Assembly (NCBI GenBank): GCA_964373175.1
Contig: CAYJTP010000001.1
Location: 41,654-105,653 of the forward strand
Length of the DNA: 64,000 nucleotides
Direction of reading: 5' to 3'
Origin: an uncultured Planctomycetales bacterium
GTDB lineage: Bacteria > Omnitrophota > Gorgyraeia > Aquiviventales > Aquiviventaceae
The notes under the pieces are model-generated. The model made no database searches and had not been told where the DNA came from. It worked only from the letters and a program-made list of their open reading frames with translations. Made by a program: the position numbers and the translations under genes. Below, piece after piece: positions 1-64,000 of this stretch. Position 1 is the stretch's first letter; the number at the start of each line of letters is the position of its first letter.

Positions 1-179
1 TGAAGGGCGGTCGTACAGGAGGAGGTCGCCACGGCATCCCCCGCTCCCACATAGCGAGCGAAGGCCTCTTCGAACTCCGCCACCCTCGGCCCCTGCGATA
101 CCCAACCGGTTTCAAGGACCTTCACGACCGCCTCGGCTTCAGCAGCCGTCAACGATGGCCTCGTGATAGGGATCCTCAT
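1..179 (-). CDS. DegT/DnrJ/EryC1-family sugar aminotransferase, N-terminal fragment (gene continues beyond window start)
   Basis: Reverse-strand translation from ATG at 179: MRIPITRPSLTAAEAEAVVKVLETGWVSQGPRVAEFEEAFARYVGAGDAVATSSCTTAL, a typical DegT N-terminus. The ATG overlaps the TGA of the upstream epimerase gene (ATGA). No stop before coordinate 1. Confidence 0.6.
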   Translation of the reverse strand, partial: MRIPITRPSLTAAEAEAVVKVLETGWVSQGPRVAEFEEAFARYVGAGDAVATSSCTTAL

Positions 180-1174
180 CGCTGCCGCCCTATGAGCTGT
201 TGTTTGCGCCATTCGATGAGCTCTTGCAGCCCCTCCCGCAGTGGGACCTCAGCCCTGAAACCCAACAGCTGTTCAGCTTTCTCCGTGCTTCCGACCCGAT
301 GCTGGACGAAGGTCTGGCCCTGCGGTCGATGCTCAGGCAGGAGCAAGGACCCAGTCAGGTCCAGGAGCTCCCGCACCAGTTCGTTGAGGGTGGTGTGAAC
401 CCCCATGCCGATATTGAACGCCTCATCGGTGGCAGAAGCTTTGAGCGCCATCACGTTAGCCCGGGCCGCATCCCCCACGAAGATGAAGTCGTAGGACTGG
501 GAGCCATCCCCGTAGATGAGGGGGGGCTGTCCCTCGTCGATCCGATCCAGCGTCTTCATGATCACGTTCGTATACGCACCGCGATCATCTTGACGAGGCC
601 CATAGACGTTCATGTACCGAAGCGCCACGTATTCCAACCCATAGCGATGGGAAAAGGCTCGGCACATCTGCTCGCCGGCAATCTTCGTCGCCCCATAGAA
701 CGTTCGATTTGCGAACGGATGCTCTTCGGTCATGGGCACCTGGAGGGCATCGCCGTAGACGGAAGCCGAGGAGGAGTAGACCAACCGCTTGACCTTGTTG
801 GCCACGCACGCCTCCAGCACATTGAAGGTGCCCTGAACGTTGACCTCGAACGCCGATCTCGGGTAGTCCTGACAGTGCAACAGCCAGAGCGCTGCCAGAT
901 GCACGACGCAGTCCACATCTCGCATCGCGGCGTTGAGCACATCAGCATGCAGGATGTTGCCACCCAGTTCGTAGATCGTCACGCGAGGATCTCGAAGTGC
1001 GGCTTCGAGATTCTTCAGGTTCCCCCTTGAAAAGTCGTCGTACACGATCACCTGCGCAACCTCCTCTTGTGTGAGGAGGTCGACCACGTGAGAACCGATA
1101 AAACCGGCTCCTCCAATGACGAGAACGCGCTTTCCCTTAAGGTCCATCCGGTTGGAGGTCTTCTCGCTGCTCAC
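176..1174 (-). CDS. NAD-dependent epimerase/dehydratase (SDR family, UDP-sugar 4-epimerase-like)
   Basis: 332 aa. N-terminal [15 protein letters not shown] Rossmann motif; YGATK (YxxxK) catalytic motif; overall UDP-glucose 4-epimerase-like layout. Confidence 0.85.
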   Translation of the reverse strand: MSSEKTSNRMDLKGKRVLVIGGAGFIGSHVVDLLTQEEVAQVIVYDDFSRGNLKNLEAALRDPRVTIYELGGNILHADVLNAAMRDVDCVVHLAALWLLHCQDYPRSAFEVNVQGTFNVLEACVANKVKRLVYSSSASVYGDALQVPMTEEHPFANRTFYGATKIAGEQMCRAFSHRYGLEYVALRYMNVYGPRQDDRGAYTNVIMKTLDRIDEGQPPLIYGDGSQSYDFIFVGDAARANVMALKASATDEAFNIGMGVHTTLNELVRELLDLTGSLLLPEHRPQGQTFVQHRVGSTEKAEQLLGFRAEVPLREGLQELIEWRKQQLIGRQR

Positions 1175-2240
1175 CGTAGGCCCGCCAGCCGAACAGGCCT
1201 GTGGCGGTGACCCTCGAGCGGTCGAGCTGCGCGCGGCTCAGCCAGCTGTCAAGATCCCGGGCATCGTAATAGAAGCGGATGGGTGCCGTGAGGCGATCGA
1301 ACCAGTCCGCCCACACCACCTGAAATGGGTAGCGGCTATACACCTTGAGTCTCGGAAATGCAACCCTTCTGACCAAGGGTCCGAGGAACGGGAGTGTCGA
1401 CGTGACCTGATACGGCACGATAAAGCCTGCCCAGTCTACCGCCGCTGACACAAATGAGATCACCTGTTGAGCTCCCTTGGGTAATCGGGTTGTGACAGTC
1501 CGCGCACACTCCAGCGTGAAGTTCACGACCGGACGACTCTTGCTATAGACCCAGATGAAGACTGAGCCTCCAGGCTTGACCAGCGAGGGCAGGCAGCGGA
1601 ATCCCGCTTCTGGGTCAGGCAGGTGATGGAGGACGCCGATACTATAGGCAAAGTCAAAGCCCCTGTGACGAAACGGCAGCCGATACAGGTTCGCTTGAAC
1701 CAAGTGCACGTTCGGCAAGTGCTGGGTGTTGCGCCTTGCGACATCGATGGCCGCACCGATATCGACGCCGACCATTTCGGCGCCCAGGGTGGCTGCGTTA
1801 TAGATGTGCCGCCCAAACCCACACCCCACGTCGATGCCCACCTTGCCAGGGAAGAACGATTCATCGACTGGCTCGATGTAGTAGAGGAAGTTTTCACGGA
1901 AGTCGGTGACCATCTCGGAGAACAAGGTCCACTGGTACCCAAAACTCTCCCGTGTCTTCTCGATGATCCGAACGAAGCCGTCCCGAGGTTTCTCTGCTGC
2001 CTCAACTGTCCTGTTCCGTCCGAGCCGAACCCCGTACCGATCTCTCAACGATGGCCAGAGGTCAAAGGCGTTCTCCAGCATACGGGGAATGCCGTTGACG
2101 ATCGGGTAGCTCAATCCGCAGCGGCACTCGAGCAGCCCTTCGAGGACTTCGTCTCGCCCTAGTGACTCGACAAAGGGGGTCAGCTCGAGCGTCCCCAAAT
2201 ATCCCGGACAGCGAAGCAGCTCAACGAGTAGACCGCGCAT
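1137..2240 (-). CDS. class I SAM-dependent methyltransferase with N-terminal Trm112-like zinc-ribbon domain
   Basis: 367 aa. N-terminus ...RCPGY...ECRCGLSYPIVNGIPRML resembles a Trm112/DUF343 ribbon. GIDVGCGFGRH is a SAM-binding motif I. Confidence 0.8.
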   Translation of the reverse strand: MRGLLVELLRCPGYLGTLELTPFVESLGRDEVLEGLLECRCGLSYPIVNGIPRMLENAFDLWPSLRDRYGVRLGRNRTVEAAEKPRDGFVRIIEKTRESFGYQWTLFSEMVTDFRENFLYYIEPVDESFFPGKVGIDVGCGFGRHIYNAATLGAEMVGVDIGAAIDVARRNTQHLPNVHLVQANLYRLPFRHRGFDFAYSIGVLHHLPDPEAGFRCLPSLVKPGGSVFIWVYSKSRPVVNFTLECARTVTTRLPKGAQQVISFVSAAVDWAGFIVPYQVTSTLPFLGPLVRRVAFPRLKVYSRYPFQVVWADWFDRLTAPIRFYYDARDLDSWLSRAQLDRSRVTATGLFGWRAYGEQREDLQPDGP

Positions 2241-2254
2241 ACGACCCTCTCAGA

Positions 2255-3322
2255 CTACCTCAACCCCAGCAGGCTTCGCAGCGACGCCTGGTGGTGGGTG
2301 GCCCATACCAGTGGCCCTGTCAGCTTCAGACGCATGAGCACATTGAGCATGACGAAGATGCCATGTTGGACAAACCCAGTTCGGGAGGCTTCGAGTTGTT
2401 GAAGCACCTGCTGAAACTCTTCGGCGCTGAGACGGTAATCCAGAATTTCAAAGAGCGTCTGAGCAGCAGGCCGTTTCGATGCCCTCGAGTCCTGGTTTCT
2501 ACAGTAGAGGGCCAGCTCGTAGGCAAGCGCCCAAAACAGATAGCGATTGACCGAGGACCTCCATCGACTGACCATCTGAGCGTGGGCCGGCCAGCGCGTC
2601 ACGTGGGCATCGCAATAGCGAGAGAGGCACTCCTCATAATCACGGGCCATCGACACGATGGTCCGTGCGCTTTGTGACTGACGAAGCTGCCGACAGCGCC
2701 AGAGCAGCCTGTCCACATGGCCGATCTGCCAGCGTTCGGCAATCTGGAACCACACGACAAAGTCTCCGAACCCGATGGGTCCTTGCTCATCAAACCGAAT
2801 GTCACCGAGAGCCGTGCGCCGGATCATGGCACCCGGAATGCCGATAGAGGATCGTCCAGAGCGCATTGTGCGCTCAATGTACTCCAACCCCGGTGTGACG
2901 GACGGGACGTCGCACTCCCTGACGCCAAGGCACTCCCCCGCGTCGCTGATCAACTCCCAGTCGGAGCACACCACCCCCACCTCGGGATGGTGAGAGAGAA
3001 ACGAGACGTACTCGCTGACGAGTCGAAGACTCCGCTCATCATGGTCGTGGAAGAAACAGATGAACTCCCCATGGCTTTCGTCGATGCAGAAATTATGATT
3101 GCGGTAGAGACCCTGATTGTGAGGATGGCGCACATATCGGATACGCGAATCCGCTAACGCCGCCTGACGGCAGACAGCCTCTGTCTCATCTGCTGAACCA
3201 TTATCACTGATCAGGATCTCGAGCGGAGCGTAGTCCTGGCCTTGGATACTCCTGAGGCCCTCGCGCAGTGCAGAGGCCCGATTGTATGTCGGCACACAGA
3301 TTGAGACGAGGGGCTCGCTCAT
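2255..3322 (-). CDS. glycosyltransferase family 2
   Basis: 355 aa. VSICVPTYNRASALREGLRSIQGQDY...ILISDNGSADET is the classic GT2 (GT-A) N-terminal signature with a DxD-like region. Confidence 0.8.
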   Translation of the reverse strand: MSEPLVSICVPTYNRASALREGLRSIQGQDYAPLEILISDNGSADETEAVCRQAALADSRIRYVRHPHNQGLYRNHNFCIDESHGEFICFFHDHDERSLRLVSEYVSFLSHHPEVGVVCSDWELISDAGECLGVRECDVPSVTPGLEYIERTMRSGRSSIGIPGAMIRRTALGDIRFDEQGPIGFGDFVVWFQIAERWQIGHVDRLLWRCRQLRQSQSARTIVSMARDYEECLSRYCDAHVTRWPAHAQMVSRWRSSVNRYLFWALAYELALYCRNQDSRASKRPAAQTLFEILDYRLSAEEFQQVLQQLEASRTGFVQHGIFVMLNVLMRLKLTGPLVWATHHQASLRSLLGLR

Positions 3323-3332
3323 ACGACCATCG

Positions 3333-4172
3333 CTAGTCCGGAAAGTAAGTCATCACAATCGGCTTCCAGGTGCGGCAGAAGAGGTCTTCGCAGAGGACAT
3401 CTCGAAATCCCCACGCCTCCACGGACAACCATTCCATCACGGGCGAATGGCCAAGCCGTCTCAATGGGGCGTAATAAAACGTATAGTTCAAGAACCCTGC
3501 CGCGAAGAGACACTGGGTGAGCCGCCGCCGTGTCGTCAGCCCCACATGCTGAGGATCATCGGTCCCTGGGGCATGGGAGATGACATAGCGCATTGGATTC
3601 TGCAGCCGAAAGACCGCTCGGAGGCGTTTGTAGAGCAACGAGAGCCTCAGGTAATTCAAGTTTGGCGTCTTGATCACCAAGGGGGCACCGGGCTTGAGGC
3701 ACCTCCGCGCTTCTTTCAGGACCTCCACCTTCACGTCATCGGTCACGTGCTCCATGAAATCGCCGGAAATGGCCCCGTCAAAGAAATGATCGGGAAAATC
3801 CAGATGACGGGCGTCCCCGCAGCGGGCCTCCCCTTGGATGCCGAACCGTTTGAGGTACTCGTTCGCTTTGACGATATGTTGTTCTTCCAGATCTTGGCCG
3901 TACACGATGGCGCCTTGAAGACCACAGTAGACCATCATGGCCCCATCCCCGCATCCAATATCGAGAATCCTCTTGGAGGGACGCGGATCCAGCAGGTGAA
4001 GGGCAACATCCTTGAGCCGCAGGAAATCGACATTCTTCCAACAACGCTGGTGAGACCGATCGCCACCCAGCACATCGGTCTCATTCAGATAGAAGTACCC
4101 TTTGAGCCAACCATCCTGCGGGTACTGATCGCGCACCAGTTGGTTCTGGTCGTGTCCCTTTACCTCAGGCAT
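3333..4172 (-). CDS. class I SAM-dependent methyltransferase
   Basis: 279 aa. ILDIGCGDGAMM motif I, then an acidic motif II (ISGDFMEHV) and LKPGAPLVI motif. Confidence 0.75.
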   Translation of the reverse strand: MPEVKGHDQNQLVRDQYPQDGWLKGYFYLNETDVLGGDRSHQRCWKNVDFLRLKDVALHLLDPRPSKRILDIGCGDGAMMVYCGLQGAIVYGQDLEEQHIVKANEYLKRFGIQGEARCGDARHLDFPDHFFDGAISGDFMEHVTDDVKVEVLKEARRCLKPGAPLVIKTPNLNYLRLSLLYKRLRAVFRLQNPMRYVISHAPGTDDPQHVGLTTRRRLTQCLFAAGFLNYTFYYAPLRRLGHSPVMEWLSVEAWGFRDVLCEDLFCRTWKPIVMTYFPD

Positions 4173-4187
4173 GGTTCTTCTCCTATC

Positions 4188-5396
4188 CTATCCATGGAGC
4201 ATCTCTCGGTAGAGCGCCAAGTACTTCTCAACCCCTTTTTCCAGATCGAAATACCTCTCGGCGACCCGCCGGCAGCGACGCCGCAGCTCTTCTCCTTCTT
4301 GAAGCAGTTGACGTAACTGAGACACGGCCAAACGGTAGGAATCGTGGGACAGGGTCCGAACGACCACCCCTACCCTCTCTCGCTCGATGAGCGTGTCGCA
4401 GTCGCCCACCCCTGCGGTGATCACAATGGGGACGCCACAGGCCAACGACTCTCCCACCTTGGTAGGGCAGGCAGCACGTGCGGAGCTGACAGGCTTCACG
4501 AGACACAAGCTGGCTCTTGCATGCCGGAGTGCCCCAGGGACCTCCTCATGGGGCAGGGAGTGGATTCGATACAATCGGGGATCAACGGGAAACCGCTTCT
4601 GATCTATCCGCCCATCGGTACTATAGGTGAGGAGTTCCCACTCTGCATCCGGAATCTGCTCCTGGACCAGGGAGAAAAAGGAGGACATCGCGTCAAGCGC
4701 ATACCACCCCTCCAACGACCCGATATGCACGAGTTTAAAGCCCTTCCCGTTGTTCTGGGAAAGATCCTCAGCCAGGGTAAATCGATTCAGATTGACACAG
4801 GTGGGGATCGCCACCGTGGGAACCTGGATGCCCCGTTCTGCTAACCGAGCATCGAGGATGTTCTTTCCGGCTTCGGAGAGGATCACGATCCCATCTGCGG
4901 CCTGAAAGAAGCGGCGTTCGCACCACTTCGTTGTCCGATAGAGCATCCCGTTTGTCTTCCACAGTCCTCCTTCAACCCGTTGCTCCGGCCAAAATCCCCG
5001 GAGATCAAACAGAAAGCGCGCCCGAGTCAGGTGTGTGACCCACAAGGCGAGCAGGGCCACCACATAGCCCCTGGCGTGAACAATGTCAGGTCGCCATCGG
5101 CTGCAAATCTTCCTCGTTGCCACAAGTCCCTGAAGCAGATCCCACACCGTTGACATCACGGGGGGTCGCTTGTGGTAGCGAAGGGGCAGCCAATGAATCC
5201 GTTGACTCCTGAGATGGCGGCGACATCTCGAGAGGTCATCGTCAGAGAGGGTCGTCTTTTCAAAGCTGACGACGAATAGCTTGATGCCTCCTCGGGCGAA
5301 CCGCTCCAGGTACGGAACAACCTGAGAACGGCCCAACGGATCGAGCAACCCATCGTATGAAAGGTAGAGACAGCGAACTCCAACGGTCCTGTCCAT
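4188..5396 (-). CDS. glycosyltransferase family 4 (GT-B, retaining)
   Basis: The track ORF (4188..5753) has a low-complexity N-terminal extension. Internal Met MDRTVGVRCLYLSYDGLLDPLGRSQVVPYLE (residue 120, coordinate 5396) coincides with the stop of the upstream gene. The C-terminal half has the GT4 E-x7-E-like region (PTKVGESLACGVPIV). Confidence 0.8.
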   Translation of the reverse strand: MDRTVGVRCLYLSYDGLLDPLGRSQVVPYLERFARGGIKLFVVSFEKTTLSDDDLSRCRRHLRSQRIHWLPLRYHKRPPVMSTVWDLLQGLVATRKICSRWRPDIVHARGYVVALLALWVTHLTRARFLFDLRGFWPEQRVEGGLWKTNGMLYRTTKWCERRFFQAADGIVILSEAGKNILDARLAERGIQVPTVAIPTCVNLNRFTLAEDLSQNNGKGFKLVHIGSLEGWYALDAMSSFFSLVQEQIPDAEWELLTYSTDGRIDQKRFPVDPRLYRIHSLPHEEVPGALRHARASLCLVKPVSSARAACPTKVGESLACGVPIVITAGVGDCDTLIERERVGVVVRTLSHDSYRLAVSQLRQLLQEGEELRRRCRRVAERYFDLEKGVEKYLALYREMLHG

Positions 5397-6853
5397 CAGA
5401 CAGCCTCTCGGGACGGTTCTCGCTGAAGCCCTAAGGCTGTCAGGAAAAGGAGGAGTGGCCACACGGACGCCCGGTGTCGAAAGAGCGTCCCGATGTTTCC
5501 CTCCAGTAGGGCCATTGCACTGCAAAACACGAGAATGATGGTCAGGATCAACTGTTGCCCTGGAGACCCCAAGATCGCCCTGGTAGCTCCTCGGAAGGCG
5601 AAGAACAGGAGTGGATACCAGAGGAGCATTTCCAGGGATCCGAGAAGCTCTGTCGAGGAGCGCGCCATCCACGGAGCGGGCAGGGTGAGCACTCCCACCA
5701 GACCAATCGGCAAGAACATGACCACCTTCACCATCGTATCCAAGCGAACCCATTCAAAAAACGGGGTGCGGGCATCGAGCATCCGGACCCTTCTTGAGTA
5801 TTCGATCCATCCTGCGAGCTTGTTCGGCTCAAGAGCCTGTTCCACGATTGCCCGCTGAAAGACCATCGTGTCCACATCTCGACACAACCGTAATAATGGA
5901 CCAGGAACCTTTCCGGAAGAGATCGAGTAACACGTGAATACCGCTGCCGCGAGGAACACTACCCTCAGCATTCTGATATGAACAACCCCATACAACACGC
6001 AATAGATGAGAAGCGCAGCCAGAAACAACGAACCGATGAAGGGATTGACCTTGGCCAGTACCCATGTCACCCCAAGTCCCGCAGCCCAGGTGATCCCGCG
6101 TCCTCGCCGGAATGGGAAAAGGAAAAGAGCCAGGGCCGTCAGCAGCAACGTGAACGACATCGGTTCTTTGAGATTCTGTGTCGACCAAAGAAAAAGGGAA
6201 GGCCAAAAAGCCGTCAGGAGTCCTGCCGCTCGGGCGGCGCGTTCCCGTAGGTACAGTCGGGCAATCCAGTAGGCCAAGATCCCCGCCCATGAGCCAAAGA
6301 GGCAATTCACGCCGAAGAAGGTCAGGGGGTGATAGCCAAGCCAGTAGGCGACAAGCCCGTTCCAGTAATCAAAGGCCACCCCCGCCGCACCGGACAAGCT
6401 CACAGAACCGAGTGCCTCGGGAGTGGGAAATTCACCCCGCTTCCAATGCTCTGCTAGCCAATAGCCGTTGGCGGCATAGCCGTAACCATCTGCAACGAAA
6501 AAGCCCCCGTTCTGGAACATGCCCATCGGTGTCTCGTACCAGATCCTCGGGCAAACACCATACAAGAGCAGGGCGACGATCACCCTCGTCAACAGCGCGG
6601 TCAGGAAGAGTCGTCGCACCCACTTGCTTTGAACAGGCTCGAGTCGCTGAAGCAACACGAGGGAACACAGCGTCCCTGCCCCTAACGCCACCCAGCCCAT
6701 CCTCAGTGGGGAAGGACTGATCGCCACCAGACACCCCAACAGGCTTAAGCCCAGAAGCCGAACCCCCCCTCGGTGCCGACGCGCAAACGCCAACACCTGG
6801 CTATTCCCCCACTGGCAGCGGAAGAAGCCACCCCCCAGCAGGATGCTACTCAT
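5396..6853 (-). CDS. polytopic inner-membrane protein, O-antigen polymerase/ligase-like or GT-C-like (function uncertain)
   Basis: About 486 aa, highly hydrophobic with at least 10 predicted helices, W/Y/G-rich loops and a large loop (GYGYAANGYWLAEHWKRGE...). The first codon of the track ORF is TTG at 6868; an ATG (MSSILLGGG) at 6853 is preferred. Confidence 0.45.
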   Translation of the reverse strand: MSSILLGGGFFRCQWGNSQVLAFARRHRGGVRLLGLSLLGCLVAISPSPLRMGWVALGAGTLCSLVLLQRLEPVQSKWVRRLFLTALLTRVIVALLLYGVCPRIWYETPMGMFQNGGFFVADGYGYAANGYWLAEHWKRGEFPTPEALGSVSLSGAAGVAFDYWNGLVAYWLGYHPLTFFGVNCLFGSWAGILAYWIARLYLRERAARAAGLLTAFWPSLFLWSTQNLKEPMSFTLLLTALALFLFPFRRGRGITWAAGLGVTWVLAKVNPFIGSLFLAALLIYCVLYGVVHIRMLRVVFLAAAVFTCYSISSGKVPGPLLRLCRDVDTMVFQRAIVEQALEPNKLAGWIEYSRRVRMLDARTPFFEWVRLDTMVKVVMFLPIGLVGVLTLPAPWMARSSTELLGSLEMLLWYPLLFFAFRGATRAILGSPGQQLILTIILVFCSAMALLEGNIGTLFRHRASVWPLLLFLTALGLQREPSREAV

Positions 6854-8480
6854 CGGTTTTCTGGGCAACCCCTTCTTCGATTTCGACCACGGTTCCTTGA
6901 AGCGTATATCGAGAAGAGATGAGGGTCAGTAGGTCTCCGATCCGGATCGCCTCTTTGTCTATCTGCAACTCTGCTGTCACCTGTAATCGATGGAGATCCA
7001 CCCTCCGAACGAGGTAAGGATCGCCGGATCTCTGAACCAACCGATAGACTTCTGCTGGCCCGAGGTCTGTTACCCTCGCAATCCTGCCGATCACCTGGCC
7101 TCCCCCGAACAACAGGTCGTCCGCCTTAACAGCCTTTGCTAGCGGCTCAGGGATTTCCTCCGCAACCAGTTGGACCACCTCCTTCCTCGGCACAGTTGCA
7201 GTTTGCTGTGGCGGGGTTTCGCGGATCTCCAGGACAACCACGTCCAAATCGTACTCATCGCTCCGAAGGGACAATGAACTCCCCACCTTCAGGGGCTCTC
7301 CACTGAAGAAAAGCCAAGTCCCCTTGGAGAAGCAGTGCAGCTTCACCCAGAGTTGTATGGTTGAGCTGGTGGGGCGTACCTGGAGAAACCGCTCGGGATT
7401 CACCTCGATGTCGACGCTGGGCAAAAATGGCACGGGGGGAACGAGGAGAAACTGGACCACCTCACCAACAGGGACCATCCTGGCATCGTAGATCGGATCG
7501 TTGGGAGTGATGAGATTGAGGGCGTCGGGCTCGAACTCAGGTATGCGCACCCGGATGTACCTCCAGGCCGGCTCCGGGGCTACGACCACCGTTTCCGCTG
7601 GCGGGGTTTCGCGGATCTCCAGGATGTCGCCGGAGAAGTCATAGCGCAGACTGCGGAGCATCAGGGAAGCCCCGACCTTGAGGAGCTTGTCGTCGAAAAT
7701 AACATGACCACCGCGCTCCCACCCCACGAGCCTCACCCAAAGCTCCACCTGCGGAACCGAAACCGTGAGGGGAAGTTGGAAAAAGCCCTTTTGCTCAAGG
7801 GGAATCCATGACAGCCGTGGATTCGCGACAGAGATTTTCCCATCGATGACCTGACCGACAACCTCCCCCCGGTGATCATAAATCGCATCGCCTCGGTTAA
7901 AAAAGCCTGCCAAGTCCATGGAGGCAATGTTTCCACGAAGCAGAACAAATGCCTCCCTCGGCAAACCGGGGCGGACCGTCCCGGAGAGACCGTATTGCGC
8001 CGACCGGAAGTCAATCGAGGAACCATTCGTGACAGGTCGCCCCTGGAAGTAAAATTTGCCGTCATCACGAGAGAGCTGCCCATGGAGCCGCAACCGGGTC
8101 ACGACCCGCTTTAAAGGCTTACCCGGCACGATCGGAATGTACTGGATAGAGCTGAAGTCGGCGAGTGCCGTCGACGGCTGAGGCGCAAAGGCCTCCAGGA
8201 TCTCTGCCAGAACCCTCCCTGTGGAATCGTGGTACACATCTCCAACTTGAATCTTGGAACTCACCGTGTCCTCCACCCGATCAAAGACACACGCCACTTC
8301 GATTGCGTCGCTGAGCTCCCATGGTCCACCAGGGTGCTGTGGGGCAGTTAAGATGCGATAGCTTGAAATGGCCACAACCCCCCCGGCAATGAGCAGTCCC
8401 GAGAGCACCAGATCAGCAAGGTTGATTATTCCAAAGAGTCTCCCCTGGTCATCAAGCAGACGTCTCATCGCAACCCTCAA
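6846..8480 (-). CDS. membrane-anchored protein of unknown function with four internal ~130-aa repeats
   Basis: 544 aa. N-terminal TM helix (IINLADLVLSGLLIAGGVVAISSY), then repeated segments such as VELWVRLVGWERGGHVIFDDKLLKVGASLMLRSLRYDFSGDILEIRETPP and IQLWVKLHCFSKGTWLFFSGEPLKVGSSLSLRSDEYDLDVVVLEIRETPP. A near-identical ~34-nt DNA repeat is spaced 390 bp apart. Confidence 0.55.
   Translation of the reverse strand: MRVAMRRLLDDQGRLFGIINLADLVLSGLLIAGGVVAISSYRILTAPQHPGGPWELSDAIEVACVFDRVEDTVSSKIQVGDVYHDSTGRVLAEILEAFAPQPSTALADFSSIQYIPIVPGKPLKRVVTRLRLHGQLSRDDGKFYFQGRPVTNGSSIDFRSAQYGLSGTVRPGLPREAFVLLRGNIASMDLAGFFNRGDAIYDHRGEVVGQVIDGKISVANPRLSWIPLEQKGFFQLPLTVSVPQVELWVRLVGWERGGHVIFDDKLLKVGASLMLRSLRYDFSGDILEIRETPPAETVVVAPEPAWRYIRVRIPEFEPDALNLITPNDPIYDARMVPVGEVVQFLLVPPVPFLPSVDIEVNPERFLQVRPTSSTIQLWVKLHCFSKGTWLFFSGEPLKVGSSLSLRSDEYDLDVVVLEIRETPPQQTATVPRKEVVQLVAEEIPEPLAKAVKADDLLFGGGQVIGRIARVTDLGPAEVYRLVQRSGDPYLVRRVDLHRLQVTAELQIDKEAIRIGDLLTLISSRYTLQGTVVEIEEGVAQKTDE
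7201..7234. repeat. direct repeat copy 1 (intragenic, domain duplication)
   Basis: gtttgctgtggcggggtttcgcggatctccagga recurs near-identically 390 bp downstream at 7591-7624. Confidence 0.6.
7591..7624. repeat. direct repeat copy 2 (intragenic, domain duplication)
   Basis: gtttccgctggcggggtttcgcggatctccagga. The 390 bp spacing equals 130 codons, matching the protein-level repeat. Confidence 0.6.
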
Positions 8481-10426
8481 ACGGATGTAGGGATGGTGTC
8501 TGGTCTTTCCTGTTGGACGCCCTCATGGTGACCATCCATAAAGGTGTGCTGCCACAGTTCAAACATGATCAACGCCCACAAGCGGTACCGGTGATCGTGA
8601 ATGCCCCTCGTATGCTCATCAATGAGCCTCTGGACCGCCGCCGGCCGAAAGATCCCTCGCCGAAGCGCACGGGGATCAAGCAGGATTTCCCGCATCCAAG
8701 GATTCAGCTCCTGTTGAAGCCACCGGCCAAGCGGGATCCCAAATCCCATTTTGGACCTTCTGAGGACCGCGCGCGGTAAGACGCCGCCCATCACCTGGCG
8801 AAGCAAGACCTTTGTGGTCAAGCCGCTGACCTTATAGTGAACCGGCAACCGCGCCGCATATTCCATGAGTCGGTGATCGAGAAACGGGGAGCGCACCTCC
8901 AGCGCATGGACCATGCTCGCGATGTCGACTTTGGCTAACAGGTCCTCAGGGAGGTAGCTGCCGATATCCACGGCCATCAAGCGATCAATCACGGAGGAAC
9001 AGGGCCTCTCCTGATAGAGATCCCGTATGAACTGGTCCGATCGGAATCCGTCTACCAGCGCTCGAAATTCACCGGTATACAGCCCGTTGAGCTCCTCCGG
9101 CATGAAGTAACTGATCCATCGGAGGTAACGAGCCTCGAGGGTGGGGTAGCCGCTCACCGCGTTGAAGAACCGCGCCAAGCGATGCAGTCGATCGGTCGTC
9201 GGACGTGTCGCGCCTTGGGCCCCCATCCGGCTAAACAGCCAGCCAGCGATCCGCTTGGCCGAACGGGGGAGCCGATCGATCTGCAACGACACCGCGGCTC
9301 CCACGTAGCGCGGATACCCTGCGAACGACTCATCTCCTCCGTCGCCGTTTAAGGCGACCGTCACGTGCTGACGAGTCTCCCGCGCGACGTAGAATGTCGG
9401 GAGAGCCGACGAATCCGCGTAGGGATCACCATAGTGACGGACCAACATCGGGACGACCGTGGTGGCGTCTGGCCTGACGATGAATTCGTGATGGTCAGTC
9501 CCAAAGGCCTTGGCGACCAATCGAGCGTACGTGAGTTCGCTGTGCTCCGTTTCCTCAAATCCAATCGAGAAGGTCTTGACCGGCCTGTCAGAGAGCCGTG
9601 CCATCATGGCCACCACGCTGCTGGAATCCAAGCCACCGCTTAAGAAGGCTCCTAACGGGACGTCCGACCTCAATCGAATCCGGACGGCTTCCTCAAAAAA
9701 ACTGAGGAACTCCTCTCCGGCTTCCTGCTGGCCCACAGCTCGTTTCGGCTCATACACGAGGTGCCAATAGCGCTCGACCCTCAGACCCCTGGCATCCACA
9801 ACAACGCGGTGAGCGGGTGGGACCTTGGAGATGCCGCTGAAGATGCTGCGTGGGCTTGGGACATATCCGTACGTCAGGTAGAGATCGACGGCCTGCGGGT
9901 CCAACGGACGTTCCACCTCAGGCCCAGCGAGAAGCGCCTGGAGCTCCGAAGCAAAGAGGAGCCGATGCCCGTTGGCTGAGTACCAGAGGGGCTTCTTGCC
10001 GAGCCTGTCCCGCGCCAGCAGGAGGCGCCGTTCTTTTTCGTCCCACAAGGCAAAGGCGAACATCCCTCGGAAGGACTGGAGGCAGTCGAGGCCATCTTCT
10101 TCGTACTGGTGCACGATCACTTCCGTGTCGCTCTCCGTTGTAAACCGGTGTCCTCTTGACTCCAAGTCGCGTCGCAGCTCCACATAGTTGTAGATCTCCC
10201 CGTTACAGATGACCCAGACAGAACGGTCTTCATTGGCTATCGGCTGCCGGCCCCCTGCGAGATCGATGATGGAAAGCCGCCGGTGACCGAACCCAATCGG
10301 TCCGTTCACGTAGAAGCCGGACCCGTCAGGTCCCCGGTGAGCGAGGCAGCTGGTCATGCGTTCCAGCCCCTCCCGGTCAATAGGTCTCTGCGTGTCGAAC
10401 GAGAGCATTCCTGCAATGCCACACAT
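8477..10426 (-). CDS. asparagine synthase (glutamine-hydrolysing) family amidotransferase (AsnB/WbpS-like)
   Basis: Start placed at MCGIAGMLSFD (Met-Cys N-terminus required for class II glutamine amidotransferases). The track ORF extends 113 codons further upstream and is probably spurious. Synthetase domain carries the PP-loop SGGLDSS. Confidence 0.85.
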   Translation of the reverse strand: MCGIAGMLSFDTQRPIDREGLERMTSCLAHRGPDGSGFYVNGPIGFGHRRLSIIDLAGGRQPIANEDRSVWVICNGEIYNYVELRRDLESRGHRFTTESDTEVIVHQYEEDGLDCLQSFRGMFAFALWDEKERRLLLARDRLGKKPLWYSANGHRLLFASELQALLAGPEVERPLDPQAVDLYLTYGYVPSPRSIFSGISKVPPAHRVVVDARGLRVERYWHLVYEPKRAVGQQEAGEEFLSFFEEAVRIRLRSDVPLGAFLSGGLDSSSVVAMMARLSDRPVKTFSIGFEETEHSELTYARLVAKAFGTDHHEFIVRPDATTVVPMLVRHYGDPYADSSALPTFYVARETRQHVTVALNGDGGDESFAGYPRYVGAAVSLQIDRLPRSAKRIAGWLFSRMGAQGATRPTTDRLHRLARFFNAVSGYPTLEARYLRWISYFMPEELNGLYTGEFRALVDGFRSDQFIRDLYQERPCSSVIDRLMAVDIGSYLPEDLLAKVDIASMVHALEVRSPFLDHRLMEYAARLPVHYKVSGLTTKVLLRQVMGGVLPRAVLRRSKMGFGIPLGRWLQQELNPWMREILLDPRALRRGIFRPAAVQRLIDEHTRGIHDHRYRLWALIMFELWQHTFMDGHHEGVQQERPDTIPTSV

Positions 10427-10434
10427 CGCTGATG

Positions 10435-11703
10435 TCAAGCGGCTACGCGACCTTCCCCTGACAGATGGAACAGCCCTCTGACAGCAAAGATGGAAAGATA
10501 CGGCCACATCGGGATTTGGAACCGGGGTGAGGTGACAAACAAGGCATGCAGGGCCGTCAGATACACGAGAGGGACATACAGGGGCACAAGCTGCCGCCAC
10601 GACCTGCGACACACGTACAGTCCCCAGAAACCGAGCAGGACGATCGAGGAATGGATCAGGAACAGCAGCCCTTTCACGGAAAGCTTTTCCCATTGACGTG
10701 TTCGCCACAAGGTCACACTGGCCTCTTGAAGTCCCACGAAGGTATTCCCGTGACTCGCAAACCATAAGTGGAGAAATCGCCTGCCGACGTTCTTCACGTA
10801 ATGAAACGGGTAGCGTCGCAACTGGCGCAGGGCCTCATGGCGCAGGAGGCGCTGCCGTTCTGATGGAGACACGTCCCGACCTAAGGACTTGAACGGTTCC
10901 CGGGTCATATAGTCCAGCTCGGTTGGGCCGTCCTTGTGGAACGCCAGCCACAGGCTCTTATCGTGCTGGTAGGTGCTGAGAAACACGAACTGTCTCGCGA
11001 CGAGAGAGCTGCGCACGGTCCAGGGAAGAACCGTCAGCACGAACCCGGCGAGCAACGCGACCCCCCAGCGGAGGACTTTTCGCTTTTCGTGCTTCATCAG
11101 GAGCAGGCTCGCCAGAAGAACCAGTGGGAGGTATTGCACCCGTGAACTCACCAGTGCCGTGAATCCCAGAGACACCCCCGTCCAGAAGTACCACCGGCTT
11201 CTCTGCAAGCGGAGTGCAGTGAACAAACTGAGAGAGGCAACCAGCAGGATGAGTGTGAACAGCGTTTCTGTCATCAGCAGCCCGGCATAGGCAATCGTCA
11301 CAGGTACACACGTGATGATCGCCGCCGCGCAAACAGCAACCCGCCGATTATTCATGACGTGATCAGCCAAGCGGTACGTGAGGAGGACGATCACGGCCCA
11401 CATGACAGCCTGGGCAGCACGCGCGGTCATGGGATTCGACCCGGTGACGGCATAGATCGTCCCCAAAAAGATGACGTACAGGGGGAGCCGGTCAATCTCG
11501 TACCCGGACTCCTCCCACCCGGGAAACCCCTGCCCCGAGGCCCAGCGCTGCGCCAACAGGTCATAGGCGCCCGCGTCACTGGCCACAGGCAACTGTGGAA
11601 ACCCCAGGACGTACAGGAGCCGCAGCGCCAGTGCGACTATGAACAGCATCGCTACAGGTCGGATGGAATCCTGTAAGAAATACGACCTCCAATGACCCTT
11701 CAT
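10435..11703 (-). CDS. GT-C fold membrane glycosyltransferase (ArnT/PMT-like, GT39/83-like)
   Basis: 422 aa, about 11 TM helices. First periplasmic loop SDAGAYDLLA resembles the D-E/D motif of ArnT/PMT enzymes. Large soluble region near the C-terminus. Confidence 0.65.
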   Translation of the reverse strand: MKGHWRSYFLQDSIRPVAMLFIVALALRLLYVLGFPQLPVASDAGAYDLLAQRWASGQGFPGWEESGYEIDRLPLYVIFLGTIYAVTGSNPMTARAAQAVMWAVIVLLTYRLADHVMNNRRVAVCAAAIITCVPVTIAYAGLLMTETLFTLILLVASLSLFTALRLQRSRWYFWTGVSLGFTALVSSRVQYLPLVLLASLLLMKHEKRKVLRWGVALLAGFVLTVLPWTVRSSLVARQFVFLSTYQHDKSLWLAFHKDGPTELDYMTREPFKSLGRDVSPSERQRLLRHEALRQLRRYPFHYVKNVGRRFLHLWFASHGNTFVGLQEASVTLWRTRQWEKLSVKGLLFLIHSSIVLLGFWGLYVCRRSWRQLVPLYVPLVYLTALHALFVTSPRFQIPMWPYLSIFAVRGLFHLSGEGRVAA

Positions 11704-11725
11704 GGCGAGAACCCAAGGATCTCCA

Positions 11726-12628
11726 TCAGATCCGATCCAACGGCGAGAGCGAAAGGCCTTTCAGCGAGTTAGGCCGGAACGTCTCATCAAATACCTTGAC
11801 CATCGTTAACCGATCCTCTTGCAGAAGCGTCGTCCCCTCCTGTGGATCCGCTGGGCATACCCATTCTTTTGCATTCAAGATCAGCCCAAGTGCATTCAGG
11901 CATGGGCGCCGTCGTTCAGGCGGCTCAACGACGATTTCAAGAATCTGGGAATGATCGCCCACGACGGCATACCCGACGGCCTGATCCTTGTGCGTGAAGA
12001 GATAGGAACGCACGAGGCCAAAGTGCATATGCCACGACACCCTTGCAAGTGATAGGAAGTCTTCCTTTGTCCTCCAGAGGAATTGCTCCCCCTGTTGTGC
12101 CAACTGGAAAAGCCTTTCTCCATCTGAAATGGGGATTGCCGATACATCCTCCATCGGCTCAGAACACAGCACCCTCTGGGTTGGAAACAGGTTCTCCGGA
12201 TGCCATCCTCTTTTCGCATACAGGGCCTGTTTCGAAGCCCATAACAATCCAATACCGATCTGCTCTCGCACCGCGAGCCGATCGAACTCCGCCAACAGTT
12301 GGCGTGCGACTCCCATGCCCCGATAGCTCTCTTGCGTGGCAACAAAACCAACCAGGCCGAGTCTGAACCCCGGAGGATGAACCAATCGAACAACGAGCGT
12401 ACCAACTACAGCGTCCCCCTCATTCAACACCAAACAGAAATTCCGTTCATCAGGAGAGAACGCCAGCGGGAACATCTGGCGGAGATCGCCTGTCCTGCCC
12501 TTTTTGATCACGAAGATGTCCTGCAAGAAACGCACCACAGGATCCGGAATGGTCCCCTGGCAAACCTGAACGGTACGGGGAAACCCCAGATCGGTTGTGA
12601 GGCCACGATTCTCCATCCCGTTTTCCAC
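11726..12628 (-). CDS. GNAT-family N-acetyltransferase
   Basis: 300 aa. VATQESYRGMGVARQLL matches the acetyl-CoA-binding motif A (Q/RxxGxG/A) of GNATs. Confidence 0.65.
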   Translation of the reverse strand: MENGMENRGLTTDLGFPRTVQVCQGTIPDPVVRFLQDIFVIKKGRTGDLRQMFPLAFSPDERNFCLVLNEGDAVVGTLVVRLVHPPGFRLGLVGFVATQESYRGMGVARQLLAEFDRLAVREQIGIGLLWASKQALYAKRGWHPENLFPTQRVLCSEPMEDVSAIPISDGERLFQLAQQGEQFLWRTKEDFLSLARVSWHMHFGLVRSYLFTHKDQAVGYAVVGDHSQILEIVVEPPERRRPCLNALGLILNAKEWVCPADPQEGTTLLQEDRLTMVKVFDETFRPNSLKGLSLSPLDRI

Positions 12629-12639
12629 GCGTGCGAGAA

Positions 12640-14082
12640 CTATTTGCCTGCAAAACGTAAGTACATGAAATCACACATCTGCTGGAACCACAGGGTTCCA
12701 TTCCAGTGAGGATTCGTGTGCTGCGTAGCCAGAAAGTCAGCGAGCTTGAACGCAAGGAGCACATTGTCGTCCATGCTGTTATTGAGGAACAGGCCATGTC
12801 TCCCGACACTGAGGAAACTGTCCAACCGGTGGAGGACCTCTAGCACCGGAAACAAATTGTCCTCAAAGTGCATGTCATACACAGGGTAGACGTATTCCAC
12901 CCGACGCGTGAAAAATCCCTCAATAATCGAGAGGTCCTCAATCAGGTTGGCCCGACGCACATCCGCCAATACAATCTCGTACAGCTCTCGCTCCGAGGCC
13001 TCCCACACGGCATCGCCCTTGGTACAGGTCAACTCAAAGAGCAGCACCGTCTTGCCGTCGGGCAGCATCTCCTTGCTGACATTTTTCTGCTCGGAGATCC
13101 GGTTACAGCGGTAGAACTCATCCAGGAGGTAACACCAGTGATAATCGGTAATTCTCTCTCGGTTGAGAACAAGGTAACAAAATCGAAGACTCCGATACCT
13201 AAGACGGCTGGCCAGCTGTTGGACTTCTTGGTCAAGCGGTGGATCAAACAACCGAACGATCAACGGCAAGGGTAGTGTCGAGATGACGCCGCTACACTCT
13301 ACATTTCGTTCCTTGCCTTGAATGGAAGCGCAGACCCCCTCAATCCGATTCCCGCTCCGAACGATCCGGTGAACGGGAGCCTGAAGGTGTATCTGACCGC
13401 CGGACGCCAGAATGCTTTGCGCCATTCGCTCGTACAGCAGGCCGATCCCGCCACGGGGATACAGATACTTGTTAAAATAGACCACCGGATCTACCTTGAT
13501 CCCGAAGGTACGTAGGAGAAGTTCTGTGAGGTTGAGTTTTGCTACGCGCTGCGCCTGGCACGAGGAAATCTGACAGGTCGGCAGACCCCACACCCGCTGC
13601 GAATATATGCCGAAGCAAAGGTCGTAAAGCGTGCGACCTAAATTCTTGACGCCCCATTCCTCAAAGGAAGAGTCCTTGGTCGGCGGTTGAACCCGCAGGG
13701 TTGCATTGGCCCTCAGATAGTCCCAAAGGATCCGTATCGCTAACCAAGGTTGAATACCGGTTAACAACTCCGTGATCTTGAGGGGGTAGGTAAAGTACTT
13801 CTTTCCAAGCAGGATACGCGCGCCGCGCTTGAGTATCCTTGGGTTCTCCCCAAAAAACGGCATCAGCTCACGGATAATACGGTGGCTTTCTTCCGTCCCC
13901 CGGAGATGAAAGGTGTGTGGTCCATAATCGAGCCGGTACCCATTGACCGTGATCGTCTTCCCTAACCCGCCCACCGAGTCATCCTTGTCAAAGACCACGA
14001 CCTCCTTCCCGAGCTGAGACAAGCGCCACGCCGTGGTGAGACCAGCCGGTCCCGCTCCTAGAATCGCGATGGGTTTCCTCAG
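12640..14082 (-). CDS. FAD/NAD(P)-binding oxidoreductase (amine-oxidase / UDP-galactopyranose-mutase superfamily); start codon uncertain
   Basis: The reading frame stays open upstream of the first canonical start (TTG at 14022) and encodes RKPIAILGAGPAGLTTAWRL, a GxGxxG dinucleotide-binding fold. An in-frame TGA lies at 14119-14121. No ATG/GTG/TTG occurs between that stop and the Rossmann motif; candidates are CTG at 14082 (GAGGAG 7 nt upstream) or ATC/ATT. Confidence 0.65.
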   Translation of the reverse strand: MRKPIAILGAGPAGLTTAWRLSQLGKEVVVFDKDDSVGGLGKTITVNGYRLDYGPHTFHLRGTEESHRIIRELMPFFGENPRILKRGARILLGKKYFTYPLKITELLTGIQPWLAIRILWDYLRANATLRVQPPTKDSSFEEWGVKNLGRTLYDLCFGIYSQRVWGLPTCQISSCQAQRVAKLNLTELLLRTFGIKVDPVVYFNKYLYPRGGIGLLYERMAQSILASGGQIHLQAPVHRIVRSGNRIEGVCASIQGKERNVECSGVISTLPLPLIVRLFDPPLDQEVQQLASRLRYRSLRFCYLVLNRERITDYHWCYLLDEFYRCNRISEQKNVSKEMLPDGKTVLLFELTCTKGDAVWEASERELYEIVLADVRRANLIEDLSIIEGFFTRRVEYVYPVYDMHFEDNLFPVLEVLHRLDSFLSVGRHGLFLNNSMDDNVLLAFKLADFLATQHTNPHWNGTLWFQQMCDFMYLRFAGK

Positions 14083-14101
14083 TTCTTCTCTCCTCGTCTC
14101 G

Positions 14102-15262
14102 CTACCAGCCCTGCCGAATCACCTGAACGATAAACTTGGCCTCTTCCGGTGTCACCCACGACCCACAAGGGATGGAAATGTAGTGGCTGGTGAAAGCATC
14201 GACGCCGGGCAACACGGTACGAAATTTCCGAAACACCTCGTACTGATCGTTGCGAACGTGCACAACCGAGGTCGCGATTCCATCCTTGCGCAGGTGCTGC
14301 ACAAAGGCCTCTCGATCGTCGACAAGCATGGTGAAGATCCAAAAGGCTGATGTGCCGTCCTGCAGCCGTTTGAGATGGCGCAGTTTCGGCAGCCCCTGCA
14401 GATGTTCCAAGTAGACGGACGCGTTTCTTCGATGCGCGCTCAGGATCTGATCGATGTACTTGAGCTGTTCAATGCCAATGGCAGCGGCGACGTTGTTCAT
14501 GTGAAACTTATATCCGTACTCCTCGACGTTGTAGTCCCAGAACAGCTCCTGTCGCCGCGCATCCCGGTCGATCCCGAACCACCGCAATTTCTTCCCACGC
14601 ACATAGTCCTTCTCCTCCCGACAGAACACGGCTCCTCCGTCGATCGTGGTGATGTGCTTGATCGCCTGGAATGAGAAGCAGACAAAGTCCGAGTGCGTGC
14701 CGATCTTCGCTCCCTTGTACTGGGCGCCAAACGCATGAGCCGCATCTTCAATCACCTTGAGCCCGGAGGACCGGGCGAGCGCATTGATCTCGTCAATGGT
14801 GGCTGGATCGCCCGCCCAATGCACATAGAGGATCGCCTTGGTCTTCTTGGTGATGTTGCGTTCAATTGAACGGATGTCGATGTTCCCTGTGTCCGGGTCG
14901 ATATCCGCCCAACGAATGGTTCCGCCTGCTGCCAGCACGGGCGAGTTTGTGGCCACACACGTCATGGGAGAAGAGATCACCTCATCCCCAGGACCTACTC
15001 CTGCCAGCCGCAGCGATAGTTGAATGGCGCTGGTGCCCGAGTTGAGCGCTAAGACATACGGATTCCCAATGTAGGCGGCAAGCTGGTGCTCGAATTCTCG
15101 AACTTGCTCGCCCTCGGTGACATAGCCGCTAAAGAGCACTTGGGTCAGTGGTGCGAGAACGCCCTCGGGCATGAAGACCTTGAAGAGCGGAATGGGGGAC
15201 CTCGTTTCAGGAGGCGGCTTCTGCGCGTCGATGGCGAGATGGGCGTGAGCGCGGTTCGTCAT
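14102..15262 (-). CDS. DegT/DnrJ/EryC1/StrS-family PLP-dependent sugar aminotransferase
   Basis: IPLFKVFMPEGV..., EFEHQLAAYIGNPYVLALNSGTSAIQLSL, and the PLP-lysine region FSFQAIKHITT. Start set at the ATG overlapping the upstream TGA (TGATG); the track ORF starts 16 codons earlier. Confidence 0.85.
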   Translation of the reverse strand: MTNRAHAHLAIDAQKPPPETRSPIPLFKVFMPEGVLAPLTQVLFSGYVTEGEQVREFEHQLAAYIGNPYVLALNSGTSAIQLSLRLAGVGPGDEVISSPMTCVATNSPVLAAGGTIRWADIDPDTGNIDIRSIERNITKKTKAILYVHWAGDPATIDEINALARSSGLKVIEDAAHAFGAQYKGAKIGTHSDFVCFSFQAIKHITTIDGGAVFCREEKDYVRGKKLRWFGIDRDARRQELFWDYNVEEYGYKFHMNNVAAAIGIEQLKYIDQILSAHRRNASVYLEHLQGLPKLRHLKRLQDGTSAFWIFTMLVDDREAFVQHLRKDGIATSVVHVRNDQYEVFRKFRTVLPGVDAFTSHYISIPCGSWVTPEEAKFIVQVIRQGW

Positions 15263-15927
15263 CAGGGAGTCCTCCGCTTTTCCAAGACCATCACGTAATA
15301 CATGTTCCACCAGAACGAGAGCTTGCGAAACGGTAGTGGGTAGGCCTCGACCACGTTAAAATCTGCCGCCAAGCGGTGCATGAGGCGTGGTGTAGTGAAG
15401 GTCACATGATCGGGATAGCGGGGCGGCCATTTCAGCAGGAGCATCCGTCCCAACGTCATAGTCAGATCATTCGGCACAAGGAGCATCACCCGCCCCCCAG
15501 CTTTCAACACTCGATGCGCCTCGTTCAGGACCACATCGGGCCTCTGGACATGTTCCAGCACCGCGATGAGCAGGACCACATCGACAGAGTTACCCTGAAA
15601 GGGCATCGCGTAGAGGTCGGCGCAGATCACCTTGCCGTGAGGGTTCTCAAACTTTTTCAGCCGTGTCCAGGAGACATCGAGTTGAATCGGGCGGATGTCG
15701 CTCCCTCGGAAGAAGAACCCTTCGCCGCATGCGCCTTCCACAATGATCTCCGCTGGGAACTGTCTGAGATGGTGCATGGTCTCGCGGACACAGAGACGGT
15801 AGAACCATCCGACAACACCTACGCATTGCTGATCATGGCCGTGAGCCTGAGCCACTTCTTCGTGGAGCAGGCGCTCCTGGAGCTGTTCCGCTGACTCCGA
15901 CGCGACTAAAGATGTGTTCACGCTCAT
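15262..15927 (-). CDS. class I SAM-dependent methyltransferase (Methyltransf_11-like)
   Basis: Start at MSVNTSL (ATGA overlap with upstream stop). VVLLIAVLEHVQRPDVVLNEAHRVLKAGGRVML is a typical motif II/III region. Confidence 0.75.
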   Translation of the reverse strand: MSVNTSLVASESAEQLQERLLHEEVAQAHGHDQQCVGVVGWFYRLCVRETMHHLRQFPAEIIVEGACGEGFFFRGSDIRPIQLDVSWTRLKKFENPHGKVICADLYAMPFQGNSVDVVLLIAVLEHVQRPDVVLNEAHRVLKAGGRVMLLVPNDLTMTLGRMLLLKWPPRYPDHVTFTTPRLMHRLAADFNVVEAYPLPFRKLSFWWNMYYVMVLEKRRTP

Positions 15928-16124
15928 GACATGAATTCGTAAAAATGGTTCTCGTGCATCTGGAAGGCGTCGAACAGGTCCCTGCCACACTGCTGCGTGG
16001 CGCCCATCCCGCCCACGAACGGTGCACGCTCCAGGATGACGACGGCCTGCTCCCCTTCAAGCAAATCGCGGGCCGCCGCCAGGCCGCAGGAACCCGCCCC
16101 CCGGATGACCACAGGCTTATTCAT
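15924..16124 (-). pseudogene. 66-aa N-terminal fragment of an FAD-dependent oxidoreductase (probable gene remnant)
   Basis: MNKPVVIRGAGSCGLAAARDLLEGEQAVVILERAPFVGGMGATQQ has a GxGxxG fold and a 'VGG' motif like CDS 12640..14082, but terminates after 66 aa. It overlaps the next genes at both ends. Confidence 0.4.
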
Positions 16125-17310
16125 GGCTGTCAAACCCCTTGCCGGCCCGCAGATAGACAGACAGTCCCGTTCGCCATCGCGTTCGGTGCTGGCTATGGAC
16201 CTGCCGGTAAAGAGCTCCCAGTCGGCGAGCGGTCTCATCCGCATGAAAGTGCTCACGCACCCTCGCTCGACCCGCCTGGCCCAAGGCCTCACATCGAGAG
16301 GGGTCCTTCAACAGCGTGGCAATGGCCTGAGCCAACGCCTGTGCAGAGCCCGGCTCTGTTAAGAGACCCGTGACACCATCTGCAATGACTTCCGGCATGG
16401 GGCCGAGTCGAAACGCCACGCAAGGTTTTCCCGCTGCCATCGCCTCCAACAGCACGAGTGGCAGCCCTTCGCTCAGAGACGGAAAGATGAACAGATCACT
16501 AAGGGCTAGCAGTTCCGGGATATCGCGACGAGTCCCAAGAAATCGGACGTGGGTTTGAAGACCCAGCGCCTCGGTTTGGCGTTCTAATTCCTGGCGGCAG
16601 CATCCGTTCCCAACGATGAGCCAATACAGCTTGGACAGACTCCCCTGGAGAAGGGTGAGCGTCTGAAGGACGAACCGGTGCCCTTTGGGCGGATCCAGCC
16701 TGCCGATGGTGATCAAGATCTTCGACCCCTCCGGAAGGCAGAGCTCTTCCTTCAGCCGACGGACCCGCTCCGAGCCGACGGTCTCAAACAGTTGCGGATC
16801 GATCGCGTTCGGAATCACAGAGCAACGCTCCTCAGGAATCCGAAACCGCCGAACCACGGATTGCTTCACAAAGTCGGAGACCGCCACAAAGTGGGCTACG
16901 CAGGTCCGAGCGGTCAGACGATCGATCCATTCCCGTTTCCCTGAACGTAGGTAAGGATCCGGGCTTTCGTACGCCGAACCCTGGACTGTCGAAATGACTG
17001 GGATTCCCATCGCCCTTGCGACAACGCGGCCATAGCAGTCGGCGCCAAACAACTGGGTGTGCATCGCATCAGGTCGGATCTGACGAATAAGATTACGGAG
17101 TCTCGGAATCGCGTTGACATCCAACAATCCGCGAAGCCCCAACCCGATGACTGGAATGCCATTCTTGAGAAACAGGTCGGCCATCGAGGTATCGGAAAAC
17201 AGATGCACTACCGTGTGGCAACAGTCGTGGTTCAATCGGACAACGTCATTCAAGAGGCGCCGTTCGGCACCACCGATCCCGAGGCTGTCGATCAGGTGGA
17301 GGATCCGCAT
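16117..17310 (-). CDS. glycosyltransferase family 4 (GT-B)
   Basis: Start at MRILHLIDSLGIGGAERR (ATGA overlap with upstream stop). C-terminal FIFPSLSEGLPLVLLEAMAAGKPCVA is the GT4 signature. The track ORF has a 90-aa low-complexity extension. Confidence 0.8.
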   Translation of the reverse strand: MRILHLIDSLGIGGAERRLLNDVVRLNHDCCHTVVHLFSDTSMADLFLKNGIPVIGLGLRGLLDVNAIPRLRNLIRQIRPDAMHTQLFGADCYGRVVARAMGIPVISTVQGSAYESPDPYLRSGKREWIDRLTARTCVAHFVAVSDFVKQSVVRRFRIPEERCSVIPNAIDPQLFETVGSERVRRLKEELCLPEGSKILITIGRLDPPKGHRFVLQTLTLLQGSLSKLYWLIVGNGCCRQELERQTEALGLQTHVRFLGTRRDIPELLALSDLFIFPSLSEGLPLVLLEAMAAGKPCVAFRLGPMPEVIADGVTGLLTEPGSAQALAQAIATLLKDPSRCEALGQAGRARVREHFHADETARRLGALYRQVHSQHRTRWRTGLSVYLRAGKGFDSHE

Positions 17311-19397
17311 CAGGGAAGCCACTTCGGCGGGTGGTGATGAAACCGCATGAGGGCCTCCAGACTCAGGTCCAGCCAGCGGAACGACCGCAGGGATCTCCGG
17401 ATGAAGTACAGGAACGCCAACCACCGAACCCACTCCGGGTCCACGCCGATAGTCTTCGCGTAGGTTCGGCATGAAGCCGAAACCCTCTTGCGCCAGTCCG
17501 GCTGCTCCAACCGAAGGACGTTTTGCCACACGTTCCCCCCTGTACGGACTTGGACGGCGTTCAGCCACAGATGGAACCAATCCAAGAACGGCAGTTCCCT
17601 CCGGTCGGATTCTTCCCAGTCAACGATCCCGCAGCGCTGCCCATCCCAAAGAAGATTGCAGGGATGGTAATCGCCATGCTGGCACACCGCAAACAATGGG
17701 CTCGTCGGAAGACCTTGGAGCTCCTGATCGAGGTTGGCGAGGACGCGGTAGACGTCCCGGTACGGCCATGTATAACGGGCCGGTTCGAGCCTCTCTTGAA
17801 GCTGAAGAGCTGCTCCCAACAGTTTGGCTCTGACAACGGATGGGCTCAACGGCACACGCGTCGCCGCATGGAACGCCCGGAGCCATTCCTGCGCGGCTTC
17901 CAAGGCACCATCAAGCTCACCACCCTGGAGATGTTCCACCGGAATACCCGCCATCTTTCGGTACACGAACACAGCCGTCTCGCCATGCACGATGGAATCC
18001 ACAGGGACGGGGAGTGGGCGGGAGAGTGGAGGAGGAAGTTCCTGACGCAATTGTTGTACGATCTCAAACTCACGACCTGCTCGGATCCGGTCCTCCGAGA
18101 CCGTCACCCATTTCAGGACGAATGACTGCCCACTCGATGTTGTCTCCCCTAGCCAGCGCATGGCCCCCTCGAGATTCGGAAGTGGGCGGAAGGAAACAGA
18201 CAGATGAGTGGGTTTGGACTGACCGCACCACGCCTCCCAGCGACCGCTCACGACTTCCTTGAGATGCTCCACGTCGTGTCCATGGGGATTCGCGAGCTCC
18301 TGGGGCTTGTGGACTAGCCAACTGGTGTGAGGGATGAGCCAATCCAGTAGTCCCCAGCTGGCCATCTGGATCTTGACCAGGGTCTTGAGGTTCCATGGCT
18401 TTCCCTGGTCCAGCTGACCCAGCCGAGTGGCGAATATCCCACGCTGGTCGGCCGGGATGAGTTCACGGATGTCGTGGTAGGAGGGGCGCGGCCAGAAGAG
18501 CCGGGGCTCTTGGAATCCCGCCTGTGCGAGGAGCCGACGATACCCCCATGTGGAGTGCGTGACGGTCCGATACGGTTTTCCCGTCCGCCACCTGGAATAG
18601 AGTGTCGCCACCCGGTAGGGCAGCACAGAGATATACCGAAGCTTTGTGTGAGGATCCGGTGCCCCTCGAAAGGCGTCAACGCTGAACCGATTCTCGATGC
18701 CTAAATACAGCCAGCCGCCTGGCCGCAAGATCCGTTGTGCTTCGCGCAACATGGCTAGCTGTTTCTCACGCGGATGCCCGTGACTCGCCAGAGGAACCCA
18801 CTCCAACACCCCATTCATGATCACCAGGTCAAAGGAATTCGACGTGAAGGGAAGCAGCCGTTCGTTTCCCCCACACAAGACCTTCACCTGCGCCTCGAGT
18901 CCCTGTTGGCGAATACGCAACGCCGTAAAGAGCGCTCGCTCAAAGGAAAGATCCATGCTCACGACGTGGGCGCCCCTCTGGGCCCACGCGGTCGTCAGCG
19001 TCCCGCAGCCACAGCCCAGATCGAGAACCCTCCATGGCTGCGGCAGCGGAGGCAGGTGGATGGCCCAGGCGATCCGCGTCGGATTCACCAACAGCTTATA
19101 GAGACCGGGACGATTCCACTCTCTGGCCAGCCGTTCTGCCTCTTCCAACCATCGCTCACTCCGGAGCGCCTCGAGCAGCTTCTGGGTCTCTTCCCGACCC
19201 AGCCGTTCCCAAAAGATCGGCGAGCGTGTGAGGATTGGGATGCCCTCCCGCACAGGCCACTCCAACCGGCACCGAGCGCATCGCAGAGCATCTTCCTGCT
19301 GAACCTCCGCTCCACAATTCGGACACGTGAGGTCTTGCTCTCCGCCGCCACGCGTGGCCGATCCTGCAAGAGGCTTGGCGAGCTCGATACCTGCCAC
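17310..19397 (-). CDS. tridomain protein: Trm112-like zinc ribbon + class I SAM methyltransferase + protein-kinase/APH-like kinase domain (WbdD-like O-polysaccharide chain terminator candidate)
   Basis: 695 aa. CPNCG...CARCRLEWPVREGIPIL ribbon; VLDLGCGCGTLT motif I; C-terminal HGDYHPCNLLWD (HGDxxxxN catalytic loop) and DWE (DFG-like) as in eukaryotic-like/aminoglycoside kinases. This is the same domain order as E. coli O9a WbdD. Confidence 0.7.
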   Translation of the reverse strand: MAGIELAKPLAGSATRGGGEQDLTCPNCGAEVQQEDALRCARCRLEWPVREGIPILTRSPIFWERLGREETQKLLEALRSERWLEEAERLAREWNRPGLYKLLVNPTRIAWAIHLPPLPQPWRVLDLGCGCGTLTTAWAQRGAHVVSMDLSFERALFTALRIRQQGLEAQVKVLCGGNERLLPFTSNSFDLVIMNGVLEWVPLASHGHPREKQLAMLREAQRILRPGGWLYLGIENRFSVDAFRGAPDPHTKLRYISVLPYRVATLYSRWRTGKPYRTVTHSTWGYRRLLAQAGFQEPRLFWPRPSYHDIRELIPADQRGIFATRLGQLDQGKPWNLKTLVKIQMASWGLLDWLIPHTSWLVHKPQELANPHGHDVEHLKEVVSGRWEAWCGQSKPTHLSVSFRPLPNLEGAMRWLGETTSSGQSFVLKWVTVSEDRIRAGREFEIVQQLRQELPPPLSRPLPVPVDSIVHGETAVFVYRKMAGIPVEHLQGGELDGALEAAQEWLRAFHAATRVPLSPSVVRAKLLGAALQLQERLEPARYTWPYRDVYRVLANLDQELQGLPTSPLFAVCQHGDYHPCNLLWDGQRCGIVDWEESDRRELPFLDWFHLWLNAVQVRTGGNVWQNVLRLEQPDWRKRVSASCRTYAKTIGVDPEWVRWLAFLYFIRRSLRSFRWLDLSLEALMRFHHHPPKWLP

Positions 19398-19398
19398 C

Positions 19399-20679
19399 TT
19401 AGCTTCCTCCTGCCAGCCGTCTGGCTAACTGCGCGAGGCGCTGATGCGCTAAGCCGTCGCAAGGACCACACACGAACCTGACCAAGCGTCTGCGCTCCTC
19501 TTCCAAATACCGAGGATTCTCTAAGAAGCGATTGATACCGGCAATGAGACTCTCTTCATCCTGGGCGACCCAGGTTGCCCCGGTGTCCCGCACGACCCGA
19601 AAATGGCGCTGCCAGTGATCGTGGTGGATGTTGCGCTCAAACACCTCCGGATGCGCCCCATCGAACGCCACGTTGACCACCGGCGTATCGACCAAGCACG
19701 CTTCCAAGGTGATCGTCGAAGCGATGTTGACCACGACCGCGCTGTGACGAAGGAGATTCGCGATGTGGGTACTTTCCTCAAGCGTGGGATCCCATCCGAG
19801 GACACGGGAAACCCGATGAAACCGGTCAAAACGAAGGTCCGGGATCGATTCGAACTGCTCGTATTGGAAGCTCTGGAGCGGATGGGGCCGACAGAGAAAT
19901 TGGGGATTCCCCACGAATCGTTTCTGACGAACCGCCTGCGCGATCCGCTCAATGAAAAACCCACTGTCGATCTGAGGCATTCCCGTCGCAAGCGTCACCA
20001 CAGGACGGGAAGGATCCAGTTGCAACCTGTGAAGGAACTCCTCCCTTGGGAGGAAGGTGGAGGGAGAAGCATACACATCAAACTGGAGCGCGCCGATCAC
20101 CTCCACCTGTTCGGGGACGTAGTGGTACCGCTGGATGGCTTGCTCCTTCATGATGTCATTCCACACCGCAAGGACATCCGGCCGCTCCAACATCAAGCCT
20201 TTCATCCCGGTGAGGTTGTCCCAACTGTGGACCGCGTAAAGCGTCTGCACCCCGGCTGCCCTCGCTTCCCGAATTAACGGCACGTCGCGTGTCGTCGAGA
20301 ACCCAACGGAAGCCACCACCAACAGGTCTGGCCTGAGCGCGGCGAGGACTTGTCGATAGTGCGCCGGCCGAAACGTGCGGTACGCGGTGTGGTGCATCTG
20401 CATCGCTGCCAGGAAGAGGCCCCGATGAGGCAGGCTCATCTGACAGACCTTCCACAGCGCACGCTCCCAGAGAGCCCGGCCAATCGGCTCGTCGATCAAG
20501 GGAAAGAATGAGACGCGGCCATCCCATCGAAACTCATTCACAAAGTGGGGATCCTCCGCACCGGGACTAAAGATGGCCAGGTGCGTGAGGGGATCAGTCA
20601 ACAGGGCCCTCGGGAATCCGCTGCGTAAGAGAAACCGCGCATAGCGTCCCAACGAGACAGAGAGCGCGATCGTCGACAT
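19399..20679 (-). CDS. surface-carbohydrate/capsule biosynthesis protein, putative GT-B-fold glycosyl- or phospho-transferase
   Basis: About 426 aa, soluble. C-terminal ASTITLEACLVDTPVVNVAFDG resembles GT-B nucleotide-sugar-binding segments of capsule/teichoic-acid-type transferases. The track ORF begins at GTG 20706; ATG at 20679 is preferred. Family assignment is tentative. Confidence 0.5.
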   Translation of the reverse strand: MSTIALSVSLGRYARFLLRSGFPRALLTDPLTHLAIFSPGAEDPHFVNEFRWDGRVSFFPLIDEPIGRALWERALWKVCQMSLPHRGLFLAAMQMHHTAYRTFRPAHYRQVLAALRPDLLVVASVGFSTTRDVPLIREARAAGVQTLYAVHSWDNLTGMKGLMLERPDVLAVWNDIMKEQAIQRYHYVPEQVEVIGALQFDVYASPSTFLPREEFLHRLQLDPSRPVVTLATGMPQIDSGFFIERIAQAVRQKRFVGNPQFLCRPHPLQSFQYEQFESIPDLRFDRFHRVSRVLGWDPTLEESTHIANLLRHSAVVVNIASTITLEACLVDTPVVNVAFDGAHPEVFERNIHHDHWQRHFRVVRDTGATWVAQDEESLIAGINRFLENPRYLEEERRRLVRFVCGPCDGLAHQRLAQLARRLAGGS

Positions 20680-20681
20680 CC

Positions 20682-21611
20682 CTACACACCGTTTGTCCGG
20701 ATCCACCAGTTCTTCATAGTCGCCAGTGGGGTTTTCACGGTATTGATCAGGAACCGCCTCCGAACTTGGCCCCCCGCCTTCTCATACGGCACCTGTTCCA
20801 GGTGAGTGAAGCGCCGCTCAGTCTTTTGGGCTAGAAAGCGCAGTTGCACGACATAGCGCTTCCGAATCTGCCAAAACCGAACGACGCGAAACCCACTCAC
20901 GTGTAACAGCAGCCTCGCTGTGCCCTCCCCATACATGAAGGGATGGTCAATTTGGGCATCGACCTTCAGGAACGAGGAGGCGCGAACGACATCCGGGACG
21001 TCCACATAGAGGAACCCGCCAGGTTTCACGAGCCGGTAGACACTGCGCAGCGTCCCCACAGGCTGAACCACATGATTCAAGGTCCGTGCCAGAATCACCA
21101 GATCAAAGGTTTCGGAGTCGAACTCCGATCCGTCGAACGCCTGTTGGAGCACCGGGATCCCCAACGCCCTCGCCCTTCCACAGGCCACTTCATTCGGTTC
21201 CACCCCAACCACCTGGACCCCGCAGGTCTCCCGCAGGAGCGCGAGAAGCCCACCTTGGTCACACCCGATCTCCAGGACCTTGGAATGGGGGGCAAACTGA
21301 GCGATTTCTTTGAGCCCCTGATCGACGAGCCACTGACCGAACGCTCGCTGCGCGGCTACTCGCTCTTCCCCGTTGTCGATCGTCTCGGTCAACAGTCGGT
21401 AATCATGTTGGTAAAATCGGCTATATCCCTCCGTGGACCACATCGGGTTGAAAAACAGCAACCCACACCGTCTGCAGAGGACAATCTGGATCGGGAAGCC
21501 GTACTTTTCATCGGTCGGCAGCCCTTTCAATCGGTCGGAGCCACAGAGCGTACAGACCCGAGATTGCAGGAAGAGACGGTACCGATCAAAGAGGGTCTGC
21601 GCGAATTCCAT
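20682..21611 (-). CDS. SAM-dependent methyltransferase with N-terminal Cys4 zinc-binding domain (Methyltransf_13-like; sugar C-/O-methyltransferase-like)
   Basis: 309 aa. CTLCGS...CRRCGLLFFNP zinc ribbon; VLEIGCDQGGLL motif I. Confidence 0.75.
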   Translation of the reverse strand: MEFAQTLFDRYRLFLQSRVCTLCGSDRLKGLPTDEKYGFPIQIVLCRRCGLLFFNPMWSTEGYSRFYQHDYRLLTETIDNGEERVAAQRAFGQWLVDQGLKEIAQFAPHSKVLEIGCDQGGLLALLRETCGVQVVGVEPNEVACGRARALGIPVLQQAFDGSEFDSETFDLVILARTLNHVVQPVGTLRSVYRLVKPGGFLYVDVPDVVRASSFLKVDAQIDHPFMYGEGTARLLLHVSGFRVVRFWQIRKRYVVQLRFLAQKTERRFTHLEQVPYEKAGGQVRRRFLINTVKTPLATMKNWWIRTNGV

Positions 21612-21613
21612 GC

Positions 21614-22510
21614 TCAGACGTAGCCCGGACTGACGGGCGACTTGACCCTGCGCAGCTTCGTGAGGATTGGGCGCTCCCGCTCATAGACCACCTTGTTTCC
21701 ATCTCCAAGGATAACAGGAACTGCCCGGACATACTTGACCAAGAGCTCTAACCCATGGGGCTCAAGGCTTGCCGCCTGGTCCGAGCCCCACATGGCTCGA
21801 TTGAGCGTGATGTGACGCTCGACCATGCAGGCTCCCAGGAGGGTCGCAACCACCGAGGGCATGACGCCGGTCTCATGCCCGCTGTATCCGATCGGACACT
21901 GAGGAACGCGCTCCTTCAGTCGGGCGATGAGGCTGAGATTCAACTCGTCATCTTCAGCAGGATACGTGGAGGTACAATGGAGAATCACGAGGTCCTGTCG
22001 GCCCAACACCTCCACGGCGTGCTCAATCTCCTCCATCGTGCTCATGCCGGTGGAAAGAATCACTGGTTTTCCCTTCGAGCGAGTATGGCGCAAGAGGTGG
22101 TCATCGGTGAGGGAGGCAGAAGCAATCTTGTAGCCAGGAGGATTGAATCGATCGATGAAATCAACGGATAGCTCATCCCAACATGAGGCGTACCAGAGGA
22201 TCCCTTGTTGTCTGCACGTCCGAACGATCTCGTCGTACTCCTCCTCGTCCAATTCCAGTCCACGTTTGAGGTCCCCGTTCGTCGGCCCAAACGGGTTCTC
22301 CCGAGGTCGGCTCAATTCCGCCGGGGTGTAGACGACGTCCACGGTTCTCTTTTGGAACTTGACCGCATCTGCCCCCGCGCGGACGGCCACATCGATGAGC
22401 TGTTTCGCTAGCTCGATGTCCCCGTTGTGATTAATCCCAATTTCCGCTGTGATGAAGCAGGGGTGTCCTTCCCCTACCTGACGACCACCGATGGACACCA
22501 CGCCACCCAT
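21614..22510 (-). CDS. N-acetylneuraminate-synthase (NeuB) family aldolase without C-terminal SAF domain
   Basis: 298 aa. CFITAEIGINHNGDIELAKQLID...DAVKFQ...IGYSGHETG are NeuB/PseI/LegI hallmarks. It ends before the SAF (antifreeze-like) domain. Confidence 0.8.
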   Translation of the reverse strand: MGGVVSIGGRQVGEGHPCFITAEIGINHNGDIELAKQLIDVAVRAGADAVKFQKRTVDVVYTPAELSRPRENPFGPTNGDLKRGLELDEEEYDEIVRTCRQQGILWYASCWDELSVDFIDRFNPPGYKIASASLTDDHLLRHTRSKGKPVILSTGMSTMEEIEHAVEVLGRQDLVILHCTSTYPAEDDELNLSLIARLKERVPQCPIGYSGHETGVMPSVVATLLGACMVERHITLNRAMWGSDQAASLEPHGLELLVKYVRAVPVILGDGNKVVYERERPILTKLRRVKSPVSPGYV

Positions 22511-22530
22511 GAACGCGCTTCTCCTTTTTT

Positions 22531-23382
22531 CTACCAGCAGGTTAACCCACCATCCACGATCACATTGGCTCCTGTCATGTAGGATGACGCATCAGAAACG
22601 AGGAACAGGACCGCCCCTTTGTACTCATCCCGATGCGCCATCCTTCCCAGTGGAACTCGATGGGAGTACTGTCGCACGAAACGAGACTCGTGCCCGTCAA
22701 ATACCCCGCCTGGCGAGAGGGCATTCACCCGGATTCCTTGCGTTGCCCAGTAGGTCGCCAGGTAACGGGTAAATTGAATGACACCCGCTTTCGTTGTGGC
22801 ATACGCAATGGGGGTGTTAAACGGCTGCCCCGTAGAGGGGTTTTTGACCCCCCGATAGATGCGGTGGTCAGGCGCCACCACCCCGGCCGTGGAGGCCACG
22901 TTGAGAAGGACCCCGCGGCGCTGCTTCAGCATGATCTTCCCGACCGCCTGGGTGCAAAGAAACAACCCGGTCAAATTGACTTCCAGGGCCTGTCTCCACA
23001 GCGCAGCGGGGTACTCCTCGAACGGAGCAAAGTAGGAGCGCGCCGTCCCCGCCCCTTGCTTCACGGTCATGGCCGCGTTGTTGATCAGGATATCCACCCG
23101 GCCACATATGTTGACCACCTGACGAACCATCTTGGCCACCTGATCCGGCTTGGTGATGTCTGTCCGGACTCCGAAGACCTCGGTGCCAAACTGGCCTTTG
23201 AGCGCGATCGTAGCCTCATGGATCGCCGCAGCGTCCTGATCGACCAACACCGACACTCCGCCGGCTTCGGCGATTGCCTCTGCGTGCTTGCGGCCAAGCA
23301 TCCCTGCCCCACCGGTGATCACCGCGACGCGTCCGGTCAAATCGAACAGCTCATGCACACTTCTCGACTTATCCCGCATCAC
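22531..23382 (-). CDS. SDR-family short-chain dehydrogenase/reductase
   Basis: VAVITGGAGMLG (TGxxxGxG), NNAA, YATTKAG (YxxxK). Confidence 0.85.
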   Translation of the reverse strand: MMRDKSRSVHELFDLTGRVAVITGGAGMLGRKHAEAIAEAGGVSVLVDQDAAAIHEATIALKGQFGTEVFGVRTDITKPDQVAKMVRQVVNICGRVDILINNAAMTVKQGAGTARSYFAPFEEYPAALWRQALEVNLTGLFLCTQAVGKIMLKQRRGVLLNVASTAGVVAPDHRIYRGVKNPSTGQPFNTPIAYATTKAGVIQFTRYLATYWATQGIRVNALSPGGVFDGHESRFVRQYSHRVPLGRMAHRDEYKGAVLFLVSDASSYMTGANVIVDGGLTCW

Positions 23383-24472
23383 AGGTCACTGCTTCACCGG
23401 TCAGCATTGAGCGCTTCACCGCCAGGGCGACCTTCAAACTTTGAAGCCCATCCCAGAGACTGACCTTGGGACTGGCCTGGCCTGTCAGACAGGCCAAGAA
23501 ATGCTTCCATTCAGACAGGAACAGGTGGTTCCGTTCAAGCCCATCGAACCGATACACGTGAGGTGCCTTGGAGCCGGCGTTCCACATCTGAACCGTCTGA
23601 CGGTCATCATCCCAGGCCATCTTTCCCTCGGATCCTACGACGAGACACGATCTCACCGGCGGCTGCTGCAGATAGTCCATATGGACGTGGACAGGAAGCA
23701 GCCGTCCGTCTTCGAGGGGAAAGGACAGCAATGCGGATACCGTATCTTCGGCGTCGACCTCGAGGCGTCCTGACCTGCCTCCGATGGCAAAGACCCGCCG
23801 TGGCGCGCCAAACAACCAGCACGCCATATCAAATTCATGGATCTGAGTTAACACGGCTCCTCCCCCGAGCTCAGCCCTCGCGGCGTAGCTCGTTCGGTAG
23901 TCCTCGTAAGGGTGCCATTGCGGCAGGTACTCCCCGATCTCCAACCGGGCCTCAAGGGGGGCCCCGACCGCCTGCTCTCGAAGCAACCGATGGAGCAGTT
24001 CAAGTCCGGGGTGGAAACGAAACTGGTAGCCCATCAATACCACGAGTTGCTTCTCCTCCACCAGCTGAAGCAGCCGATCCACCCCCTCCAAGGAATGTGA
24101 GAGGGGCTTCTCGATGAGCAGATGACATCCGGCCTGAGCACAGGCAAGAGCCACCGGGATGTGCAGCGCGGTGGGATTGGCGATGACCGCCACTTCCGGT
24201 TTTTGCGCAAGGGCTTCTTCAAGATCTCGGAAGGAGGTCACTCGATAGGCCGCTTCCAGAGAACGGCTTGGATCGATGGCCATCTCCTCGGTCAACACCG
24301 CTTGGGATCCTCGAACTCGATAGGCCAGAATTTCCACATCGGAACCTAAGAGCGCTCGGATGTTTCTAAGATGCCGCTGCCCGACCCCGCCAAGTCCCAC
24401 TATCAGGACTTTTCGGGGAATCACCGCTGGAGACACGCGACGTTCCCTGGTGAGGGTTGTCTGGTTGATCAT
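23369..24472 (-). CDS. Gfo/Idh/MocA-family NAD(P)-dependent oxidoreductase
   Basis: VLIVGLGGVGQRHLRN N-terminal Rossmann fold; EKPLS motif; C-terminal alpha/beta domain. ATGA overlap with the downstream gene. Confidence 0.85.
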   Translation of the reverse strand: MINQTTLTRERRVSPAVIPRKVLIVGLGGVGQRHLRNIRALLGSDVEILAYRVRGSQAVLTEEMAIDPSRSLEAAYRVTSFRDLEEALAQKPEVAVIANPTALHIPVALACAQAGCHLLIEKPLSHSLEGVDRLLQLVEEKQLVVLMGYQFRFHPGLELLHRLLREQAVGAPLEARLEIGEYLPQWHPYEDYRTSYAARAELGGGAVLTQIHEFDMACWLFGAPRRVFAIGGRSGRLEVDAEDTVSALLSFPLEDGRLLPVHVHMDYLQQPPVRSCLVVGSEGKMAWDDDRQTVQMWNAGSKAPHVYRFDGLERNHLFLSEWKHFLACLTGQASPKVSLWDGLQSLKVALAVKRSMLTGEAVTCDAG

Positions 24473-25218
24473 GCGGGATGCCGCTGAACCATCGGCTGCG
24501 GCAGGACCTTGCCCTCGTTACGAGCTTTCATGAGGCGCTCCGCCACGTGAAGCGATTCCTCGTAGTCAATCTCCACACACGGCTCCTGAATCCGAAAGGG
24601 CAGAACCCGGGGGCCTGTCATCGAATTCAATTTCAGAATCGTCTGTGATCGTATGACGTCGACGTATCCGTTCTGCCAGAACATCTCGGGGAGCATCTGA
24701 CGTGGCTGGTTGTAAGGCTCCGGAACCCCGTCGAGCTCAAGCAGGGGCTTCAGATACCTGTCAACGATCCTCCACATCTTGTACGGAGTCTGAACCGGCC
24801 ACGAAACGGATCGAAGAGCGGTCGCCTCCTGATGCGCCTCCAGGGCGTCGATCGCCGCAGCGATCGTCTCGACGTTCCTGACCGGACAGGTGGGGCGAAG
24901 GTGAACCACGAGATCCGGTTCGTATCCCTGCTGCTCTTTGAGCCACCTCATCGCGTGCTGAAACACAGGCAGATCCGGTGTCCGGTCCTGGGCCAGCTCC
25001 GCAGGTCTGAGGAACGGGACCTCCGCTCCTCCCGCTAACGCGACCTGGGCAATTTCCGGATCATCGGTTGAAACCACGGTCCTCGTGATGTACCCGCACG
25101 CCAGGGCGTCTTGGATCGTGTAAACGATCAGAGGTTTTCCATACACAGACCGAAGATTTTTTCGCGGAATTCCCTTCGATCCGCCACGGGCCGGAATGAG
25201 CGCTAGGATCTCAGACAT
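24469..25218 (-). CDS. acylneuraminate cytidylyltransferase family (CMP-nonulosonic acid synthetase, NeuA/PseF-like)
   Basis: Start at ATG MSEILALIPARGGSKGIPRKNL...GKPLIVYTI...VPFLRP. The track ORF starts at an upstream GTG. Confidence 0.8.
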   Translation of the reverse strand: MSEILALIPARGGSKGIPRKNLRSVYGKPLIVYTIQDALACGYITRTVVSTDDPEIAQVALAGGAEVPFLRPAELAQDRTPDLPVFQHAMRWLKEQQGYEPDLVVHLRPTCPVRNVETIAAAIDALEAHQEATALRSVSWPVQTPYKMWRIVDRYLKPLLELDGVPEPYNQPRQMLPEMFWQNGYVDVIRSQTILKLNSMTGPRVLPFRIQEPCVEIDYEESLHVAERLMKARNEGKVLPQPMVQRHPA

Positions 25219-26036
25219 GTCAGGTGTTCTCGGATGAAGGACAGGTGACGCCACGCTGCCCGGATCGGATCGTTTCCCGGAGGGGTCTCCAGGATTAACG
25301 GACCCTGATATCCGACGTCTTGCAATGCCGCGAAGCAGGCTGGAAAATCGACCGCCCCGGATCCCAGCTCCACATTCGGTCCACCCAACGGCCGATCCTT
25401 GATATGGACACCGCCAATGAGGGGGCCCAGGAGTCGGATGTCAGCCGGGATGTCAAATCCTAACGCCGCGGCGTTGCCCACGTCATAGTAGGCCTTCACC
25501 AGTGGATGATCAGCCTGCCGAATCACGTCAAGGATCTGCCACGCCGGCTGATCCATCTCCAGCGCGAACTCCACTTCGGCGGCTTCAGCTTCGGGCAGGG
25601 CTTCTCGCAGGCACGCGAGGAAGGCTGACCTGTCGTCTGCCGTCTGCAGCGCCGCGTCCTCCAGGATCGGAATCCCAATGCGCTTCGCACCGACAGACTG
25701 GGCCGCCTGGATCAGGTCGTGAAGCAGGTGCAGACGCTGGGTGCGTGCGTTGGGCTGCCCACGAAAGAAGGGCTGGGTCTTGAAGACGTCGGCGCAGATC
25801 GAGGAGAGGGGCAGACCATCCCGACGCGCCAATGCCTTCAGCCTGTTTCTCCCCTCGTGAGACAGCAACGGGTTCGATGCGACGTCCTCTGCTGTCACCA
25901 AGAGCTCGAACGCCGTAAACCCAATCTCCGTCGCCCACGCAAACTCCTGTTCCCATGTCTGCACCGGGAAGATCTGAAGCCGACCGTCCATCGATCGCGA
26001 CAGACGTCCCTGGAGGATTCCAATGCGGTTCGTCAT
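25203..26036 (-). CDS. sugar-phosphate isomerase/epimerase (xylose-isomerase-like TIM barrel)
   Basis: 277 aa. TIM-barrel AP-endonuclease-2/xylose-isomerase-like pattern (GFTAFELL..., HIKD..., ILETP). Confidence 0.65.
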   Translation of the reverse strand: MTNRIGILQGRLSRSMDGRLQIFPVQTWEQEFAWATEIGFTAFELLVTAEDVASNPLLSHEGRNRLKALARRDGLPLSSICADVFKTQPFFRGQPNARTQRLHLLHDLIQAAQSVGAKRIGIPILEDAALQTADDRSAFLACLREALPEAEAAEVEFALEMDQPAWQILDVIRQADHPLVKAYYDVGNAAALGFDIPADIRLLGPLIGGVHIKDRPLGGPNVELGSGAVDFPACFAALQDVGYQGPLILETPPGNDPIRAAWRHLSFIREHLTCLRS

Positions 26037-27487
26037 GTCTCAGTGCGCGCTGGGACCAGGGTGACTGACCGACCATGCAAGGGGATCACATAGTCGCGCC
26101 GCGCTCGAGCCAACTGCACCTCGACCCTCCTCCGGAAGTTGGCTCCTGCCTCGTTCAGTTCACCAACAATGGCGTCGCTCACCTGGCGCACGGTCTGATC
26201 ATCAAAGTATTTGTCCGTGGTTTCCCATTTCCCATCGGGAACGATCCGCCATCGATGGAACGACCAATCTCGATGTACGCCGAGTTGCATCCGTACCCGT
26301 GCCAGGACGTTCGAGGAACGCGTCGACCTGGGCCACTGCACACCATAGGCCAATGCTTTGCATCGCTGCAGTCGAACCCTCTGACCGTCTCGGCCGTTGA
26401 GCGATGCCAAGATGCACGCGGCGACTCGGTCATGAGCACGACCATCGACCCGATAGAACCAATCTTGAATCACGTCGGTGAGGCGCTGTCGAATGTGCGT
26501 GGGAACCTCAAAGCCACCTCGCAAGATCTCCCTCAGGTTCCCCTTCAGCTCCTCCTCTGAACCACACGGAATGCTGACCGCCTCGACCGAGGGGATCTTC
26601 ACCGCATCAGGCATCCATGCTGGCGACAGGGTTGGCACACCGACCATGCCGGCTTCCACCCCTGTGGTACAGTTCTTCTGAATGAGGGCTTTGGACCGGA
26701 GGATCCAACCTTCCACCGTTCCTGACTTCACTAAGTGCAAGTTCGGCAGAGGCTCCAGCAGTTCCTGATACCTGTCAGTGCGTTCAAATGGATGAGGTCG
26801 ATAGACAAACGTCGCCGTGGGGAATTCCCGGGCCAGGCCGTTCGACAACGCGGTCAAGCCTCTCATCAACTGCCGCTCGCGCTGCTGAACGCCCAACAGT
26901 TCCTGCTGATCCTGCCCAAACCACTTGACGGTTGCCGCGACAACGCTTTCCGGAGTGAGCGCGATCGGGTTGGCAAGCGGAAAGTTTCCATTGATGAGCA
27001 CCAGGGGCTGTCCGTATCGCTCGACATACCCGGACGCTTCCAGAGCTGCCCGACGCCATGGCTCCACATAGAAATCCGATCGGGGCGTCCCGGTGAGCCT
27101 GACCTGTCGTGACGAATACCTGCCGCTGCGAAGGACGTAGTCGGCCAACAGCAGCCCCCAGCTACAGAAAAACTCCGCCTGGTCTCGCAACGTCTGGTCG
27201 TCACCCATCGCCTCGGCATACATCTCGATGCTCGGGAGCACCCCTCCCTCTTTGTCCAAGACACCAAACGGAATGCCCGCTGACACGAGGGCCCGGACAA
27301 AGGGTTCGTTCGTTTTATGCATCTGATTCACCAGCACAAAGTCTGGGGCCAAGGCGGGGATTTCGCTCCATCGCAGGTTGTATGGGACGAGATGTGACAC
27401 GATCCCTTCTTGGCACAGCCGATGGGCCACCAACACTGCGCTGGGGATGTCCCGGTAGGGACTATCCACGATTAACGCGACCCGCAT
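26033..27487 (-). CDS. surface-carbohydrate biosynthesis protein, putative GT-B-fold (CMP-sugar-dependent?) transferase
   Basis: 484 aa, soluble. Same tentative family as 19399..20679 (paired hydrophobic beta-alpha segments, TGVEAGMVGVPTL). Assignment is tentative. Confidence 0.5.
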   Translation of the reverse strand: MRVALIVDSPYRDIPSAVLVAHRLCQEGIVSHLVPYNLRWSEIPALAPDFVLVNQMHKTNEPFVRALVSAGIPFGVLDKEGGVLPSIEMYAEAMGDDQTLRDQAEFFCSWGLLLADYVLRSGRYSSRQVRLTGTPRSDFYVEPWRRAALEASGYVERYGQPLVLINGNFPLANPIALTPESVVAATVKWFGQDQQELLGVQQRERQLMRGLTALSNGLAREFPTATFVYRPHPFERTDRYQELLEPLPNLHLVKSGTVEGWILRSKALIQKNCTTGVEAGMVGVPTLSPAWMPDAVKIPSVEAVSIPCGSEEELKGNLREILRGGFEVPTHIRQRLTDVIQDWFYRVDGRAHDRVAACILASLNGRDGQRVRLQRCKALAYGVQWPRSTRSSNVLARVRMQLGVHRDWSFHRWRIVPDGKWETTDKYFDDQTVRQVSDAIVGELNEAGANFRRRVEVQLARARRDYVIPLHGRSVTLVPARTET

Positions 27488-29010
27488 CCTCGGAATCCTT
27501 CCTCGGCCACCCGCAGGGCTCCTCGTCCGTCGACCAGCTGCTGTCCTGTCGAGGACATGTGGTCCTGTAATTGTTCATCGTCTCGCAAGCGGTTCACCAA
27601 ACGCGACACACGGGACAGCAGCCTTGGATCCCCTGCCCGGCCGGCGAACTGAACGGCTCCGAGACCAGCCAGGGCCTTCAGTTGTGCTCGTTGATTCTCG
27701 GCCACCTCAATAGCGATCGTTGGACATCCGACACAGGCCAGCTCATAGAGCGATTGCCCTCCCGCGGTAATCGCCACATCGGCCTGCACCATGTAGTCAA
27801 CCAGTTGCGTGGGGCTCTCCACGACACACACGGGACGCCTGAGTCGCTTGACCAGCGATCTGATCCGTTCTGGGTTTTTGAAAAACGGCCCAAGGATCGC
27901 GGTCACGCTGAACTCGCCTTTTAATTCCTCTAAGAGACCCAGCAACCCTGGCATCAGGTGATGGGGATCCGAACCACCCCCGAGCATCACCAACACCTCC
28001 TGCACTCTTGGGCGTGGTCTCCGTCTGGGAGGACTCCAAAATTCCGGACGAAGCAGGGCGTACGCTGGACCCAACAGGAACCGCGTGTCTCCCGATGAGG
28101 AACGGTAGGACAGGTTGCGCGCATGGGCACCGGGGCTGACGACCAGCTGACAGGGAAACGGAAAACGGCCCAGATCGTCAATGGCCATGACGAACAAGCC
28201 GGCCGCTCGCAAACGAAGGAGGTACTCTGCGTCCACATGGTAGGAATCCACCACGACCCCTTCGCACCGACACCGGGCGGAGATCGCCAGCGTGTGTAAC
28301 AGGTCGGACGGTCCACCTCGTTCGATACCATTCATGCGCTCACTCTGAAAACCAAGGCCGGACAGGTGCCTCTCCACACCAGGGTCCCCATCGGACAGGA
28401 AGCAGGAACTGAGCCCCTTTTTGAATGCGAAGGCCTTTGCCAACGCACAGCAGCGCTGGAAATGGCCCAGCCCGCTCTTCGCGCTCGCGTCCACACGGAA
28501 CAGCATCTGTCGTGGTTCCTGTTGGCGATCCCGGTACACGAACTCCAGCACCTCCCCTTCAGCAGATCGCCGCGTGAGAGCCAACACGAACCCAACCCGC
28601 TCAAATGCCTTTCGAGAGGCGTCGTTACCCGCTTTGACCAGCGCCACAACCCGCTCGATCCGATCCCACTTCAGTGCCAACTGGCATACGCGGCGGATGG
28701 CGCTCACCCCATACCCCTGTCCTCGTTCGGCAGAATCCACGCTGAGGTGAATGAAGACGTCAGGAATCTTTGCCTCCAGCCGAACATACCCGATGGGGGT
28801 CTTTGATTCATTGAGGATGACGAACAGCGTCACCGTGGGATCGCGCAGGACCCGGTGGTACCAGTTCTTGTGGAGCGGATACTCAATGGGTGTCATGTCG
28901 AAGGAGGCCCGGCGCGTCTCCGGTTCGTTCCTCCACTCCCAGATACGCCGGCAATCCTCCGGTGTCCCTCGCCGCAGTGTGACCGTCGGCGATCCCGCCA
29001 CCTCACGCAA
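27472..29010 (-). CDS. bifunctional PseH-like GNAT N-acetyltransferase / PseG-like UDP-2,4-diacetamido-2,4,6-trideoxyhexose hydrolase (MurG-like GT-B)
   Basis: N-terminal GNAT (TPEDCRRIWEWRNEPE..., VALVKAGNDASRKAFERVGF). C-terminal MurG/PseG-like domain (LVMLGGGSDPHH..., ITAGGQSLYELACVGCPTIAI). The track ORF starts at GTG 29058; TTG at 29010 is preceded by AGGAGG with a 6-nt spacer and sits 2 nt after the upstream stop. Confidence 0.7.
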   Translation of the reverse strand: MREVAGSPTVTLRRGTPEDCRRIWEWRNEPETRRASFDMTPIEYPLHKNWYHRVLRDPTVTLFVILNESKTPIGYVRLEAKIPDVFIHLSVDSAERGQGYGVSAIRRVCQLALKWDRIERVVALVKAGNDASRKAFERVGFVLALTRRSAEGEVLEFVYRDRQQEPRQMLFRVDASAKSGLGHFQRCCALAKAFAFKKGLSSCFLSDGDPGVERHLSGLGFQSERMNGIERGGPSDLLHTLAISARCRCEGVVVDSYHVDAEYLLRLRAAGLFVMAIDDLGRFPFPCQLVVSPGAHARNLSYRSSSGDTRFLLGPAYALLRPEFWSPPRRRPRPRVQEVLVMLGGGSDPHHLMPGLLGLLEELKGEFSVTAILGPFFKNPERIRSLVKRLRRPVCVVESPTQLVDYMVQADVAITAGGQSLYELACVGCPTIAIEVAENQRAQLKALAGLGAVQFAGRAGDPRLLSRVSRLVNRLRDDEQLQDHMSSTGQQLVDGRGALRVAEEGFRGCGSR

Positions 29011-30061
29011 CGTCACCCTCCTGCAGCGCTGATTCAGCCGCAATGGCTCGCCGCACACGCCTGCCGAGCAGCTCGTCGAAGCGCTCCGGCTTCACTCCTC
29101 CATCCAAATTCCCACACCGCAGGACCGCGATGTTGTCGCGGGTCAAGACCTCTCCCGAGATGAGCTGCCGAACCGCGAAGATACTCCGGCGCGCAAACTT
29201 CCTCAACTCCGCCTCAACGGCCTGGACCGTCTTTTCACCGGATCCCAAGGCTCGTTCTCCTTCGCGGATCTTCTGAACCATCTGGTGCAATTCATGGGGC
29301 TCAAGCGCAAACGAGTGATCCGGCCCAGGCAGTGCGTTGCTTAAGGTGAAATGCTTTTCGATGAGGTCCGCCCCTAAGGCGACGGCGGACAAGGGCCCAA
29401 CAACCGGATCGCGCGAGTGGTCTGAGAATCCCACGGGGACACCAAATGCGGCTTTCATGCTCGCAACCGCCCGGAGATTCAGAGACTCCAGGGGTGCAGG
29501 ATACGCCGCCGTACAGTGCATCAAGATCAGGTCGCCGTTTCCGGTCCGTCGGAATTCCTCAACCGTGTTGGACACCTCCTCCAAGTTCGCGGCGCCCGTG
29601 GAGATGATCACCGGCTTGCCCTTCTTCGCTATATGTCGCACGAGGGGAATGTGGGTCATCTCATAGGAGGCAATCTTGAAGGCGACCACGTAGGGGTGAA
29701 GACGATCTGCCGTCTCTTCGTCGAACACAGAAGCAAGGAAGAGGATGTCTTTTTCCCGACAGTAGGCCGACAGCTCCGGCAACCATTCATAGGGCATCTG
29801 CATCTCGGCGATGATGTCATAGATGGAACGAGGATCCTTCAGGTACTCGCTGTGGCCCGCCCCTTTTGGATAGAGCGTCTCCGCACGGAACAGTTGGAAC
29901 TTCACGGCATCGGCGTTGGCAGAGGCCGCCACATCGATGAGTCGCTTGGCCTGCTGAAGACTGCCGTTATGGTTGCTGCCCGCCTCCGCGATGATGCAAC
30001 AAGGCTGCCCGTCGCCGATCCATCGACTGCCAATCCGCACCTTGGAAACCCCTGGTGTCAT
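29003..30061 (-). CDS. pseI: pseudaminic acid synthase / N-acetylneuraminate synthase family with C-terminal SAF domain (PseI-like)
   Basis: 352 aa. CCIIAEAGSNHNGSLQQAKRLID...DAVKFQ...GFSDHS plus a C-terminal SAF domain. Adjacent to the PseH/G fusion. Confidence 0.8.
   Translation of the reverse strand: MTPGVSKVRIGSRWIGDGQPCCIIAEAGSNHNGSLQQAKRLIDVAASANADAVKFQLFRAETLYPKGAGHSEYLKDPRSIYDIIAEMQMPYEWLPELSAYCREKDILFLASVFDEETADRLHPYVVAFKIASYEMTHIPLVRHIAKKGKPVIISTGAANLEEVSNTVEEFRRTGNGDLILMHCTAAYPAPLESLNLRAVASMKAAFGVPVGFSDHSRDPVVGPLSAVALGADLIEKHFTLSNALPGPDHSFALEPHELHQMVQKIREGERALGSGEKTVQAVEAELRKFARRSIFAVRQLISGEVLTRDNIAVLRCGNLDGGVKPERFDELLGRRVRRAIAAESALQEGDVA
29017..29022 (-). promoter_or_regulatory. 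Shine-Dalgarno AGGAGG for the TTG start of the PseH/PseG fusion
   Basis: Perfect AGGAGG 6 nt upstream of the in-frame TTG at 29010. Confidence 0.4.
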
Positions 30062-30095
30062 TGTGCTGCCTGCATGCCTGCTGCCAAATCGCCTC

Positions 30096-32093
30096 TTACG
30101 GTTCCCGGAATACCGGCTGCACCGGTTCTCCTTGCAACCGACTTCTCACATCGTCCGATCGAATAGCCGTGGCCAGAACCTGCAGGGCTTCCCGATACGC
30201 GCGAAGCGTCTGCTCGACATCCGCGTCGCTGTGGCTGTACGAGATATTCTGGCCTCCAGAAAACAGGATTCCCCTCTTGACGCATTCTTGTTGGAACAAA
30301 CTTTTGAGCGCCAGAGACTGTCTTTCCCTGTCGTCTGTGAAGACGATCACGGTGCGAGGCGGCAGACCGATGCACTCGGTGGTACGCTCTAAGCCCAACG
30401 CTCGTGCCAGCGCGTTGTATCCGTCCTTCAGCTTCCGTCCCTGGTTCCACAGGTGCTGGATCACGTCTTTCTCCCGAATCTCCGTAATCGTCGCCATGGC
30501 CGCAGCAAGGGACAGCGTCTCTCCTCCAAAGGTACATGAGAAGAAGACCTCGTCGAACAGCTTCATGATCTCTGCCCGACCAACCACAGCCGCCAGAGGA
30601 TAGCCGTTGGCCATGGCTTTACCAAGGCAGGTCAGATCTGGGATAACCCCAAGGAGCTCTTGCGCCCCACCTACGGCCAGACGAAACCCAGTGATCACCT
30701 CGTCAAAGATCAACACGGCACCCTCGCGGTGGGCCAGCTCCCGGACCTGTTGCAAGAAGCCCTCGAGGGGCTCCACCACGCCGACGGGCTCCATGATGAC
30801 GGCTGCCACTTGGCCAGGATGCTCGGCGAAGATGCGCTTCAAGCTGTCAAGGTTGTTGTACTCAAACGGGATCGTGAGTTCCCGGACCACCTTTGGTACA
30901 CCGTTGTTCCGACTTGTCGTGCCGATGTACCAATCCTGCCAGCCGTGGTACCCGCAGCAGGTGATCAGATCGCGTCCGGTGTAGGCACGCGCCACCCTCA
31001 CCGCTCCGGCCGTCGCGTCGGATCCGTTCTTGGCAAAGCGGACCATCTGCGCAGACGGAATGATGCGGGTGAGCATCTCGGCCAGCTCCACTTCCAAGGG
31101 ATGAGGCAAGGTGAAGGTCGTCCCGTCTTCGAGCTGACGCAGCACCGCCTTCGTGACCGACGGATAGTTGTGACCGAGAATCACTGGCCCCAGGGCCATC
31201 GGGTAATCAATGTACTCGTTCCCGTCGACGTCCCACACACGACACCCCTGGCCACGCTTCAAGAACACAGGAGATGCTCCTTGGATAAACTGCGTGGGGC
31301 CTTTGCTGAACGTCTGCGAACACGAGGGGATCAAAACGCTCGCCTTTTTCTTGAGTTCAAGGGAACGAGCGAGCCTGCGACGGTTGATCTGGGCAAGAGC
31401 GGGTTCTCGTTCCAGAAGCTGAAGGATCTCTTTGAAACCAAAGGAGAGCCCGTTCGAACTGAGTCTCGCATAGACCGAGCGGACAAACTCCAGATCAGAC
31501 GGTTCATCCACTGCCCAATGGAGATTCAGCGGGGAGAGATCGACCTCATGTTCGACATTGCGGGTGCGAAAGCGACCCGACGTGCGGAGGTACGGTGTGA
31601 CATGCTCCCGTTCCGCAGATGACCGGGCCTCCTGGTGGGCCCTCTCTAGGGCCTGAAAACTGAAGACCTCCACATCGAGACCATCGGGATAAGTATAGCG
31701 GAGCGTGTTGGTGACATAGTCGTAGCCTCCCTCACGGTACGCAGCCACAACCCGATCCAACACCTCTGGGTCGATCAGCGGACAATCCGCTGTGATGCGG
31801 GCGACCACATCGGCCTTAACCTGCTTGGCCACCTCGTACGTGCGACCCAGGACATCGTGTTCGCTACCCCGAAGACATCGAATCCCGTCCTTCCGGCAGA
31901 ACTCGACAATGGCGTCATCGATGGGCTCTGTCGAGGTCGCGACCACCACCTCGTCCACCTGCCGAGCTTGGCGGACCTGACCGACCACCCGCTTGAGCAG
32001 TGGCATTCCAGCGACGTCCATGAGGACCTTCCCGGGTAACCGGGTTGAGCCCATTCGCGCCTGGATCACGGCCACCACCCGCTCCTCCTTCAT
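30096..32093 (-). CDS. fusion of SpsF/NeuA-like cytidylyltransferase and class-III (glutamate-1-semialdehyde aminomutase-like) PLP aminotransferase
   Basis: 665 aa. N-terminus VAVIQARMGSTRLPGKVL (SpsF/CMP-sugar synthetase-like). C-terminus HNYPSV..., FDEVITGFRLAVGGAQ..., LTCLGKAMANGYPL (class III aminotransferase with PLP lysine). Confidence 0.75.
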   Translation of the reverse strand: MKEERVVAVIQARMGSTRLPGKVLMDVAGMPLLKRVVGQVRQARQVDEVVVATSTEPIDDAIVEFCRKDGIRCLRGSEHDVLGRTYEVAKQVKADVVARITADCPLIDPEVLDRVVAAYREGGYDYVTNTLRYTYPDGLDVEVFSFQALERAHQEARSSAEREHVTPYLRTSGRFRTRNVEHEVDLSPLNLHWAVDEPSDLEFVRSVYARLSSNGLSFGFKEILQLLEREPALAQINRRRLARSLELKKKASVLIPSCSQTFSKGPTQFIQGASPVFLKRGQGCRVWDVDGNEYIDYPMALGPVILGHNYPSVTKAVLRQLEDGTTFTLPHPLEVELAEMLTRIIPSAQMVRFAKNGSDATAGAVRVARAYTGRDLITCCGYHGWQDWYIGTTSRNNGVPKVVRELTIPFEYNNLDSLKRIFAEHPGQVAAVIMEPVGVVEPLEGFLQQVRELAHREGAVLIFDEVITGFRLAVGGAQELLGVIPDLTCLGKAMANGYPLAAVVGRAEIMKLFDEVFFSCTFGGETLSLAAAMATITEIREKDVIQHLWNQGRKLKDGYNALARALGLERTTECIGLPPRTVIVFTDDRERQSLALKSLFQQECVKRGILFSGGQNISYSHSDADVEQTLRAYREALQVLATAIRSDDVRSRLQGEPVQPVFREP

Positions 32094-33445
32094 CGGGGTT
32101 CCTCCACCGCAGGGTGGATCTCGGAACCGACTCTCCCGCAGTGATGATCGATAAAATCCACCAGGCCCTTGTCGCGAAACCGTTCGAGGTACGCAAGGAC
32201 CTTCTCATACGGCAGGCCGTGCTTCTGAGCGATATCAAGGACCGTCATGCGGCCGTCAAAATACCGTGGCAGACAATCCATCAGGTAGTTCCACTGTCGT
32301 TGCTCCATCTCCACCTCTGGCCGGATGGAAGGATCGGCCGTCGGGATGTACAGGTCATACTTCGGGTGACTCAGGGCCACCAAACCATCGAATTTTCGAT
32401 GCAGCCGGCTATTGGTTTCCAGGATTCTGACCAAGTCAAGCACCACGTCGACAGCCTCCTCCAAACGATGTTCCGAGATAATGCGGTCCGTATCATGGCT
32501 TGAGTGATACTCCGGAAAGGGAAAGCGAGAGAGCGAAATCGTGGGAATCTCGTACCCCGGCGCTTCCCACACGGTCTCATCGTTGCCGACGATCTTCCGA
32601 AACCGGTCAGCAAAGAAGTCAGGGTGCCGATGCCGCAGCACCTGATGCATCGCCCGGTCCAGCTCAGAGGCCCCTGTAAACGACTCTTGGAGGGCGAATC
32701 GATTGTCATTACCGAGGCACTCCAGAAAGACGGCTCCCCTGAAATGCGCCAATTCGGCCTTGGTCCGAGGCGCCAGATAGAAGACGGTCCCATGATGCTC
32801 TGGGGCAATGATGAGGCGATAGCTGTAGCGCCGCTCCGACTGGCTCTTCAGGTGTTTCATGACCTCCACACCAACGACGACCCCGGAGATGTCATCGTTG
32901 GCCTGACCCGCATGGCAATTGTGGGCGTTCAGGACGATGGTGTCCTGCGTATCTCCGGGAAGCAGGTAATCGCAGACCTTCATCGTGCCGGCCTCGTGGA
33001 CCGTCTCGAGGATCACCTCATACGTTCCTGGCTCCAGCTGATTGGACAAGGTCTGCGGCACAGAGAATCCCCAATCCTTCTGACCAACTTTGTAGTACAG
33101 GTCGCAATGATAGACCAGGGCGTCTGGCCATGTCGGATGGAAGAAGAGGTGCCGTTTCAACTCTTCTCGATCCACCGTGCCCTGAAACGGTTGTGAGTAG
33201 CCGATGACCCCAAGCGGATGCGCGAGGCCGTCATACACCACCCGACCGTGGCGACGGATCTCGGCGCGTCGGACTTCCCATTTCCACGGAATGACCCAGC
33301 CGTTATGTTCCTGACCAGACGCGTACGCATGGACCGTGAAGGGTAGCTCTTCACAGAGCAGTTCTGTACATCGGTCCAGGCCGCTGGAGACCGGAGCCAA
33401 CCGGAGAGGGTACAACGTTCGTAAGAGGTTCAGCATACCTGCCAT
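32090..33445 (-). CDS. DUF4910 / M28-aminopeptidase-like domain protein with C-terminal winged helix
   Basis: 451 aa. Central region with His/Asp/Glu-rich metal-site-like segments (AHNCHAGQANDDISGVVVG..., IAPEHHG). Architecture resembles aminopeptidase-like-domain proteins found in glycan loci. Tentative. Confidence 0.5.
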   Translation of the reverse strand: MAGMLNLLRTLYPLRLAPVSSGLDRCTELLCEELPFTVHAYASGQEHNGWVIPWKWEVRRAEIRRHGRVVYDGLAHPLGVIGYSQPFQGTVDREELKRHLFFHPTWPDALVYHCDLYYKVGQKDWGFSVPQTLSNQLEPGTYEVILETVHEAGTMKVCDYLLPGDTQDTIVLNAHNCHAGQANDDISGVVVGVEVMKHLKSQSERRYSYRLIIAPEHHGTVFYLAPRTKAELAHFRGAVFLECLGNDNRFALQESFTGASELDRAMHQVLRHRHPDFFADRFRKIVGNDETVWEAPGYEIPTISLSRFPFPEYHSSHDTDRIISEHRLEEAVDVVLDLVRILETNSRLHRKFDGLVALSHPKYDLYIPTADPSIRPEVEMEQRQWNYLMDCLPRYFDGRMTVLDIAQKHGLPYEKVLAYLERFRDKGLVDFIDHHCGRVGSEIHPAVEEPR

Positions 33446-33450
33446 GAGGG

Positions 33451-34032
33451 TTAGGACGTGTCCTCGGGTCGAACCAATCCAAACAACACCTCGTCCACGT
33501 AGGGGCCGTTACAGGCATACTGCTGAGGCCGAAGCCCCTCTTGGATGAACTGGGCCTTTCGGAGCGCCTTGGCGGACCCGATGTTGGTGGCGTAGCAGCC
33601 TGCGGTCACCTTGTGGAGCCCCAGCTCACGGAAGGCGTACTCAGTCACGAGCCGAATCGCCTCCGTGGCGTACCCCTGCCCCCACGCCGATTTCTCGCCG
33701 ATCAGGAAGCCCAGGTCCGCCGTCCGGTGAGCCCAGTTGATCGGCCCCAATTTAATATTGCCGATGTGCCGATCCCCCGCCTTCAGGATGATGGCCAGGA
33801 ACAGATAGTCAGGGTTTCGCGTGATCTGGGTCACGTAGTCCTCCAACGAAGCTCGGGTGTGCTGGACAAAGCGGCATTCCAGGTATTGGGTCACCTCTTG
33901 ATCATTCATCCAGCGGCAATACGCCTCCGTCACATCAGCAGTCTGTATTGGTCGAAGAGAGATCCGCTTGCCTGCAAGGAGCGGCCGGTGAACGGCAACG
34001 GTCCCGCTCGGGTCGTTGGCGATCGTGGTCAT
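33451..34032 (-). CDS. GNAT-family N-acetyltransferase (RimL-like)
   Basis: 193 aa. HIGNIKLGPINWAHRTADLGFLIGEKSAWGQGYATEA is the RimL-like acyl-CoA-binding core. Confidence 0.75.
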   Translation of the reverse strand: MTTIANDPSGTVAVHRPLLAGKRISLRPIQTADVTEAYCRWMNDQEVTQYLECRFVQHTRASLEDYVTQITRNPDYLFLAIILKAGDRHIGNIKLGPINWAHRTADLGFLIGEKSAWGQGYATEAIRLVTEYAFRELGLHKVTAGCYATNIGSAKALRKAQFIQEGLRPQQYACNGPYVDEVLFGLVRPEDTS

Positions 34033-35063
34033 CCCGCCCCCACCGTCTTCAGGCGCAGCCCCCTCGCATCGTAGCCAGCCCTGTCCATCATGGCGGCTTC
34101 CACATACCGGCGCGGTGTGTAAAACCGCTGCCCAAGCCGCAGCTGGCTGACGAGATTCTCTCCCGCGTCGTTCAACACCGTTTTGATCACGAGGGTCCCG
34201 TCGTGGGTGGCCACTGAGACACCCTCTGGCCCCTTGCGATAGATGAGCCCAGCCTGGAATGGATGGAATGGCCCATCGTCAGCATGGGCCGTGCAGCCCT
34301 TCAGTCGAACCCGCTTGCCGTTCAAGAACGTCGCCGCACCTGCATACGGATTATCGAACGCGCAGAGGAAGGCTTCGAGATCCTTCGTCCCCCATGCCCA
34401 ATCGGCGTATCCGTGATGGGCGGTCGACAGACGAGGAAAGTAGCTGCTCGTCGCCTCGTCCAGGCGCACCCGCCTGAAGGTCGTGCCTTCACGGACTTGC
34501 TGGAGGAATTCCTCGAGAAACTGTTGGCCCTCCTCGAGGACGATCGCGACGTCATCGGCTGGAATCCTTGCGGACTCAGGAAGGACATACTCCTGGGCCT
34601 TAATCACGTCGCCAACGTCAAGTTCTTCCTCGATCAGCTGGATGTAACAGCCCCACTGTCGGTCCCGGCGCATGATCCGCCAGGAGTGGTGCGCCCCGCC
34701 CCGGTAACGCGGCAAGGGGATGGGATGAACGTTGACGAACCGCTCTGCCAACAACTCCAGGAGTGGTTTCTTAAACACCCACGCTGGACCCATCGCCACC
34801 CCCAGGGTCGTTGGATGGATGTGTCGCGGAACCCGTTCATCGTCGTTGATCTCCTCCGAGCTGAAGCAGGGCAGATCCGCACGACGAAGCGCCTCTGCCA
34901 AGGTCAGTCCCTCTGCTGTCACAGGCTCCTCAGCGTGTCGCGGAGCGGTAAAAATGGTGGCGGCAAATCCCAGGGACTCAAGCTTGGGCGCTATTCGGGC
35001 AAGCAGCGCTCCACCCCCAATGATGAGGAGATGGTCGATCGGACCAAAACAGATCGTTGGCAT
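34029..35063 (-). CDS. formyltransferase family (Fmt/ArnA-N-terminal-like sugar N-formyltransferase candidate)
   Basis: 344 aa. Formyl_trans_N-like core (FVNVHPIPLPRYRGGAHHSW, with the SLLP-equivalent catalytic region) plus a C-terminal domain. Confidence 0.7.
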   Translation of the reverse strand: MPTICFGPIDHLLIIGGGALLARIAPKLESLGFAATIFTAPRHAEEPVTAEGLTLAEALRRADLPCFSSEEINDDERVPRHIHPTTLGVAMGPAWVFKKPLLELLAERFVNVHPIPLPRYRGGAHHSWRIMRRDRQWGCYIQLIEEELDVGDVIKAQEYVLPESARIPADDVAIVLEEGQQFLEEFLQQVREGTTFRRVRLDEATSSYFPRLSTAHHGYADWAWGTKDLEAFLCAFDNPYAGAATFLNGKRVRLKGCTAHADDGPFHPFQAGLIYRKGPEGVSVATHDGTLVIKTVLNDAGENLVSQLRLGQRFYTPRRYVEAAMMDRAGYDARGLRLKTVGAG

Positions 35064-35069
35064 GAGACG

Positions 35070-35900
35070 CTAGGAGACCCGAACGTTGAGTCCCGCCTGT
35101 TTCATGTAGGCCCTGGCTTTAATGACGCTCTGGTCCGTAAAGTGGAAAATGGAGGCCGCCGCAACGGCGGAGGCTCCTCCGAGCGTCACCGCTTCCACGA
35201 GATGCTGGAGCGTTCCTGCCCCACCAGCCACAATGACCGGGCAGTCCACGGCATCGGCGACGGCTCGAATCAGCCTTAGGTCATAGCCCAATCCGGTTCC
35301 GTCCCGATCGATGGACGTCAAAAAGATCTCCCCTGCCCCTGCCTCGAGCGCAGTCCGAGTCCAGCAGACCGGTTCGAGACCTGTCGGCTCCTTGCCCCCC
35401 TGTATGAACACCTCGTAACGATCCGGCACAACCTGCTTCGCATCGATGGCCACGACCACACTTTGGCTGCCGAAACGGACCGCGCAGTCCCCGATCAGCT
35501 TGGGGTTTAAGACGGCCGCCGTGTTGATGGCAACTTTATCCGCTCCTGCCTCAAGCAACCTTCGAGCATCCTCAACCGTTCTCACGCCGCCGCCAACGGT
35601 CAGCGGCATGAAGCAGGCCTCGGCCGCCTTCGCAACGACTTCGAGAAGGGTGGAACGATTTTCCTGGGTCGCTGTAATGTCCAGGAATACCAACTCATCG
35701 GCCCCTTGCGCGTCGTAGACCTTTGCAGCGGTGACTGGGTGCCCCACGTCCCGAAAATTATCGAACCGGATGCCCTTGACGCAGCGACCGTTCGACACGA
35801 GCAATGTCGGAATGAGGCGAATCTTCAGCGGGCACACGCACTCCGCCGTCGACCCTTCGACGCGGGCCACGGCCTCCCCGGCCCGCCTGGAGAACAGCAT
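35070..35900 (-). CDS. HisF-like imidazole-glycerol-phosphate-synthase cyclase subunit homolog (WbuY-like)
   Basis: [22 protein letters not shown]...DELVFLDI...AINTAAV matches HisF. Start uncertain: ATG at 35900 chosen, GTG at 35840 or ATG at 35996 possible. The track ORF (to 36086) carries a Pro/Arg-rich extension. Confidence 0.7.
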
Positions 35901-36004
35901 GCCGGGGCGGGCTGGCCGTGGGCCCTTGCTCAGGATGTCACCCCGAATGGGCGAAGAACAGGTGCCACCCCGCATTGGCGGGGTGGGGCTCCACATCTGG
36001 AGTG

Positions 36005-36646
36005 CTAAGTCGGCCATGTGACAAAGTTGCGCAGAAGTTTCAGACCCGCCATCTGGCTTTTCTCTGGATGGAATTGCACAGCCCACAGATTCCGGTCATG
36101 GAGGGCGACAGCGACCGGTCCACCATAGTTGCAGGTTGCGATCACGAACTCCGGGCGGTCACTCACAAAGTGATAACTGTGTGCGAAGTACAGGACCGGT
36201 TCCGGGCCTAAACCCTGAAAGAGCCAACTCTCGGTTGTGGGGTAGACCGTATTCCATCCCATATGCGGGACACGCAACTGTCGGCTGTTATTCAACGGTC
36301 TAACCCGGCCGGGGAGCCAGCGGAGCCCCTCATGAAAGCCGTGTTCGTATCCCTCATGGGCAAGGATCTGCATGCCCAGGCAGATTCCAAGAAACGGTTT
36401 TCCCTTTTGTCGAACCTCCTCATCCAGGACATCAATCCACCCCCCAGACTTCAAGTTCTTCATGCATTCCCCAAACGCCCCGACCCCGGGTAGCACAATC
36501 CGATCGGCTGCTTCGAGATCCTCAGGCCGGTCCATCACGGTGACCTGCGCACCCACGGTCTCCAAGGCCTTTGCGACAGAACGGAGGTTCCCGGTCCCGG
36601 CATTAATGACCGCCACACTGACCCTGGAAGATGAGCGGGGATTCAT
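36005..36646 (-). CDS. HisH-like class-I glutamine amidotransferase subunit homolog (WbuX-like)
   Basis: [14 protein letters not shown], catalytic GICLGMQ (Cys), and HFHPEKS (His/Glu). Start at the ATG overlapping the upstream TGA (ATGA). Confidence 0.8.
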
Positions 36647-37803
36647 TCGCGCGGCTGAGTCCGATCCCAAAGCGGTTGGTCCCAAAGAGCCGTTCCCCGC
36701 TCCGCGTTGGATGGATCGTGCTGGTAGGGGGCGACCGCATGGCCTAAGGCGATCTTCATGAACTCCTCTTCCGTAATCCCGACGGCCTTTAAGAAAAGAT
36801 CGAGGCTGGCCGGACGTTTGCCGTCGTACGCCGCCTCAAGCCGGAGCGCTTCCTCCCGTGAGGTCATCTTCCCTTCCCGCAGGTCTTTACTCACCAGATG
36901 GGCCGTCCGTCCAAACCCGCGCTTGATGAACTTCAGATAATCCCGCACCCCCTGCATGAAGCACTCGATCTTTTCATACCCGTATTCCGGCGGGACCCCC
37001 TCCACCTGTTCTTCCTTCCATCCAAGCTCTCGTTTGATGATCTCAGCTTGCGCCTTGGTCTCCCAGGGGATGTAGCTCCCCAAACAGATGGAGCGGTAAT
37101 TCAGCGCTCGTAATTCCTCGATCGGCGGGTACGCAAAGGGCTCCAGGTCCCGCATCGTGATCCCTTTCCCCAGCATCCCCAGCATATCCTCGGCGGTGAT
37201 TCCCAGGTTGACGAACCGGTTAAAGCGACGCTCGTCTACTTCTTCCTCTTCCTGATACGTGTAGTAGCTCGTATACTCAGCGCTGGGCTCTCCCCAGATG
37301 ACCAAGGGGACTTTGAACTTCACCGCAATGTGCATCGGATAGGCGAAGATCCCGGTATGGCAGTGCCAGCAGAAGTCCCCCTTGCGGATCAGCGCCTCCA
37401 GCATGAGCCGTCGGACAACCTGCCAGTTTGGACGAAACTTCAAGTAGTCGACCCCCAACGTCTTCATGGTCCGCTCAGTATTCGCCAGCACGGTTGGACG
37501 CATAAAGCCGTGATCGAAGGTGACCACCAGCGGCTTGAGATGGTAGCGCACCACCACGGTGTAGAGGGTAAACGTGCTGTCCTTGCCACCAGAAAACGGC
37601 ACAAGACAGTCATAAGGGTGCTTGTCGCGGTAGTGATCGAGGATCGCGATCAGCTCCTTCTCCTTCTGCTGCCAATCGATGTGCTTCTGTTTGTACTCAA
37701 TCTGGCGGCAGACGTTGCAAACGCCCTCCCCATCAAACACGATCGTCTCCTGGGTTTCCGGCAGCACACAACGGCTGCACCGTTTGAGCTCGGTCATCGG
37801 CAT
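36643..37803 (-). CDS. N-acetyl sugar amidotransferase, PP-loop ATP pyrophosphatase family (PseA/WbuZ-like)
   Basis: 386 aa. N-terminal Cys4 (CSRCVLP...CNVC), then PP-loop LVPFSGGKDST. This family pairs with HisH/HisF-like proteins for acetamidino-sugar formation. Confidence 0.8.
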   Translation of the reverse strand: MPMTELKRCSRCVLPETQETIVFDGEGVCNVCRQIEYKQKHIDWQQKEKELIAILDHYRDKHPYDCLVPFSGGKDSTFTLYTVVVRYHLKPLVVTFDHGFMRPTVLANTERTMKTLGVDYLKFRPNWQVVRRLMLEALIRKGDFCWHCHTGIFAYPMHIAVKFKVPLVIWGEPSAEYTSYYTYQEEEEVDERRFNRFVNLGITAEDMLGMLGKGITMRDLEPFAYPPIEELRALNYRSICLGSYIPWETKAQAEIIKRELGWKEEQVEGVPPEYGYEKIECFMQGVRDYLKFIKRGFGRTAHLVSKDLREGKMTSREEALRLEAAYDGKRPASLDLFLKAVGITEEEFMKIALGHAVAPYQHDPSNAERGTALWDQPLWDRTQPRE

Positions 37804-38834
37804 ACCTCAGATGGAGCCACGCTGGGAACAGCTCCGGCTGCGCAGGCCACTTCCCGGCCAAGACGGGCTGACGCGTGGGCCGCGACGACCACTTCAAGGA
37901 CCCGAAGGGCGTCCTCTCCAGACACGCGGGGGACGGCTTCTCCCTTGAGACAGCTCAGGAATTCCTTGAGCTCCTCCAGATACAGCACGTTTGGATCGAG
38001 AGGGGTCGGGATCGTCTCCCAGCAGCGCGTGTCGGCCCGGTACCATCGCAGGCCCTCCAGATAGTCCCAGATGAGCGTGCCCTCTGTGCCGATGACTTTG
38101 CAGGTCCGCGTGTAGGCCCGTTGGGCGCAGTCCAGGTGGAGGCTCGCGCGCCAGCCATTGCTCAACGACAGCCAGAGCAGCGCAAGATCCTCCGCATCCA
38201 TTTGTAAATCGCTCAGATGTGCGGTCAGCGCGGTGACCGTTTCCACCTCGCCCGCAAGCCAGCGCACATAATCAATTTCATGGGAGGCGTCGAGCAGTAT
38301 GCCCCCTCCCAATGCCGCGTGAGCCGTATAACTTTCCTCGTAGTGTTGAGCGGGACGCCAGTCAGGAAGGTACTGGCCGAACTCGGCCTGGATGAACAAC
38401 ACGCGACCCACCCGGCCTTCATCGACCCAAGCCTTGAGGCGCTGGAGACCAGGATGGAACCGGAGCTGATACCCGACCTGAATCACCCGAGAACTCAGGC
38501 GGGCCATGGCGCACAGATCGGCCACGCCCTCGAGCGTGTGAGAGATCGGCTTTTCAATGAACACGTGAGCCCCATGCTGGATGGCTTGCCGAGCAGGCTC
38601 CACGTGAAGAGCAGGAGGCGTGCAAATCAACACCCCTTGGGGCAGACGATCGAACCCCTCCGCGATGCTGCAACAAGGCACGACGCCCAACTCACGAACC
38701 ACCCCGTTGAGCCGATCCGGCAGAGGATCATAGGCAAACAATTCCTTGATCCCTAAGGTCCGGAGGTTGAGAAGATGTCGCCGGCCGATGGAGCCGCATC
38801 CTAAGACGAAGAGTCGTGGGGGGCTATTGACCAT
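37794..38834 (-). CDS. Gfo/Idh/MocA-family oxidoreductase
   Basis: RLFVLGCGSIGRRHL N-terminus, EKPIS motif. Start ATG at 38834 (alternative at 38840). The track ORF is longer. Confidence 0.8.
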   Translation of the reverse strand: MVNSPPRLFVLGCGSIGRRHLLNLRTLGIKELFAYDPLPDRLNGVVRELGVVPCCSIAEGFDRLPQGVLICTPPALHVEPARQAIQHGAHVFIEKPISHTLEGVADLCAMARLSSRVIQVGYQLRFHPGLQRLKAWVDEGRVGRVLFIQAEFGQYLPDWRPAQHYEESYTAHAALGGGILLDASHEIDYVRWLAGEVETVTALTAHLSDLQMDAEDLALLWLSLSNGWRASLHLDCAQRAYTRTCKVIGTEGTLIWDYLEGLRWYRADTRCWETIPTPLDPNVLYLEELKEFLSCLKGEAVPRVSGEDALRVLEVVVAAHASARLGREVACAAGAVPSVAPSEVCR

Positions 38835-40023
38835 ACGCATCCAGCACCTTGGTGACCGCTTCGATGCAATCTTCCACGTCCGCATCAGTCATGCTGTGAA
38901 ACAGCGGCAAGCTGATCAGGCGACGATAGGCCTCCTCGGCCACGGGGTATTCCCCTCCTCGGTAACCAAACCGGTGCCGATAGTACGGGTGCAGATGGAC
39001 CGGGATGTAGTGGACATTGACCCCCAGGCCTTCGGCCCGCAGCGCTTTGAAGATCTCCGCCCTCTCCACGTGCAGCTTCGACAAGTCCAGTTGAACAGGG
39101 TACAGATGCCACGCCGGTGTGGCATCGGGTCGCACCACCGGTGGCATCACCCCTCCCAGGTCCTTGAAGACCCTGGTATAGCGCATCGCAATCTGCTGAC
39201 GGCGCTCCAGATTTCGATCAAGCCGCTTGAGTTGGGATAACCCCAGCGCACATCCGATATCTGAGAGGCGATAGTTATACCCCAACGCGACCATCTCATA
39301 GTACCAGTCACCGCCCGCTTCACGCTCGTGGACGTCGTGCTCGATCCCCTGGTTGCGGAAGATGCGCAGTTGACGGGCAAATTCCGCGTTGTCCGTCGTC
39401 ACCATGCCCCCCTCTCCCGTCGTGATATGCTTCACGGGATGAAAACTGAAGACGGTCATATGGCTGACCGACCCGACCCGGCGACCTCGAAGCTCTGCGC
39501 CCAGCGCATGACAGGCATCCTCAATCACGACCAGTCCCTGTCGTTCGGCCAACGCGACGAGCGCATCGAGATCGGCCGGATGCCCCGCGTAGTCCACCGG
39601 GAGGATGGCTTTTGTCCTGGCTGTGACCGCCTGCGCGACACGGTTCGGATCAAGGTTCAACGTATCGGGGCAGACGTCGCAGAACACGGGCAACGCCCCT
39701 TGGTACAACAGGGCATTGGCCGTCGCGCAGAACGTCAGCGGGGTGGTCACCCCTTCATCCCCAGGCCCCAACCCAGCCGCAAAGACCGCTCCATGAAGCG
39801 CGGCAGTGCCGGAAGAGAAGGCCACAGCGTAACGACTCCCGACACGAGCCGCGAGGGCCGCTTCGAACTGCTCGACGACCGGACCGGTCGTCAACCAGTC
39901 CGACCGCAGGACTTCCAGGACCCCCTGGAGATCCTCCTCGAGCACCTCATGGTGCCCATACGGCAACCGTCTCTGGCGGACCGGTTGTCCCCCGTCGACC
40001 GCCAAGGTAGGTAGCGCCTTCAT
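38824..40023 (-). CDS. pseC: DegT-family aminotransferase (PseC-like UDP-4-amino-4,6-dideoxy-N-acetyl-beta-L-altrosamine transaminase)
   Basis: VLEEDLQGVLEVLRSDWLTTGP..., and FSFHPVKHITTGEGG (PLP lysine). Immediately downstream of the PseB-like gene. ATG at 40023; the preceding GTG at 40026 is used by the track. Confidence 0.8.
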   Translation of the reverse strand: MKALPTLAVDGGQPVRQRRLPYGHHEVLEEDLQGVLEVLRSDWLTTGPVVEQFEAALAARVGSRYAVAFSSGTAALHGAVFAAGLGPGDEGVTTPLTFCATANALLYQGALPVFCDVCPDTLNLDPNRVAQAVTARTKAILPVDYAGHPADLDALVALAERQGLVVIEDACHALGAELRGRRVGSVSHMTVFSFHPVKHITTGEGGMVTTDNAEFARQLRIFRNQGIEHDVHEREAGGDWYYEMVALGYNYRLSDIGCALGLSQLKRLDRNLERRQQIAMRYTRVFKDLGGVMPPVVRPDATPAWHLYPVQLDLSKLHVERAEIFKALRAEGLGVNVHYIPVHLHPYYRHRFGYRGGEYPVAEEAYRRLISLPLFHSMTDADVEDCIEAVTKVLDAYGQ

Positions 40024-40033
40024 CACCGGGGAC

Positions 40034-41014
40034 TCACCTCGAAAACTGCCCGATCATCTGATGCAACCGCTCCCCGCTCAGCCAATCCGTATTGGTGTTG
40101 CTAGCGTAGCGGGTGCCGGGCTTCATCGGCCGGCCTCCCGACCAGCTCTGTCCGTCCCACCAAGGATGAGCGGGCTGGATGATGTACATATCATCAAATT
40201 CGAGGGCCTGGGCGACTTCGTCCTCGGAAATGAGCACCTCATGGAGTTTCTCTCCTGGCCGGATGCCAATGAGCTCCACTTGAGCGTCCGGTGCAATGGC
40301 TTTCGCTAGGTCCATGATCGCCATGCTGGGAATTTTTGGCACAAACACCTCCCCGCCCTGCATCTGCTGGACACAGCGAATCACAAAGTGTACCCCTTGC
40401 TCGAGCGTGATCCAAAAGCGTGTCATCCGAGAGTCGGTAATCGGCAGCCGGCCGTTCTCGCGTTTGCCCAGGAACAGGGGGATCACGCTGCCCCGGCTGC
40501 CCACGACATTGCCATAGCGCACACAACTAAAACGCGGGCCCTCCGCACCGGAGTACGCATTGCTGTGAATACAGAGCTTCTCCGCACACAGTTTTGTCGC
40601 GCCATACAGGTTGACCGGATTGACCGCTTTATCAGAGCTGACCAGCATGACCCTCTTGACCCCCTGATCGATCGCGGCCTCCACGACGTTCCGCGAGCCC
40701 ATCACATTGGTCATGATCGCTTCGATGGGATTGTACTCACAGGTTGGGATCTGCTTTAAGGCTGCGGCATGCACGACGATCTCGACACCGTTGAAGGCCC
40801 GTTCCAGTCGTTCCCGGTCCCTGACATCCCCGATGAAATACCGAAGACAGGGATGGTCAAAGCCGGATTGCCGCATCTCATGCTGTTTGAGCTCATCCCG
40901 ACTGAAGACGATGAGTTTCTTGGGCTGATAATCCCGCAGGACGACTTCTACGAATTTCCGCCCAAACGATCCAGTGCCACCTGTGACGAGAATCGTTCGA
41001 CCGTTAAGCTCCAT
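40034..41014 (-). CDS. pseB: UDP-N-acetylglucosamine 4,6-dehydratase (inverting), PseB/FlaA1/CapD-like
   Basis: NGRTILVTGGTGSFGRKFVE..., YGATKLCAEKL. Short SDR-like protein of the Polysacc_synt_2 type. ATG at 41014 gives the typical 7-residue lead-in before ILVTGG; ATG at 41035 is also possible. Confidence 0.85.
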   Translation of the reverse strand: MELNGRTILVTGGTGSFGRKFVEVVLRDYQPKKLIVFSRDELKQHEMRQSGFDHPCLRYFIGDVRDRERLERAFNGVEIVVHAAALKQIPTCEYNPIEAIMTNVMGSRNVVEAAIDQGVKRVMLVSSDKAVNPVNLYGATKLCAEKLCIHSNAYSGAEGPRFSCVRYGNVVGSRGSVIPLFLGKRENGRLPITDSRMTRFWITLEQGVHFVIRCVQQMQGGEVFVPKIPSMAIMDLAKAIAPDAQVELIGIRPGEKLHEVLISEDEVAQALEFDDMYIIQPAHPWWDGQSWSGGRPMKPGTRYASNTNTDWLSGERLHQMIGQFSR

Positions 41015-42323
41015 TGGACGCTCGGCTCCCTCCATCGTTTGGAATCAGTTGGACGGCCACCCTTCTGCCATCGGGATAGACCCACTCGTAAGGAACGAAG
41101 AAGGGTGCGGCGCTCCGGGCCTTGATATCCGCCTGTTCACCCCTCAAACCAAAATCGGCCAGGGGGCCCACGACATGAAATGCTGCGACCTCTTGCGATT
41201 CGAGCAAGGTACGCTTGCTGTTCGCCTGCCGAACACACATCTTCACCGTGTAGAATTGGGGGAGCAGGGGAACAGCGCGGAAACGACAACCGATCACGTC
41301 GTCCCCCTCCATGGCATTCAGAAGCTGTCCATCGAGAGTCATGTTCGCAGCAAAGATTTCACCGAATCCGCTGTTAATCGAGATCCAGACGTAGGGTTTC
41401 TCCACCCTCTGCCGCGCAAAGATGTGCACGGCAATATCGATGTCGTCTCCCGGATGAAAGATCGTCGTTGGCTGACCCTTCGCGTTCCTCAACACGACCC
41501 GCCTCACTTGGATGACTCCCAGGCCTTGGGTCGCGAGTGAACCTTCGGTGACAGCGGAAAGATACGCCGCCACCGTCTCCTCCGGGGAGCCGACGTCCCG
41601 CAGTTGTCCGCCATCCAGCCAGATCGTCCGATCACAGAGACTCTCGATGGCCCCCATGTTGTGGCTGACGAAGAGGACGGTCCGACCCTCGCTGGCGACG
41701 TTGCCCATCCTTCCCAGACACTTCTTCTGGAACGCCGCGTCTCCTACAGCCAGCACTTCATCAACCAAGAGGATCTCCGGCTCCAAGTGGGCGGCGACCG
41801 CGAAAGCCAGTCGCACGTACATGCCGCTCGAGTAATGCTTCACCGGGGTATCCAGGAACCTCTCCACCTCGGAAAAGGCGACAATCGCATCGAATTTGCG
41901 CGTGATCTCCGCTGTTCTCATCCCCAAGATGGCGCCGTTCAAGAACACGTTCTCCCGACCCGTCAATTCTGGGTGGAACCCAGTCCCCACCTCCAACAAC
42001 GACCCCACTCGCCCCCGGACCGCTGCGAATCCCTCCGTGGGTTCTGTGATGCGGGAGAGGAGTTTCAGCAACGTGGTCTTGCCTGCTCCGTTGCGGCCGA
42101 TCACCCCCATCACCTCGCCCGGCCTGACCTCGAAGGAGACATCCTTCAGGGCCCAGATCATCCCACTGTCCGAGGCTCGGGAACAGGAAGGCGATCTTCT
42201 CAAGCGTCGAAAGGGAGCGTTCCAGGCCTCCGTCAAGGTGTCTCGAAGCGTGCGGTAGCGCTCCGGCTGACCGATGCGGTAGCGCTTGCTGAGATTCTTG
42301 ACGTCGATGGCGACATGGGTCAT
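41004..42323 (-). CDS. wzt: ABC transporter ATP-binding protein Wzt (O-polysaccharide/teichoic-type exporter) with C-terminal carbohydrate-binding-like extension
   Basis: 439 aa. Walker A GRNGAGKTT, signature YSSGMYVRLAF, Walker B LLVDE, then a ~180-aa extra C-terminal beta-rich domain. Confidence 0.85.
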   Translation of the reverse strand: MTHVAIDVKNLSKRYRIGQPERYRTLRDTLTEAWNAPFRRLRRSPSCSRASDSGMIWALKDVSFEVRPGEVMGVIGRNGAGKTTLLKLLSRITEPTEGFAAVRGRVGSLLEVGTGFHPELTGRENVFLNGAILGMRTAEITRKFDAIVAFSEVERFLDTPVKHYSSGMYVRLAFAVAAHLEPEILLVDEVLAVGDAAFQKKCLGRMGNVASEGRTVLFVSHNMGAIESLCDRTIWLDGGQLRDVGSPEETVAAYLSAVTEGSLATQGLGVIQVRRVVLRNAKGQPTTIFHPGDDIDIAVHIFARQRVEKPYVWISINSGFGEIFAANMTLDGQLLNAMEGDDVIGCRFRAVPLLPQFYTVKMCVRQANSKRTLLESQEVAAFHVVGPLADFGLRGEQADIKARSAAPFFVPYEWVYPDGRRVAVQLIPNDGGSRASNGA

Positions 42324-42326
42324 GGC

Positions 42327-43214
42327 CTACACCACATCAGCAAACGTCTTCTCCATGCGACGAAAGTACACGACCCCACCTGCGAGGAGCACGGCCACCG
42401 CGAACGCCGATACGAGAACCAGTGGTCCAGGGCTTCCCGTCTTGCCCAGCAGGGCCCAACGAAATCCTTCCACGACACCGGCCATCGGATTCAGCCCATA
42501 CAGAATGCGCCAGGATTCCGGAACGAGACTGCTTGGATACGCGATCGGCGTGGCAAACAGCCAGACCTGGGCCAGAAACGGAATCGTATAGCGGACGTCC
42601 CGGTACTTCACATTCATCGCCGACAGCCAGAGACCCACGGAGAGAGCCGTGGCAATGGCCAATCCGATGAACAGGGGCGTCAACCAGATCGCCGCTGTAG
42701 GAACGATCCCGTAATAGAGCATCATGCCGATCAAGACCACGAAGGCAACGCCAAAATCCACCAACCCGGCCAGAACCGCAGCGAGGGGGATGATCAGGCG
42801 CGGAAAATAGATCTTCTTGATCAGGTGTTGGTTGGCGATCAGGCTGTTTCCCGACTCCGTGAGCGCATGGGCAAAGAGCTGCCACGGGACCAGGGCCGCG
42901 TACGCGAAAATCGGGTACGGGATTCCATCAGATGGCACCTTGGCCAATCGACCAAAAAAGATGCTGAAGACGACCATCGTGAGAAACGGCTGCAGGATGG
43001 CCCACGCCGCTCCGAGCGCCGTCTGTTTATAGCGCACCTTGATATCCCGCCAGATCAGGAAATACAACAACTCGCGGTATTCCCAGAGCTCCTTCAGCTG
43101 GAGGGAGACGAAGCCCTTGGTCGGCTGAATCACCACGACGGGGACCGGCACCGATGGCACGGAAAGGAGATCCGCCTCCGGCAACGGGTGTGCAATGTCC
43201 GTGATGTGGGACAT
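42327..43214 (-). CDS. wzm: ABC-2 type transporter permease Wzm
   Basis: 295 aa, 6 TM helices, ABC2_membrane pattern (LWEYRELLYFLIWRDIKVRYKQTALG). Confidence 0.85.
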   Translation of the reverse strand: MSHITDIAHPLPEADLLSVPSVPVPVVVIQPTKGFVSLQLKELWEYRELLYFLIWRDIKVRYKQTALGAAWAILQPFLTMVVFSIFFGRLAKVPSDGIPYPIFAYAALVPWQLFAHALTESGNSLIANQHLIKKIYFPRLIIPLAAVLAGLVDFGVAFVVLIGMMLYYGIVPTAAIWLTPLFIGLAIATALSVGLWLSAMNVKYRDVRYTIPFLAQVWLFATPIAYPSSLVPESWRILYGLNPMAGVVEGFRWALLGKTGSPGPLVLVSAFAVAVLLAGGVVYFRRMEKTFADVV

Positions 43215-44078
43215 CTACCGTGGTGGGCTCTTCGACCGCCGATTCGATCCAAGGGGCAACAGCGGTTTCTCGTCTACTCGGTTCAGACGATACCGTATGG
43301 CCTGGCTCACATACTGCCGAAACCGAATATACCACTGCTTCAGGTCAGCAGGAGCGCGATCCCCGTAGTTCAGCTGTTGGACGGAAGGCTGGGTGTGATC
43401 GATTCCCACCCCTCCTTCCGTGGTCACGGTATAGAGCAGCGACATCATGGCGCTGCCATCACAGCGTCCGAAACAGGCGTACATGGTGGGGGAGGCTACC
43501 CCAAGCAGGCGATCCTCTAGAGCCAGCCAATAGGTCCCAAACGGGGCGATCTCTGCGCGACCGGCCTGGACCACGTGACCTCGAGGGTCGAAGATTTCAT
43601 ACTGATAAGACGCCACGCGCGCATAGTCGTTCTTCGTACTGATATTCATCAGGACGAGACCGCAGGATTGGACGGTCGAATCGACAAAGTGTACGGAAAA
43701 GCCGTGGTAGCGATGGGGTCTCCCTGAATGGTTGATCGAGGAGGGAGGGGTATACACCACATGGGTAAATCCCCCGCCTCTGAGATAGTAGTGATACCGG
43801 TCTTTCTTGTAGGGCCGGTCGCTCAGGAGGATGGTTTCAACCAAGCCCTTCTGTCCGTCTCTGATGGAGGGTTGCAAGAACGCGTGATCCAGTTCAATGG
43901 AGGCAACACCCTGGAGAGGCTCCCCGTCATTCCACACGTGTTCCTTGAAGACCCGACCCTGCTCATCACGAGCCCGAAGAAGGACCATGTATCGCTGCCC
44001 TTCATCACACCGCAAGACGGTTCTCATCCCCTCATGGATCTGGAAGTTGAATGGGAGCCAATCCTTGGAAATTTCCAT
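43215..44078 (-). CDS. hypothetical protein, no recognisable family
   Basis: 287 aa, soluble, no motifs recognised. Tightly coupled (1-nt gap) to wzm. Confidence 0.5.
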   Translation of the reverse strand: MEISKDWLPFNFQIHEGMRTVLRCDEGQRYMVLLRARDEQGRVFKEHVWNDGEPLQGVASIELDHAFLQPSIRDGQKGLVETILLSDRPYKKDRYHYYLRGGGFTHVVYTPPSSINHSGRPHRYHGFSVHFVDSTVQSCGLVLMNISTKNDYARVASYQYEIFDPRGHVVQAGRAEIAPFGTYWLALEDRLLGVASPTMYACFGRCDGSAMMSLLYTVTTEGGVGIDHTQPSVQQLNYGDRAPADLKQWYIRFRQYVSQAIRYRLNRVDEKPLLPLGSNRRSKSPPR

Positions 44079-44080
44079 CC

Positions 44081-44881
44081 TTAGAGGTGGTGGAGATTAA
44101 AATCGTCTGTCGTCTGGGTCAGGAGCCACCCTTTCCCCTTCGGACCTCGGACGAAGTACAGGTAGCGCGACGACGTCTTGAATTCCACCTCAAACAGCTC
44201 GCCCAGGTCGACCCAGAGACTGGGAACGAACGCGACGTCTTGGGTCACGTACCTCCATGGGGCTGACCCTTCTTTCAGGCCGAACGTATAGGTCAACCGT
44301 GTTGGCCTGTGCCGGTACGCATCCCAAGGGGCACACACGATGGCGGTCACGCGCGCTCCGTCCTTGGGCACCCAAAAGATCCGTTCCCGCGCATAGTTAT
44401 TGCGCGAGGCACTGGAGTGCACACAATCAAGCGTCCGCCGGATACGCCTGCTCTGATAACATGCGTAAAAGATGGGTGCCAGCCGGTGATGGTCCACGCA
44501 AAAACCTGCTGGATACCCCTCACGCTCCGTCCAGGCAAAACACACACCGCGGAGATCCGACTTGTTCAGCAGGGGTTCGAGCGACAGGCACTGGCTCTGA
44601 TGGTAGGGGAGGCGGACCCGAATCAGGTGGGCCGAACCCTTATCGAGGACCATGGCGTGAAACAGCATGGGTTCCCGAAATGTCTCATCGCAGACTGCAT
44701 GGCAGTAGGTGCATAACAGATGGGTGTCAAACCCATCGGCACACAACACGGGGAGACAGGAGCTGCCTCGGGCCACGTACCGACTCACCGCCCCAAAGAG
44801 ATCGCTTCCCAGTGATTCGACCTGGATTCGATCCGCGTCGTTGAGCTCCGTTGATCGCTGCATCGAGATGGTGGTCATCTT
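44081..44881 (-). CDS. hypothetical protein (Cys/His-rich), no recognisable family
   Basis: Start at MTTISMQRS, 1 nt after the upstream stop. Contains CxxC pairs (LLCTYCHAVCDETF). The track ORF extends 46 codons further. Confidence 0.45.
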   Translation of the reverse strand, partial: KMTTISMQRSTELNDADRIQVESLGSDLFGAVSRYVARGSSCLPVLCADGFDTHLLCTYCHAVCDETFREPMLFHAMVLDKGSAHLIRVRLPYHQSQCLSLEPLLNKSDLRGVCFAWTEREGYPAGFCVDHHRLAPIFYACYQSRRIRRTLDCVHSSASRNNYARERIFWVPKDGARVTAIVCAPWDAYRHRPTRLTYTFGLKEGSAPWRYVTQDVAFVPSLWVDLGELFEVEFKTSSRYLYFVRGPKGKGWLLTQTTDDFNLHHL

Positions 44882-45840
44882 TTCACGGCACCTCTGCTGA
44901 ACGCTTTTGCCCACGCGACACACGCCTTCGCGCGTTGGGGCCCGAGAACCCAATCGAGGCTCCTTCGTGCCCTGTGCTTCAACGTCGAACTGTAGAAATA
45001 GGTGATCTGATACCTCCAAAAAACCAGCCGCAGAGCTCTGGCTTTGGCCACAGCATGGTTCGAGCCCTGCAGGTTCAGTGCAGGTCTTTCGACCGGAGGG
45101 GCGGCCTTCGCCAACACCCGTAAGCCTCTTCCTTCATCCCCCACAACACAAGAAGAAAATCCAACCTGTCCCAGCAGGGACAAAAACGATGGGCGTGTGA
45201 AGAGCCGTAAATGCTGGGCCCCGAGGAACTCGCCCAGGTGGTGGCGAGGCTTCCAGGCATTGGGGACTTCAAGATACAACCGTCCGTCCGGTCTCAAGAG
45301 AGTCTTCACCCGCGTCAGAAAGGCGCAGGGGTCAGAGACATGCTCCAACACCCGCAAGGCGGCCACCAGATCAAATCTCCCTGGAGGCAGGGACGCCTCC
45401 TCGAAAGTCCCTCGCCGGATATCCAACCCGTACGCCCGTTGCCCAAACCGGGCAAAGGCGGAGGGCTCGATGCCGCACGTCTCCCATCCCAGCCGATGAA
45501 ATCTCAACAGGAAGGAACCCTCGGAGCAACCAATGTCCAGCACCCTCCCCCTCTGCCTGAGATGGGGAGCCGCCCAGTGAAAATCTTCCTCGGCCTGACG
45601 CCCCTTCCACCACAGGTGCTCCTCACTTGGGGTGTCTTCCGCCCGCAACGTTTCGTAGAGTCGTGTTAACTCCCCAGGCTCCAGTTGCGGCCGAGAGTAC
45701 ACCAATCCGCAGGTCTGACACATCACCTTCACTACGCGGGCCCGTTCCAGCCCCAATCGCTGGAGGTACGCATCCCGGCGCAGCACGTAGACCGGCACCG
45801 CCGCCCAGGAACCACACACAAGACACGGGACGTCCTTCAT
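44875..45840 (-). CDS. SAM-dependent methyltransferase with N-terminal Cys4 zinc-binding domain (Methyltransf_13-like)
   Basis: CLVCGS...CQTCGLVYSRP ribbon; VLDIGCSEGSFLL motif I. Start at the ATG in an ATGA overlap. Confidence 0.75.
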   Translation of the reverse strand: MKDVPCLVCGSWAAVPVYVLRRDAYLQRLGLERARVVKVMCQTCGLVYSRPQLEPGELTRLYETLRAEDTPSEEHLWWKGRQAEEDFHWAAPHLRQRGRVLDIGCSEGSFLLRFHRLGWETCGIEPSAFARFGQRAYGLDIRRGTFEEASLPPGRFDLVAALRVLEHVSDPCAFLTRVKTLLRPDGRLYLEVPNAWKPRHHLGEFLGAQHLRLFTRPSFLSLLGQVGFSSCVVGDEGRGLRVLAKAAPPVERPALNLQGSNHAVAKARALRLVFWRYQITYFYSSTLKHRARRSLDWVLGPQRAKACVAWAKAFSRGAVKR

Positions 45841-46541
45841 CGGCTGTATTCTCCTGAGCCACACAATTGTAGGAGAGCCTGCGCGAGCCTCAATCCATCC
45901 TCGTCATGGAGATCGACCTGGCTACTCACATCCCGGACTGGAACTAACCCGATTCGATCTCCAAGCCGTCTACCAGATCGAACGATGTCGGCTCGAATGG
46001 CGGTCGCCATCCCCGCCAACTCCTTATAGGTAGGTTGCACCTGATGACGCGTATGATCTCCCTCCTCAGGGTGGAGCTGCTCGAGGCTGTTTTCCGAAAA
46101 CCGCCAGAAGCGATGGCGCTCCTCCCGAGCGGCAAAGACCGTATCCAATCCTTCTGTCTGAAGCACCTCGACGACATCGTCGATCAGCCCTGGTGGCCGG
46201 ATCGGATGCGTCACCTCGAGCAAGACCACAATATCCACCGGGTAAGAGTCCTCTTGCTCGAGCCACTGGAGGCAATGTTGGAGGACCTGAATCATCGGCA
46301 CCCCTGCAGCCGCGAGGTGGGGTGGTCGGAAAAAGGGGACCTCCGTCCCGTAACCCCTGGCCACCTCCGCGACCACGGCGCTATCCGTAGAGACGAGAAT
46401 CCGGTCCAGACATGTCGCCTGACGTGCGGCCTCAATCGTGTAGGTGAGCACCGGTTTTCCACACAGCAGGGACTCTGGTGTCATCTGGGCCTCCGGGTCA
46501 CTGCCCCGGAGCGGGATGATCGCTACCGTGTTCAGATGCAT
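45837..46541 (-). CDS. NeuA-family cytidylyltransferase (CMP-ulosonic acid synthetase-like), divergent
   Basis: VAIIPLRGS...GKPVLTYTIEAARQ...ILVSTDS...EVPFFRP follows the CMP-NeuAc synthetase pattern but lacks the GSKG loop. Confidence 0.65.
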   Translation of the reverse strand: MHLNTVAIIPLRGSDPEAQMTPESLLCGKPVLTYTIEAARQATCLDRILVSTDSAVVAEVARGYGTEVPFFRPPHLAAAGVPMIQVLQHCLQWLEQEDSYPVDIVVLLEVTHPIRPPGLIDDVVEVLQTEGLDTVFAAREERHRFWRFSENSLEQLHPEEGDHTRHQVQPTYKELAGMATAIRADIVRSGRRLGDRIGLVPVRDVSSQVDLHDEDGLRLAQALLQLCGSGEYSR

Positions 46542-47920
46542 GATCGCCCTTCCAGCCATCGTGCGAGAAATGCCAGCGTGCGATCAACCGCCCCGCTCTC
46601 CTGTTGGATCAGGCGAGCCCCGGCAGTCCGAATCGCCTGAAGTGGAGCGTGGCCGGTCAGAACGTCAACCGCTCGGCTCGCCAGAGTCATGGGTGAATCC
46701 ACCTCAAGCCCTGGCCAAGCCTCCAACAACTGCGTAGTGGCGGTTCGCCAAAGATTCATATGGGGGCCAAAGAGGGGTGGCACCCCGTGCGCTAATGGCT
46801 CTAGGGGGTTATGGCCCCCTCTCCGTTCATTGATTGGGACAAGACTGGACCCAATAACGGCCACATCGGCCGCACCATAGATCGTCCGGAGCTCCCCAAA
46901 CGTATCCACTACTAACGCGTCGTACCGCCCCAACTCTGGCGTAGGATGTTGGGCCACCGCGGTTCGCGTCATGACCCTGAAGCCATGTTCCCTGACCCGT
47001 CCCACCATTGCGGGAACGTCGTGAAGCCAGCGTGGCGCGATGATCAACCGGCTGCTCGGAAGGCTCGCCCGGATCAGGCTGAAGGCCTCAAGCATGGTTC
47101 CAATTTCTCCTGGAGGCAGGCTCCCAGCAATCATGACGCGATCCTCTTCTCGAAGGCCGAGGCTACCCCGAAGCGCTTGACGCTCCGCTGGAGAGAGTTG
47201 GAGATGGCTCAGATCCCCTTCCAATTTCCCTGTGACGGCCAACCGATCGGTCGGCACCCCCAGCGAACGAAAGGCGTCGTAATCGGCTTCGCTTTGGACC
47301 GCGATGGCATCGAGCGTGCGGTGGACGCCCAAGGCGAGCGAACGTCGCAAACACGGGTTCGCCACGTGCACATTCCGAGTAAGCACGGCGTTCACCAGCA
47401 CCGTTGTCACCCCTCGCCGCTTCGCATGCTTGAGGAGCGTTGGGAAATAGGCATTCGCCACAAACACCAACGCCTTAGGATTCAACCGGCGGACCACGCG
47501 CGAGACTGGAAGTGAGGTATCCCAAGGTGGGAATGCCACCCGCCCTGGACCATACCACTGGCGGAGCAGCCCGTGTGCATCGTACGAATCGGTGGAGAAA
47601 TAACACGGGTCTCCTCCCGCTTCCAATTGGCGAATCAGGGACTGCGCCATGATCACCTCACCGCCAGAATTCATATGGATCCACAGCGGTTTGGTCCCAT
47701 CATACTGTTCGAGCTCTGCCGGCAACCACCCCCACTGATCCCAAAACCGACGGACCATCAGATCGTGCACAGCGCGACGAGGGTGCAGCAGCACGCGCTT
47801 CGTCAAGGTAATTGGGAAATACGCATACGCCAATGCTGCATAGGGCATCTGATAGCGAGCCCACGTGGTCCAGCGCTCCTGGGCGCTGCGGAACTCACCG
47901 GTCGAGGGATTCCCCATCAC
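46532..47920 (-). CDS. 3-deoxy-D-manno-octulosonic-acid transferase-like glycosyltransferase (GT30, KdtA/WaaA family)
   Basis: 462 aa. N-terminal LWIHMNSGGEV (WaaA HxxSxGE-like) and a C-terminal GT-B domain (VVDTFGELRTIYGAADVAVIGSSL). Confidence 0.7.
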   Translation of the reverse strand: MMGNPSTGEFRSAQERWTTWARYQMPYAALAYAYFPITLTKRVLLHPRRAVHDLMVRRFWDQWGWLPAELEQYDGTKPLWIHMNSGGEVIMAQSLIRQLEAGGDPCYFSTDSYDAHGLLRQWYGPGRVAFPPWDTSLPVSRVVRRLNPKALVFVANAYFPTLLKHAKRRGVTTVLVNAVLTRNVHVANPCLRRSLALGVHRTLDAIAVQSEADYDAFRSLGVPTDRLAVTGKLEGDLSHLQLSPAERQALRGSLGLREEDRVMIAGSLPPGEIGTMLEAFSLIRASLPSSRLIIAPRWLHDVPAMVGRVREHGFRVMTRTAVAQHPTPELGRYDALVVDTFGELRTIYGAADVAVIGSSLVPINERRGGHNPLEPLAHGVPPLFGPHMNLWRTATTQLLEAWPGLEVDSPMTLASRAVDVLTGHAPLQAIRTAGARLIQQESGAVDRTLAFLARWLEGRSCI

Positions 47921-49698
47921 GTCCGCAAGATGTATTCGACCAACCGGAACGGAAAGTCATCCTTCACGTGCAGGAGTTCAAGCCTAGCCCGTTCAAACAT
48001 CGATAACCAGCGCGCCGTCGTGGTTGGCAAGCCCTGCCACGTCAGGGGATGGATGATGTACTGGTAAAACAGCGGATGGATGCGGTCCGGAAACGGCAGT
48101 GCCTTAACCTCTTCATCCGACAGGCGGTTGAATTCCCCGACAAAGATATACCGCCCGGGGAACTGCCGCTTGAGCCCCGCAAAGAGCTGGACGACCGGCT
48201 CTTCGCCATCTCGCAGGAACTCATGGAAGGACATGATGCCGTTGAAGGCACCAACCTCCTTGACCTCGCTGGCAAACGTCTCTGGTCGGGTGAAATCGCC
48301 CTTGACCAGCCGAATGCGGTCAGTCAATCCGGCCTCTGCTACACGGCGCCGGGCCTCCTCAAGCGCCTCCTCTGAGATGTCGATCCCGATACCCCGAAGA
48401 GCCGGATCCAACCGACAGAAGGCAATGAGCGTTTCGCCAGATCCGCAGCCGAGATCAGCGAACGTCCGCACACCCCGCTTGGTCAGCTCTGACACGACCC
48501 AGGGATAGTTTGATTTGCCCGTGTAGTAACTGCCGCGGGCCAGCCAATCCCCTCGGCGGACGAAACCCACGCCGTAGCGCTTTTCCTCGCGTAGTGCGGG
48601 CACGAGTTCGTAGAGCAGACACGCATAGGCGCCGACCGCTCCAAAGGACATGGCCAGCACGGGATCGGTGAAGAGCCACTCGCCGCGGTCGGTGAGGGCA
48701 AATCGGTCCCCTTCTTTCTGCAGCACGCGGTCGGCAAAGGCGAGGAAGTGCAGCACGCCATCCAAGAGGTACGTGTTGAGTCCACATTCCGCGGCCAATT
48801 CTTTGACGGTCTTGGGACCGCTGCGGCGCAGCACCTCGAAGACACCGGTCTCGTGGAGAGCAAACAGGATAAAGGCCCTTGCGTACCCATTCCGAATGTT
48901 CTGAGACCACGTTTTCACATCGTCCCCAAGCCAACCCTCTTTCAGATCAGTGCCGCCGGCGCCATTGCCAGACAGTAGCGGGGCAGCGGGTGCCTCCGGA
49001 TAACGCAACAGCTGTTCCGCCAGCCAGAAATCCAAGGGGGTATGGATATCGATTGACGTGCGAAAATCATTCGTTTCCACAATGTCCACGCGCGAGCCCA
49101 CACGCTGGCCTGCTCGGATGAGCGACGCTCTGGTGGCGCAGGCCACGCCGGTATCCTCCCGGTAGAGGTACGCCTTGCGGCTCTGCCGGGAGGTATAGGT
49201 CGCTAATTCTGGCGCAAGCCGCTGGAAACCTTCCGGCGTCCGATGCCAGTAGTTTTTGTGCGTCTTGTACCCTGAGAAGACGGTTTCCAACTCGGGATGA
49301 GCCGCAAGCCGATGGACGCACTCCCGGATTATGTCCGGCGTCCGGAACAGGTCCGTCGTCTGCAGGTACACGACGATGTCAAACGTGATTCCCCGCAGTT
49401 GTTCGTACGTGACGAGGGCGTGCTGGAGCATGGGCTCGGCAGGTACAGAGTCCTCAGCGAGCTCGCGCGGACGAAGAAACGGGACCTCAGCTCCAGCGTC
49501 GCGGGCGATGCGGGCGACACGCTCATCCTCGGTGCTCACGAGCACGACATCGCACACCCCGGAGACCTTCGCGTGCTCGATGGTATGGACTAGGAGGGGT
49601 TTGCCGCCGATCGGCAGCAGGTTCTTACCCGGCAAGCCCTTTGAACCGGCCCGTGCCCCGATGATCGCGATTGTCCTTGGCAGCGCGGCTGGCATCAC
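47917..49698 (-). CDS. fusion: NeuA-family cytidylyltransferase + class I SAM O-methyltransferase (with dimerisation/wHTH-like linker)
   Basis: 593 aa. IAIIGARAGSKGLPGKNLLPIGGKPLLVHTIEHA...VPFLRP (CMP-sugar synthetase). C-terminal FADLGCGSGETL motif I, preceded by a winged-helix-like segment as in plant-type O-MTs. Confidence 0.75.
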   Translation of the reverse strand: MMPAALPRTIAIIGARAGSKGLPGKNLLPIGGKPLLVHTIEHAKVSGVCDVVLVSTEDERVARIARDAGAEVPFLRPRELAEDSVPAEPMLQHALVTYEQLRGITFDIVVYLQTTDLFRTPDIIRECVHRLAAHPELETVFSGYKTHKNYWHRTPEGFQRLAPELATYTSRQSRKAYLYREDTGVACATRASLIRAGQRVGSRVDIVETNDFRTSIDIHTPLDFWLAEQLLRYPEAPAAPLLSGNGAGGTDLKEGWLGDDVKTWSQNIRNGYARAFILFALHETGVFEVLRRSGPKTVKELAAECGLNTYLLDGVLHFLAFADRVLQKEGDRFALTDRGEWLFTDPVLAMSFGAVGAYACLLYELVPALREEKRYGVGFVRRGDWLARGSYYTGKSNYPWVVSELTKRGVRTFADLGCGSGETLIAFCRLDPALRGIGIDISEEALEEARRRVAEAGLTDRIRLVKGDFTRPETFASEVKEVGAFNGIMSFHEFLRDGEEPVVQLFAGLKRQFPGRYIFVGEFNRLSDEEVKALPFPDRIHPLFYQYIIHPLTWQGLPTTTARWLSMFERARLELLHVKDDFPFRLVEYILRT

Positions 49699-51356
49699 CC
49701 CTCCAGGGAACTCACGGACGCAGCGGTGGGGACGTGGGGTCGCTCATGGATAAGCTCGATGACGCGCGCCACACGCTGTGCCCGCCGCTCGTCACGGCCT
49801 TGGTGGATCCCGTGATAGTGGTACACGCTGGCGAGCGGCGTGTACACGATCTGGTGGCCCTCCGCCAGCACCTTCTTTGCCCAATCTCGATCTTCAACAC
49901 CGTTGAGCTGCTCGTCGAACGGGATTCGTTGCCACACGGCCTTGCAGATCATCGAGTTCGCGTTATGGAAGAAGTAGTCCTGCCCATGTTGCATGCGCCG
50001 CTCTGCTCCAAATGTCGTCCATAAGTCCCGTTTATCAAAATGACTCGTATCGGGCATCGGCTCTTGTCGGCCATAGGCAGCCGCCACAAATGGGAGTCGG
50101 CCATAGCCCGTCGCCCGTTCGCATGCGAAGCCCTCGAGCCACCGGTCGTGGACCGGGATGCAGTGGGCCGACAGGTTGACCACCCATGGGCAGTGCGCGG
50201 CGTCAATGCCCCGATTGAGGGCGCGGCCGAAACTGAACTCATCATCACGCATGGTGAGGACGCGGCACTCGAACTGGCGCGCGACCTCTACCGACTCATC
50301 CGACGAGTCGTTGTCCACGACGATGATCTCCTTCGGCGGCCGCTGCTGGTTGAGGAGGGCCCACAGCGAGCGACGCAGCCATCCGGCTTCGTTCTTGGTC
50401 CGAATGACCACGGAAATCTCCAGTGGCAACCCCGAACTCCTCACAGTCCACGGAACCACCATCCCGAAGGTCATGGGCTCGCCGGGCTCGCGGTCATACA
50501 GCAACTGCGCGCCCTCCAGGCGAGCCGTCATGGCAGGCGTGAAGCCTTTCAGCTTAGGCACCATCTCAACGTCGCTCGAGGCCAAACGACTGCCGGCTCG
50601 TAGGGACCGTCGGGCAACTAGGCTTGGCGCAAACGCCAGCGGCGATTCGCCCTGGGGAACCGCAGCCAGCTGTGCTGCTCCTTGCTGAAACGTGGAAACC
50701 AGCGACTCGTGTTCCCGCACGTAGGTGACCAGCCGCGCGAACTCATGTGGATAGAGGCTTCCCTGGTGCTCAGGTCCTCCAAGGCTTCGGTTCAAGGTCA
50801 ATCCCTTCAAAATCGTCTCGGCTCCGGCCAATGCCCCGTTCAGGGCTCGCCACGGCTCTGGAAACTCATCAGAATAGCCCACGCCCCATCCGAGCTCACG
50901 AACCTGTTGTCTGAGTCTGAACCACTCCGACAGCCGCTCGCCGCGGTTCATGACGATGACGACCAGATGGACTAACCGCTCGTCAACCGGCCCCAGGTCG
51001 AGGTCAACTGTAGCATTGTTGTCGATGAGCAGCAGCATCGGCTTCTGGCAGGTTCGAAGCGCCAGGAGGGACTGGAAGCCCTGAAGGTCTCTGGGACGGA
51101 GGAGATAGCCTGCCGCATCACGGAGTAGCGGCTGATGCAGATCGTCGGAGCTCGAGATTTCGAGGTAGGGATCAAGGTCACAGGCCCTCGCGCTCTGGCA
51201 TAGCTGCTGTGCCACATGGTTCGAAACCCATGGTCGCCGTGGGATGACCACACCAGAAACCTTGCACTCCACAGCCCACTCGATGAGTCGTAGTCCTCGT
51301 TCAGGCGCCTGCTGCTCAATCATCAGTTCAGCGAGGAGTTGCCGCGGTGTGCTCAT
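49695..51356 (-). CDS. fusion: degenerate NeuB-like (TIM-barrel) domain + GT2 glycosyltransferase
   Basis: C-terminal ISVVIRTKNEAGWLRRSLWALLNQQ...IIVVDNDSSDES is GT2. The N-terminal ~300 aa has NeuB-like spacing (GWGVGYSDEF versus NeuB IGYSDHT) but lacks the His. Start at the ATG in an ATGA overlap (MSTPRQL). Confidence 0.6.
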   Translation of the reverse strand: MSTPRQLLAELMIEQQAPERGLRLIEWAVECKVSGVVIPRRPWVSNHVAQQLCQSARACDLDPYLEISSSDDLHQPLLRDAAGYLLRPRDLQGFQSLLALRTCQKPMLLLIDNNATVDLDLGPVDERLVHLVVIVMNRGERLSEWFRLRQQVRELGWGVGYSDEFPEPWRALNGALAGAETILKGLTLNRSLGGPEHQGSLYPHEFARLVTYVREHESLVSTFQQGAAQLAAVPQGESPLAFAPSLVARRSLRAGSRLASSDVEMVPKLKGFTPAMTARLEGAQLLYDREPGEPMTFGMVVPWTVRSSGLPLEISVVIRTKNEAGWLRRSLWALLNQQRPPKEIIVVDNDSSDESVEVARQFECRVLTMRDDEFSFGRALNRGIDAAHCPWVVNLSAHCIPVHDRWLEGFACERATGYGRLPFVAAAYGRQEPMPDTSHFDKRDLWTTFGAERRMQHGQDYFFHNANSMICKAVWQRIPFDEQLNGVEDRDWAKKVLAEGHQIVYTPLASVYHYHGIHQGRDERRAQRVARVIELIHERPHVPTAASVSSLEG

Positions 51357-52483
51357 CGATCCCACTCGGTCGCCATCGCACAGAGCACCCGTTCGTGCGT
51401 GGTGGAATGATCCAGGCCTAACTGACGAAGCCATGGCCGGCAGACGAAACGCGTGAAGGCCTCAGCGGCCTGCGCGAGGTTCATCATCCGCCCGTTCAAC
51501 GTCGGATGCCCGCTCCATCGGGCATGGCGGAGGAACACCGTCTCCAAGGGACTGTAGATGATGTCGTAGCAGACAGTGGTACGAGGCAACCGACTGCAGC
51601 TCACCAGCGAGACCTCCTGATTACGCTGGATGTCTCCGACGGACTTCCAATACCAGTCCTCACGGAACACATCCTCTGCTCCCGGGGTGCCAGCAAGGAC
51701 TTCAGGATGGGCCGGCCCAAGCGCGGAATATGGCTCCAAGCAAGTCCACCGACCGTCCCGCAACTTTCGGATACCCCCCTGTCCCTTTACCGTCGCGTTG
51801 ATGACCAGATCCACTTGAGGCAGGTGGTGGACGATCATTCCTTCATCGATTGCGGTCAACCGTCCGGACCGCGTCCCTGCTAGACGCTCCACTAGATGCT
51901 GCGCCTGGGGTTGCGTTCGATTCGCAATGATCAGCTCGCCCTGCAGCATCTGGTCCCAGAGATAGAAGGCCAGCGCTTGAGCCGCACCCCCTGCTCCCAG
52001 TAACAGCACACGCGCACGGGAGAGATCTGAGAAGAGGGGCTGGCTGCCGCCAGCAGCCGGCGAAGTCAAGGCGCGCAGCCCGCCCAGCCCATCGGTGTTG
52101 TAGCCTACAAGCCGCCCATCTGCTCCCCGGGCGATGACGTTGACGGCGCCGATACGTTCAGCCAGTAGGTCGAGCTCGTCCAGCAAAGGGATCACGGCCA
52201 CCTTGTAGGGCACTGTCACGCTGCCGCCCAAGAAGGCGTCACTGCACCGCAGTAGCTGGATGACCTGAGACAACTGATCCTGCGAGACGTCGAAGGGAAC
52301 GTAGACCGCTTCAAGGCCAAGCGCGGCAAATGCCGCGTTCCATAGGCGTGGGCTCTTCGCATACGTCGAGGGCGTATCGCCCAGGATCGCGGCGATGCGC
52401 TTGCCCTGCAGTGCCGCCACGTCAAGCGGGTTGGTCACCAGCCGCTGGAGTTCCTCAAGCCACGTGTCCTGGGTGGTCGTCAT
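51353..52483 (-). CDS. shikimate 5-dehydrogenase (AroE) family oxidoreductase homolog
   Basis: 376 aa. N-terminal substrate-binding pattern (GDTPSTYAKSPRLWNAAF, NVTVPYK) and the glycine-rich NAD(P) site VLLLGAGGAAQA. Confidence 0.7.
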   Translation of the reverse strand: MTTTQDTWLEELQRLVTNPLDVAALQGKRIAAILGDTPSTYAKSPRLWNAAFAALGLEAVYVPFDVSQDQLSQVIQLLRCSDAFLGGSVTVPYKVAVIPLLDELDLLAERIGAVNVIARGADGRLVGYNTDGLGGLRALTSPAAGGSQPLFSDLSRARVLLLGAGGAAQALAFYLWDQMLQGELIIANRTQPQAQHLVERLAGTRSGRLTAIDEGMIVHHLPQVDLVINATVKGQGGIRKLRDGRWTCLEPYSALGPAHPEVLAGTPGAEDVFREDWYWKSVGDIQRNQEVSLVSCSRLPRTTVCYDIIYSPLETVFLRHARWSGHPTLNGRMMNLAQAAEAFTRFVCRPWLRQLGLDHSTTHERVLCAMATEWDR

Positions 52484-53325
52484 GCAACCCTCACCAGCCC
52501 AGCCGTCAGCCTCCGTCCAACAGCGGGAGCCATCGTTTCGAGCTGCTGCATGAGCTGCCCAAACGCCCCGTAGTCTAACGCCTGCAGGGGATCCACGGCT
52601 GCCTGCTCCGGTGTTGGATGGACGTCAATCAAGATCCCATCGGCACCAATCGCCAGGGCCGCGCGCGCCACGGGGGCGACATACGGCCGTCGAAACGTTG
52701 CGTGACTCGGATCAACCAAGATGGGGAGGTGCGTGTACTCTTGCGCCGCGGGAACCACCTGGAGGTCCACGATGAAGCGCGACGTAGGCGCATGGGTATG
52801 AGGCGCGACGATGCCGCGCTCGCACAAAACAACCTGTGAATTGCCGCCAGCGAGGAGATACTCAGCGGCCCCGAGCCAGTCGCGCAAGCTGGCTCCAAAG
52901 TGGCGCTTGAGGAGAACGGGTTTGCCTATTTTCGAAACGGCTTCAAGGAGCGGAACGTTCTGCATGTTGCGCGAGCCGATCTGCAGCATGTCGGCATAGG
53001 TGGCCACCACTTCCACCACCCGCACATCCATCACTTCCGTGACGACCGGTAACCCTGCGGCGTCCCCGGCTTCGCGCAGGTACCGCAGGCCTTCTTCACG
53101 CAATTCAAACATTGTGGTGTTCCGATACGGAAATGTGAGCGGCTTGAACGCCCCGCCACGCAACATCTGCGCCCCAAGCTCCTTGACGCGGTGGGCAATC
53201 TCACGGATCTGCGCGCGACTCTCGACCACACAAGGGCCAGCAATCACCGTGAAGGTCTCAGCGCCTATCGCGTGACCGCCAACCGTCACGATCGTCTTGT
53301 GGGTTGGGGTTCGCCGGGCTGCCAA
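52480..53325 (-). CDS. DAHP-synthase-I-beta / Kdo8P-synthase family aldolase, divergent active-site motif; start uncertain
   Basis: KTIVTVGGHAIGAETFTVIAGPCVVES...LRGGAFKPLTFPY (canonical KPRTSPY)...PILVDPSH. The track ORF (to 53517) would overlap the upstream gene by 154 nt; TTG at 53325 is provisionally chosen. Confidence 0.6.
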   Translation of the reverse strand: MAARRTPTHKTIVTVGGHAIGAETFTVIAGPCVVESRAQIREIAHRVKELGAQMLRGGAFKPLTFPYRNTTMFELREEGLRYLREAGDAAGLPVVTEVMDVRVVEVVATYADMLQIGSRNMQNVPLLEAVSKIGKPVLLKRHFGASLRDWLGAAEYLLAGGNSQVVLCERGIVAPHTHAPTSRFIVDLQVVPAAQEYTHLPILVDPSHATFRRPYVAPVARAALAIGADGILIDVHPTPEQAAVDPLQALDYGAFGQLMQQLETMAPAVGRRLTAGLVRVA

Positions 53326-53363
53326 GGGAAGGTTGTGCTCTAGGTCACTGGGTGAGATGTCTT

Positions 53364-54416
53364 TCAGTCCGCTCCTCCTCCGCTCCTGGCTAGCGCTGGC
53401 GAGAGGTTGACCACGCGTCGTTGCGCCGACGACTGGTAAATGGCTTCCATGACCTCGGCCAGCCGCACACCGCTGTCCACGACATTGGCTTCCGGGGTCG
53501 TTCGCGTCTCGACGCATCGCAGGAACGACTCCAGTTCGAGCTTCACCTGATCCACCGGGCCTAGGCTCGGCAGGTTCAGCCGAATACCCCCCTCATTGAC
53601 CAACTGCCATACCCCCTCGCGCAACGCATGGTGCACGCGAAACAACTCTACGGTCCCAGTCTCGACATCCGCTTCGATGGTCGCCTTTGACCCACAGACC
53701 ACGAGCTCTTTGGTGGTCTTGGCGTGTGGAACGACACGGTCGTTCCACCGACCAGGCTGAATATAGCCGGACTCCACGTGAGCAAGCACCCCATTGGGGT
53801 AGGTAAGCAGCACGACTGACAGATCTTCCAACCCACGATTCAAGTGATCGCGGGTCACGGCGAAGACCTCTTCAGGCTCGGCCGCCAGCAACCAGTTGAT
53901 CAAGTCAATGAAGTGGATGGCATCCGTGTGCGTGACGCCCACGTCGGTCCGCGCACGCTTAAATCCCATGAACCGTCCTGAGAAATAGCGGAGGCCGCCC
54001 AGCGTCCCCAGCGCGAGCTGCTGCTTGATCCACTGCGCGATCGGATGGACACGATAGTAGTAGCCGACCTGGACGATCCGGCCGGTCTGCGCAACCAGCT
54101 CGCTGAGTTCCCGCGCCTCGGCCGCCGTCATCGTCATTGGCTTCTCAATGAACGTATCCTTGCCAGCGGTCAGTGCCTCACGGCAGAGCATTCCGTGCGT
54201 ATCTGTCGCCGTCACGATGTCCACCACGTCCACTGTTGGCAACCAGGATCGGAAGTCAACACCAACCCGCTCACGCGGAACCCCACATGCCACAGCCCAC
54301 GTGTGCCGCTTGGGCAACACCTCTGCGACCCACAACGACTCTCGGTAGCCAAGCTCAAGCCACGCCTTCAGGTGGACCTGGCCGAAGCCGCCTAACCCAA
54401 TCTGGAGCACGTTCAT
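53364..54416 (-). CDS. Gfo/Idh/MocA-family oxidoreductase
   Basis: MNVLQIGLGGFGQVHL, EKPMT motif, 350 aa. Confidence 0.8.
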   Translation of the reverse strand: MNVLQIGLGGFGQVHLKAWLELGYRESLWVAEVLPKRHTWAVACGVPRERVGVDFRSWLPTVDVVDIVTATDTHGMLCREALTAGKDTFIEKPMTMTAAEARELSELVAQTGRIVQVGYYYRVHPIAQWIKQQLALGTLGGLRYFSGRFMGFKRARTDVGVTHTDAIHFIDLINWLLAAEPEEVFAVTRDHLNRGLEDLSVVLLTYPNGVLAHVESGYIQPGRWNDRVVPHAKTTKELVVCGSKATIEADVETGTVELFRVHHALREGVWQLVNEGGIRLNLPSLGPVDQVKLELESFLRCVETRTTPEANVVDSGVRLAEVMEAIYQSSAQRRVVNLSPALARSGGGAD

Positions 54417-54502
54417 CTGGTGTTCTTCAACCGCTCCTTACTACACGGTACGTCACGACAGGGAGGAATCACGTGCTGCAGGAGCTGGCTAAGAGAGCCA
54501 CT

Positions 54503-55162
54503 TCAAAGAATCGCGCTCGCTGGCTTAGATGAAGAGGCGGCTTGCTTTCGCACGATTTCTTTGACCTCTTGGCCAGTCTGCTCGAAACGCCGGCCACAGC
54601 GTGCACAGCGTCCAGTGGCATGGGAGACTACCGGTGTAAACGGAAGCCGCTGCCCACACACGCACATCCATCCCTGAAGTCTCGCCGGGTTACCGTACAT
54701 CAGTGCAAACGCCGGCACATCGTGCGTGACCACCGCACCGGCTCCGATGAATGCCTGCTCCTCAATCGTCAGGCCGCAGACGATCGTCGCATTCGCGCCA
54801 ATGCTCGCTCCGCGCCGGACACGTGTTGGTATGTATCCCGTCGCCGGGTCCTTGGGGAACGCTGAGCGGGGATCCTTCACATTGGTAAAGACAGCCGAAG
54901 GACCGCAGAAGACGTCGTCCTCCAGGGTCACCCCCGCGTAGATCGACACGTTATTCTCGATCTTCACCCGGTTGCCAATACTGACCCCCTTACCGATCAA
55001 CACGTTTTGCCCTAGCCGGCAGTCACGACCGATGCGCGCACCGCCCATCACGTGCGAAAAATGCCACACGTGCGTCCCTGGTCCGATCACCGCGCCAAGA
55101 TCCACCACGGCCGTGGGATGAATCATAACCGCCTGCTTGGCAGATTTCAGAGCCTGACCCAT
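54503..55162 (-). CDS. wbpD: hexapeptide-repeat (left-handed beta-helix) sugar N-acetyltransferase, WbpD/PglD-like, with C-terminal zinc ribbon
   Basis: Repeated [LIV]G..x..x hexapeptides (IGRDCRLGQNVLIGKGVSIGNRVKIENNVSI). C-terminal CVCG...CARCG. Confidence 0.75.
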   Translation of the reverse strand: MGQALKSAKQAVMIHPTAVVDLGAVIGPGTHVWHFSHVMGGARIGRDCRLGQNVLIGKGVSIGNRVKIENNVSIYAGVTLEDDVFCGPSAVFTNVKDPRSAFPKDPATGYIPTRVRRGASIGANATIVCGLTIEEQAFIGAGAVVTHDVPAFALMYGNPARLQGWMCVCGQRLPFTPVVSHATGRCARCGRRFEQTGQEVKEIVRKQAASSSKPASAIL

Positions 55163-56214
55163 GCGCCTCCACGATCCATCGACTGCTGGGCCGCATCCAG
55201 CACCCGCAGCACCCGCAAGCCGCCCTCACCGTCGCTGAGCGGTTGCTTCCCTTGGCGGACACACTCCAAGAAGTGTTCACACTCAAGCTTCAGCGGCTCA
55301 GTCAAGTCGATGCGGGGAATCCGGATGTCACCGCTGCGCAGCGTGATCCACCAGTCACCGTACGAATCATAATCACGCATCGCCCCCTTATCGTAGATGC
55401 GCAGCTTCTCGGTCGGCTCCATGTCATCGAACGTCACCATCTTCTGGCTGCCTACCACGGTCACCTTGCGAATCTTGTGCGGATCGAGCCAACTCAGGTG
55501 GATGTGGGCGAGTGGCTCGTCTGAAAACTTCAGCGTCACGAAGACGACGTCCTCAACCTTCTCCTGGACGTAGCACGCGCCGTGCGCCGCGACAGCAACG
55601 GGCAGTTCCCCGAGCAGATCGAGAATCATCGAGACATCGTGAGAGCCAAGGCTCCACAGCACATTCTCATCTCTACGGATCTGCCCGAGGTTGAGCCGCT
55701 GCGTATAGATGTAGTGCACCGTCCCGAGCTCACCAGATTCCACCAAGCGCTTGAGCGCTAGAAAGGCGGGGTGGTATCGCAAGAGATGGCCAACCATCAG
55801 GCACCGGCATTGCACTTTGGCCAACTTGATACACTGCTCTGCATCAGCCAACAGGAGCGCAACGGGTTTTTCGATGAACACATGCTTGCCCGCCTCGAGT
55901 GCCTGCAGGCCAAACTGAGCATGGGTCACCGCTGGGGTCGCAATCACCACCGCCTCGATCGATTCGTCTGAAAAAATGGGGGCGGTGGTCTTGACATACC
56001 GAACCTTAGGAAATGCGCGCCGCATGGCGTCCAGCCGTTCGTCCAGGATGTCGCAGCAATAGACGAGTTCGGACCCGGGTAATTGGTGAAACTCCCGCAC
56101 GAGATTCTTGCCCCAGTCCCCACACCCAATCACCGCCAGGCGTACAGGCGCTGTTGTCTCGGCGCGATCTGCAGATCTGCGTGTGGTTCTTGGGGCGGCC
56201 GCACGCACAGTCAT
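55147..56214 (-). CDS. wbpB: Gfo/Idh/MocA oxidoreductase, WbpB-like UDP-N-acetylglucosaminuronate 3-dehydrogenase candidate
   Basis: [20 protein letters not shown] motif. Adjacent to the LbH acetyltransferase, as in WbpB-WbpD pairs. Start at the ATG in an ATGA overlap. Confidence 0.75.
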
Positions 56215-57167
56215 CGGACCACCGACGCAAGGGACTGGGCGAACCAGGCAATGCTGCGCTGGAGGCCGTCCGACAACGTGGTCTTCGGCTCCCACCCTTT
56301 GAGCGTTCTCCTGGCCACACTGATGTCAGGGCGACGCTGCTTCGGATCGTCCTGCGGGAGTGACCGGAATTCAATCCGGCTCTTGCTCTTCGTTCCCTGA
56401 ACGTGCTTGAGAATGGTTTCTGCGAGACGGAGGATGGTCCACTCCTCGGGGTTGCCAAGGTTCACTGGGTCGGGGTGTGAGATGGTCATAAGCTGGGTGA
56501 TGCCTTCGATCAAATCATCAATGTAGCAGAAGCTGCGGGTCTGGCTCCCGTCGCCAAAGACGGTCAGGGGCTCCCCGCGCAAAGCCTGCGTGATGAAGGT
56601 GGGGATGGCGCGGCCGTCGTCCATCCTCATCCGGGGTCCAAACGAATTGAAGATGCGAGCGATCCGTGTCTCGACGCCATGTTCGCGGTGATAGGCCATC
56701 GTGAGGGCTTCCGCGAACCGTTTGGCCTCATCGTAGACGCCGCGAGGCCCGACTGGGTTGACGTGGCCCCAGTAGGATTCGGGCTGGGGATGGACCTGCG
56801 GATCGCCGTAGACCTCCGAAGTTGACGCCAAGAGGAACTTGGCCTGCTTGGCCTTGGCGATCCCCAGGGCATTAAGGGTTCCAAGGGAGCCGACCTTGAG
56901 GGTTTGGATCGGGTACTTGAGGTAATCGTGTGGACTGGCGGGCGAGGCGAAGTGCAGGACGTAGTCGACAGGACCATCCGGCTCGTACGGTTTGCTGACG
57001 TCGTGTTGCACAAACGCGAATCGGGCGTGGGTCTTGAGGTTGGCGACGTTGTCCATCTTTCCCGTGATCAGGTTGTCCACGCAGAGCACCTCATGGCCGC
57101 CTTCGATCAGCCGGTCGCACAGGTGCGAGCCGATGAACCCTGCCCCGCCGGTGACGAGGATTCTCAT
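56211..57167 (-). CDS. UDP-glucuronate decarboxylase (UDP-xylose synthase) / extended-SDR NDP-sugar dehydratase family
   Basis: [29 protein letters not shown] (YxxxK), UXS/ArnA-C-terminal-like length and pattern. Confidence 0.8.
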
Positions 57168-57418
57168 GAAGCCAGCGGTCCTCCTTCAGCGGCTTCGAGG
57201 AACGGCTGCTCTAGCGTCACCGTGAAGTCCAGGAACCGATGCAGGAGCTTGATGCCCCGATGCTTGTTCGAGGTGCGCTTGATGAAGCCTTTGCGTTCCA
57301 GGGCGTTGAGGCGGTCGACGGCGGATTTGTACGAGGCGATCTGGCAGTTGGCTTGGATCTCGCGGATAAAGGGGGCGCGCTGGTTCTGCGCCAGATAGCG
57401 CTGGATATACTCCAGCAC
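57164..57418 (-). CDS. small LexA-N-terminal-domain-like winged-helix DNA-binding protein (putative transcriptional regulator)
   Basis: 84 aa. [45 protein letters not shown] closely follows the LexA DNA-binding-domain consensus (..PPSIREIA..LGL.S.S.V..HL.ALE.KGYI.R). No peptidase domain. Confidence 0.55.
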
Positions 57419-57506
57419 GGCCTGTTGTTTACTGGTAAGTTTGGTCAGTCCAGGGCCTTAAGCAGAGTAAAAATTACTATCAACCGGTGAGCAATTATTA
57501 ACATAC
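57419..57506 (-). promoter_or_regulatory. AT-rich intergenic region upstream of the LexA-like gene with inverted repeat AGTAA-N3-TTACT; candidate internal promoter/operator
   Basis: The only AT-rich stretch in the cluster. Minus-strand reading contains TTGATA and TA-rich hexamers compatible with a sigma70-like promoter. Confidence 0.35.
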
Positions 57507-58655
57507 TTAGGGAACCTTGTCAAACGCTTTCTGGGCCTTCGGGGCCCCCAGAATCTGCTGGATGTCCTCCACCACACGACGCAACTGGGCACTCGAAAGT
57601 TCTGGATAGAGGGGAAGCGCCAGGACCTCGGCAGCTGCGCGTTCGGCCACAGGGTATCGCTCTGGCCGGCTGCCCAGAAAGGCGAGGGCTGGCTGGTGTG
57701 GGAGGATAAGTGGATAGACCACCTGGACACCGATACCTTCCTGGGTTAACCCTTCGTAGAGCCTCTCCCGTTGGGAGCACCGGATCACATACAATGAAAA
57801 CACGTGCCAGCACTCAGGGCGTTCCTCTGGCAGGGTGAGCCACTCGGTTAAGCCAGTGCTGGTGAACAGCGCCCGATACGTCTGAGCATGTTGCCGCCTG
57901 GCACGGGTCCATGCCTCGAGGTGGGGGAGCTTCGCCCGCAAGATCGCTGCCTGGAGTTCATCTAAGCGACTGTTCTTCCCCGGCAGGACGTGCACGTACT
58001 TCTCTCGACTGCCATGGACCCGAAGCAGACGAAGGCGCTCGGCGAGGTCGGCATCGTGAGTCACGACCAGTCCCCCGTCACCGTACGCCCCAAGAGGCTT
58101 GCTCGGATAAAAGCTGAAGCAGCCAGCACGGCCAAACGACCCCACAGGCACACCGCGATACCGCGCGCCGAGCGCCTGGGCACAGTCCTCAATCACCGCA
58201 AGATGGTGCCGTGTGGCGAATTCCATGAGGGGGGCCATGTCGCATGGGTGGCCATACAGGTGGACGGGGAGCACAGCCTTGGTTCGAGGGGTCAGCTGGG
58301 CTTCCAGGTGAGAAGGGTCGAGCGTAAAGGTCAGCGGATCAATGTCCACAAAGACCGGGATAGCCCCCATGGTGACAATCGCTTCCGCCGTGGCAAAAAA
58401 CGAAAACGCACTCGTGATCACCTCATCGTTGGGACCGATCCCACAAGCCCGCAAGGACAGCTCCAGCGCATCGGTCCCTGAGGCAACGGCAACGGCGTGC
58501 GTGGTGCCACAGTAGGCAGCCAGTTCCTGCTCGAGCGCTTCGACTTCGGGTCCAAGGATGAACTGTCCCTTGGCGAACACGCGCTGAATTGCCGCATCGA
58601 TCGCAGGTTTGAGGCTGGCGTACTGCGCCTTCAAGTCCACTAAGGGAATCTTCAT
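57507..58655 (-). CDS. wbpE: DegT-family aminotransferase (WbpE-like UDP-2-acetamido-2-deoxy-3-oxo-glucuronate aminotransferase candidate)
   Basis: MKIPLVDLKAQY... and FSFYPSKPLGAYGDGG (PLP lysine), 382 aa. Confidence 0.8.
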   Translation of the reverse strand: MKIPLVDLKAQYASLKPAIDAAIQRVFAKGQFILGPEVEALEQELAAYCGTTHAVAVASGTDALELSLRACGIGPNDEVITSAFSFFATAEAIVTMGAIPVFVDIDPLTFTLDPSHLEAQLTPRTKAVLPVHLYGHPCDMAPLMEFATRHHLAVIEDCAQALGARYRGVPVGSFGRAGCFSFYPSKPLGAYGDGGLVVTHDADLAERLRLLRVHGSREKYVHVLPGKNSRLDELQAAILRAKLPHLEAWTRARRQHAQTYRALFTSTGLTEWLTLPEERPECWHVFSLYVIRCSQRERLYEGLTQEGIGVQVVYPLILPHQPALAFLGSRPERYPVAERAAAEVLALPLYPELSSAQLRRVVEDIQQILGAPKAQKAFDKVP

Positions 58656-58676
58656 CGTATGGGGGTCCGAGGAGGA

Positions 58677-59630
58677 TCAGCGGCTTGCGGTGCGAGCGTA
58701 GCCGTTTTGAAACCACGCCACCGTATGCGCCAAGCCTTCAGCAAACCGAACGGTTGGCTGCCACTTCAGGTGCTGAGCAGCTTTGGAAATATCCGCGAGG
58801 GTTCGACGCACATCTCCAGGACGCGGCGGGGTAAATTGTGGCGAGATCGACAGCCCCAGGACCGTATTGAGCTGAGCAAGCAGATCTAAGACCGAGTAGC
58901 TTTCTCCGCAGCCGACATTGAAGACTTCCCCACTCACGCCTGGCGCGGTGGCGGCTCGAATGGTCACCTCGACGACATTCTCAATATACGTGAAGTCACG
59001 CGATTGCAGCCCATCCCCATGCACCGGTGGCGATTCGTGTCGCAGTAAGCACGTGATGAACTTCGGCACCACCACCGCATACTCGTTCTCCAGACTTTGC
59101 CGCGGACCAAACACATTGAAATAGCGCAAGGCGACCGTCTCCAGTCCGAAGCTGCGGGCAAAGAGTTGGCAGTAGTGCTCTGCGCTCAGTTTGGACATCG
59201 CATAGGGGGAAACCGGCGCCACCGGTTGCACTTCTCGTAGGGGGACGCGGTCCGTCTCGCCATACACGGAACTGGACGATGCAAACACGACCCGTTTCAC
59301 CTTCGCCGCGACAGCCGCCGCCAGGAGATTCACGGTTCCCAGCACATTGACCTCGGTGTAGCCGCAGGGATCCTCCATCGATTTGGGCACGCTGCGCCAG
59401 GCAGCCTCGTGGATCACATAGTCGATGTCTTTCACAGCTCGTCGGACAGCCTGTCGGTCACGGATATCCCCGCTGATGAGTTCGAGGCGGGTCTGGACAC
59501 TCGCGAGGTTGTCCGATCGGCCGGTGGAGAGATCATCCAGAACCCGGACCGCGTGTCCCTCGCGGACGAGCCGCTCGACAATGTGAGACCCAATGAATCC
59601 GGCACCGCCGGTGACCAGATACCGGGCCAT
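58677..59630 (-). CDS. NAD-dependent epimerase/dehydratase (UDP-sugar 4-epimerase-like, WbpP-type)
   Basis: [30 protein letters not shown] (YxxxK). Confidence 0.85.
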   Translation of the reverse strand: MARYLVTGGAGFIGSHIVERLVREGHAVRVLDDLSTGRSDNLASVQTRLELISGDIRDRQAVRRAVKDIDYVIHEAAWRSVPKSMEDPCGYTEVNVLGTVNLLAAAVAAKVKRVVFASSSSVYGETDRVPLREVQPVAPVSPYAMSKLSAEHYCQLFARSFGLETVALRYFNVFGPRQSLENEYAVVVPKFITCLLRHESPPVHGDGLQSRDFTYIENVVEVTIRAATAPGVSGEVFNVGCGESYSVLDLLAQLNTVLGLSISPQFTPPRPGDVRRTLADISKAAQHLKWQPTVRFAEGLAHTVAWFQNGYARTASR

Positions 59631-59653
59631 GCTAGCGAAGGCCTGGGACTGTG

Positions 59654-61021
59654 TTAGAGTGTCGTGACATGAGGCGCGGCGCTACGTCCCCGACCGTACT
59701 GGTTGCGGGTGTCCACAATCACTGGGGCGTGGCGCAGCACAAGGTCATAATCGACATTTGAATGGTTCGTCAGCACCACCACACAATCAGTCTGTTTGAG
59801 CAGGCTGGCCTCCAAGGGCATGGAGCGGACCATACGACCATTGAGCTGGACGGTGGGCACGTAGGGATCATGATACCGCACCTCAGCCCCACGCCGCTGC
59901 AGTTCCTGGGCCACCTCAAACGTGGGAGAGTCGCGGGTATCGTTGACGTCTTTCTTGTACGCCAGCCCAAGCAGGAGGATCCGCGAGCCGTTGAGCGATT
60001 TGCGATGGTCATTGAGCGCAGCCGCGACTTTTTCCACAACGTGGTGCGGCATGTACCGATTGGTCTGATCCGCCAGCTCGATAAACCGCGCTTCAAACCC
60101 GTGAAGCCGAGCTTTCCAGGCGAGGTACATCGGATCCGAGGGGATGCAATGTCCGCCGATCCCGGGACCTGGATAAAAGCCCATGAACCCAAACGGCTTG
60201 GTCTTCGCGGCCTCGATGACCTCCCAGACGTCGAGTCCGAGCTTGTCACACATCAGGGTAATCTCGTTGACTAAGCCGATGTTGACCGCTCGAAAGGTGT
60301 TCTCCAGCAGCTTCACCATCTCGGCGACCTTGGTGGAGGAGACCGGGACAACGCGCGTGACGACCTGGCGGTAGAGCAACTGGGCGACTTTCAAGCACGT
60401 GGGTGTGACCCCGCCGATGACCTTGGGGATCGTCCGGGTCGTAAACTGGGCATTGCCCGGATCAATCCGTTCCGGCGAGAAGGCGAGGCAAAAGTCGCGG
60501 CCGACTGTGAATCCTCGCGCCTCCAGCATCGGGAGGATCACCTCATCGGTCGTTCCAGGATAGGTCGTGCTCTCAAGGACGATCAACTGGCCAGGGCGGA
60601 GGGCGTTAGCAATCTCTTGTGCGGCTGAGAGGATATAGGAGATATCCGGCTCGCGGGTTTTTCGTAACGGGGTCGGCACACAGATGATGATCGCATCCAG
60701 GTCAGCCAACTGGGTAAAGGTCGCTGTCGCCGCGAGCCGTTTCGAGCGGACCAACTGGGTGAGTTTCCCGCTGGCAACATCCGCAATGTAGGAGCGACCG
60801 GCGTTCACCTGCGTGACACGGTTGAGGTCCAGATCGATACCCGTGACACGAAACCCTTCGGTGGCAAACTCGACGGCCAAGGGCAATCCCACATAGCCCA
60901 AGCCGATGACGCCAATCCGCGCGGTCTTCGTGCGCAGCCGCTGCTCCAGTTGCTTAAGGCTGGTAGGCTGGTGGGAAGATGCCGACGAATGTTTAGCAGT
61001 GCGAAGGCGCGCCGGGCTCAT
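59654..61021 (-). CDS. wbpA: UDP-N-acetyl-D-glucosamine/mannosamine 6-dehydrogenase (WbpA/WecC family)
   Basis: IGVIGLGYVGLPLAVEFA...; nucleotide-sugar dehydrogenase three-domain layout with catalytic Cys region (GGHCIPSDP). Confidence 0.8.
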   Translation of the reverse strand: MSPARLRTAKHSSASSHQPTSLKQLEQRLRTKTARIGVIGLGYVGLPLAVEFATEGFRVTGIDLDLNRVTQVNAGRSYIADVASGKLTQLVRSKRLAATATFTQLADLDAIIICVPTPLRKTREPDISYILSAAQEIANALRPGQLIVLESTTYPGTTDEVILPMLEARGFTVGRDFCLAFSPERIDPGNAQFTTRTIPKVIGGVTPTCLKVAQLLYRQVVTRVVPVSSTKVAEMVKLLENTFRAVNIGLVNEITLMCDKLGLDVWEVIEAAKTKPFGFMGFYPGPGIGGHCIPSDPMYLAWKARLHGFEARFIELADQTNRYMPHHVVEKVAAALNDHRKSLNGSRILLLGLAYKKDVNDTRDSPTFEVAQELQRRGAEVRYHDPYVPTVQLNGRMVRSMPLEASLLKQTDCVVVLTNHSNVDYDLVLRHAPVIVDTRNQYGRGRSAAPHVTTL

Positions 61022-62322
61022 TCCACCATAGGCCCCCGACCCACACCGACATAGCGAAATCCCAGGCGCCGCAAGGCGGCTGGATCGTAGAGATTGCGCC
61101 CATCCGCCACGAACGGCTGCCGCATCAGCTTCTTGATCCGGTTGAAATCGAGTCCCTTGAATTCATCCCATTCAGTGACAATTGCCAGACAATCCGCGCC
61201 GCACGCCGCATCATAGACATCCTTGCAGAACGTCACGCCCTGAAACACCCCATCGGCATGCGGCATGGCCTTGGGGTCGAACACCCGAACCTGCGCCCCT
61301 TCTTGCTGGAGCATGCGGATGATGTCAATGGCAGGGGCTTCGCGCAGATCATCCGTGTTGGGCTTAAACGCCAGGCCGAGCACCCCGATCGTCTTGTTGT
61401 TCAAATTCCAGAGGCTTTTGGCAATCTGTTTCACAAAGAGTTCCCGTTGCTCCTGGTTCACATGGGCAACGGCTTTCAAGATGGGCATCTCGACGCCAAG
61501 TTTTTCCGCGATGCGGATAAAGGCGGAGACATCCTTGGGAAAACAGTAGCCCCCATAGCCCACGCCGGCATCCAAGAACGCCCGGCCGATCCGTTTGTCC
61601 AGCCCCATGCCTTCAGTGACCTTAACGACATCAGCCCCGACCCGATCGCAGAGCTGCGCAATCGCATTGATGTACGAGACTTTCATGGCCAGAAATGAGT
61701 TGGAGGCGTGCTTGATCAGTTCGGCGCTCTTGATATCGGTGATGACCAAGGGGGCCTGCAACGGTTTGTAGAGTTTCACCAACGTATCTTTCGCCCGCTT
61801 GGTTTCCACCCCCAGGACGACACGGTCCGGATGTAGGAAGTCCTGGATCGCGGATCCCTCCCGCAGGAATTCGGGATTCGAGGCCACATCGAAGGCGACC
61901 CCGCGGTGGGCCGCCACACGCATCGTGCGCTTGATCCACTCCCCTGTTTCCACCGGAACCGTGCTTTTCTCGACGATCAACCGATACGAACGTATGGCAT
62001 GGGCGATCTCGCGACAGACGTTTTCCACCGCGGACAGATCGGCCTCCCCATTGGGGCGAGCCGGGGTGCCGACACAAATAAATATGACCAGACTCTGCTC
62101 AGCCGCCTCCTTGATGGAGGAGACCAATCGAAGTCGCTTCTCACTCAAGCCCCGGTGGACGAGCTCCTCCAGCCCGGGCTCGTAAAACGGGACCTGCCCT
62201 TTCTTGAGGAGGGTGAGCTTCTTCTGGTCATGATCCACCATGACCACTTGATTGCCCAAATCGGCAAAACAGGCTCCCGTCACCAATCCCACATGACCGG
62301 CGCCCACAATGCTAATATCCAT
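61018..62322 (-). CDS. ugd: UDP-glucose 6-dehydrogenase
   Basis: MDISIVGAGHVGLVTGACFADLGNQV...; catalytic GYGGYCFPKD. Confidence 0.85.
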   Translation of the reverse strand: MDISIVGAGHVGLVTGACFADLGNQVVMVDHDQKKLTLLKKGQVPFYEPGLEELVHRGLSEKRLRLVSSIKEAAEQSLVIFICVGTPARPNGEADLSAVENVCREIAHAIRSYRLIVEKSTVPVETGEWIKRTMRVAAHRGVAFDVASNPEFLREGSAIQDFLHPDRVVLGVETKRAKDTLVKLYKPLQAPLVITDIKSAELIKHASNSFLAMKVSYINAIAQLCDRVGADVVKVTEGMGLDKRIGRAFLDAGVGYGGYCFPKDVSAFIRIAEKLGVEMPILKAVAHVNQEQRELFVKQIAKSLWNLNNKTIGVLGLAFKPNTDDLREAPAIDIIRMLQQEGAQVRVFDPKAMPHADGVFQGVTFCKDVYDAACGADCLAIVTEWDEFKGLDFNRIKKLMRQPFVADGRNLYDPAALRRLGFRYVGVGRGPMVE

Positions 62323-62344
62323 GACGACTCACCACAGGGTTCAG

Positions 62345-62385
62345 GAAGGAAGCAGGATCCCTACCGTCTTGCAGAAGTGTTTATT
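62345..62385 (-). promoter_or_regulatory. candidate sigma70-type promoter for the glycan operon (TTGTGG-N18-TATAAT)
   Basis: Minus-strand TATAAT at 62352-62357 with a TTG-containing -35 box about 18 nt upstream, within the 105-nt gap between lptD and ugd. It is the only good -10 hexamer seen between genes. Confidence 0.35.
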
Positions 62386-62427
62386 ATAATGCAGCGTCCA
62401 CGAACCCACAAGGCCATTTCCCTGCTG

Positions 62428-64000
62428 TTAGCGCTTGGCCACCGGTGAGAAGGGGCTGCTCTGCGAACCAATCTTGGGTTGGTGGTACGATTCCGCCAGT
62501 CGGATGGGAAGCTCTGGATAGGCCTTCAAGGTCAGCGTAAAGTAGAGCTCTTCCCCGTATTCCCGATCGACGTGATAGACGGCCTCCGCCACCCAGTCAT
62601 GGAGGTCGCGCGTCAGCGTGTACTGGGTTTCTCGCAGATTGTGAAACCGCTTCGAGCTTCCGGCCACTTCCTTCCAGGTGTAGCGGTGAAACATCCCAAT
62701 CTGCCACTTCTCGCTCAACCGCCAATCGAATTCCGCGACCGTTTCGGTCTTATCGTTGTAGGAATAGCGATGGCCGAGGCCGAGGTACCATTGGCCTTTC
62801 GGCAGCGAGAGCGCAACAGCCCCTTCAGCGTGAGGCCCAACCTTGAACGCGCGTCGTGGGGGAGGCGCTTGGATGCCCGGAACCTGCTGGGCCTGGGACG
62901 GTTGCTGGCCTCCTCCCACCATCACGAGATCGAGATTCCATGCTGTCACCCGCTCGTCCCGCACCCCTTTGGGGAAATGGCTGGGGTAGGACCAATTGGT
63001 TTCGAGGCGCATCCACGGCCACGGGTAAAGCTCCAGCTTAAACGACCAATCCCCCACCCGCCCGCCCTGTTTGTTCCCGATTCCGCGAAAGGTGTAGGGG
63101 AGCGACGTCAAGAACCTGGCGAGGTCGACGCTCCGGGGGTTGCCTGACGCGTCGGGGCGTTTCGTCTGCAGCTTGTTCTCGATGCCAAAGGAGAGTTGGT
63201 TCGTAGGAGCCGAGGCGGCGGCAAAACTCAACAGATCGTTCGGGACGGTCGGTGGATGGATGTAGCTATAACCCACCGTGGGGGTGAGGACATGGCGCAG
63301 TTGATGGATATTCAGGCCAAGCCAATTCGTCAAGACCGGAACAATGCGGAACAGCTTGAGGCTCGCATCAGCCCCCGTCGAGAACTGCCCGCTGACGACA
63401 TCCCGCTTCCCCTGAGGTCGCTCAGAGCCCCCCTGCTTGTCTTTGGTGTAATAGGCCTGTTGGATATTGACCCTTGGGGTCACCAGAATCGGCCGAAAGA
63501 GGTTTAAGGCGTAACTGAACCCTTGTGACCACGTCGCCTTGACGACATCCGTGTCGGCATCCGAATGGGCCGTTCTGGTCTGGAGATTGGCAACGCTCGC
63601 CCCTGAGCTCGTGTACAGATTGGTCTCGCCGATTCGTTGTGACACGACATTAATCGACGCCTCTGGAAACGCTTCCGTCCCTCCCTGGAACCGGTTGACC
63701 CGCTTCTTGGCCAGGAGGCTTAAGGTGAAATGGGGGTCGTTGGTGACCATGGAGATGAAGCTCTCCGGGGTATCGTCGGCCACATATTCCTCTCGGAATA
63801 AGAGGTCTTTTCGAAAATTCGCATCGCTGAACTTCTGGAAATCGGTCACCACAGTTGTATCAGGGAGGATCGGCCAGTTGTGGCGCACCAGGACACGATA
63901 GCGCTTCAACGCGGCACCCTTCGGCAACTGCGCTTTAGGATCTGAGACGGTAAAATTGCGATTATCGAAGTACACCTTGACGATGCCTTTCCCGAAGTTG
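62428..64000 (-). CDS. lptD: LPS-assembly protein LptD (OstA family), C-terminal beta-barrel portion; gene continues beyond window end
   Basis: 515+ aa of beta-strand-rich sequence with alternating aromatic residues and a C-terminal F/Y-rich end typical of OMP barrels. OstA_C-like motifs; no start found within the window. Confidence 0.7.
   Translation of the reverse strand, partial: NFGKGIVKVYFDNRNFTVSDPKAQLPKGAALKRYRVLVRHNWPILPDTTVVTDFQKFSDANFRKDLLFREEYVADDTPESFISMVTNDPHFTLSLLAKKRVNRFQGGTEAFPEASINVVSQRIGETNLYTSSGASVANLQTRTAHSDADTDVVKATWSQGFSYALNLFRPILVTPRVNIQQAYYTKDKQGGSERPQGKRDVVSGQFSTGADASLKLFRIVPVLTNWLGLNIHQLRHVLTPTVGYSYIHPPTVPNDLLSFAAASAPTNQLSFGIENKLQTKRPDASGNPRSVDLARFLTSLPYTFRGIGNKQGGRVGDWSFKLELYPWPWMRLETNWSYPSHFPKGVRDERVTAWNLDLVMVGGGQQPSQAQQVPGIQAPPPRRAFKVGPHAEGAVALSLPKGQWYLGLGHRYSYNDKTETVAEFDWRLSEKWQIGMFHRYTWKEVAGSSKRFHNLRETQYTLTRDLHDWVAEAVYHVDREYGEELYFTLTLKAYPELPIRLAESYHQPKIGSQSSPFSPVAKR

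Follow-up and report, generated by a model that had tools for sequence, protein, structure and literature searches.

Eight consecutive minus-strand ORFs, placed exactly at 44875-54416 by an ORF check of the 64,000-nucleotide stretch analysed (hereafter, the window), may on balance be read as a block that builds and tailors a non-canonical 3-deoxy-2-ulosonic acid, activates it with CMP and transfers it to the surface glycan of the locus. Judged from sequence, this acid is probably new and C3-methylated. No published description of the pathway was found. The condensing enzyme, called here ALD*, is a re-purposed enzyme of aromatic amino-acid metabolism, and belongs to an unstudied family present in many phyla, including SAR11 and Prochlorococcus of the ocean.

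The gene block and its aldolase

The eight ORFs listed in the earlier note are real, as are both gene fusions and the KPLTFPY motif, and Pfam backs each domain call (Table 1). Family scores were read against NCBIfam cut-offs, structural relatives were sought in the PDB. Several ORFs of the block feature 4-nt stop/start overlaps, and a sequence scan of the block found no promoter or terminator signals above chance. A syntenic copy, 97% identical, resides on an independent contig (L001). ALD* probably starts near 53325, because its homologues measure 281–297 aa, and the N-terminus of the long ORF overlaps the Gfo gene.

Table 1. Genes of the block and of its surroundings, with positions in the window
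Feature	Position	Strand	Domain evidence
Gfo1, Gfo/Idh/MocA NAD(P) oxidoreductase, first gene of the trio	53364..54416	-	Pfam GFO_IDH_MocA
ALD*, PEP aldolase derived from type I-beta DAHP synthase, KPLTFPY	52480..53325 (ORF to 53517)	-	DAHP_synth_1, E = 1e-59
AroE-like NADP oxidoreductase, putative ring ketoreductase on a pyranose ulosonate	51353..52483	-	Shikimate_dh_N / Shikimate_DH
Pseudo-NeuB/SAF (N-terminal) and GT2-like GT-A (C-terminal ~245 aa) fusion, 579 aa	49695..51434	-	weak NeuB C-terminal part + Glycos_transf_2
CT-A (residues ~1-245) and MppJ/MrsA/ApyS-like methyltransferase (~255-593) fusion, 593 aa	47917..49698	-	CTP_transf_3 + Methyltransf_2-type
GT30 (WaaA-like), distinct non-WaaA clade, putative ulosonyl transferase	46532..47920	-	Glycos_transf_N
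CT-B, divergent CTP_transf_3 paralogue	45837..46559	-	weak CTP_transf_3
MT_A, class I SAM methyltransferase, N-terminal 4-Cys zinc ribbon (CxxC...CxxC)	44875..45864	-	Methyltransf_23
Wzm (context)	42327-43214	-	
Wzt with C-terminal carbohydrate-binding domain Wzt_C (context)	41004-42323	-	
WbdD-like methyltransferase-kinase	17310-19397		

Alignments place ALD* in a compact and well-conserved clade within the type I-beta DAHP synthases. The clade stands well apart, its one 50%-identity representative scoring 412 bits, all others 309 bits at most. GGAFKPRTSPY of the type I-beta enzymes reads GGAFKPLTFPY in ALD*. Of the 120 database clusters nearest to ALD*, 117 carry the motif KPLTFPY, and all 82 genomic loci carry KP[LM][TS]FPY; shared by relatives and by the copy on the independent contig, it is not a sequencing accident. 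The label of DAHP/Kdo8P-synthase variant given in the earlier note can be made more precise: ALD* is an offshoot of the DAHP I-beta enzymes (~55% identity to that of A. pernix), with KdsA as a distant relative.

Residue roles were assigned from the T. maritima complex, in which VLRGGAFKPRT contributes its first Arg and its Lys to PEP binding, its second Arg and its Thr to E4P binding (PMC6362186). In this region ALD* loses the second Arg alone, and the Thr stays. The PEP site (R, K, GSR, K, ERG-R) is kept, and the Arg contacting the acceptor phosphate is lost, changed to Leu or Met, with the next-but-one Ser changed to Phe, in 82/82 loci. ALD* features two 3-residue loop insertions (RNTTMFE and ERGIVAPHTHAPTS), and a second Arg (ERGIRT) is likewise lost within a 3-residue insertion. 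The metal site of ALD* retains three of the four ligands, Cys, His and the last Asp; the fourth, Glu, is replaced by Asp in the sub-clade of the window; in half of the clade the metal Cys is changed to Asn.

These losses, along with the absence of a KdsC-like HAD phosphatase from all 82 loci, make it unlikely that ALD* uses a phosphorylated aldose to yield a DAHP- or Kdo8P-like product, with other residues holding the phosphate and a phosphatase encoded elsewhere, as in a classical KdsA/KdsC/KdsB/WaaA-type pathway built from unusual sequences. A phosphorylated acceptor might still be bound otherwise: ALD* exceeds the NCBIfam DAHP-synthase cut-offs, the Thr of KPRT is kept, and basic residues following DPSH (RR/KR/WR) are conserved in the clade. 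P. furiosus-type I-beta enzymes are promiscuous for C4 and C5 sugar phosphates, which also speaks for this alternative.

Genomic context of the Gfo, ALD* and AroE-like trio

The 82 ALD* loci surveyed span more than 10 phyla and lie in glycan or flagellar islands. AroE-like genes flank ALD* in 68–71 loci, Gfo genes in 46–69, GT2-like genes in 55, CTP_transf_3 genes in 55–61. The conserved core is made by Gfo, ALD* and AroE-like, usually accompanied by GT2-like, CT-A and CT-B; a compact marine cassette reads CT-A / GT2::CT-B / Gfo / ALD* / AroE-like. Contrary to the earlier note, the block is not centred on GT30, which is an add-on, found at 4 of the 82 loci.

None of the contexts examined placed the trio among shikimate genes. 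The scenario that the earlier note had set against itself, in which ordinary aroG and aroE genes and a housekeeping lipid A Kdo transferase would reside in a glycan locus by chance, is highly improbable. Automated annotation does name the aldolase 3-deoxy-7-phosphoheptulonate synthase, and GT30 a Kdo transferase. However, synteny with cytidylyltransferases and glycosyltransferases is kept in more than 10 phyla, ALD* is devoid of the E4P-phosphate Arg, and the 4-nt overlaps couple the genes of the block tightly. Both AroE-like (167.6 vs the aroE cut-off of 200.2) and GT30 (184 bits vs WaaA cut-offs of 363–617) fall under the equivalog thresholds, and an identity gap separates the GT30 clade (33 clusters at ≥47%) from WaaA-like proteins (≤34%). 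Conserved glycan synteny and the loss of Arg sustain the view of a module for the synthesis and transfer of a sugar acid of the ulosonic type, rather than for aromatic amino-acid metabolism.

In the alignment, AroE-like conserves the catalytic Lys/Asp, the substrate-binding Asn and Gln, and the Tyr of DIIYSP, which we take to bind the carboxylate as in AroE. The SxS motif is changed to AxS, and window-type proteins carry an insertion of ~55 aa. The closest solved structure to Gfo1 is 7BVJ (E = 3e-16), and its top NCBIfam match, UDP-GlcNAc 3-dehydrogenase, is far under cut-off.

In one lineage (L025/27/30/32/38) no CT or GT genes accompany the trio, which is flanked by surE-pcm and nlpD-like genes, hence its product may not serve as a glycan precursor in every case. 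This housekeeping context fits a different, possible though rather doubtful, division of labour, in which the trio makes a small acid (quinate/shikimate-like or keto-deoxy), used as a substituent or free metabolite, and CT-A::methyltransferase, GT2-like/CT-B and GT30 act on a nonulosonic acid that one of the NeuB enzymes of the window produces. AroE-like keeps nearly all the shikimate-binding residues, and the GT2-like/CT-B/CT-A::methyltransferase unit and the GT30 clade are found also in loci featuring NeuB genes and no ALD* (L085, L087). The window holds two bona fide NeuB genes, so CT-A and GT30 might conceivably act on an acid of NeuB origin. Against this division, each of the two NeuB genes is already paired with a cytidylyltransferase and a putative NulO transferase. 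Moreover, 46 loci, the compact marine cassette included, couple ALD* to a canonical CT-A with no bona fide NeuB within ~10 kb, ALD* being the sole PEP-aldolase there, and no dehydroquinate synthase or dehydratase homologues occur among the annotated recurrent neighbour families.

Proposed activation, methylation, transfer and export

CT-A is a canonical CMP-ulosonate synthetase domain with the P-loop ARAGSKGLPGKN, and CT-B has lost the basic residues of the P-loop (IPLRGSDPE...). The cassettes conserve CT-B, and in loci of Prochlorococcus, SAR11 and Marinomonas it forms the C-terminal part of a fusion with the GT2-like protein. The NeuB-like domain is degenerate, as proposed earlier, since its metal ligands are lost (both Mn-binding His are gone); in the GT2-like domain DXD is replaced by S-A-H. 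GT2-like, pseudo-NeuB/SAF and CT-B are a conserved accessory unit, outside the route outlined below.

The fusion of CT-A to a methyltransferase recurs in distant taxa (SAR11 loci, L083 and L085). The fused domain had been called an O-methyltransferase, but its closest characterised relatives, MppJ, MrsA, SgvM and ApyS (function of the latter from PMC11117315), are all alpha-keto-acid beta-carbon C-methyltransferases. The fused domain scores best against ApyS (110.7 bits) and ketoarginine methyltransferase (96.7 bits); in the PDB its best match is MppJ, whose metal ligands H243/D244/H295 align with H/E/H of the fused domain. These relationships make C3-methylation likelier than O-methylation. 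The His of the H-E pair presumably matches also the catalytic His of related O-methyltransferases, and C-methylation is therefore rated as probable only. O-methylation could be carried out by the zinc-ribbon methyltransferase MT_A. Homologues of MT_A, a variable accessory gene, were found in 10 of the 82 loci, and this extra methyltransferase has no place in the route outlined below.

GT30 is not the housekeeping WaaA, being far under the WaaA cut-offs and in a separate clade. It keeps the S-x-GE, PR and GGHNxLEP motifs of 2XCI, which we assume to be involved in CMP binding and catalysis, as in WaaA. Members of the clade adjoin cytidylyltransferases in glycan loci, and GT30 has no lipid A genes nearby. 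In the window, L001, L083 and L084, GT30 has CT-A on one side and CT-B on the other. The two remaining NulO modules of the window each come with a putative NulO transferase, which leaves GT30 to the ALD* module as a putative ulosonyl transferase.

Chain termination by WbdD, which caps E. coli O9a with methyl phosphate, is classical, and WbbB (GT99) adds a beta-Kdo cap in Klebsiella O12. Similarly to systems in which such caps are read by Wzt, the window encodes Wzm, a Wzt with Wzt_C and a candidate ulosonate transferase, which differs from WbbB in being GT30, not GT99. The suggestion that the acid is a terminal residue of the ABC-exported polymer is weakened, because a WbdD-like methyltransferase-kinase is also encoded, so that the cap may be methyl phosphate, and because the GT30 clade occurs also in Wzx/MurJ-type and Wza-type loci.

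Proposed route and known ulosonate pathways

In the route that we favour, ALD* would condense PEP, for which the site is kept, with an aldose or aldehyde; the acceptor is probably unphosphorylated, in which case no phosphatase step would be needed, as with bacterial NeuB. Gfo1 and AroE-like may couple an oxidation to a reduction of the pyranose ring, which mimics quinate and shikimate in being a six-membered ring with a carboxylate; most likely, the configuration would be inverted at ulosonate C4, which corresponds to C3 of shikimate. By homology, the methyltransferase fused to CT-A would place a methyl group on C3, which is the beta-carbon when the alpha-keto acid is in its open-chain form, and the CT-A domain would form the CMP-sugar. 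At the inner membrane, GT30 would transfer this sugar onto a glycan intermediate carried on a lipid, and Wzm/Wzt would then export the polymer.

Among known enzymes, type I-beta DAHP synthases (1VS1 A. pernix, 1ZCO/4C1K P. furiosus, 1RZM T. maritima) match ALD* over the whole (beta/alpha)8 barrel (~50–55% identity, E = 6e-80). They differ in the Arg of KPRT and the later Ser, which are Leu and Phe in ALD*, in lacking the two 3-residue insertions, and in serving the shikimate pathway rather than glycan synthesis. AroE-like shares with shikimate dehydrogenases the fold, the Lys/Asp dyad, Asn, Gln and Tyr, but adjoins ALD* rather than aro genes, and is under the aroE cut-off; 5-ketofructose reductase (7COK), of the same family, shows that reduction of a keto-sugar is possible. 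The fused methyltransferase resembles MppJ, MrsA, SgvM and ApyS in having a dimerisation domain and a Rossmann architecture, and in its best PDB and NCBIfam matches. It differs in being fused to a CMP-ulosonate synthetase and in its score, far under the equivalog cut-off (110.7 vs 400). If it acts on a 3-deoxy-2-ulosonic acid, as presumed, that substrate would be new to the family.

The KdsA/KdsC/KdsB/WaaA pathway has the same logic: an aldol condensation with PEP is followed by activation with CMP, through a CTP_transf_3 enzyme, and by transfer through a GT30 enzyme. ALD*, however, is distantly related to KdsA (E ~ 1e-20), the block has no KdsC-like phosphatase, its GT30 groups apart from WaaA, and it also includes two oxidoreductases and a methyltransferase. 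The nonulosonic acid pathways (NeuB/PseI/LegI with NeuA/PseF/LegF) share the unphosphorylated aldose acceptor, inferred for ALD*, the dispensable phosphatase and the CMP-sugar. They reside in the same kinds of loci (flagellin glycosylation islands, O-antigen or capsule loci), and NeuB-type loci, too, include GT2-like/CT-B units and members of the GT30 clade. In contrast to these pathways, the condensing enzyme of the block comes from the DAHP synthase lineage, not from NeuB.

Layout of the block and of the surrounding glycan locus

The window is a single very long glycan locus, encoded on the minus strand (~59% GC). The earlier note had placed a module of eight genes, centred on a GT30 transferase, at 44875-54416; eight consecutive ORFs occupy exactly this interval, and all the domains named at the time, both fusions included, were borne out by Pfam. 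Genes overlap by 4 nt at 47917/47920, 49695/49698 and 52480/52483. A scan of the 41-58 kb region of the window revealed no promoter-like or terminator-like signals exceeding chance, and the block is therefore viewed as part of a larger operon. Gene content and order are the same in L001, a contig obtained in an unrelated sequencing run, which is 97% identical at the nucleotide level. Among named genomes, the closest match to the aldolase of the block is found in an uncultured Planctomycetia MAG (79%).

Upstream of the block reside two UDP-sugar dehydrogenases, an epimerase, a DegT aminotransferase, a UXS-like SDR, a WbpB-like Gfo protein and an LbH acetyltransferase. Downstream, two ORFs conserved in L001, which gave no match in Pfam or NCBIfam, separate the block from Wzm, which is followed by a Wzt protein with a Wzt_C domain. 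Two NeuB-based modules are located farther downstream, each equipped with a cytidylyltransferase of its own and with a putative NulO transferase of the TIGR04396/BFO_1060 type; the label of third ulosonic-acid module, assigned to the block in the earlier note, is therefore apt. The TIGR04396 ("surface carbohydrate biosynthesis protein") and BFO_1060 glycosyltransferase family proteins probably transfer the two acids which these NeuB enzymes make. A methyltransferase-kinase fusion is built like WbdD, which caps the chains of ABC-exported O-antigens with methyl phosphate. This protein offers an alternative chain terminator for the polymer of the window, and the cap recognised by the Wzt_C domain may be its product.

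Additional features mark the locus. A cytidylyltransferase-aminotransferase fusion adjoins a full-length NeuB. A set encoding a short NeuB devoid of SAF, an SDR, a Gfo/Idh/MocA protein, a CTP_transf_3 protein and an AP_endonuc_2 TIM barrel recurs in the window and in the comparison locus L085, where a HAD phosphatase is part of it; the set is apparently a distinct sugar-acid module, of the kind using phosphorylated substrates. L001 features ~800 extra bp, encoding a TylF-family O-methyltransferase, between the Zn-ribbon methyltransferase gene and the next ORF. The insertion is absent from the window, and is strain-level variation in methylation. In L084, another comparison locus, a TylF gene follows CT-B, the small divergent CTP_transf_3 paralogue.

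Features of the window and of comparison loci
Feature	Sequence	Coordinates	Strand	Description
Ulosonic-acid block	window	44875-54416	minus	eight consecutive ORFs
Aldolase	window	52480-53517	minus	DAHP-synthase-derived, KPLTFPY
ORF	window	43215-44078	minus	287 aa
ORF	window	44081-44869	minus	~262 aa
Wzt_C domain	window	41004-42323		
CTP_transf_3 cytidylyltransferase::class-III aminotransferase	window	30096-32093	minus	665 aa
Full-length NeuB	window	29003-30061		
TIGR04396 and BFO_1060 family proteins	window	26033-27487, 19399-20706	minus	probable transferases
Short-NeuB set	window	21614-26036	minus	
WbdD-like fusion	window	17310-19397	minus	695 aa, SAM methyltransferase + APH-type kinase
Site lacking the TylF gene	window	44833-44896		
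TylF-family O-methyltransferase	L001	15034-15830		
Short-NeuB set	L085	12473-17356		with HAD phosphatase
GT2::CT-B and NeuB::cytidylyltransferase fusions	L087	2430-3812, 5166-6950		adjoin GT30-clade gene

The aldolase and its genomic neighbourhood

The aldolase contains a DAHP_synth_1 barrel (Pfam E = 1.4e-59), which aligns throughout its length with solved type I-beta DAHP synthases, as those of A. pernix (1VS1, E = 5.7e-80), P. furiosus and T. maritima. Kdo8P synthases are distant (~1e-20). The NCBIfam cut-offs for DAHP synthase (NF006421 and TIGR01361) are exceeded. In DAHP synthases, Cys, His, Glu and Asp act as metal ligands, and PEP is bound by GSR, a Lys, the Arg of ERG, and the first Arg and the Lys of the motif VLRGGAFKPRT, whose other Arg (at the phosphate) and Thr contact erythrose 4-phosphate in the complex from T. 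maritima (PMC6362186). At the sequence level, the aldolase kept the PEP and metal sites, and lost the acceptor-phosphate Arg. All the PEP- and metal-site motifs are found (LRGGAFK, GSRN, KRH, ERG, GPC, DPSH, AAVD). Cys, His and the last Asp are retained as metal ligands, and Glu is conservatively changed to Asp (IDVHP) in the sub-clade of the window. The KPR(T/S) motif, which carries the acceptor-phosphate Arg, reads KPLTFPY, and is directly followed by a 3-residue insertion. Similarly, ERGIRTFE is changed to ERGIVAPHTHAPTS, with loss of a second Arg and gain of 3 residues.

The changes are fixed, the altered motif being carried by 117 of the closest 120 clusters (90% identity) and having the form KP[LM][TS]FPY at all 82 genomic loci analyzed. 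When 1.84 billion representatives (50% identity) were searched, a single one (412 bits) stood for the whole clade; all others score 309 bits or less, and single-match KPRTSPY enzymes 274 bits or less. A few more divergent relatives similarly lack the Arg (KPCTFPY, KPLTFPV). No copies were found in the plasmid collection or in viral contigs.

At 54 of the 82 loci (L024, L026, L035, L044, L053 and 49 others), Asn (GPN) occupies the position of the metal-binding Cys (GPC). GPN-type enzymes reside in SAR11, Prochlorococcus, Azospirillum, Marinomonas and Denitromonas; the window enzyme keeps Cys. The Cys/Asn switch likewise divides metal-independent from metal-dependent Kdo8P synthases.

Of the 82 loci, 80 were retrieved by scanning one genome per species, and L001 and L002 were added. 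Neighbours were identified by tblastn with the window proteins, and by clustering all ORFs within ~8-10 kb. The 80 loci are found in Planctomycetia, Omnitrophota, Acidobacteriota, Gemmatimonadota, Chloroflexota, Nitrospirota/Nitrospinota, Actinomycetota and SAR324, as in many SAR11 and Prochlorococcus single-cell genomes, Azospirillum, Marinomonas ostreistagni and Denitromonas iodatirespirans. The aldolase is flanked by an AroE-like protein at 68-71 of the 82 loci, by a Gfo/Idh/MocA oxidoreductase (Gfo1 in the window) at 46-69, by CTP_transf_3 proteins at 55-61 and by a GT2-like protein at 55. NeuB-like proteins (20 loci), the Zn-ribbon methyltransferase (10), cytidylyltransferase-methyltransferase fusions (6, four SAR11-type among them) and GT30 (4) are less frequent neighbours. 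The usual marine gene order is CT-A / GT2::CT-B / Gfo / aldolase / AroE-like, where CT-A denotes the cytidylyltransferase found in the block as part of a fusion; the GT2-CTP_transf_3 fusion was borne out by Pfam. In one Nitrospirota locus the cassette adjoins FlgK, flagellin, CsrA and FliW; elsewhere it is accompanied by Asn-synthase-like amidotransferases, carbamoyltransferases, radical-SAM enzymes and TPR-glycosyltransferases. A flagellin NulO transferase of the Maf type was sought beside the marine cassettes; a 641-aa neighbour recurring there had no Pfam match.

Association with the shikimate pathway was not observed, as the neighbours are cytidylyltransferases, glycosyltransferases and oxidoreductases of glycan or flagellar loci. 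Genomically, the aldolase thus keeps company with two oxidoreductases and CMP-synthetases, and not with aro genes or a phosphatase. A KdsC-like HAD phosphatase was found at none of the 82 loci. An aldolase still acting on a phosphorylated substrate, as its DAHP synthase family scores might suggest, is set against this absence and the loss of the acceptor-phosphate Arg, and seems improbable.

In one lineage (L025, L027, L030, L032, L038) the trio made by the Gfo protein, the aldolase and the AroE-like protein resides by itself, flanked by surE-pcm on one side and by an nlpD-like M23/LysM gene on the other, and neither cytidylyltransferases nor glycosyltransferases were found within 8 kb. The trio is therefore a separable unit, and its product in these microorganisms may be a free metabolite. 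That the trio, in general, makes something other than the CMP-activated sugar is consistent with these loci, yet unlikely: at 46 loci the aldolase is the sole credible PEP-aldolase beside a canonical CMP-synthetase. An alternative entry into the shikimate pathway, in which a 3,7-dideoxy-diulosonate would cyclise to dehydroquinate as in the archaeal route, was set aside, because a cyclase/dehydratase partner is missing and the trio is overwhelmingly linked to cytidylyltransferases.

Source annotations name relatives of the aldolase 3-deoxy-7-phosphoheptulonate synthase, and NCBIfam would name the window enzyme DAHP synthase. The label is likely a systematic misannotation, which affects metabolic reconstructions of MAGs.

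Companion enzymes of the cassette

Motifs VTVPYK, AVNV, YNTDG, DIIYSP and NLAQAAEAF of the AroE-like protein align to 2EGG; the catalytic Lys and Asp, and the shikimate-site Asn, Gln and Tyr, are kept. The protein scores 167.6 bits with TIGR00507, below the AroE equivalog cut-off of 200.2. The SxS motif binding the carboxylate is altered, HSxSP being changed to YAKSP (the first Ser is Ala), and ~55 aa are inserted. Reduction of a keto-sugar by a solved member of the AroE family is exemplified by 5-ketofructose reductase (7COK). Gfo1 gave weak matches only: 7BVJ is the nearest solved relative, and UDP-GlcNAc 3-dehydrogenase, followed by inositol dehydrogenases, the nearest NCBIfam entry.

CT-A, the N-terminal half of a 593-aa fusion, features the canonical basic P-loop (P-A-R-x-G-S-K-G-x-P-x-K-N), which reads IGARAGSKGLPGKN, and the C-terminal acidic motif SIDIHTPLD. 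This P-loop is missing in CT-B (240 aa), where IIPLRGSDPEAQMTPE aligns to IIPARGGSKRIPRKN of NeuA 9FTB and Lys/Arg are replaced by acidic residues; the acidic replacement is conserved in every cassette. The methyltransferase half of the fusion matches ApyS (110.7 bits) and 2-ketoarginine methyltransferase (ketoArg_3Met, 96.7 bits), all other methyltransferase-family matches scoring 35 bits or less. Its best solved relatives are, in order, MppJ, CalO1 (an O-methyltransferase), 8FTR/8FTV, which we take to be SgvM, and MrsA. The H-E...H residues of the window protein fall on H243-D244 and H295 of MppJ, according to a numbering inferred from the D244E and V300E variants seen in PDB sequences. ApyS methylates the beta-carbon of an alpha-keto acid (PMC11117315). 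As scores are below equivalog cut-offs, the domain is assigned at the family level only to MppJ/MrsA-type alpha-keto-acid C-methyltransferases, and C-methylation is putative.

The 579-aa fusion combines an N-terminal NeuB-like and a GT2-like domain. The Mn-binding His residues of NeuB (SDH, EKH) are replaced in the former (SDE, LKG); one or both are lost in most cassette-linked NeuB-like proteins, and a visible reduction of the domain is under way in L083 and L084. The GT2-like domain has a GT-A fold, and the similarity of its confident model (pLDDT 88) is confined to generic GT2 enzymes. DXD, by which GT2 enzymes bind the metal and the diphosphate of the NDP-sugar, has given way to an invariant S-[AG]-H-C-x-P. 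Its family is large and made up of ~225-aa proteins (737 matches, 53-65% identity to the window domain). Loss of DXD and fusion to a CMP-binding-like domain lead us to speculate that a monophosphate is the leaving group of the donor, or that the domain has a role other than transfer. In L087, a locus without the aldolase, GT2::CT-B and NeuB::cytidylyltransferase fusions adjoin a GT30-clade gene; the GT2-like/CT-B pair is therefore regarded as a general companion of ulosonic-acid pathways.

The GT30 protein (PF04413, E = 1.6e-26) was checked for the WaaA motifs S-x-GE, PRH and GGHNxLEP, which are kept relative to A. aeolicus WaaA (2XCI) as HMNSGGE, PRW and GGHNPLEP. Its best score, 183.7 bits against a cut-off of 438, is far below every WaaA equivalog cut-off. 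Homologues split into 33 clusters at 47% identity or more and, after a gap, WaaA-like proteins at 34% or less, some fused to LpxK. Seven members of the close clade were looked up for genomic context. The window, L001, L083 and L084 share the arrangement Gfo-aldolase-AroE-like-GT2-CT-A(-MT)-GT30-CT-B; in L085 and L087 GT30 is accompanied by GT2/CT-B and NeuB-type genes, with no aldolase, and in L088 and L089 it lies among cytidylyltransferases and methyltransferases. The clade thus belongs to O-antigen or capsule loci, in the company of cytidylyltransferases and methyltransferases, and not to a lipid A or LPS-core context. The hypothesis that the block contains ordinary aro and WaaA genes, which automated gene names might evoke, is hardly credible next to the neighbours of both the aldolase and GT30. 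Judging from sequence and context, the clade is a putative surface-glycan CMP-ulosonate transferase family which is not aldolase-specific. It is not tied to one export route either, because export genes differ among its loci (Wzx-like, MurJ-like, Wza/Wzi; Wzm/Wzt in the window).

A candidate ulosonic-acid pathway

In the pathway proposed for the block, PEP and an unphosphorylated aldose would be condensed to a 3-deoxy-2-ulosonate, and Gfo1 and the AroE-like protein would oxidise and then re-reduce a ring carbon. This may be C4, the carbon onto which the AroE-reactive C3 falls if a pyranose ulosonate is superposed on shikimate. The methyltransferase domain would methylate C3 of the open-chain keto acid, CT-A would make the CMP-sugar, and GT30 would transfer it. 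On balance, synthesis, CMP-activation and transfer of a new ulosonic acid is the probable function of the block. More tentatively, the aldolase may represent a third class of bacterial ulosonic-acid synthases, derived from DAHP synthase and not from NeuB or KdsA, which uses an unphosphorylated acceptor and makes, with Gfo and AroE-like proteins, an undescribed acidic sugar, CMP-activated and displayed on surfaces or flagella in many uncultured phyla, SAR11 and Prochlorococcus. The sugar is possibly a heptulosonic or Dha-like acid, in the window additionally 3-C-methyl-branched. A Dha-specific assignment was rejected, as no feature of the sequences determines how many carbons the sugar has.

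Neither the cassette nor the clades of the aldolase and of GT30 were found to be described in the published literature searched. If the third-class hypothesis is true, enzymes building bacterial 2-keto-3-deoxy sugar acids have a third evolutionary origin, and the bacterial glycome includes a new, possibly C3-branched, monosaccharide. Members of the GT30 clade would be the first relatives of Kdo transferases to work on something other than lipid A and plant RG-II. New substrate classes would be represented by the CMP-synthetase with its fused alpha-keto-acid C-methyltransferase, and by the use of an AroE-family enzyme in sugar chemistry. In single-cell genomes of SAR11 and Prochlorococcus the core cassette sits in variable regions devoted to surface glycans, and it is also found in Acidobacteriota, Nitrospirota, Chloroflexota, Omnitrophota and Planctomycetes; the sugar could thus play a part in how phages and grazers recognise very abundant microbes. 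Labels of 3-deoxy-7-phosphoheptulonate synthase probably inflate the aromatic amino-acid biosynthesis predicted in metagenome-assembled genomes. Wide distribution and the likely systematic misannotation both raise the interest of the block. The activated form and the origin of 3-deoxy-heptulosaric acid (Dha) of plants and green algae were unresolved in a 2012 review (PMC3355719), and a prokaryotic route derived from DAHP synthase would be a testable lead.

The overall logic of the block, PEP aldolase, CMP-synthetase and transferase, is that of the Kdo and nonulosonic-acid pathways. What sets it apart are its predicted components: a synthase derived from DAHP synthase, a sugar reductase of the AroE family, a CMP-synthetase fused to a keto-acid C-methyltransferase and a non-WaaA GT30.

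Follow-up and report, generated by a model that had tools for sequence, protein, structure and literature searches.

The minus strand of the window, by which we mean the whole 64-kb stretch of DNA analyzed here, carries a gene (47917..49698) that joins an N-terminal cytidylyltransferase (CTP_transf_3) to a C-terminal SAM-dependent methyltransferase in one protein, as an earlier note on this DNA had proposed; the features of the fusion and its cassette given below lie on the same strand. The ORF listing of the window records it as a single uninterrupted reading frame of 593 codons from GTG 49698, with its stop codon at 47917-47919 and neither a stop nor a frameshift between the domains. Because the junction with the upstream gene reads GGAGGGGTGATG, we re-set the start to ATG 49695, probably the true one, which gives a product of 592 aa. 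This ATG has a GGAGG ribosome-binding site ahead of it and overlaps the stop codon of the upstream gene, and the fusion's own stop codon is overlapped by a downstream GT30 gene; the fusion gene is translationally coupled to both of its neighbors. The AlphaFold model comprises two well-folded domains and a low-confidence linker (~aa 236-262, about 27 residues, APAAPLLSGNGAGGTDLKEGWLGDDVK; 48913..48993; pLDDT <50), with no further part detected by Pfam or in the model. Both domains look intact at the sequence level.

The N-terminal domain (aa 1-235; 48994..49698) is predicted by Pfam, PDB profile, and Foldseek comparisons to adopt the fold of the NeuA/PseF-type CMP-ulosonate synthetases. CTP_transf_3 covers aa 10-148 with 73 bits (cut-off 22.6; E 4e-20), the profile search against the PDB recovers the A. 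caviae CMP-Pse synthetase (9ftb, 137 bits) and N. meningitidis CSS (119.5 bits), and Foldseek aligns the domain with 9ftc at a TM of 0.82. More broadly, it has in common with the CMP-nonulosonate synthetases (A. caviae CMP-Pse5Ac7Ac synthetase 9FTB/9FTC, the N. meningitidis and V. cholerae CMP-Neu5Ac synthetases, and the CMP-Kdn synthetase PpNeuA) the fold (TM 0.77-0.82) and the P-loop ARxGSKGxxxKN, QxT..R, and RQ motifs, and it is nearer to them (100-137 bits) than to KdsB (~55 bits). Its score with the PseF equivalog model (TIGR03584) is 99.1 bits, under the cut-off of 205.7. The P-loop-like motif A15-R-A-G-S-K-G-L-P-G-K-N26 (49621..49656), predicted to bind CTP, aligns with ARQNSKGLPLKN of N. 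meningitidis CSS; R16, S19, K20, K25, and N26 are invariant in 39 fusions, and the P-loop Arg and two Lys of the N. meningitidis enzyme (R12, K16, K21) are matched by R16, K20, and K25. In contrast to the CMP-nonulosonate synthetases, the D-x-D metal motif of CMP-sialate synthetases (N. meningitidis D209/D211) is incomplete: in the family-profile alignment its place is taken by D217-I-H219 (49042..49050), opposite 'SIDIDTELD' of 1eyr and 'SVDIDVDID' of 1qwj, with the first Asp retained as D217 and the second replaced by an invariant His, H219. A search of the PDB with a short fragment around D217-H219 gave no match. Since His can also ligate a metal, the domain may nonetheless be active.

The second difference from these synthetases is the 330-residue C-terminal methyltransferase. 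Comparable designs exist in bifunctional NeuA (E. coli K1, group B Streptococcus), which combines a CMP-Neu5Ac synthetase with an O-acetyl esterase, and in vertebrate CMAS with its phosphatase-like domain, in both of which a C-terminal domain tailors or senses the same sugar acid. The domain added here is, however, a predicted SAM-dependent C-methyltransferase, whose fold and chemistry are unrelated to those of the esterase and HAD-like domains.

This domain (aa 263-593; 47920..48912) consists of a helical N-subdomain and a Rossmann fold, with class-I SAM methyltransferase models matching at aa ~400-480 (Methyltransf_25, E 5e-11; Pfam). The SAM-binding motif I, D415-L-G-C-G-S-G421 (48436..48456), aligns with 'ADLGSGSG' of MppJ and is intact; D415, G417, C418, and G419, along with D440 and D468, are invariant in the 39-fusion alignment. 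The earlier note had described a plant-type O-methyltransferase architecture. The two-domain organization holds, as the COMT fold is common to the fusion domain in structural comparison and PF08100 scores 24.1 bits, just short of its cut-off of 25.6. The O-methyltransferase assignment does not: PF00891 scores 19.8 bits (cut-off 22.3), and alpha-keto-acid C-methyltransferases head the curated, sequence-profile, and structural comparisons alike, with full-length homology to MppJ, SgvM, MrsA, and ApyS that clearly exceeds that to other COMT-type enzymes. Their metal site is also conserved. The predicted first ligand position, H492-E493 (48220..48225), aligns with H243-D244 of MppJ and 'HE' of MrsA, and the second, H550 (48049..48051), with MppJ H295; the corresponding SgvM residues, H244 and H296, were equated with H492 and H550 via the near-identical MppJ numbering rather than by direct alignment. 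R381 (48556..48558) aligns with R127 of MppJ ('KFYQRDAG' vs family 'kDfvRrgd'), reportedly the carboxylate anchor of that enzyme, and R381 may have the same role. No substitution of H492, E493, H550, or R381 occurs in 39 fusions or in 31 stand-alone members. In SgvM, H244 and H296 bind Zn (PMC10502145), and the metal site of MppJ is unique among COMT-type enzymes (PMC10784701). Judged by these comparisons, the C-terminal domain belongs to the metal-dependent alpha-keto-acid C-methyltransferase class.

Within that class of beta-C-methyltransferases, identity to MrsA (2-ketoarginine 3-methyltransferase), MppJ (phenylpyruvate 3-methyltransferase), SgvM (4-methyl-2-oxovalerate methyltransferase), and ApyS (RiPP C-terminal aminopyruvate methyltransferase) is only 21-24%. 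The scores lie well under the NCBIfam equivalog cut-offs for MrsA (96.7 bits vs 425) and ApyS (110.7 bits vs 400), which places the domain in a separate subfamily and means that its substrate cannot be deduced by orthology. Unlike the four characterized enzymes, it is fused or coupled to a cytidylyltransferase and occurs in surface-glycan loci rather than NRPS or RiPP clusters, and the polyhydroxylated sugar acid predicted as its substrate is used by none of them. The same fold, common to many O-methyltransferases, and the weak sub-threshold matches to PF00891 and PF08100 could instead point to an O- or N-methyltransferase that modifies the ulosonic acid, or its CMP derivative, at a hydroxyl or amino group, possibly giving a methylated terminal residue. 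MppJ has reportedly been engineered into an O-methyltransferase in the course of its structural study, which suggests that the scaffold can switch. Bacteria are also known to contain O-methylated nonulosonic acids as well as CMP-NulO species shifted by +14 Da (SugarBase preprint). Given the conserved metal site and the uniform C-methyltransferase matches, we consider this reading unlikely.

The continuous fusion architecture recurs in a database search in 58 independent 90%-identity clusters (50-98% identity to the window protein), including a 592-aa protein that is 98% identical, and the fusion is therefore not an assembly artefact. The loci bearing it span 26-69% GC, and we count the maintenance of at least 50% identity over this range as a sign of selection. 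About 40 further clusters have the halves as separate neighboring genes. In every one of the 10 independent contexts examined, the methyltransferase is either part of such a fusion or has a CTP_transf_3 gene immediately next to it, with both gene orders occurring, and the stand-alone CTP_transf_3 partners retain the P-loop and SIDIH motif seen in the N-terminal domain of the fusion. Both the pairing and the genomic context are conserved. The matches listed in a contig search with the fusion protein include two distant partial relatives (in a Scalinduaceae and a Desulfobacterales MAG), and a plasmid tblastn search yields a single distant match from Streptomyces (31% identity). SDR+MT and ICMT+MT fusions in more distant relatives are independent events and uninformative on this clade.

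The methyltransferase domain could in principle be catalytically silent, serving as a dimerization or SAM-sensing regulatory module for the cytidylyltransferase. CMP-sialate synthetases with non-catalytic or accessory C-terminal domains do exist, mammalian CMAS being the precedent. The N-subdomain of COMT-type enzymes moreover mediates dimerization (PMC10502145). However, the SAM- and metal-binding residues are all invariant despite wide divergence, and the domain also occurs as a stand-alone gene that is equally conserved, making such a role very improbable.

Immediately downstream, the translationally coupled GT30 gene (46532..47920) codes for a Kdo-transferase-like glycosyltransferase (Pfam Glycos_transf_N, E 1.6e-26; 184 bits with NCBIfam WaaA models, under the equivalog cut-offs). 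It is kept after the fusion in the related loci L003, L004, and L013, and we propose its product as the user of the CMP-sugar. It is followed by a second CTP_transf_3 paralogue (45837..46559), probably a pseudo-enzyme in view of its degenerate P-loop (Pfam, P-loop comparison), and, at the operon end, by a Methyltransf_23 methyltransferase (44875..45864) that is also present in L003. On the upstream side, the translationally coupled neighbor (49695..51434, probable start ATG 51356) fuses a diverged NeuB-like/SAF region to a GT2 domain; L013 and L015 have separate NeuB+SAF and GT2 genes in this position. Further upstream lie a shikimate-dehydrogenase-like oxidoreductase (51353..52483; AroE 167.6 bits, under the cut-off of 200), which recurs in L003, L006, L016, and the P0260 locus; a type I-beta DAHP-synthase paralogue (52480..53517, its true start probably downstream of 53517); and, paired with the latter, a GFO/IDH/MocA oxidoreductase (53364..54416). 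The DAHP-synthase paralogue scores above the thresholds of NF006421 (352.6 vs 335 bits) and TIGR01361 (311 vs 268) but only 99 bits with the KDO8P synthase model, and it recurs in L003, L006, L011, and L016, in the first three together with the GFO/IDH/MocA gene. DAHP-synthase-type enzymes condense PEP with an aldose phosphate to a 3-deoxy-2-ulosonate phosphate. The NeuB-like part of the upstream ORF is too diverged and a PDB search with it gave no match, and we therefore favor the DAHP-synthase paralogue as the probable supplier of the acid. Every related locus examined has a predicted ulosonic-acid-making enzyme, be it NeuB, a DAHPS-type aldolase, or MR_MLE dehydratase-family proteins. No tRNA genes were found within the 64-kb window.

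The suggestion that methylation provides a chain-termination signal in an ABC-dependent pathway finds no counterpart here. The window has no terminator-like feature, and none of its ~60 ORFs matches ABC_tran or ABC2_membrane or forms a Wzm/Wzt partner; among related loci, L003 has a Wzx-type flippase and L013 Wza/Wzi. The fusion resembles WbdD-type terminators in that it, too, would carry out SAM-dependent methylation in a polysaccharide locus, but it has neither a kinase nor a coiled-coil part, and its methyltransferase is of a different family. Moreover, a C-methyltransferase that requires a free alpha-keto acid could not act on a polymer end. The ORF at 17310-19397 (MT plus kinase-like), considered as a WbdD-like protein, has no sequence match to WbdD structures.

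The CTP_transf_3-type cytidylyltransferases act on 2-keto-3-deoxy sugar acids, in which C3 is a methylene next to the alpha-keto group; to our knowledge, these 3-deoxy-2-ulosonic acids are the only sugars that combine an alpha-keto acid with a beta-methylene. On that basis we propose, with slightly less than an even chance of being right, that the fusion is a bifunctional surface-glycan enzyme combining C3-methylation of a free 3-deoxy-2-ulosonic acid with its CMP activation, ahead of transfer by the GT30 enzyme. What we infer here is the substrate, C3 as the methylated position, the sequence of the steps, and the role of GT30. In this pathway, the DAHP-synthase paralogue would probably make a heptulosonate-type acid, which would be tailored by the GFO and shikimate-dehydrogenase-like oxidoreductases. 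The C-terminal domain would bind the open-chain free acid via its alpha-keto-carboxylate to the metal held by the two His, enolize it, and transfer the SAM methyl group to C3. The NeuA/PseF-type domain would then convert the methylated acid and CTP to CMP-3-C-methyl-ulosonate, from which the coupled GT30 enzyme would add the sugar to a glycan. Methylation would have to precede activation because a CMP-ketoside has no enolizable keto group; of the two timings envisaged in the earlier note, methylation of the acid before transfer is thus compatible with this scheme and that of the activated sugar is not. Branching by enolate C-methylation has a parallel in the TylC3/EvaC/NovU-type NDP-sugar C-methyltransferases, which make branched-chain sugars by placing a methyl on the carbon beside a keto group. 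These belong, however, to another protein family and use nucleotide-activated 4-keto-hexoses, whereas the substrate proposed here is a free, non-activated 2-keto acid.

A genuine alpha-keto-acid C-methyltransferase might alternatively act on a small non-sugar keto acid, as do all its characterized relatives (PMC10502145, PMC11117315), with the fusion reflecting pathway co-regulation rather than consecutive steps. Such an acid could lead to an acyl or aminoacyl group that is afterwards placed on the sugar, or to the three-carbon unit condensed by the synthase. Bacterial nonulosonic acids bear many unusual N-acyl groups (PMC8157484), and some of the loci carry genes whose products could process and attach it: class I/II aminotransferases, FMN-dependent or D-2-hydroxy-acid dehydrogenases, and ATP-grasp or AMP-binding enzymes. 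Yet aminotransferase and ligase genes are not a constant feature of the loci, with none beside the fusion in the window cassette. The cytidylyltransferase is the sole invariant partner (10/10 contexts), and the simplest explanation for the two being fused or translationally coupled, whichever comes first, is that they share a substrate or pass it on. We accordingly regard a small-acid substrate as improbable.

It is possible, though rather less likely than not, that bacteria as different as low-GC marine plankton and high-GC groundwater lineages produce a so far undescribed class of branched keto-sugar acids, the 3-C-methyl-3-deoxy-2-ulosonic acids, by means of a dedicated metal-dependent C-methyltransferase that passes the free acid directly to a fused or coupled CMP-synthetase. 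Some of the '+14 Da' or 'extra-carbon' CMP-linked keto acids in untargeted MS surveys, routinely read as O-methylated or longer-chain, could be explained in this way. A weak lead in this direction comes from Magnetospirillum gryphiswaldense and its 'C10' CMP-ulosonic acids, which are unassigned (SugarBase preprint; PMC8157484). In our own reading, their MS3 pathway ends in an m/z 229.06 core, as does that of C9 acids, and an extra carbon distal to C5 would fit better than a C3 branch.

The database labels now in use ('CMP-legionaminic acid synthase', 'SAM-dependent methyltransferase', '2-ketoarginine methyltransferase') overlook the coupled function of these proteins. Their gene would give MS surveys a concrete marker for keto acids methylated on carbon, which are isobaric with their O-methylated counterparts. 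If the proposal is correct, the fusion would contain the first alpha-keto-acid C-methyltransferase in carbohydrate metabolism, and would extend a small class, biocatalytically valued for asymmetric keto-acid alkylation, to polar sugar substrates. Bacterial surface glycans would also gain a new kind of monosaccharide. Because C3 of an ulosonic acid adjoins the anomeric center, a methyl there would alter how stable the very labile CMP donor is, how glycosyl transfer proceeds chemically, and how readily sialidases, Kdo hydrolases, and phage depolymerases attack the resulting linkage.

The gene for the cytidylyltransferase-methyltransferase fusion lies at 47917-49698 of the window on the minus strand (593 codons), exactly where the earlier note had placed it. 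Its product combines a CTP_transf_3 domain (Pfam, aa 10-148, E 4e-20) with a C-terminal region recognized by class-I SAM methyltransferase models of Pfam at aa ~400-480, for which the O-methyltransferase dimerisation domain PF08100 (24.1 bits vs 25.6) and PF00891 (19.8 bits vs 22.3) remain sub-threshold. Neither of the defects that the earlier note had considered fatal is present: the halves are joined without a stop or frameshift and the SAM motif is unbroken. AlphaFold models two confident domains separated by a disordered linker (aa ~236-262). The start junction (GGAGG, then GTGATG) and the end junction (ACGTGATGG) indicate that the gene is translationally coupled to both neighbors, with the ATG at 49695 as its probable true start. 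In a search of 5.8 billion proteins the full-length architecture recurs in 58 clusters (50-98% identity), alongside about 40 clusters of a stand-alone methyltransferase of 343-372 aa (44-73% identity); the fusions collapse into one representative when clustered at 50% and therefore constitute a single clade. That the fusion is real is practically beyond doubt, and existing annotations of its homologs cover one half only.

By profile scores the N-terminal half (CYTIDYLYLTRANSFERASE) is nearer to the CMP-nonulosonate synthetases (137 bits to both the A. caviae CMP-Pse5Ac7Ac synthetase and the V. cholerae enzyme, 119.5 to that of N. meningitidis, 115 to CMP-Kdn synthetase, and 101 to mouse CMAS) than to KdsB (~55 bits), and Foldseek superimposes it on 9ftc with a TM of 0.82. 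Its P-loop residues are invariant. The D-x-D metal motif of the CMP-sialate synthetases ('SIDIDTELD' in 1eyr) is replaced by D-x-H (D217-I-H219; window 49042-49050, minus strand). This replacement occurs throughout the subfamily, in fused forms, split forms, and a degenerate paralog, with H219 invariant in fused and split forms alike. D-x-H is a signature of the subfamily, and the N-terminal half is a CTP_transf_3 family member with an altered metal motif.

The C-terminal half (METHYLTRANSFERASE) is matched best, among NCBIfam models, by ApyS (110.7 bits) and the 2-ketoarginine methyltransferase MrsA (96.7 bits), both covering its full length with scores far under their equivalog cut-offs. Its nearest solved structures by sequence are MppJ, SgvM (8FTR/8FTV), and MrsA. 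A profile built from 31 family members recovers MrsA (109 bits), MppJ (103), and SgvM (83), with a clear gap before CalO1 (48.8) and other, lower-scoring methyltransferases. MppJ, SgvM, MrsA, and ApyS all methylate the β-carbon of an α-keto acid: in SgvM the bound keto acid is enolised with the aid of a Zn that H244 and H296 coordinate (PMC10502145), ApyS C-methylates a C-terminal aminopyruvate (PMC11117315), and the metal site of MppJ has been described as unique among COMT-type enzymes (PMC10784701). In the fusion, H492 and H550 align with H243 and H295 of MppJ and with the 'HE' and 'H' of MrsA, and R381 with R127 of MppJ. Thus, the plant-type architecture seen in the earlier note stands, but the O-methyltransferase assignment gives way to the metal-dependent C-methyltransferase branch; from residue conservation and profile scores, membership in the α-keto-acid C-methyltransferase class is very probable. 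O- or N-methylation of the sugar is a less likely rival reading. A silent methyltransferase domain is an unlikely one: H492, E493, H550, and the SAM motif are invariant in 39 fusions and also in 31 stand-alone members, whose identity falls as low as 26%.

Across ten independent contexts elsewhere that encode relatives of this methyltransferase (L003/4, L006-8, L009/10, L011/12, L013, L014, L015, L016, L017, and the P0260 contig; GC 26-69%), it is in every case (10/10) fused to or directly abutting a CTP_transf_3 gene, in either order. The partners in L011, L015, and L016 share the P-loop and 'SIDIH' motif of the fusion's N-terminal domain, and by these features form with it a classical split/fused pair. 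Every locus encodes an enzyme making a 2-keto-3-deoxy acid (NeuB+SAF, a DAHPS-type aldolase, and/or an MR_MLE-family protein), and the export genes seen in related loci belong to the Wzx or Wza/Wzi type. As a separate observation, in L016 (region 8656-10813, on a 6.37-Mb long-read contig) insertion of an ISAZ013-type transposase immediately upstream has shortened the homologous methyltransferase to 270 aa, and the DAHPS-shikimate-DH pair is split by a fragment of a DUF772 transposase; this genome's cassette is in decay.

In the window, the operon runs through a GFO oxidoreductase, a DAHP-synthase paralog, a shikimate-DH-like protein, and a diverged NeuB-like+GT2 fusion to the cytidylyltransferase-methyltransferase fusion, which is followed by a GT30 Kdo-transferase-like enzyme, a second CTP_transf_3, and a Methyltransf_23. 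The DAHP-synthase paralog scores as type I-β DAHPS (NCBIfam, 352.6 bits, above the 335 cut-off) against only 99 bits for KDO8P synthase; with the AroE-like dehydrogenase (together 51353-53517, minus strand) it lies in a glycan operon with no dehydroquinate synthase. The trio with GFO is found again in several loci. The duo accompanies the methyltransferase-CTP_transf_3 pair in loci that differ widely in GC, which suggests that two shikimate-pathway enzymes were recruited for making a seven-carbon keto-sugar acid. In the NeuB-like+GT2 fusion (49695-51434, minus strand; start probably 51356), the ~310-aa NeuB-like region matches Pfam NeuB weakly (30 bits over its last third) and has no PDB match at E<=0.01; L013 and L015 carry separate normal NeuB+SAF and 232-aa GT2 genes in its place. 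The second CTP_transf_3 (45837-46559, minus strand; counterparts at L003:13098-13799 and L013:9272-9991) has lost its catalytic P-loop residues (LRGSDPEAQMTPESLL in the window, ARGVDPDSPHGPESLL in L003, IRGDDKEFQNNASLLL in L013; canonical 'ARGGSKGLPxKNxxxL') despite retaining 'VDLHDxDG', and looks like a conserved pseudo-cytidylyltransferase travelling with the fusion and GT30.

Cytidylyltransferases and C-methyltransferases of these families both act on α-keto acids, and 3-deoxy-2-ulosonic acids are the sugars in which a 2-keto-carboxylate and an enolisable C3 methylene occur together. Given this shared chemistry and the obligatory pairing, the two domains are most simply read as acting in turn on a single ulosonic acid. 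The free open-chain acid would undergo metal-assisted enolisation and C3-methylation, the methylated acid would be activated with CMP, and GT30 would perform the transfer; methylation would come first because a CMP-ketoside cannot enolise. The NeuB-like region next to the fusion has diverged too far to match any solved NeuB, so that the DAHPS paralog is the probable source of the acid here. Alternatively, and less probably, the methylated compound could be a small keto acid that later becomes part of a substituent; small keto acids are the type of substrate on which the characterised relatives act. We favor, tentatively and at somewhat short of even confidence for the whole chain, a bifunctional ulosonate C3-methyltransferase/CMP-synthetase.

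The window as a whole is a large glycan island, almost entirely on the minus strand, with four CTP_transf_3 genes, two complete NeuB genes, and numerous methyltransferases. A PseB/PseC/HisH-HisF-like/formyltransferase/GNAT block occupies 33-41 kb, and a WbpA/B/D/E-like set lies at 54-61 kb. A second fusion, of CTP_transf_3 (E 7e-36) with a class-III aminotransferase (E 5e-54), lies at 30096-32093 (minus strand); its components are separate adjoining genes in L016. A module at 21614-26036 (minus strand) comprising a short NeuB without SAF domain, an SDR, a GFO oxidoreductase, a CTP_transf_3, and a xylose-isomerase-like TIM barrel, conserved with an added HAD phosphatase at L013:14251-19134, is probably a separate Kdn-like pathway with phosphorylated intermediates. 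Four ORFs of 386-638 aa without Pfam or NCBIfam matches (41604-43520, plus strand; 36643-37803, 26033-27487, and 19399-20706, minus strand) are candidate polymerase, ligase, or novel transferase genes. In the 695-aa product of 17310-19397 (minus strand) an APH kinase-like domain comes after a methyltransferase, the order seen in WbdD, the chain terminator of ABC-transporter-dependent O-antigen synthesis; that identity was rejected, as WbdD structures gave no phmmer match. None of the window's ORFs matches an ABC-transporter component. The fusion proposed in the earlier note is confirmed, and the interpretation attached to it is supported in part, with chain termination unsupported.

The literature searched contained neither a link between a cytidylyltransferase and a C-methyltransferase nor a description of C-methyl ulosonic acids. 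Untargeted surveys have reported unassigned 'higher-carbon' CMP-linked keto acids in Magnetospirillum; as read here, the fragment data favor a distal extra carbon, and a possible connection to the fusion is a weak lead. The fusion would represent the recruitment, by gene fusion, of a known enzyme class into nucleotide-sugar-acid biosynthesis, and its predicted product would be new.

Follow-up and report, generated by a model that had tools for sequence, protein, structure and literature searches.

A GT2-like protein carrying a degenerate NeuB-derived domain in a putative CMP-ulosonic-acid gene cassette

Gene cassette and domain architecture

The 64,000-nucleotide stretch analysed here (the window) contains on its reverse strand a gene (49695..51356, from the open reading frame list) encoding a 553-residue protein that is composed of a degenerate NeuB barrel, a SAF domain and a GT2-like domain. 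Its start codon shares 4 bp (ATGA) with the stop codon of the upstream gene and its stop codon shares 4 bp (GTGA) with the start of the downstream gene. A longer reading frame is possible from 51434 and is used by no homologue. The same architecture is found in ∼25 proteins; a 553-residue homologue (P0001) is 96% identical. The N-terminal module consists of a catalytically degenerate, NeuB-derived TIM barrel (residues 1–225; 50682..51356, reverse strand) followed by a SAF/AFP-like domain (residues 240–305; 50442..50639, reverse strand), which is the domain order of the NeuB, PseI and LegI synthases. The SAF assignment is based on a weak Pfam match at residues 244–299 and on profile alignment to the SAF domain of PseI. 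A GT2-like domain with a GT-A fold (residues 312–538; 49743..50423, reverse strand) completes the protein.

The gene lies within a conserved, translationally coupled cassette of seven genes, all on the reverse strand. The first encodes a GFO/IDH/MocA oxidoreductase (53364..54416), identified by Pfam and by its conserved position in homologous contigs. It is followed by a type I-beta DAHP-synthase-like (DAHPS-like) gene (52480..53517, with the true start probably near 53370) and by a gene for a 376-residue shikimate-dehydrogenase-like (SDH-like) oxidoreductase (51353..52483) that matches Pfam Shikimate_dh_N and Shikimate_DH and scores below the cut-off of every NCBIfam aroE model. Downstream of the fusion protein are a PseF-like cytidylyltransferase fused to a SAM methyltransferase (47917..49698; Pfam CTP_transf_3 plus methyltransferase families), a Kdo-transferase-like GT30 (46532..47920; Pfam PF04413, 93 bits) and a second, divergent cytidylyltransferase, CTP2 (45837..46559; Pfam, with 81 bits to NCBIfam PseF). 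The cytidylyltransferase-methyltransferase is below the NCBIfam cut-offs for PseF (99 bits), ApyS (111) and 2-ketoarginine methyltransferase (97), as is the GT30 for the WaaA models (184 bits). In other lineages (for example, L033) a CTP2-type cytidylyltransferase is fused to the C terminus of the GT2-like protein.

Ulosonic acids, such as sialic, pseudaminic and legionaminic acids and Kdo, cap bacterial surface glycans, and matter in immune evasion, phage recognition and vaccine design. Mass spectrometry still reveals new CMP-activated ulosonic acids in environmental bacteria for which the genes are not known (bioRxiv 10.64898/2026.04.20.719630). We propose that an uncharacterised compound of this class is synthesized, activated with CMP and transferred by the products of the cassette.

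Ancestry of the N-terminal module and loss of the synthase active site

The preliminary description had likened the N-terminal ∼300 residues to the NeuB TIM barrel. The resemblance, which extends to both barrel and SAF, is confirmed by Pfam, BLASTP, profile alignment and Foldseek. The Pfam NeuB model (PF03102) matches residues 155–220 with 30.0 bits (gathering score 22.1; E 4.5e-7), although the match spans only profile positions 171–236 of 241. The window also encodes a bona fide NeuB/PseI-type synthase (29003..30061, reverse strand; Pfam NeuB 279 bits, with alignments to solved structures), to which the module is 35% identical over 110 residues (E 2e-9), BLASTP pairing GYSDE with GFSDH and LKGLTL with EKHFTL. 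Profile-profile alignment of the module family with four NeuB enzymes gave a probability of 99.4% (E 3e-20) over 296 columns. The AlphaFold2 model (pLDDT 83.8, pTM 0.81) contains eight beta/alpha units, a SAF-like domain and a GT-A domain, and such a pTM for a three-domain chain indicates that the predicted domains are confidently packed as a unit. The top Foldseek matches in the PDB are PseI (8h2c; E 8e-15, 335 columns), SpsE (1vli) and NeuB (2wqp and 1xuu); modelling thus shows the structural similarity whose absence would have spoken against NeuB ancestry. The likeness extends over the whole module by predicted fold and profile alignment, whereas sequence comparison alone picks it up no earlier than about residue 150. 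Scores for the NCBIfam equivalogs fall below their cut-offs (38.9 bits against 399.65 for TIGR03569, NeuB; 32.3 against 340.25 for TIGR03586, PseI).

Sixteen active-site positions, defined as those identical in four bona fide NeuB, PseI and SpsE sequences, were mapped onto the module (N. meningitidis numbering), with residue roles taken from PMC11339185; for β1–β6 the mapping relies on profile alignment at ∼12–14% identity. Only E25 (E10 in the window protein) and S213 (S162) are kept. The 14 positions lost are His215, His236, K53, K129, S132, S154, E134, E234, Q55, T110, Y186, D247, F288 and R314. That the NeuB motif G-x-S-D-H has its metal-binding histidine replaced by glutamate was correctly recognized beforehand: BLASTP pairing and residue mapping place it at GYSDE (residues 160–164; 50865..50879, reverse strand), where His215 has become E164. 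The second metal ligand is also gone. The string AETILKGLTL (residues 179–188) includes KGLTL (residues 184–188; 50793..50807, reverse strand), the counterpart of E-K/R-H-F-T, in which His236 is G185 and the preceding E234 is L183. Across the family the two metal positions read E/R/L/N and G/A, respectively. Among the PEP-binding residues, with which N184 is also listed, K53, K129, S132 and S154 are replaced by V37, L85, P88 and L110, and only S213 survives, while Q55, E134, Y186, D247 and Arg314 correspond to gap/P, D90, V/N, E196 and P267.

As a positive control, the same mapping was bimodal, with 12–16 of the 16 positions kept in 80 canonical NeuBs and 1–7 in 26 degenerate ones; all 16 are intact in the NeuB/PseI-type synthase encoded elsewhere in the window. 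On this residue evidence the module would be unable to act as a NeuB-type synthase, in agreement with the earlier proposal that it is catalytically dead. Compared with the NeuB, PseI, LegI and SpsE enzymes (PF03102 plus SAF PF08666; 1xuu, 8h2c, 1vli and 6ncs), it has lost the metal histidines, the PEP-binding lysines and serines, the catalytic glutamates and the essential Arg314, is fused to a GT2, reaches only ∼39 bits against NCBIfam cut-offs of 340–400, and has orthologues in which parts of the barrel are deleted. Automated annotation pipelines that take Pfam 'NeuB' matches as a sign of sialic-acid-type synthesis will over-call this degenerate clade.

Conservation, related loci and the DAHPS-like neighbour

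In 54 degenerate sequences the conservation of the catalytic positions falls from 0.91–1.0 to 0.15–0.59, while the fold residues G211, G229, K235, T238, G245, P254 and G302 are conserved. Full-length orthologues show 37% conservation in β1–β6, 54% in β7–α8, 50% in the SAF domain and 73% in the GT2 part. Strands β4–β6 are deleted outright in 5 of 25 fusion orthologues and reduced to 20–32 residues in 3 more, and about half of the SAF domain is missing from 4 of the 25; the GT2 part is complete in all. Comparison of the window gene with the 96% identical relative gives a dN/dS of 0.53 for the N-terminal module and 0.24 for the GT2 part (28 and 11 substitutions, respectively), which is weak evidence that constraint on the module is relaxed yet not absent. 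In the degenerate clade a new motif has also arisen, LLYDRxPxEPxTFG (abbreviated YD..P.TFG; residues 285–298; 50463–50504, reverse strand), where the SAF domain ends and the GT2 part follows. This motif is 0.8–0.96 conserved in the 54 degenerate NeuB-like proteins, whereas in 87 canonical NeuBs conservation does not exceed 0.5. Its position is more readily explained by protein–protein or inter-domain contacts than by a ligand pocket.

Related loci fall into three arrangements. In one (L039, L043 and L044), a GT2-like domain with a C-terminal cytidylyltransferase lies beside a NeuB that keeps 12–13 of the 16 positions, including both histidines. In another (22 loci), a stand-alone GT2-like gene follows a stand-alone NeuB-like gene that keeps 0–6 of the 16, and in most of these pairs the stop and start codons overlap by 4 bp. 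The third, to which the window protein belongs, is the fusion of the two. Together these form a natural series from biosynthetic enzyme to pseudoenzyme domain, that is, from intact neighbour to degenerate neighbour to fused relic. Many phyla, among them Omnitrophota, Planctomycetota, Acidobacteriota, Chloroflexota and Nitrospinota, contain the fusion and the split degenerate pair, and some GT2-like relatives lack any NeuB-like partner. The uncharacterised GT2-like/cytidylyltransferase fusions (∼450 residues, annotated 'glycosyltransferase family 2 protein' or 'rhamnosyltransferase') are 41–49% identical in the GT2-like domain and contain all of its family motifs; their modules also hold NeuB, CTP_transf_3, methyltransferase and dehydrogenase genes. 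Unlike the window protein, they have a C-terminal cytidylyltransferase-like partner and a separate, adjacent NeuB with its catalytic residues kept, and their loci contain a 2-Hacid_dh-type rather than a shikimate-dehydrogenase-like dehydrogenase and no DAHPS-like gene. Judged from these gene neighbourhoods, NeuB and the GT2-like enzyme have long been partners in operons.

Most of the loci with stand-alone or fused degenerate NeuB-like proteins have DAHPS-like, SDH-like and GFO genes immediately upstream; cytidylyltransferases are found close by, as is a Kdo-transferase-like GT30 in some loci. The DAHPS-like protein is ∼50% identical to solved type I-beta DAHP synthases (1vs1, 1zco and 1rzm), passes the cut-off of the NCBIfam DAHPS subfamily model NF006421 (352.6 bits against 335), and keeps the Cys, His and Asp metal ligands with a conservative change of Glu to Asp. 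The KPR(T/S) motif of DAHP synthase binds the phosphate of erythrose 4-phosphate. In the alignment the three solved enzymes read KPRTS(PY), whereas the window protein has KPLTFPYR and a three-residue insert in place of KPRTSPYSFQG, with Leu and Phe for the phosphate-binding Arg and Ser. It also has DPSHATFRR for DPSHPAGRR and ERGIVAPHTH for ERGIRTFE. All of the cassette copies examined are altered: the window protein and 20 of the 22 related loci read KPLTF, the other two KPCTF. Unlike a DAHP synthase, the gene lies in a glycan cluster with cytidylyltransferases, and the only other shikimate-pathway gene there is the divergent AroE-like one. The altered motif is in keeping with an aldose substrate that is new and probably not phosphorylated. 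We propose that the condensation of PEP with an aldose, once catalysed by NeuB, is now carried out by this paralogue, making the cassette a candidate for displacement of one PEP-aldolase family (NeuB type) by another (DAHPS/KDO8PS type) in a sugar pathway. Displacement does not explain all cases, because loci such as L008 and L012–L016 encode a degenerate NeuB-like protein (4–6 of 16 positions) with no DAHPS-like gene within 10 kb; these loci either rely on another synthase elsewhere or have NeuB-like proteins with a new activity.

The GT2-like domain and the role of its NeuB-derived partner

That the C-terminal part is a GT2, as first assigned, agrees with its Pfam PF00535 match (72.7 bits against a gathering score of 23.3; E 4.5e-20). 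The domain contains the motifs VVDNDSSD (346–353), LSAHC (395–399), FDKRDLW (440–446), FFHNANS (462–468), GVEDRDWA (486–493) and HYHGIH (513–518). A canonical DxD/DxH motif is lacking at the aligned position, S396-A397-H398 in LSAHC, which corresponds to LDSHC in GalNAc-T2, one of the closest GT-A structures by sequence; the Ser and His are invariant in all 14 sequences of the family alignment. With Ser in place of the first Asp, the domain may not even work as a metal-dependent transferase of the classical kind. The acidic motif after the acceptor loop, E488-D489 in GVEDRDWA, is invariant, and D489 is the putative catalytic base. The invariant Ser distinguishes the family from GT2 enzymes (SpsA, K4CP, TarP, WrtF and PcManGT) and GT27 GalNAc-transferases, as do its own invariant motifs YGRQEP, FDKRDLW, FFHNANS and HxHGIH, and none of the named NCBIfam subfamilies matches it. 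The family is very highly conserved from phylum to phylum and is found fused to pathway enzymes, which suggests that its substrate is a soluble intermediate of the pathway. By analogy with PseG or NeuC it could free an aldose from an NDP-sugar; another possibility is glycosylation of an intermediate, and transfer to a variable polymer seems less likely.

On balance we favour, by a modest degree, the view that the 553-residue protein unites two genes that were once operon partners and belongs to a CMP-ulosonic-acid pathway that is still uncharacterised. The C-terminal 240 residues would form the working part, a highly conserved soluble GT-A enzyme, and the N-terminal 310 residues a pseudoenzyme derived from a PEP-condensing synthase of the NeuB type that has lost its metal, PEP and sugar sites. 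The pseudoenzyme would be retained as a non-catalytic, structural partner, possibly for stability or docking, or to mediate dimerization via the domain-swapped interface inherited from NeuB.

The preliminary description had proposed a different role, in which the dead NeuB binds sugar acids and perhaps recognises an acceptor that bears an ulosonic acid. In a fuller form of this model it would be a carbohydrate-binding module that presents an ulosonic acid (free, CMP-linked or on an acceptor) to the GT2, by analogy with the lectin domain of polypeptide GalNAc-transferases. The cassette is indeed built on ulosonic-acid genes (cytidylyltransferases, GT30 and a PEP-aldolase), and GalNAc-T2 carries such an appended lectin domain, although in GT27 that domain is of the ricin type, whereas here it is N-terminal and enzyme-derived. 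Moreover, the best-conserved parts of the module, the β7/β8 loops (GYSD and KGLTLNRSLGGPxHxxSLYPxEF) and E10, are on the former active-site face, where a remodelled ligand pocket is possible. However, every NeuB residue with a known contact to ManNAc or PEP has changed except S213, and most of these positions, such as that of H215, vary between orthologues. About one-third of the orthologues (8 of 25) have a shortened barrel and others a shortened SAF domain, GT2-like orthologues exist without such a partner, and the clade-specific motif is at the SAF/GT2 junction rather than at the barrel mouth. A binding role is not supported by these data and we consider it unlikely. It is more doubtful still that the barrel has gained another catalytic activity (for example, of an epimerase, lyase or phosphatase type, free of metal-dependent PEP chemistry), which would make the protein bifunctional. 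The degenerate clade, to which 26 representative clusters among the top matches listed belong, is of ancient origin, is widely distributed and evolves under purifying selection, and the loci lacking a DAHPS-like gene retain a 340-residue NeuB-like protein with the consistent set E25, N53, Y129, C134, D213, H215, Q234 and R236. The fused subfamily, including the window protein, lacks that set and is variable at these positions, whole barrel segments are dispensable, and neither Pfam nor NCBIfam detected the residue pattern of a different family of TIM-barrel enzymes. Least probable of all is a functionless remnant, recently inactivated and fused by loss of a stop codon; the much weaker conservation of the module, its frequent internal deletions and its higher dN/dS than that of the GT2 part would be expected of decay, but dN/dS is below 1, the frames are intact, the fold residues are conserved, a motif has been gained, the AlphaFold2 model of the module is confident, and both the fusion and the split pair are spread over many phyla.

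Extending the structural-partner interpretation to the whole cassette is more tentative. It would describe a new CMP-ulosonic-acid pathway in many, mostly uncultured, phyla in which a DAHPS-type enzyme with a rebuilt aldose-phosphate site has displaced NeuB, the relic of NeuB has become indispensable, as a non-catalytic subunit or domain, to a Ser-x-His GT-A enzyme, and this GT-A enzyme frees the aldose, as an analogue of PseG or NeuC, or otherwise acts on a soluble intermediate. The GT-A family marked by LSAHC, FDKRDLW, FFHNANS and HxHGIH is large, highly conserved and uncharacterised, and is tied to ulosonic-acid modules.

NeuB ancestry of the N-terminal region

The gene at 49695-51356 on the minus strand encodes a protein of 553 amino acids, exactly as placed in the preliminary description. 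Its ATG overlaps the stop codon of the upstream gene (ATGA) and its own stop codon overlaps the start of the downstream gene (GTGA), and it is therefore a member of a translationally coupled operon. Pfam identifies Glycos_transf_2 at residues 315-410 (72.7 bits, E 4.5e-20), a weak SAF match at residues 244-299, and NeuB at residues 155-220 (30.0 bits versus a gathering score of 22.1), the latter covering only positions 171-236 of the 241 in the profile. Residues 155-283 align to the C-terminal third of the NCBIfam model NeuB_NnaB, with 38.9 bits versus an equivalog cut-off of 399.65. The preliminary description had noted a NeuB-like N-terminus on a GT2 enzyme with SDH changed to SDE, based on strings that lie at residues 160-164 (GYSDE) and 179-188 (AETILKGLTL), and this observation is confirmed. 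The window contains its own bona fide NeuB-type synthase (29003-30061, minus strand; Pfam NeuB, 279 bits), to which the protein is 35% identical over 110 residues by BLASTP (E 2e-9), with GVGYSDEFPEP aligned to PVGFSDHSRDP and AETILKGLTL to ADLIEKHFTL. The fusion is not an artefact of a frameshift or misassembly, since independent Logan, ENA, JGI and NCBI assemblies yield ∼25 proteins that have it, and it is also present in two GTDB genomes (loci L004 and L005).

When the PDB was searched with the whole protein sequence, only GT2 matches rose above noise and NeuB matches had E values of 0.2-0.3, so that a family profile was needed to detect NeuB. A profile of ten full-length orthologues (A2) matched PseI (8h2c, E 2.7e-10), SpsE (1vli) and NeuB (6ncs), the match spanning only profile position ∼142 onward and including the SAF domain. 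Global profile-profile alignment of A2 with four NeuB-family sequences gave a probability of 99.4% (E 3.1e-20, 296 aligned columns). A confident AlphaFold2 model based on 25 family sequences (pLDDT 83.8, pTM 0.81) comprises eight beta/alpha units (from b1 at residues 6-11 to b8 at 181-186), after which come a small beta domain spanning residues 245-300 and, at 312-538, a GT-A domain. Foldseek ranks PseI, SpsE and NeuB highest in the PDB (E 8e-15 to 5e-11, 335-363 columns), followed by GT2 enzymes, and the proposed resemblance to NeuB thus withstands modelling. By fold alone, the predicted barrel belongs with the TIM barrels of the PEP aldolases, and it is the sequence similarity together with the SAF domain that identifies it as NeuB-derived.

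Loss of the NeuB active site

Active-site conservation was assessed at 16 positions that are identical in four bona fide NeuB, PseI and SpsE sequences, the N. meningitidis NeuB, B. subtilis SpsE and C. jejuni PseI sequences having been rebuilt from alignments to the window NeuB. The functional positions of N. meningitidis NeuB, which we take to be E25, K53, Q55, K129, S132, E134, S154, N184, Y186, S213, H215, E234, H236, D247 and R314, have numbering that fits the sequence. In NeuB, His215 and His236 coordinate the metal, the PEP phosphate is held by three serines and an Asn, and ManNAc is held by Gln, Tyr, Asp and Arg314, which is essential (PMC11339185). According to the hhalign mapping, only E25 (E10 in the fusion protein) and S213 (S162) survive, and the substitutions include K53 to V, K129 to L, S132 to P, E134 to D, S154 to L, H215 to E, E234 to L, H236 to G, D247 to E and R314 to P. 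Several of these former active-site positions vary among orthologues, position 215 being E, R, L or N.

The same tabulation for 108 well-covered proteins among the top matches when 1.84 billion representative proteins were searched exhaustively gave a bimodal distribution, with 12-16 of the 16 residues kept in 80 proteins and 1-7 in 26, and the mapping procedure therefore recognises intact enzymes. Between 87 canonical and 54 degenerate sequences, conservation at the catalytic positions falls from 0.91-1.0 to 0.15-0.59, while fold-determining residues are conserved in both groups. In the degenerate clade, the SAF domain also has at its C-terminal end a motif specific to the clade (Y287, D288, P294, T296, F297 and G298; 0.8-0.96). 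Because the fold residues are kept, the catalytic positions lost and a new motif present, the pattern is, at the sequence level, the signature of a pseudoenzyme and not of random decay. Five defining features of NeuB were tested that the protein does not show in full, and it is homologous to NeuB but predicted not to be a functional member of that family. The preliminary description had proposed a catalytically dead, sugar-acid-binding module; the loss of catalysis stands for the NeuB-like domain (2 of 16 positions kept), but the retained binding of a sugar acid is unsupported.

The ∼25 proteins with this architecture were found in a collection of 5.8 billion proteins. One (P0001) is 96% identical to the window protein and others (P0002-P0013) are 50-58% identical, and only five 50%-identity clusters match a profile of the N-terminal module (degenerate barrel and SAF domain) at E <= 1e-30. 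Mean pairwise identity among full-length orthologues is 37% for b1-b6, 54% for b7-a8, 50% for the SAF domain and 73% for the GT2 part. Strands b4-b6 are wholly absent in 5 of 25 orthologues and are reduced to 20-32 residues in 3 more, and half of the SAF domain is lost in 4. The GT2 part is complete in every orthologue, and an intact barrel is therefore not required. Relative to the 96% identical protein, dN/dS is 0.53 for the N-terminal module and 0.24 for the GT2 part, a comparison that is underpowered (18 synonymous and 22 non-synonymous differences). Two further GT2-like proteins (P0033 and P0034) have as their sole N-terminal remnant a SAF-type segment with a YD..(E)AITFG motif, and since they keep only this segment, a YD..TFG-type motif is suggested to be the minimal retained part of the NeuB relic.

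Gene arrangements and the GT2-like domain

A scan using one genome per species, in which the ORFs of each locus were then searched with the window's proteins, gave 35 loci from Omnitrophota, Planctomycetota, Acidobacteriota, Gemmatimonadota, Nitrospinota, Nitrospirota, Chloroflexota, Methylomirabilia, Acidimicrobiia and Alphaproteobacteria. The GT2-like domain occurs (a) fused to a cytidylyltransferase, (b) as a stand-alone protein and (c) fused to the NeuB-like domain as in the window. Type (a) proteins (∼450 residues, with the cytidylyltransferase-like domain at the C-terminus) made up the bulk of the 293 significant matches in the first search. Of five contexts examined, three have a NeuB gene immediately next to the fusion gene, along with genes for a 2-hydroxyacid dehydrogenase, CTP_transf_3 and a methyltransferase. 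These NeuBs (L039, 8934-9974; L043, 6964-7992; L044, 9423-10469) keep 12-13 of the 16 residues, including both histidines and all PEP ligands, and three positions on the sugar side are consistently changed in them (E134 to S/N, F288 to K and R314 to N). As the metal and PEP ligands are kept and E134, F288 and R314 are changed, this clade is suggested to use a distinct sugar substrate. In addition to this module, locus L043 contains a second cluster, canonical and of Leg type, on the other strand.

In type (b) loci, the GT2-like gene (∼225-232 codons) is preceded, usually with a 4-bp overlap, by a gene for a NeuB-like protein of 313-349 residues that keeps 0-6 of the 16 positions (22 loci), and is followed by two cytidylyltransferase genes and sometimes by a GT30. 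Type (c) proteins keep 1-2 of the 16. Directly upstream in most type (b) and (c) loci are GFO/IDH/MocA oxidoreductase, DAHP synthase (DAHPS)-like and shikimate-dehydrogenase-like genes. From these two arrangements it follows that the fusion joined two long-standing operon partners, of which the NeuB-like one was already degenerate.

The GT2-like domain has the motifs VDNxSxD, (L/I)S(A/G)HC, YG(R/K)Q, DKRDL, FFHNAN, (V/I)EDRxW and HxHG, which are invariant across the three arrangements. S396-A397-H398 occupies the DxD/DxH position, opposite D-S-H of GalNAc-T2, and its Ser and His are also invariant in all three. In GalNAc-T2, H359 is a metal ligand, and by analogy the remaining metal ligands could come from HxHGIH, an invariant motif further along the chain. 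Both Pfam score and fold make the protein a GT2, its metal motif being non-canonical. No named NCBIfam subfamily matches this domain, its cytidylyltransferase fusions or the second cytidylyltransferase. Identity is 73% among orthologues from different phyla and 41-49% to type (a) proteins. Given this high conservation, the charged invariant motifs and the recurrent fusions with pathway enzymes (N-terminally with a NeuB-like domain, C-terminally with a cytidylyltransferase), we think that the substrate is a soluble pathway intermediate rather than a lineage-specific polymer. NeuB-type enzymes are normally fed by the NDP-sugar hydrolases NeuC, PseG or LegG, and no homologue of these was found in type (a) modules despite the presence of NeuB and a cytidylyltransferase. 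We infer that a GT-A enzyme transferring the sugar to water would fill this gap, and it would account for the close association with NeuB; an actual glycosyl transfer, with a CMP-ulosonate as a possible donor, is just as plausible.

The cassette and its DAHP-synthase-like enzyme

Every gene between 29003 and 63975 is encoded on the minus strand, and together they make up one surface-glycan region, in which the cassette containing the fusion gene occupies 44875-54416. The DAHPS-like gene (52480-53517; the first ATG is too far upstream, with the true start probably near 53370) passes an NCBIfam DAHPS subfamily model (352.6 bits versus a cut-off of 335), and its product shares about 50% identity with solved enzymes of type I-beta. 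Where those enzymes have GGAFKPRTSPYSFQG, DPSHPAGRR and ERGIRTFE, it has GGAFKPLTFPYRNTTMF, DPSHATFRR and ERGIVAPHTHAP, that is, KPLTF instead of KPRTS plus a three-residue insert, and ERGIVAPHTH. All DAHPS-like copies examined in related loci have the altered motif, mostly as KPLTFPY and in two cases as KPCTFPYR. The KPR(T/S) motif of DAHPS binds the phosphate group of erythrose 4-phosphate through its Arg and Ser/Thr, and Leu and Phe in their place point to a different and probably non-phosphorylated aldose of the kind used by NeuB. We lean towards a reading in which a conserved GT-A enzyme retains the NeuB-derived pseudoenzyme domain as a structural partner, and in which the cassette would be an uncharacterised CMP-ulosonic-acid pathway where PEP is probably condensed by this rebuilt DAHPS paralogue.

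The altered motif beside a degenerate NeuB-like protein suggests non-orthologous displacement of the PEP-condensing step, although this account is incomplete. Loci without a DAHPS-like gene would be expected to have intact NeuB-like proteins, and this was ruled out: seven loci lack such a gene within 10 kb (L008, L012-L014, L016, L019 and L020) and their NeuB-like proteins keep 4-6 of the 16 positions, so that decay following displacement is not a complete explanation. In the one such operon checked with Pfam (L013), there was no obvious other synthase and no other PEP-aldolase. In five of these loci (L008, L012, L013, L014 and L016), the NeuB-like proteins are stand-alone, of 340 residues (for example L013 9929-10951), and have common alternative residues (E25, N53, Y/F129, C134, D213, H215, Q234 and R/P236); the one scanned, from L013, has a full-length Pfam NeuB match (158 bits). 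To judge from these residues, they may be neofunctionalised NeuBs.

No description of the fusion, the GT2-like family or the KPLTF DAHPS subfamily was found in the literature searched, which was not exhaustive. Undescribed CMP-activated ulosonic acids exist in environmental bacteria (bioRxiv 10.64898/2026.04.20.719630), which provides context and not evidence for this locus.

The product of the shikimate-dehydrogenase-like gene (51353-52483) has 376 residues, ∼100 more than AroE, and scores below cut-off with every NCBIfam aroE model. The gene always comes after the DAHPS-like one, with no DHQ synthase or dehydratase nearby; GT2-like/cytidylyltransferase modules have a 2-hydroxyacid dehydrogenase in its place. 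Downstream of the fusion gene is a PseF-like cytidylyltransferase fused to a SAM methyltransferase (47917-49698). The best NCBIfam matches of the latter, far below cut-off, are ApyS and 2-ketoarginine methyltransferase, C-methyltransferases that act next to an alpha-keto acid, which hints at C3-methylation of a 2-keto-3-deoxy sugar acid. A divergent, Kdo-transferase-like GT30 (46532-47920; 184 bits versus WaaA model cut-offs of 363-617) lies inside this O-antigen-type cluster and not with lipid A core genes.

Immediately upstream of the cassette, 54503-62322 encodes two UDP-sugar 6-dehydrogenases, a GFO oxidoreductase, a DegT aminotransferase, a hexapeptide acetyltransferase and two epimerase/dehydratases. 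These resemble the WbpA/WbpB/WbpE/WbpD route to UDP-2,3-diacetamido-2,3-dideoxy-uronic acids and could supply the aldose precursor. An LptD-like gene lies further upstream at 62428-63975. On the other side, 29003-41035 is a complete Pse/Leg-type nonulosonic-acid cluster with the intact NeuB, PseB-like and PseC-like proteins, a GFO oxidoreductase, WbuX with a HisH/HisF-like amidotransferase, a formyltransferase, a GNAT protein, a DUF4910/DUF2172 M28-like protein and a CTP_transf_3-class-III aminotransferase fusion (GSA-aminomutase-like, 462 bits). Between this cluster and the cassette is a Wzm/Wzt ABC transporter pair (41004-43214). The C-terminal glycan-binding domain of Wzt (PF14524) implies an O-polysaccharide with a defined chain-terminating residue, and the adjacent ulosonic-acid and methyltransferase genes could supply this cap. 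Two ORFs of 287 and 312 residues (43215-44078 and 44081-45019), between the methyltransferase and the transporter, have no Pfam or NCBIfam matches, and the 96%-related contig L041 has unannotated counterparts in the equivalent position (15794-17448).
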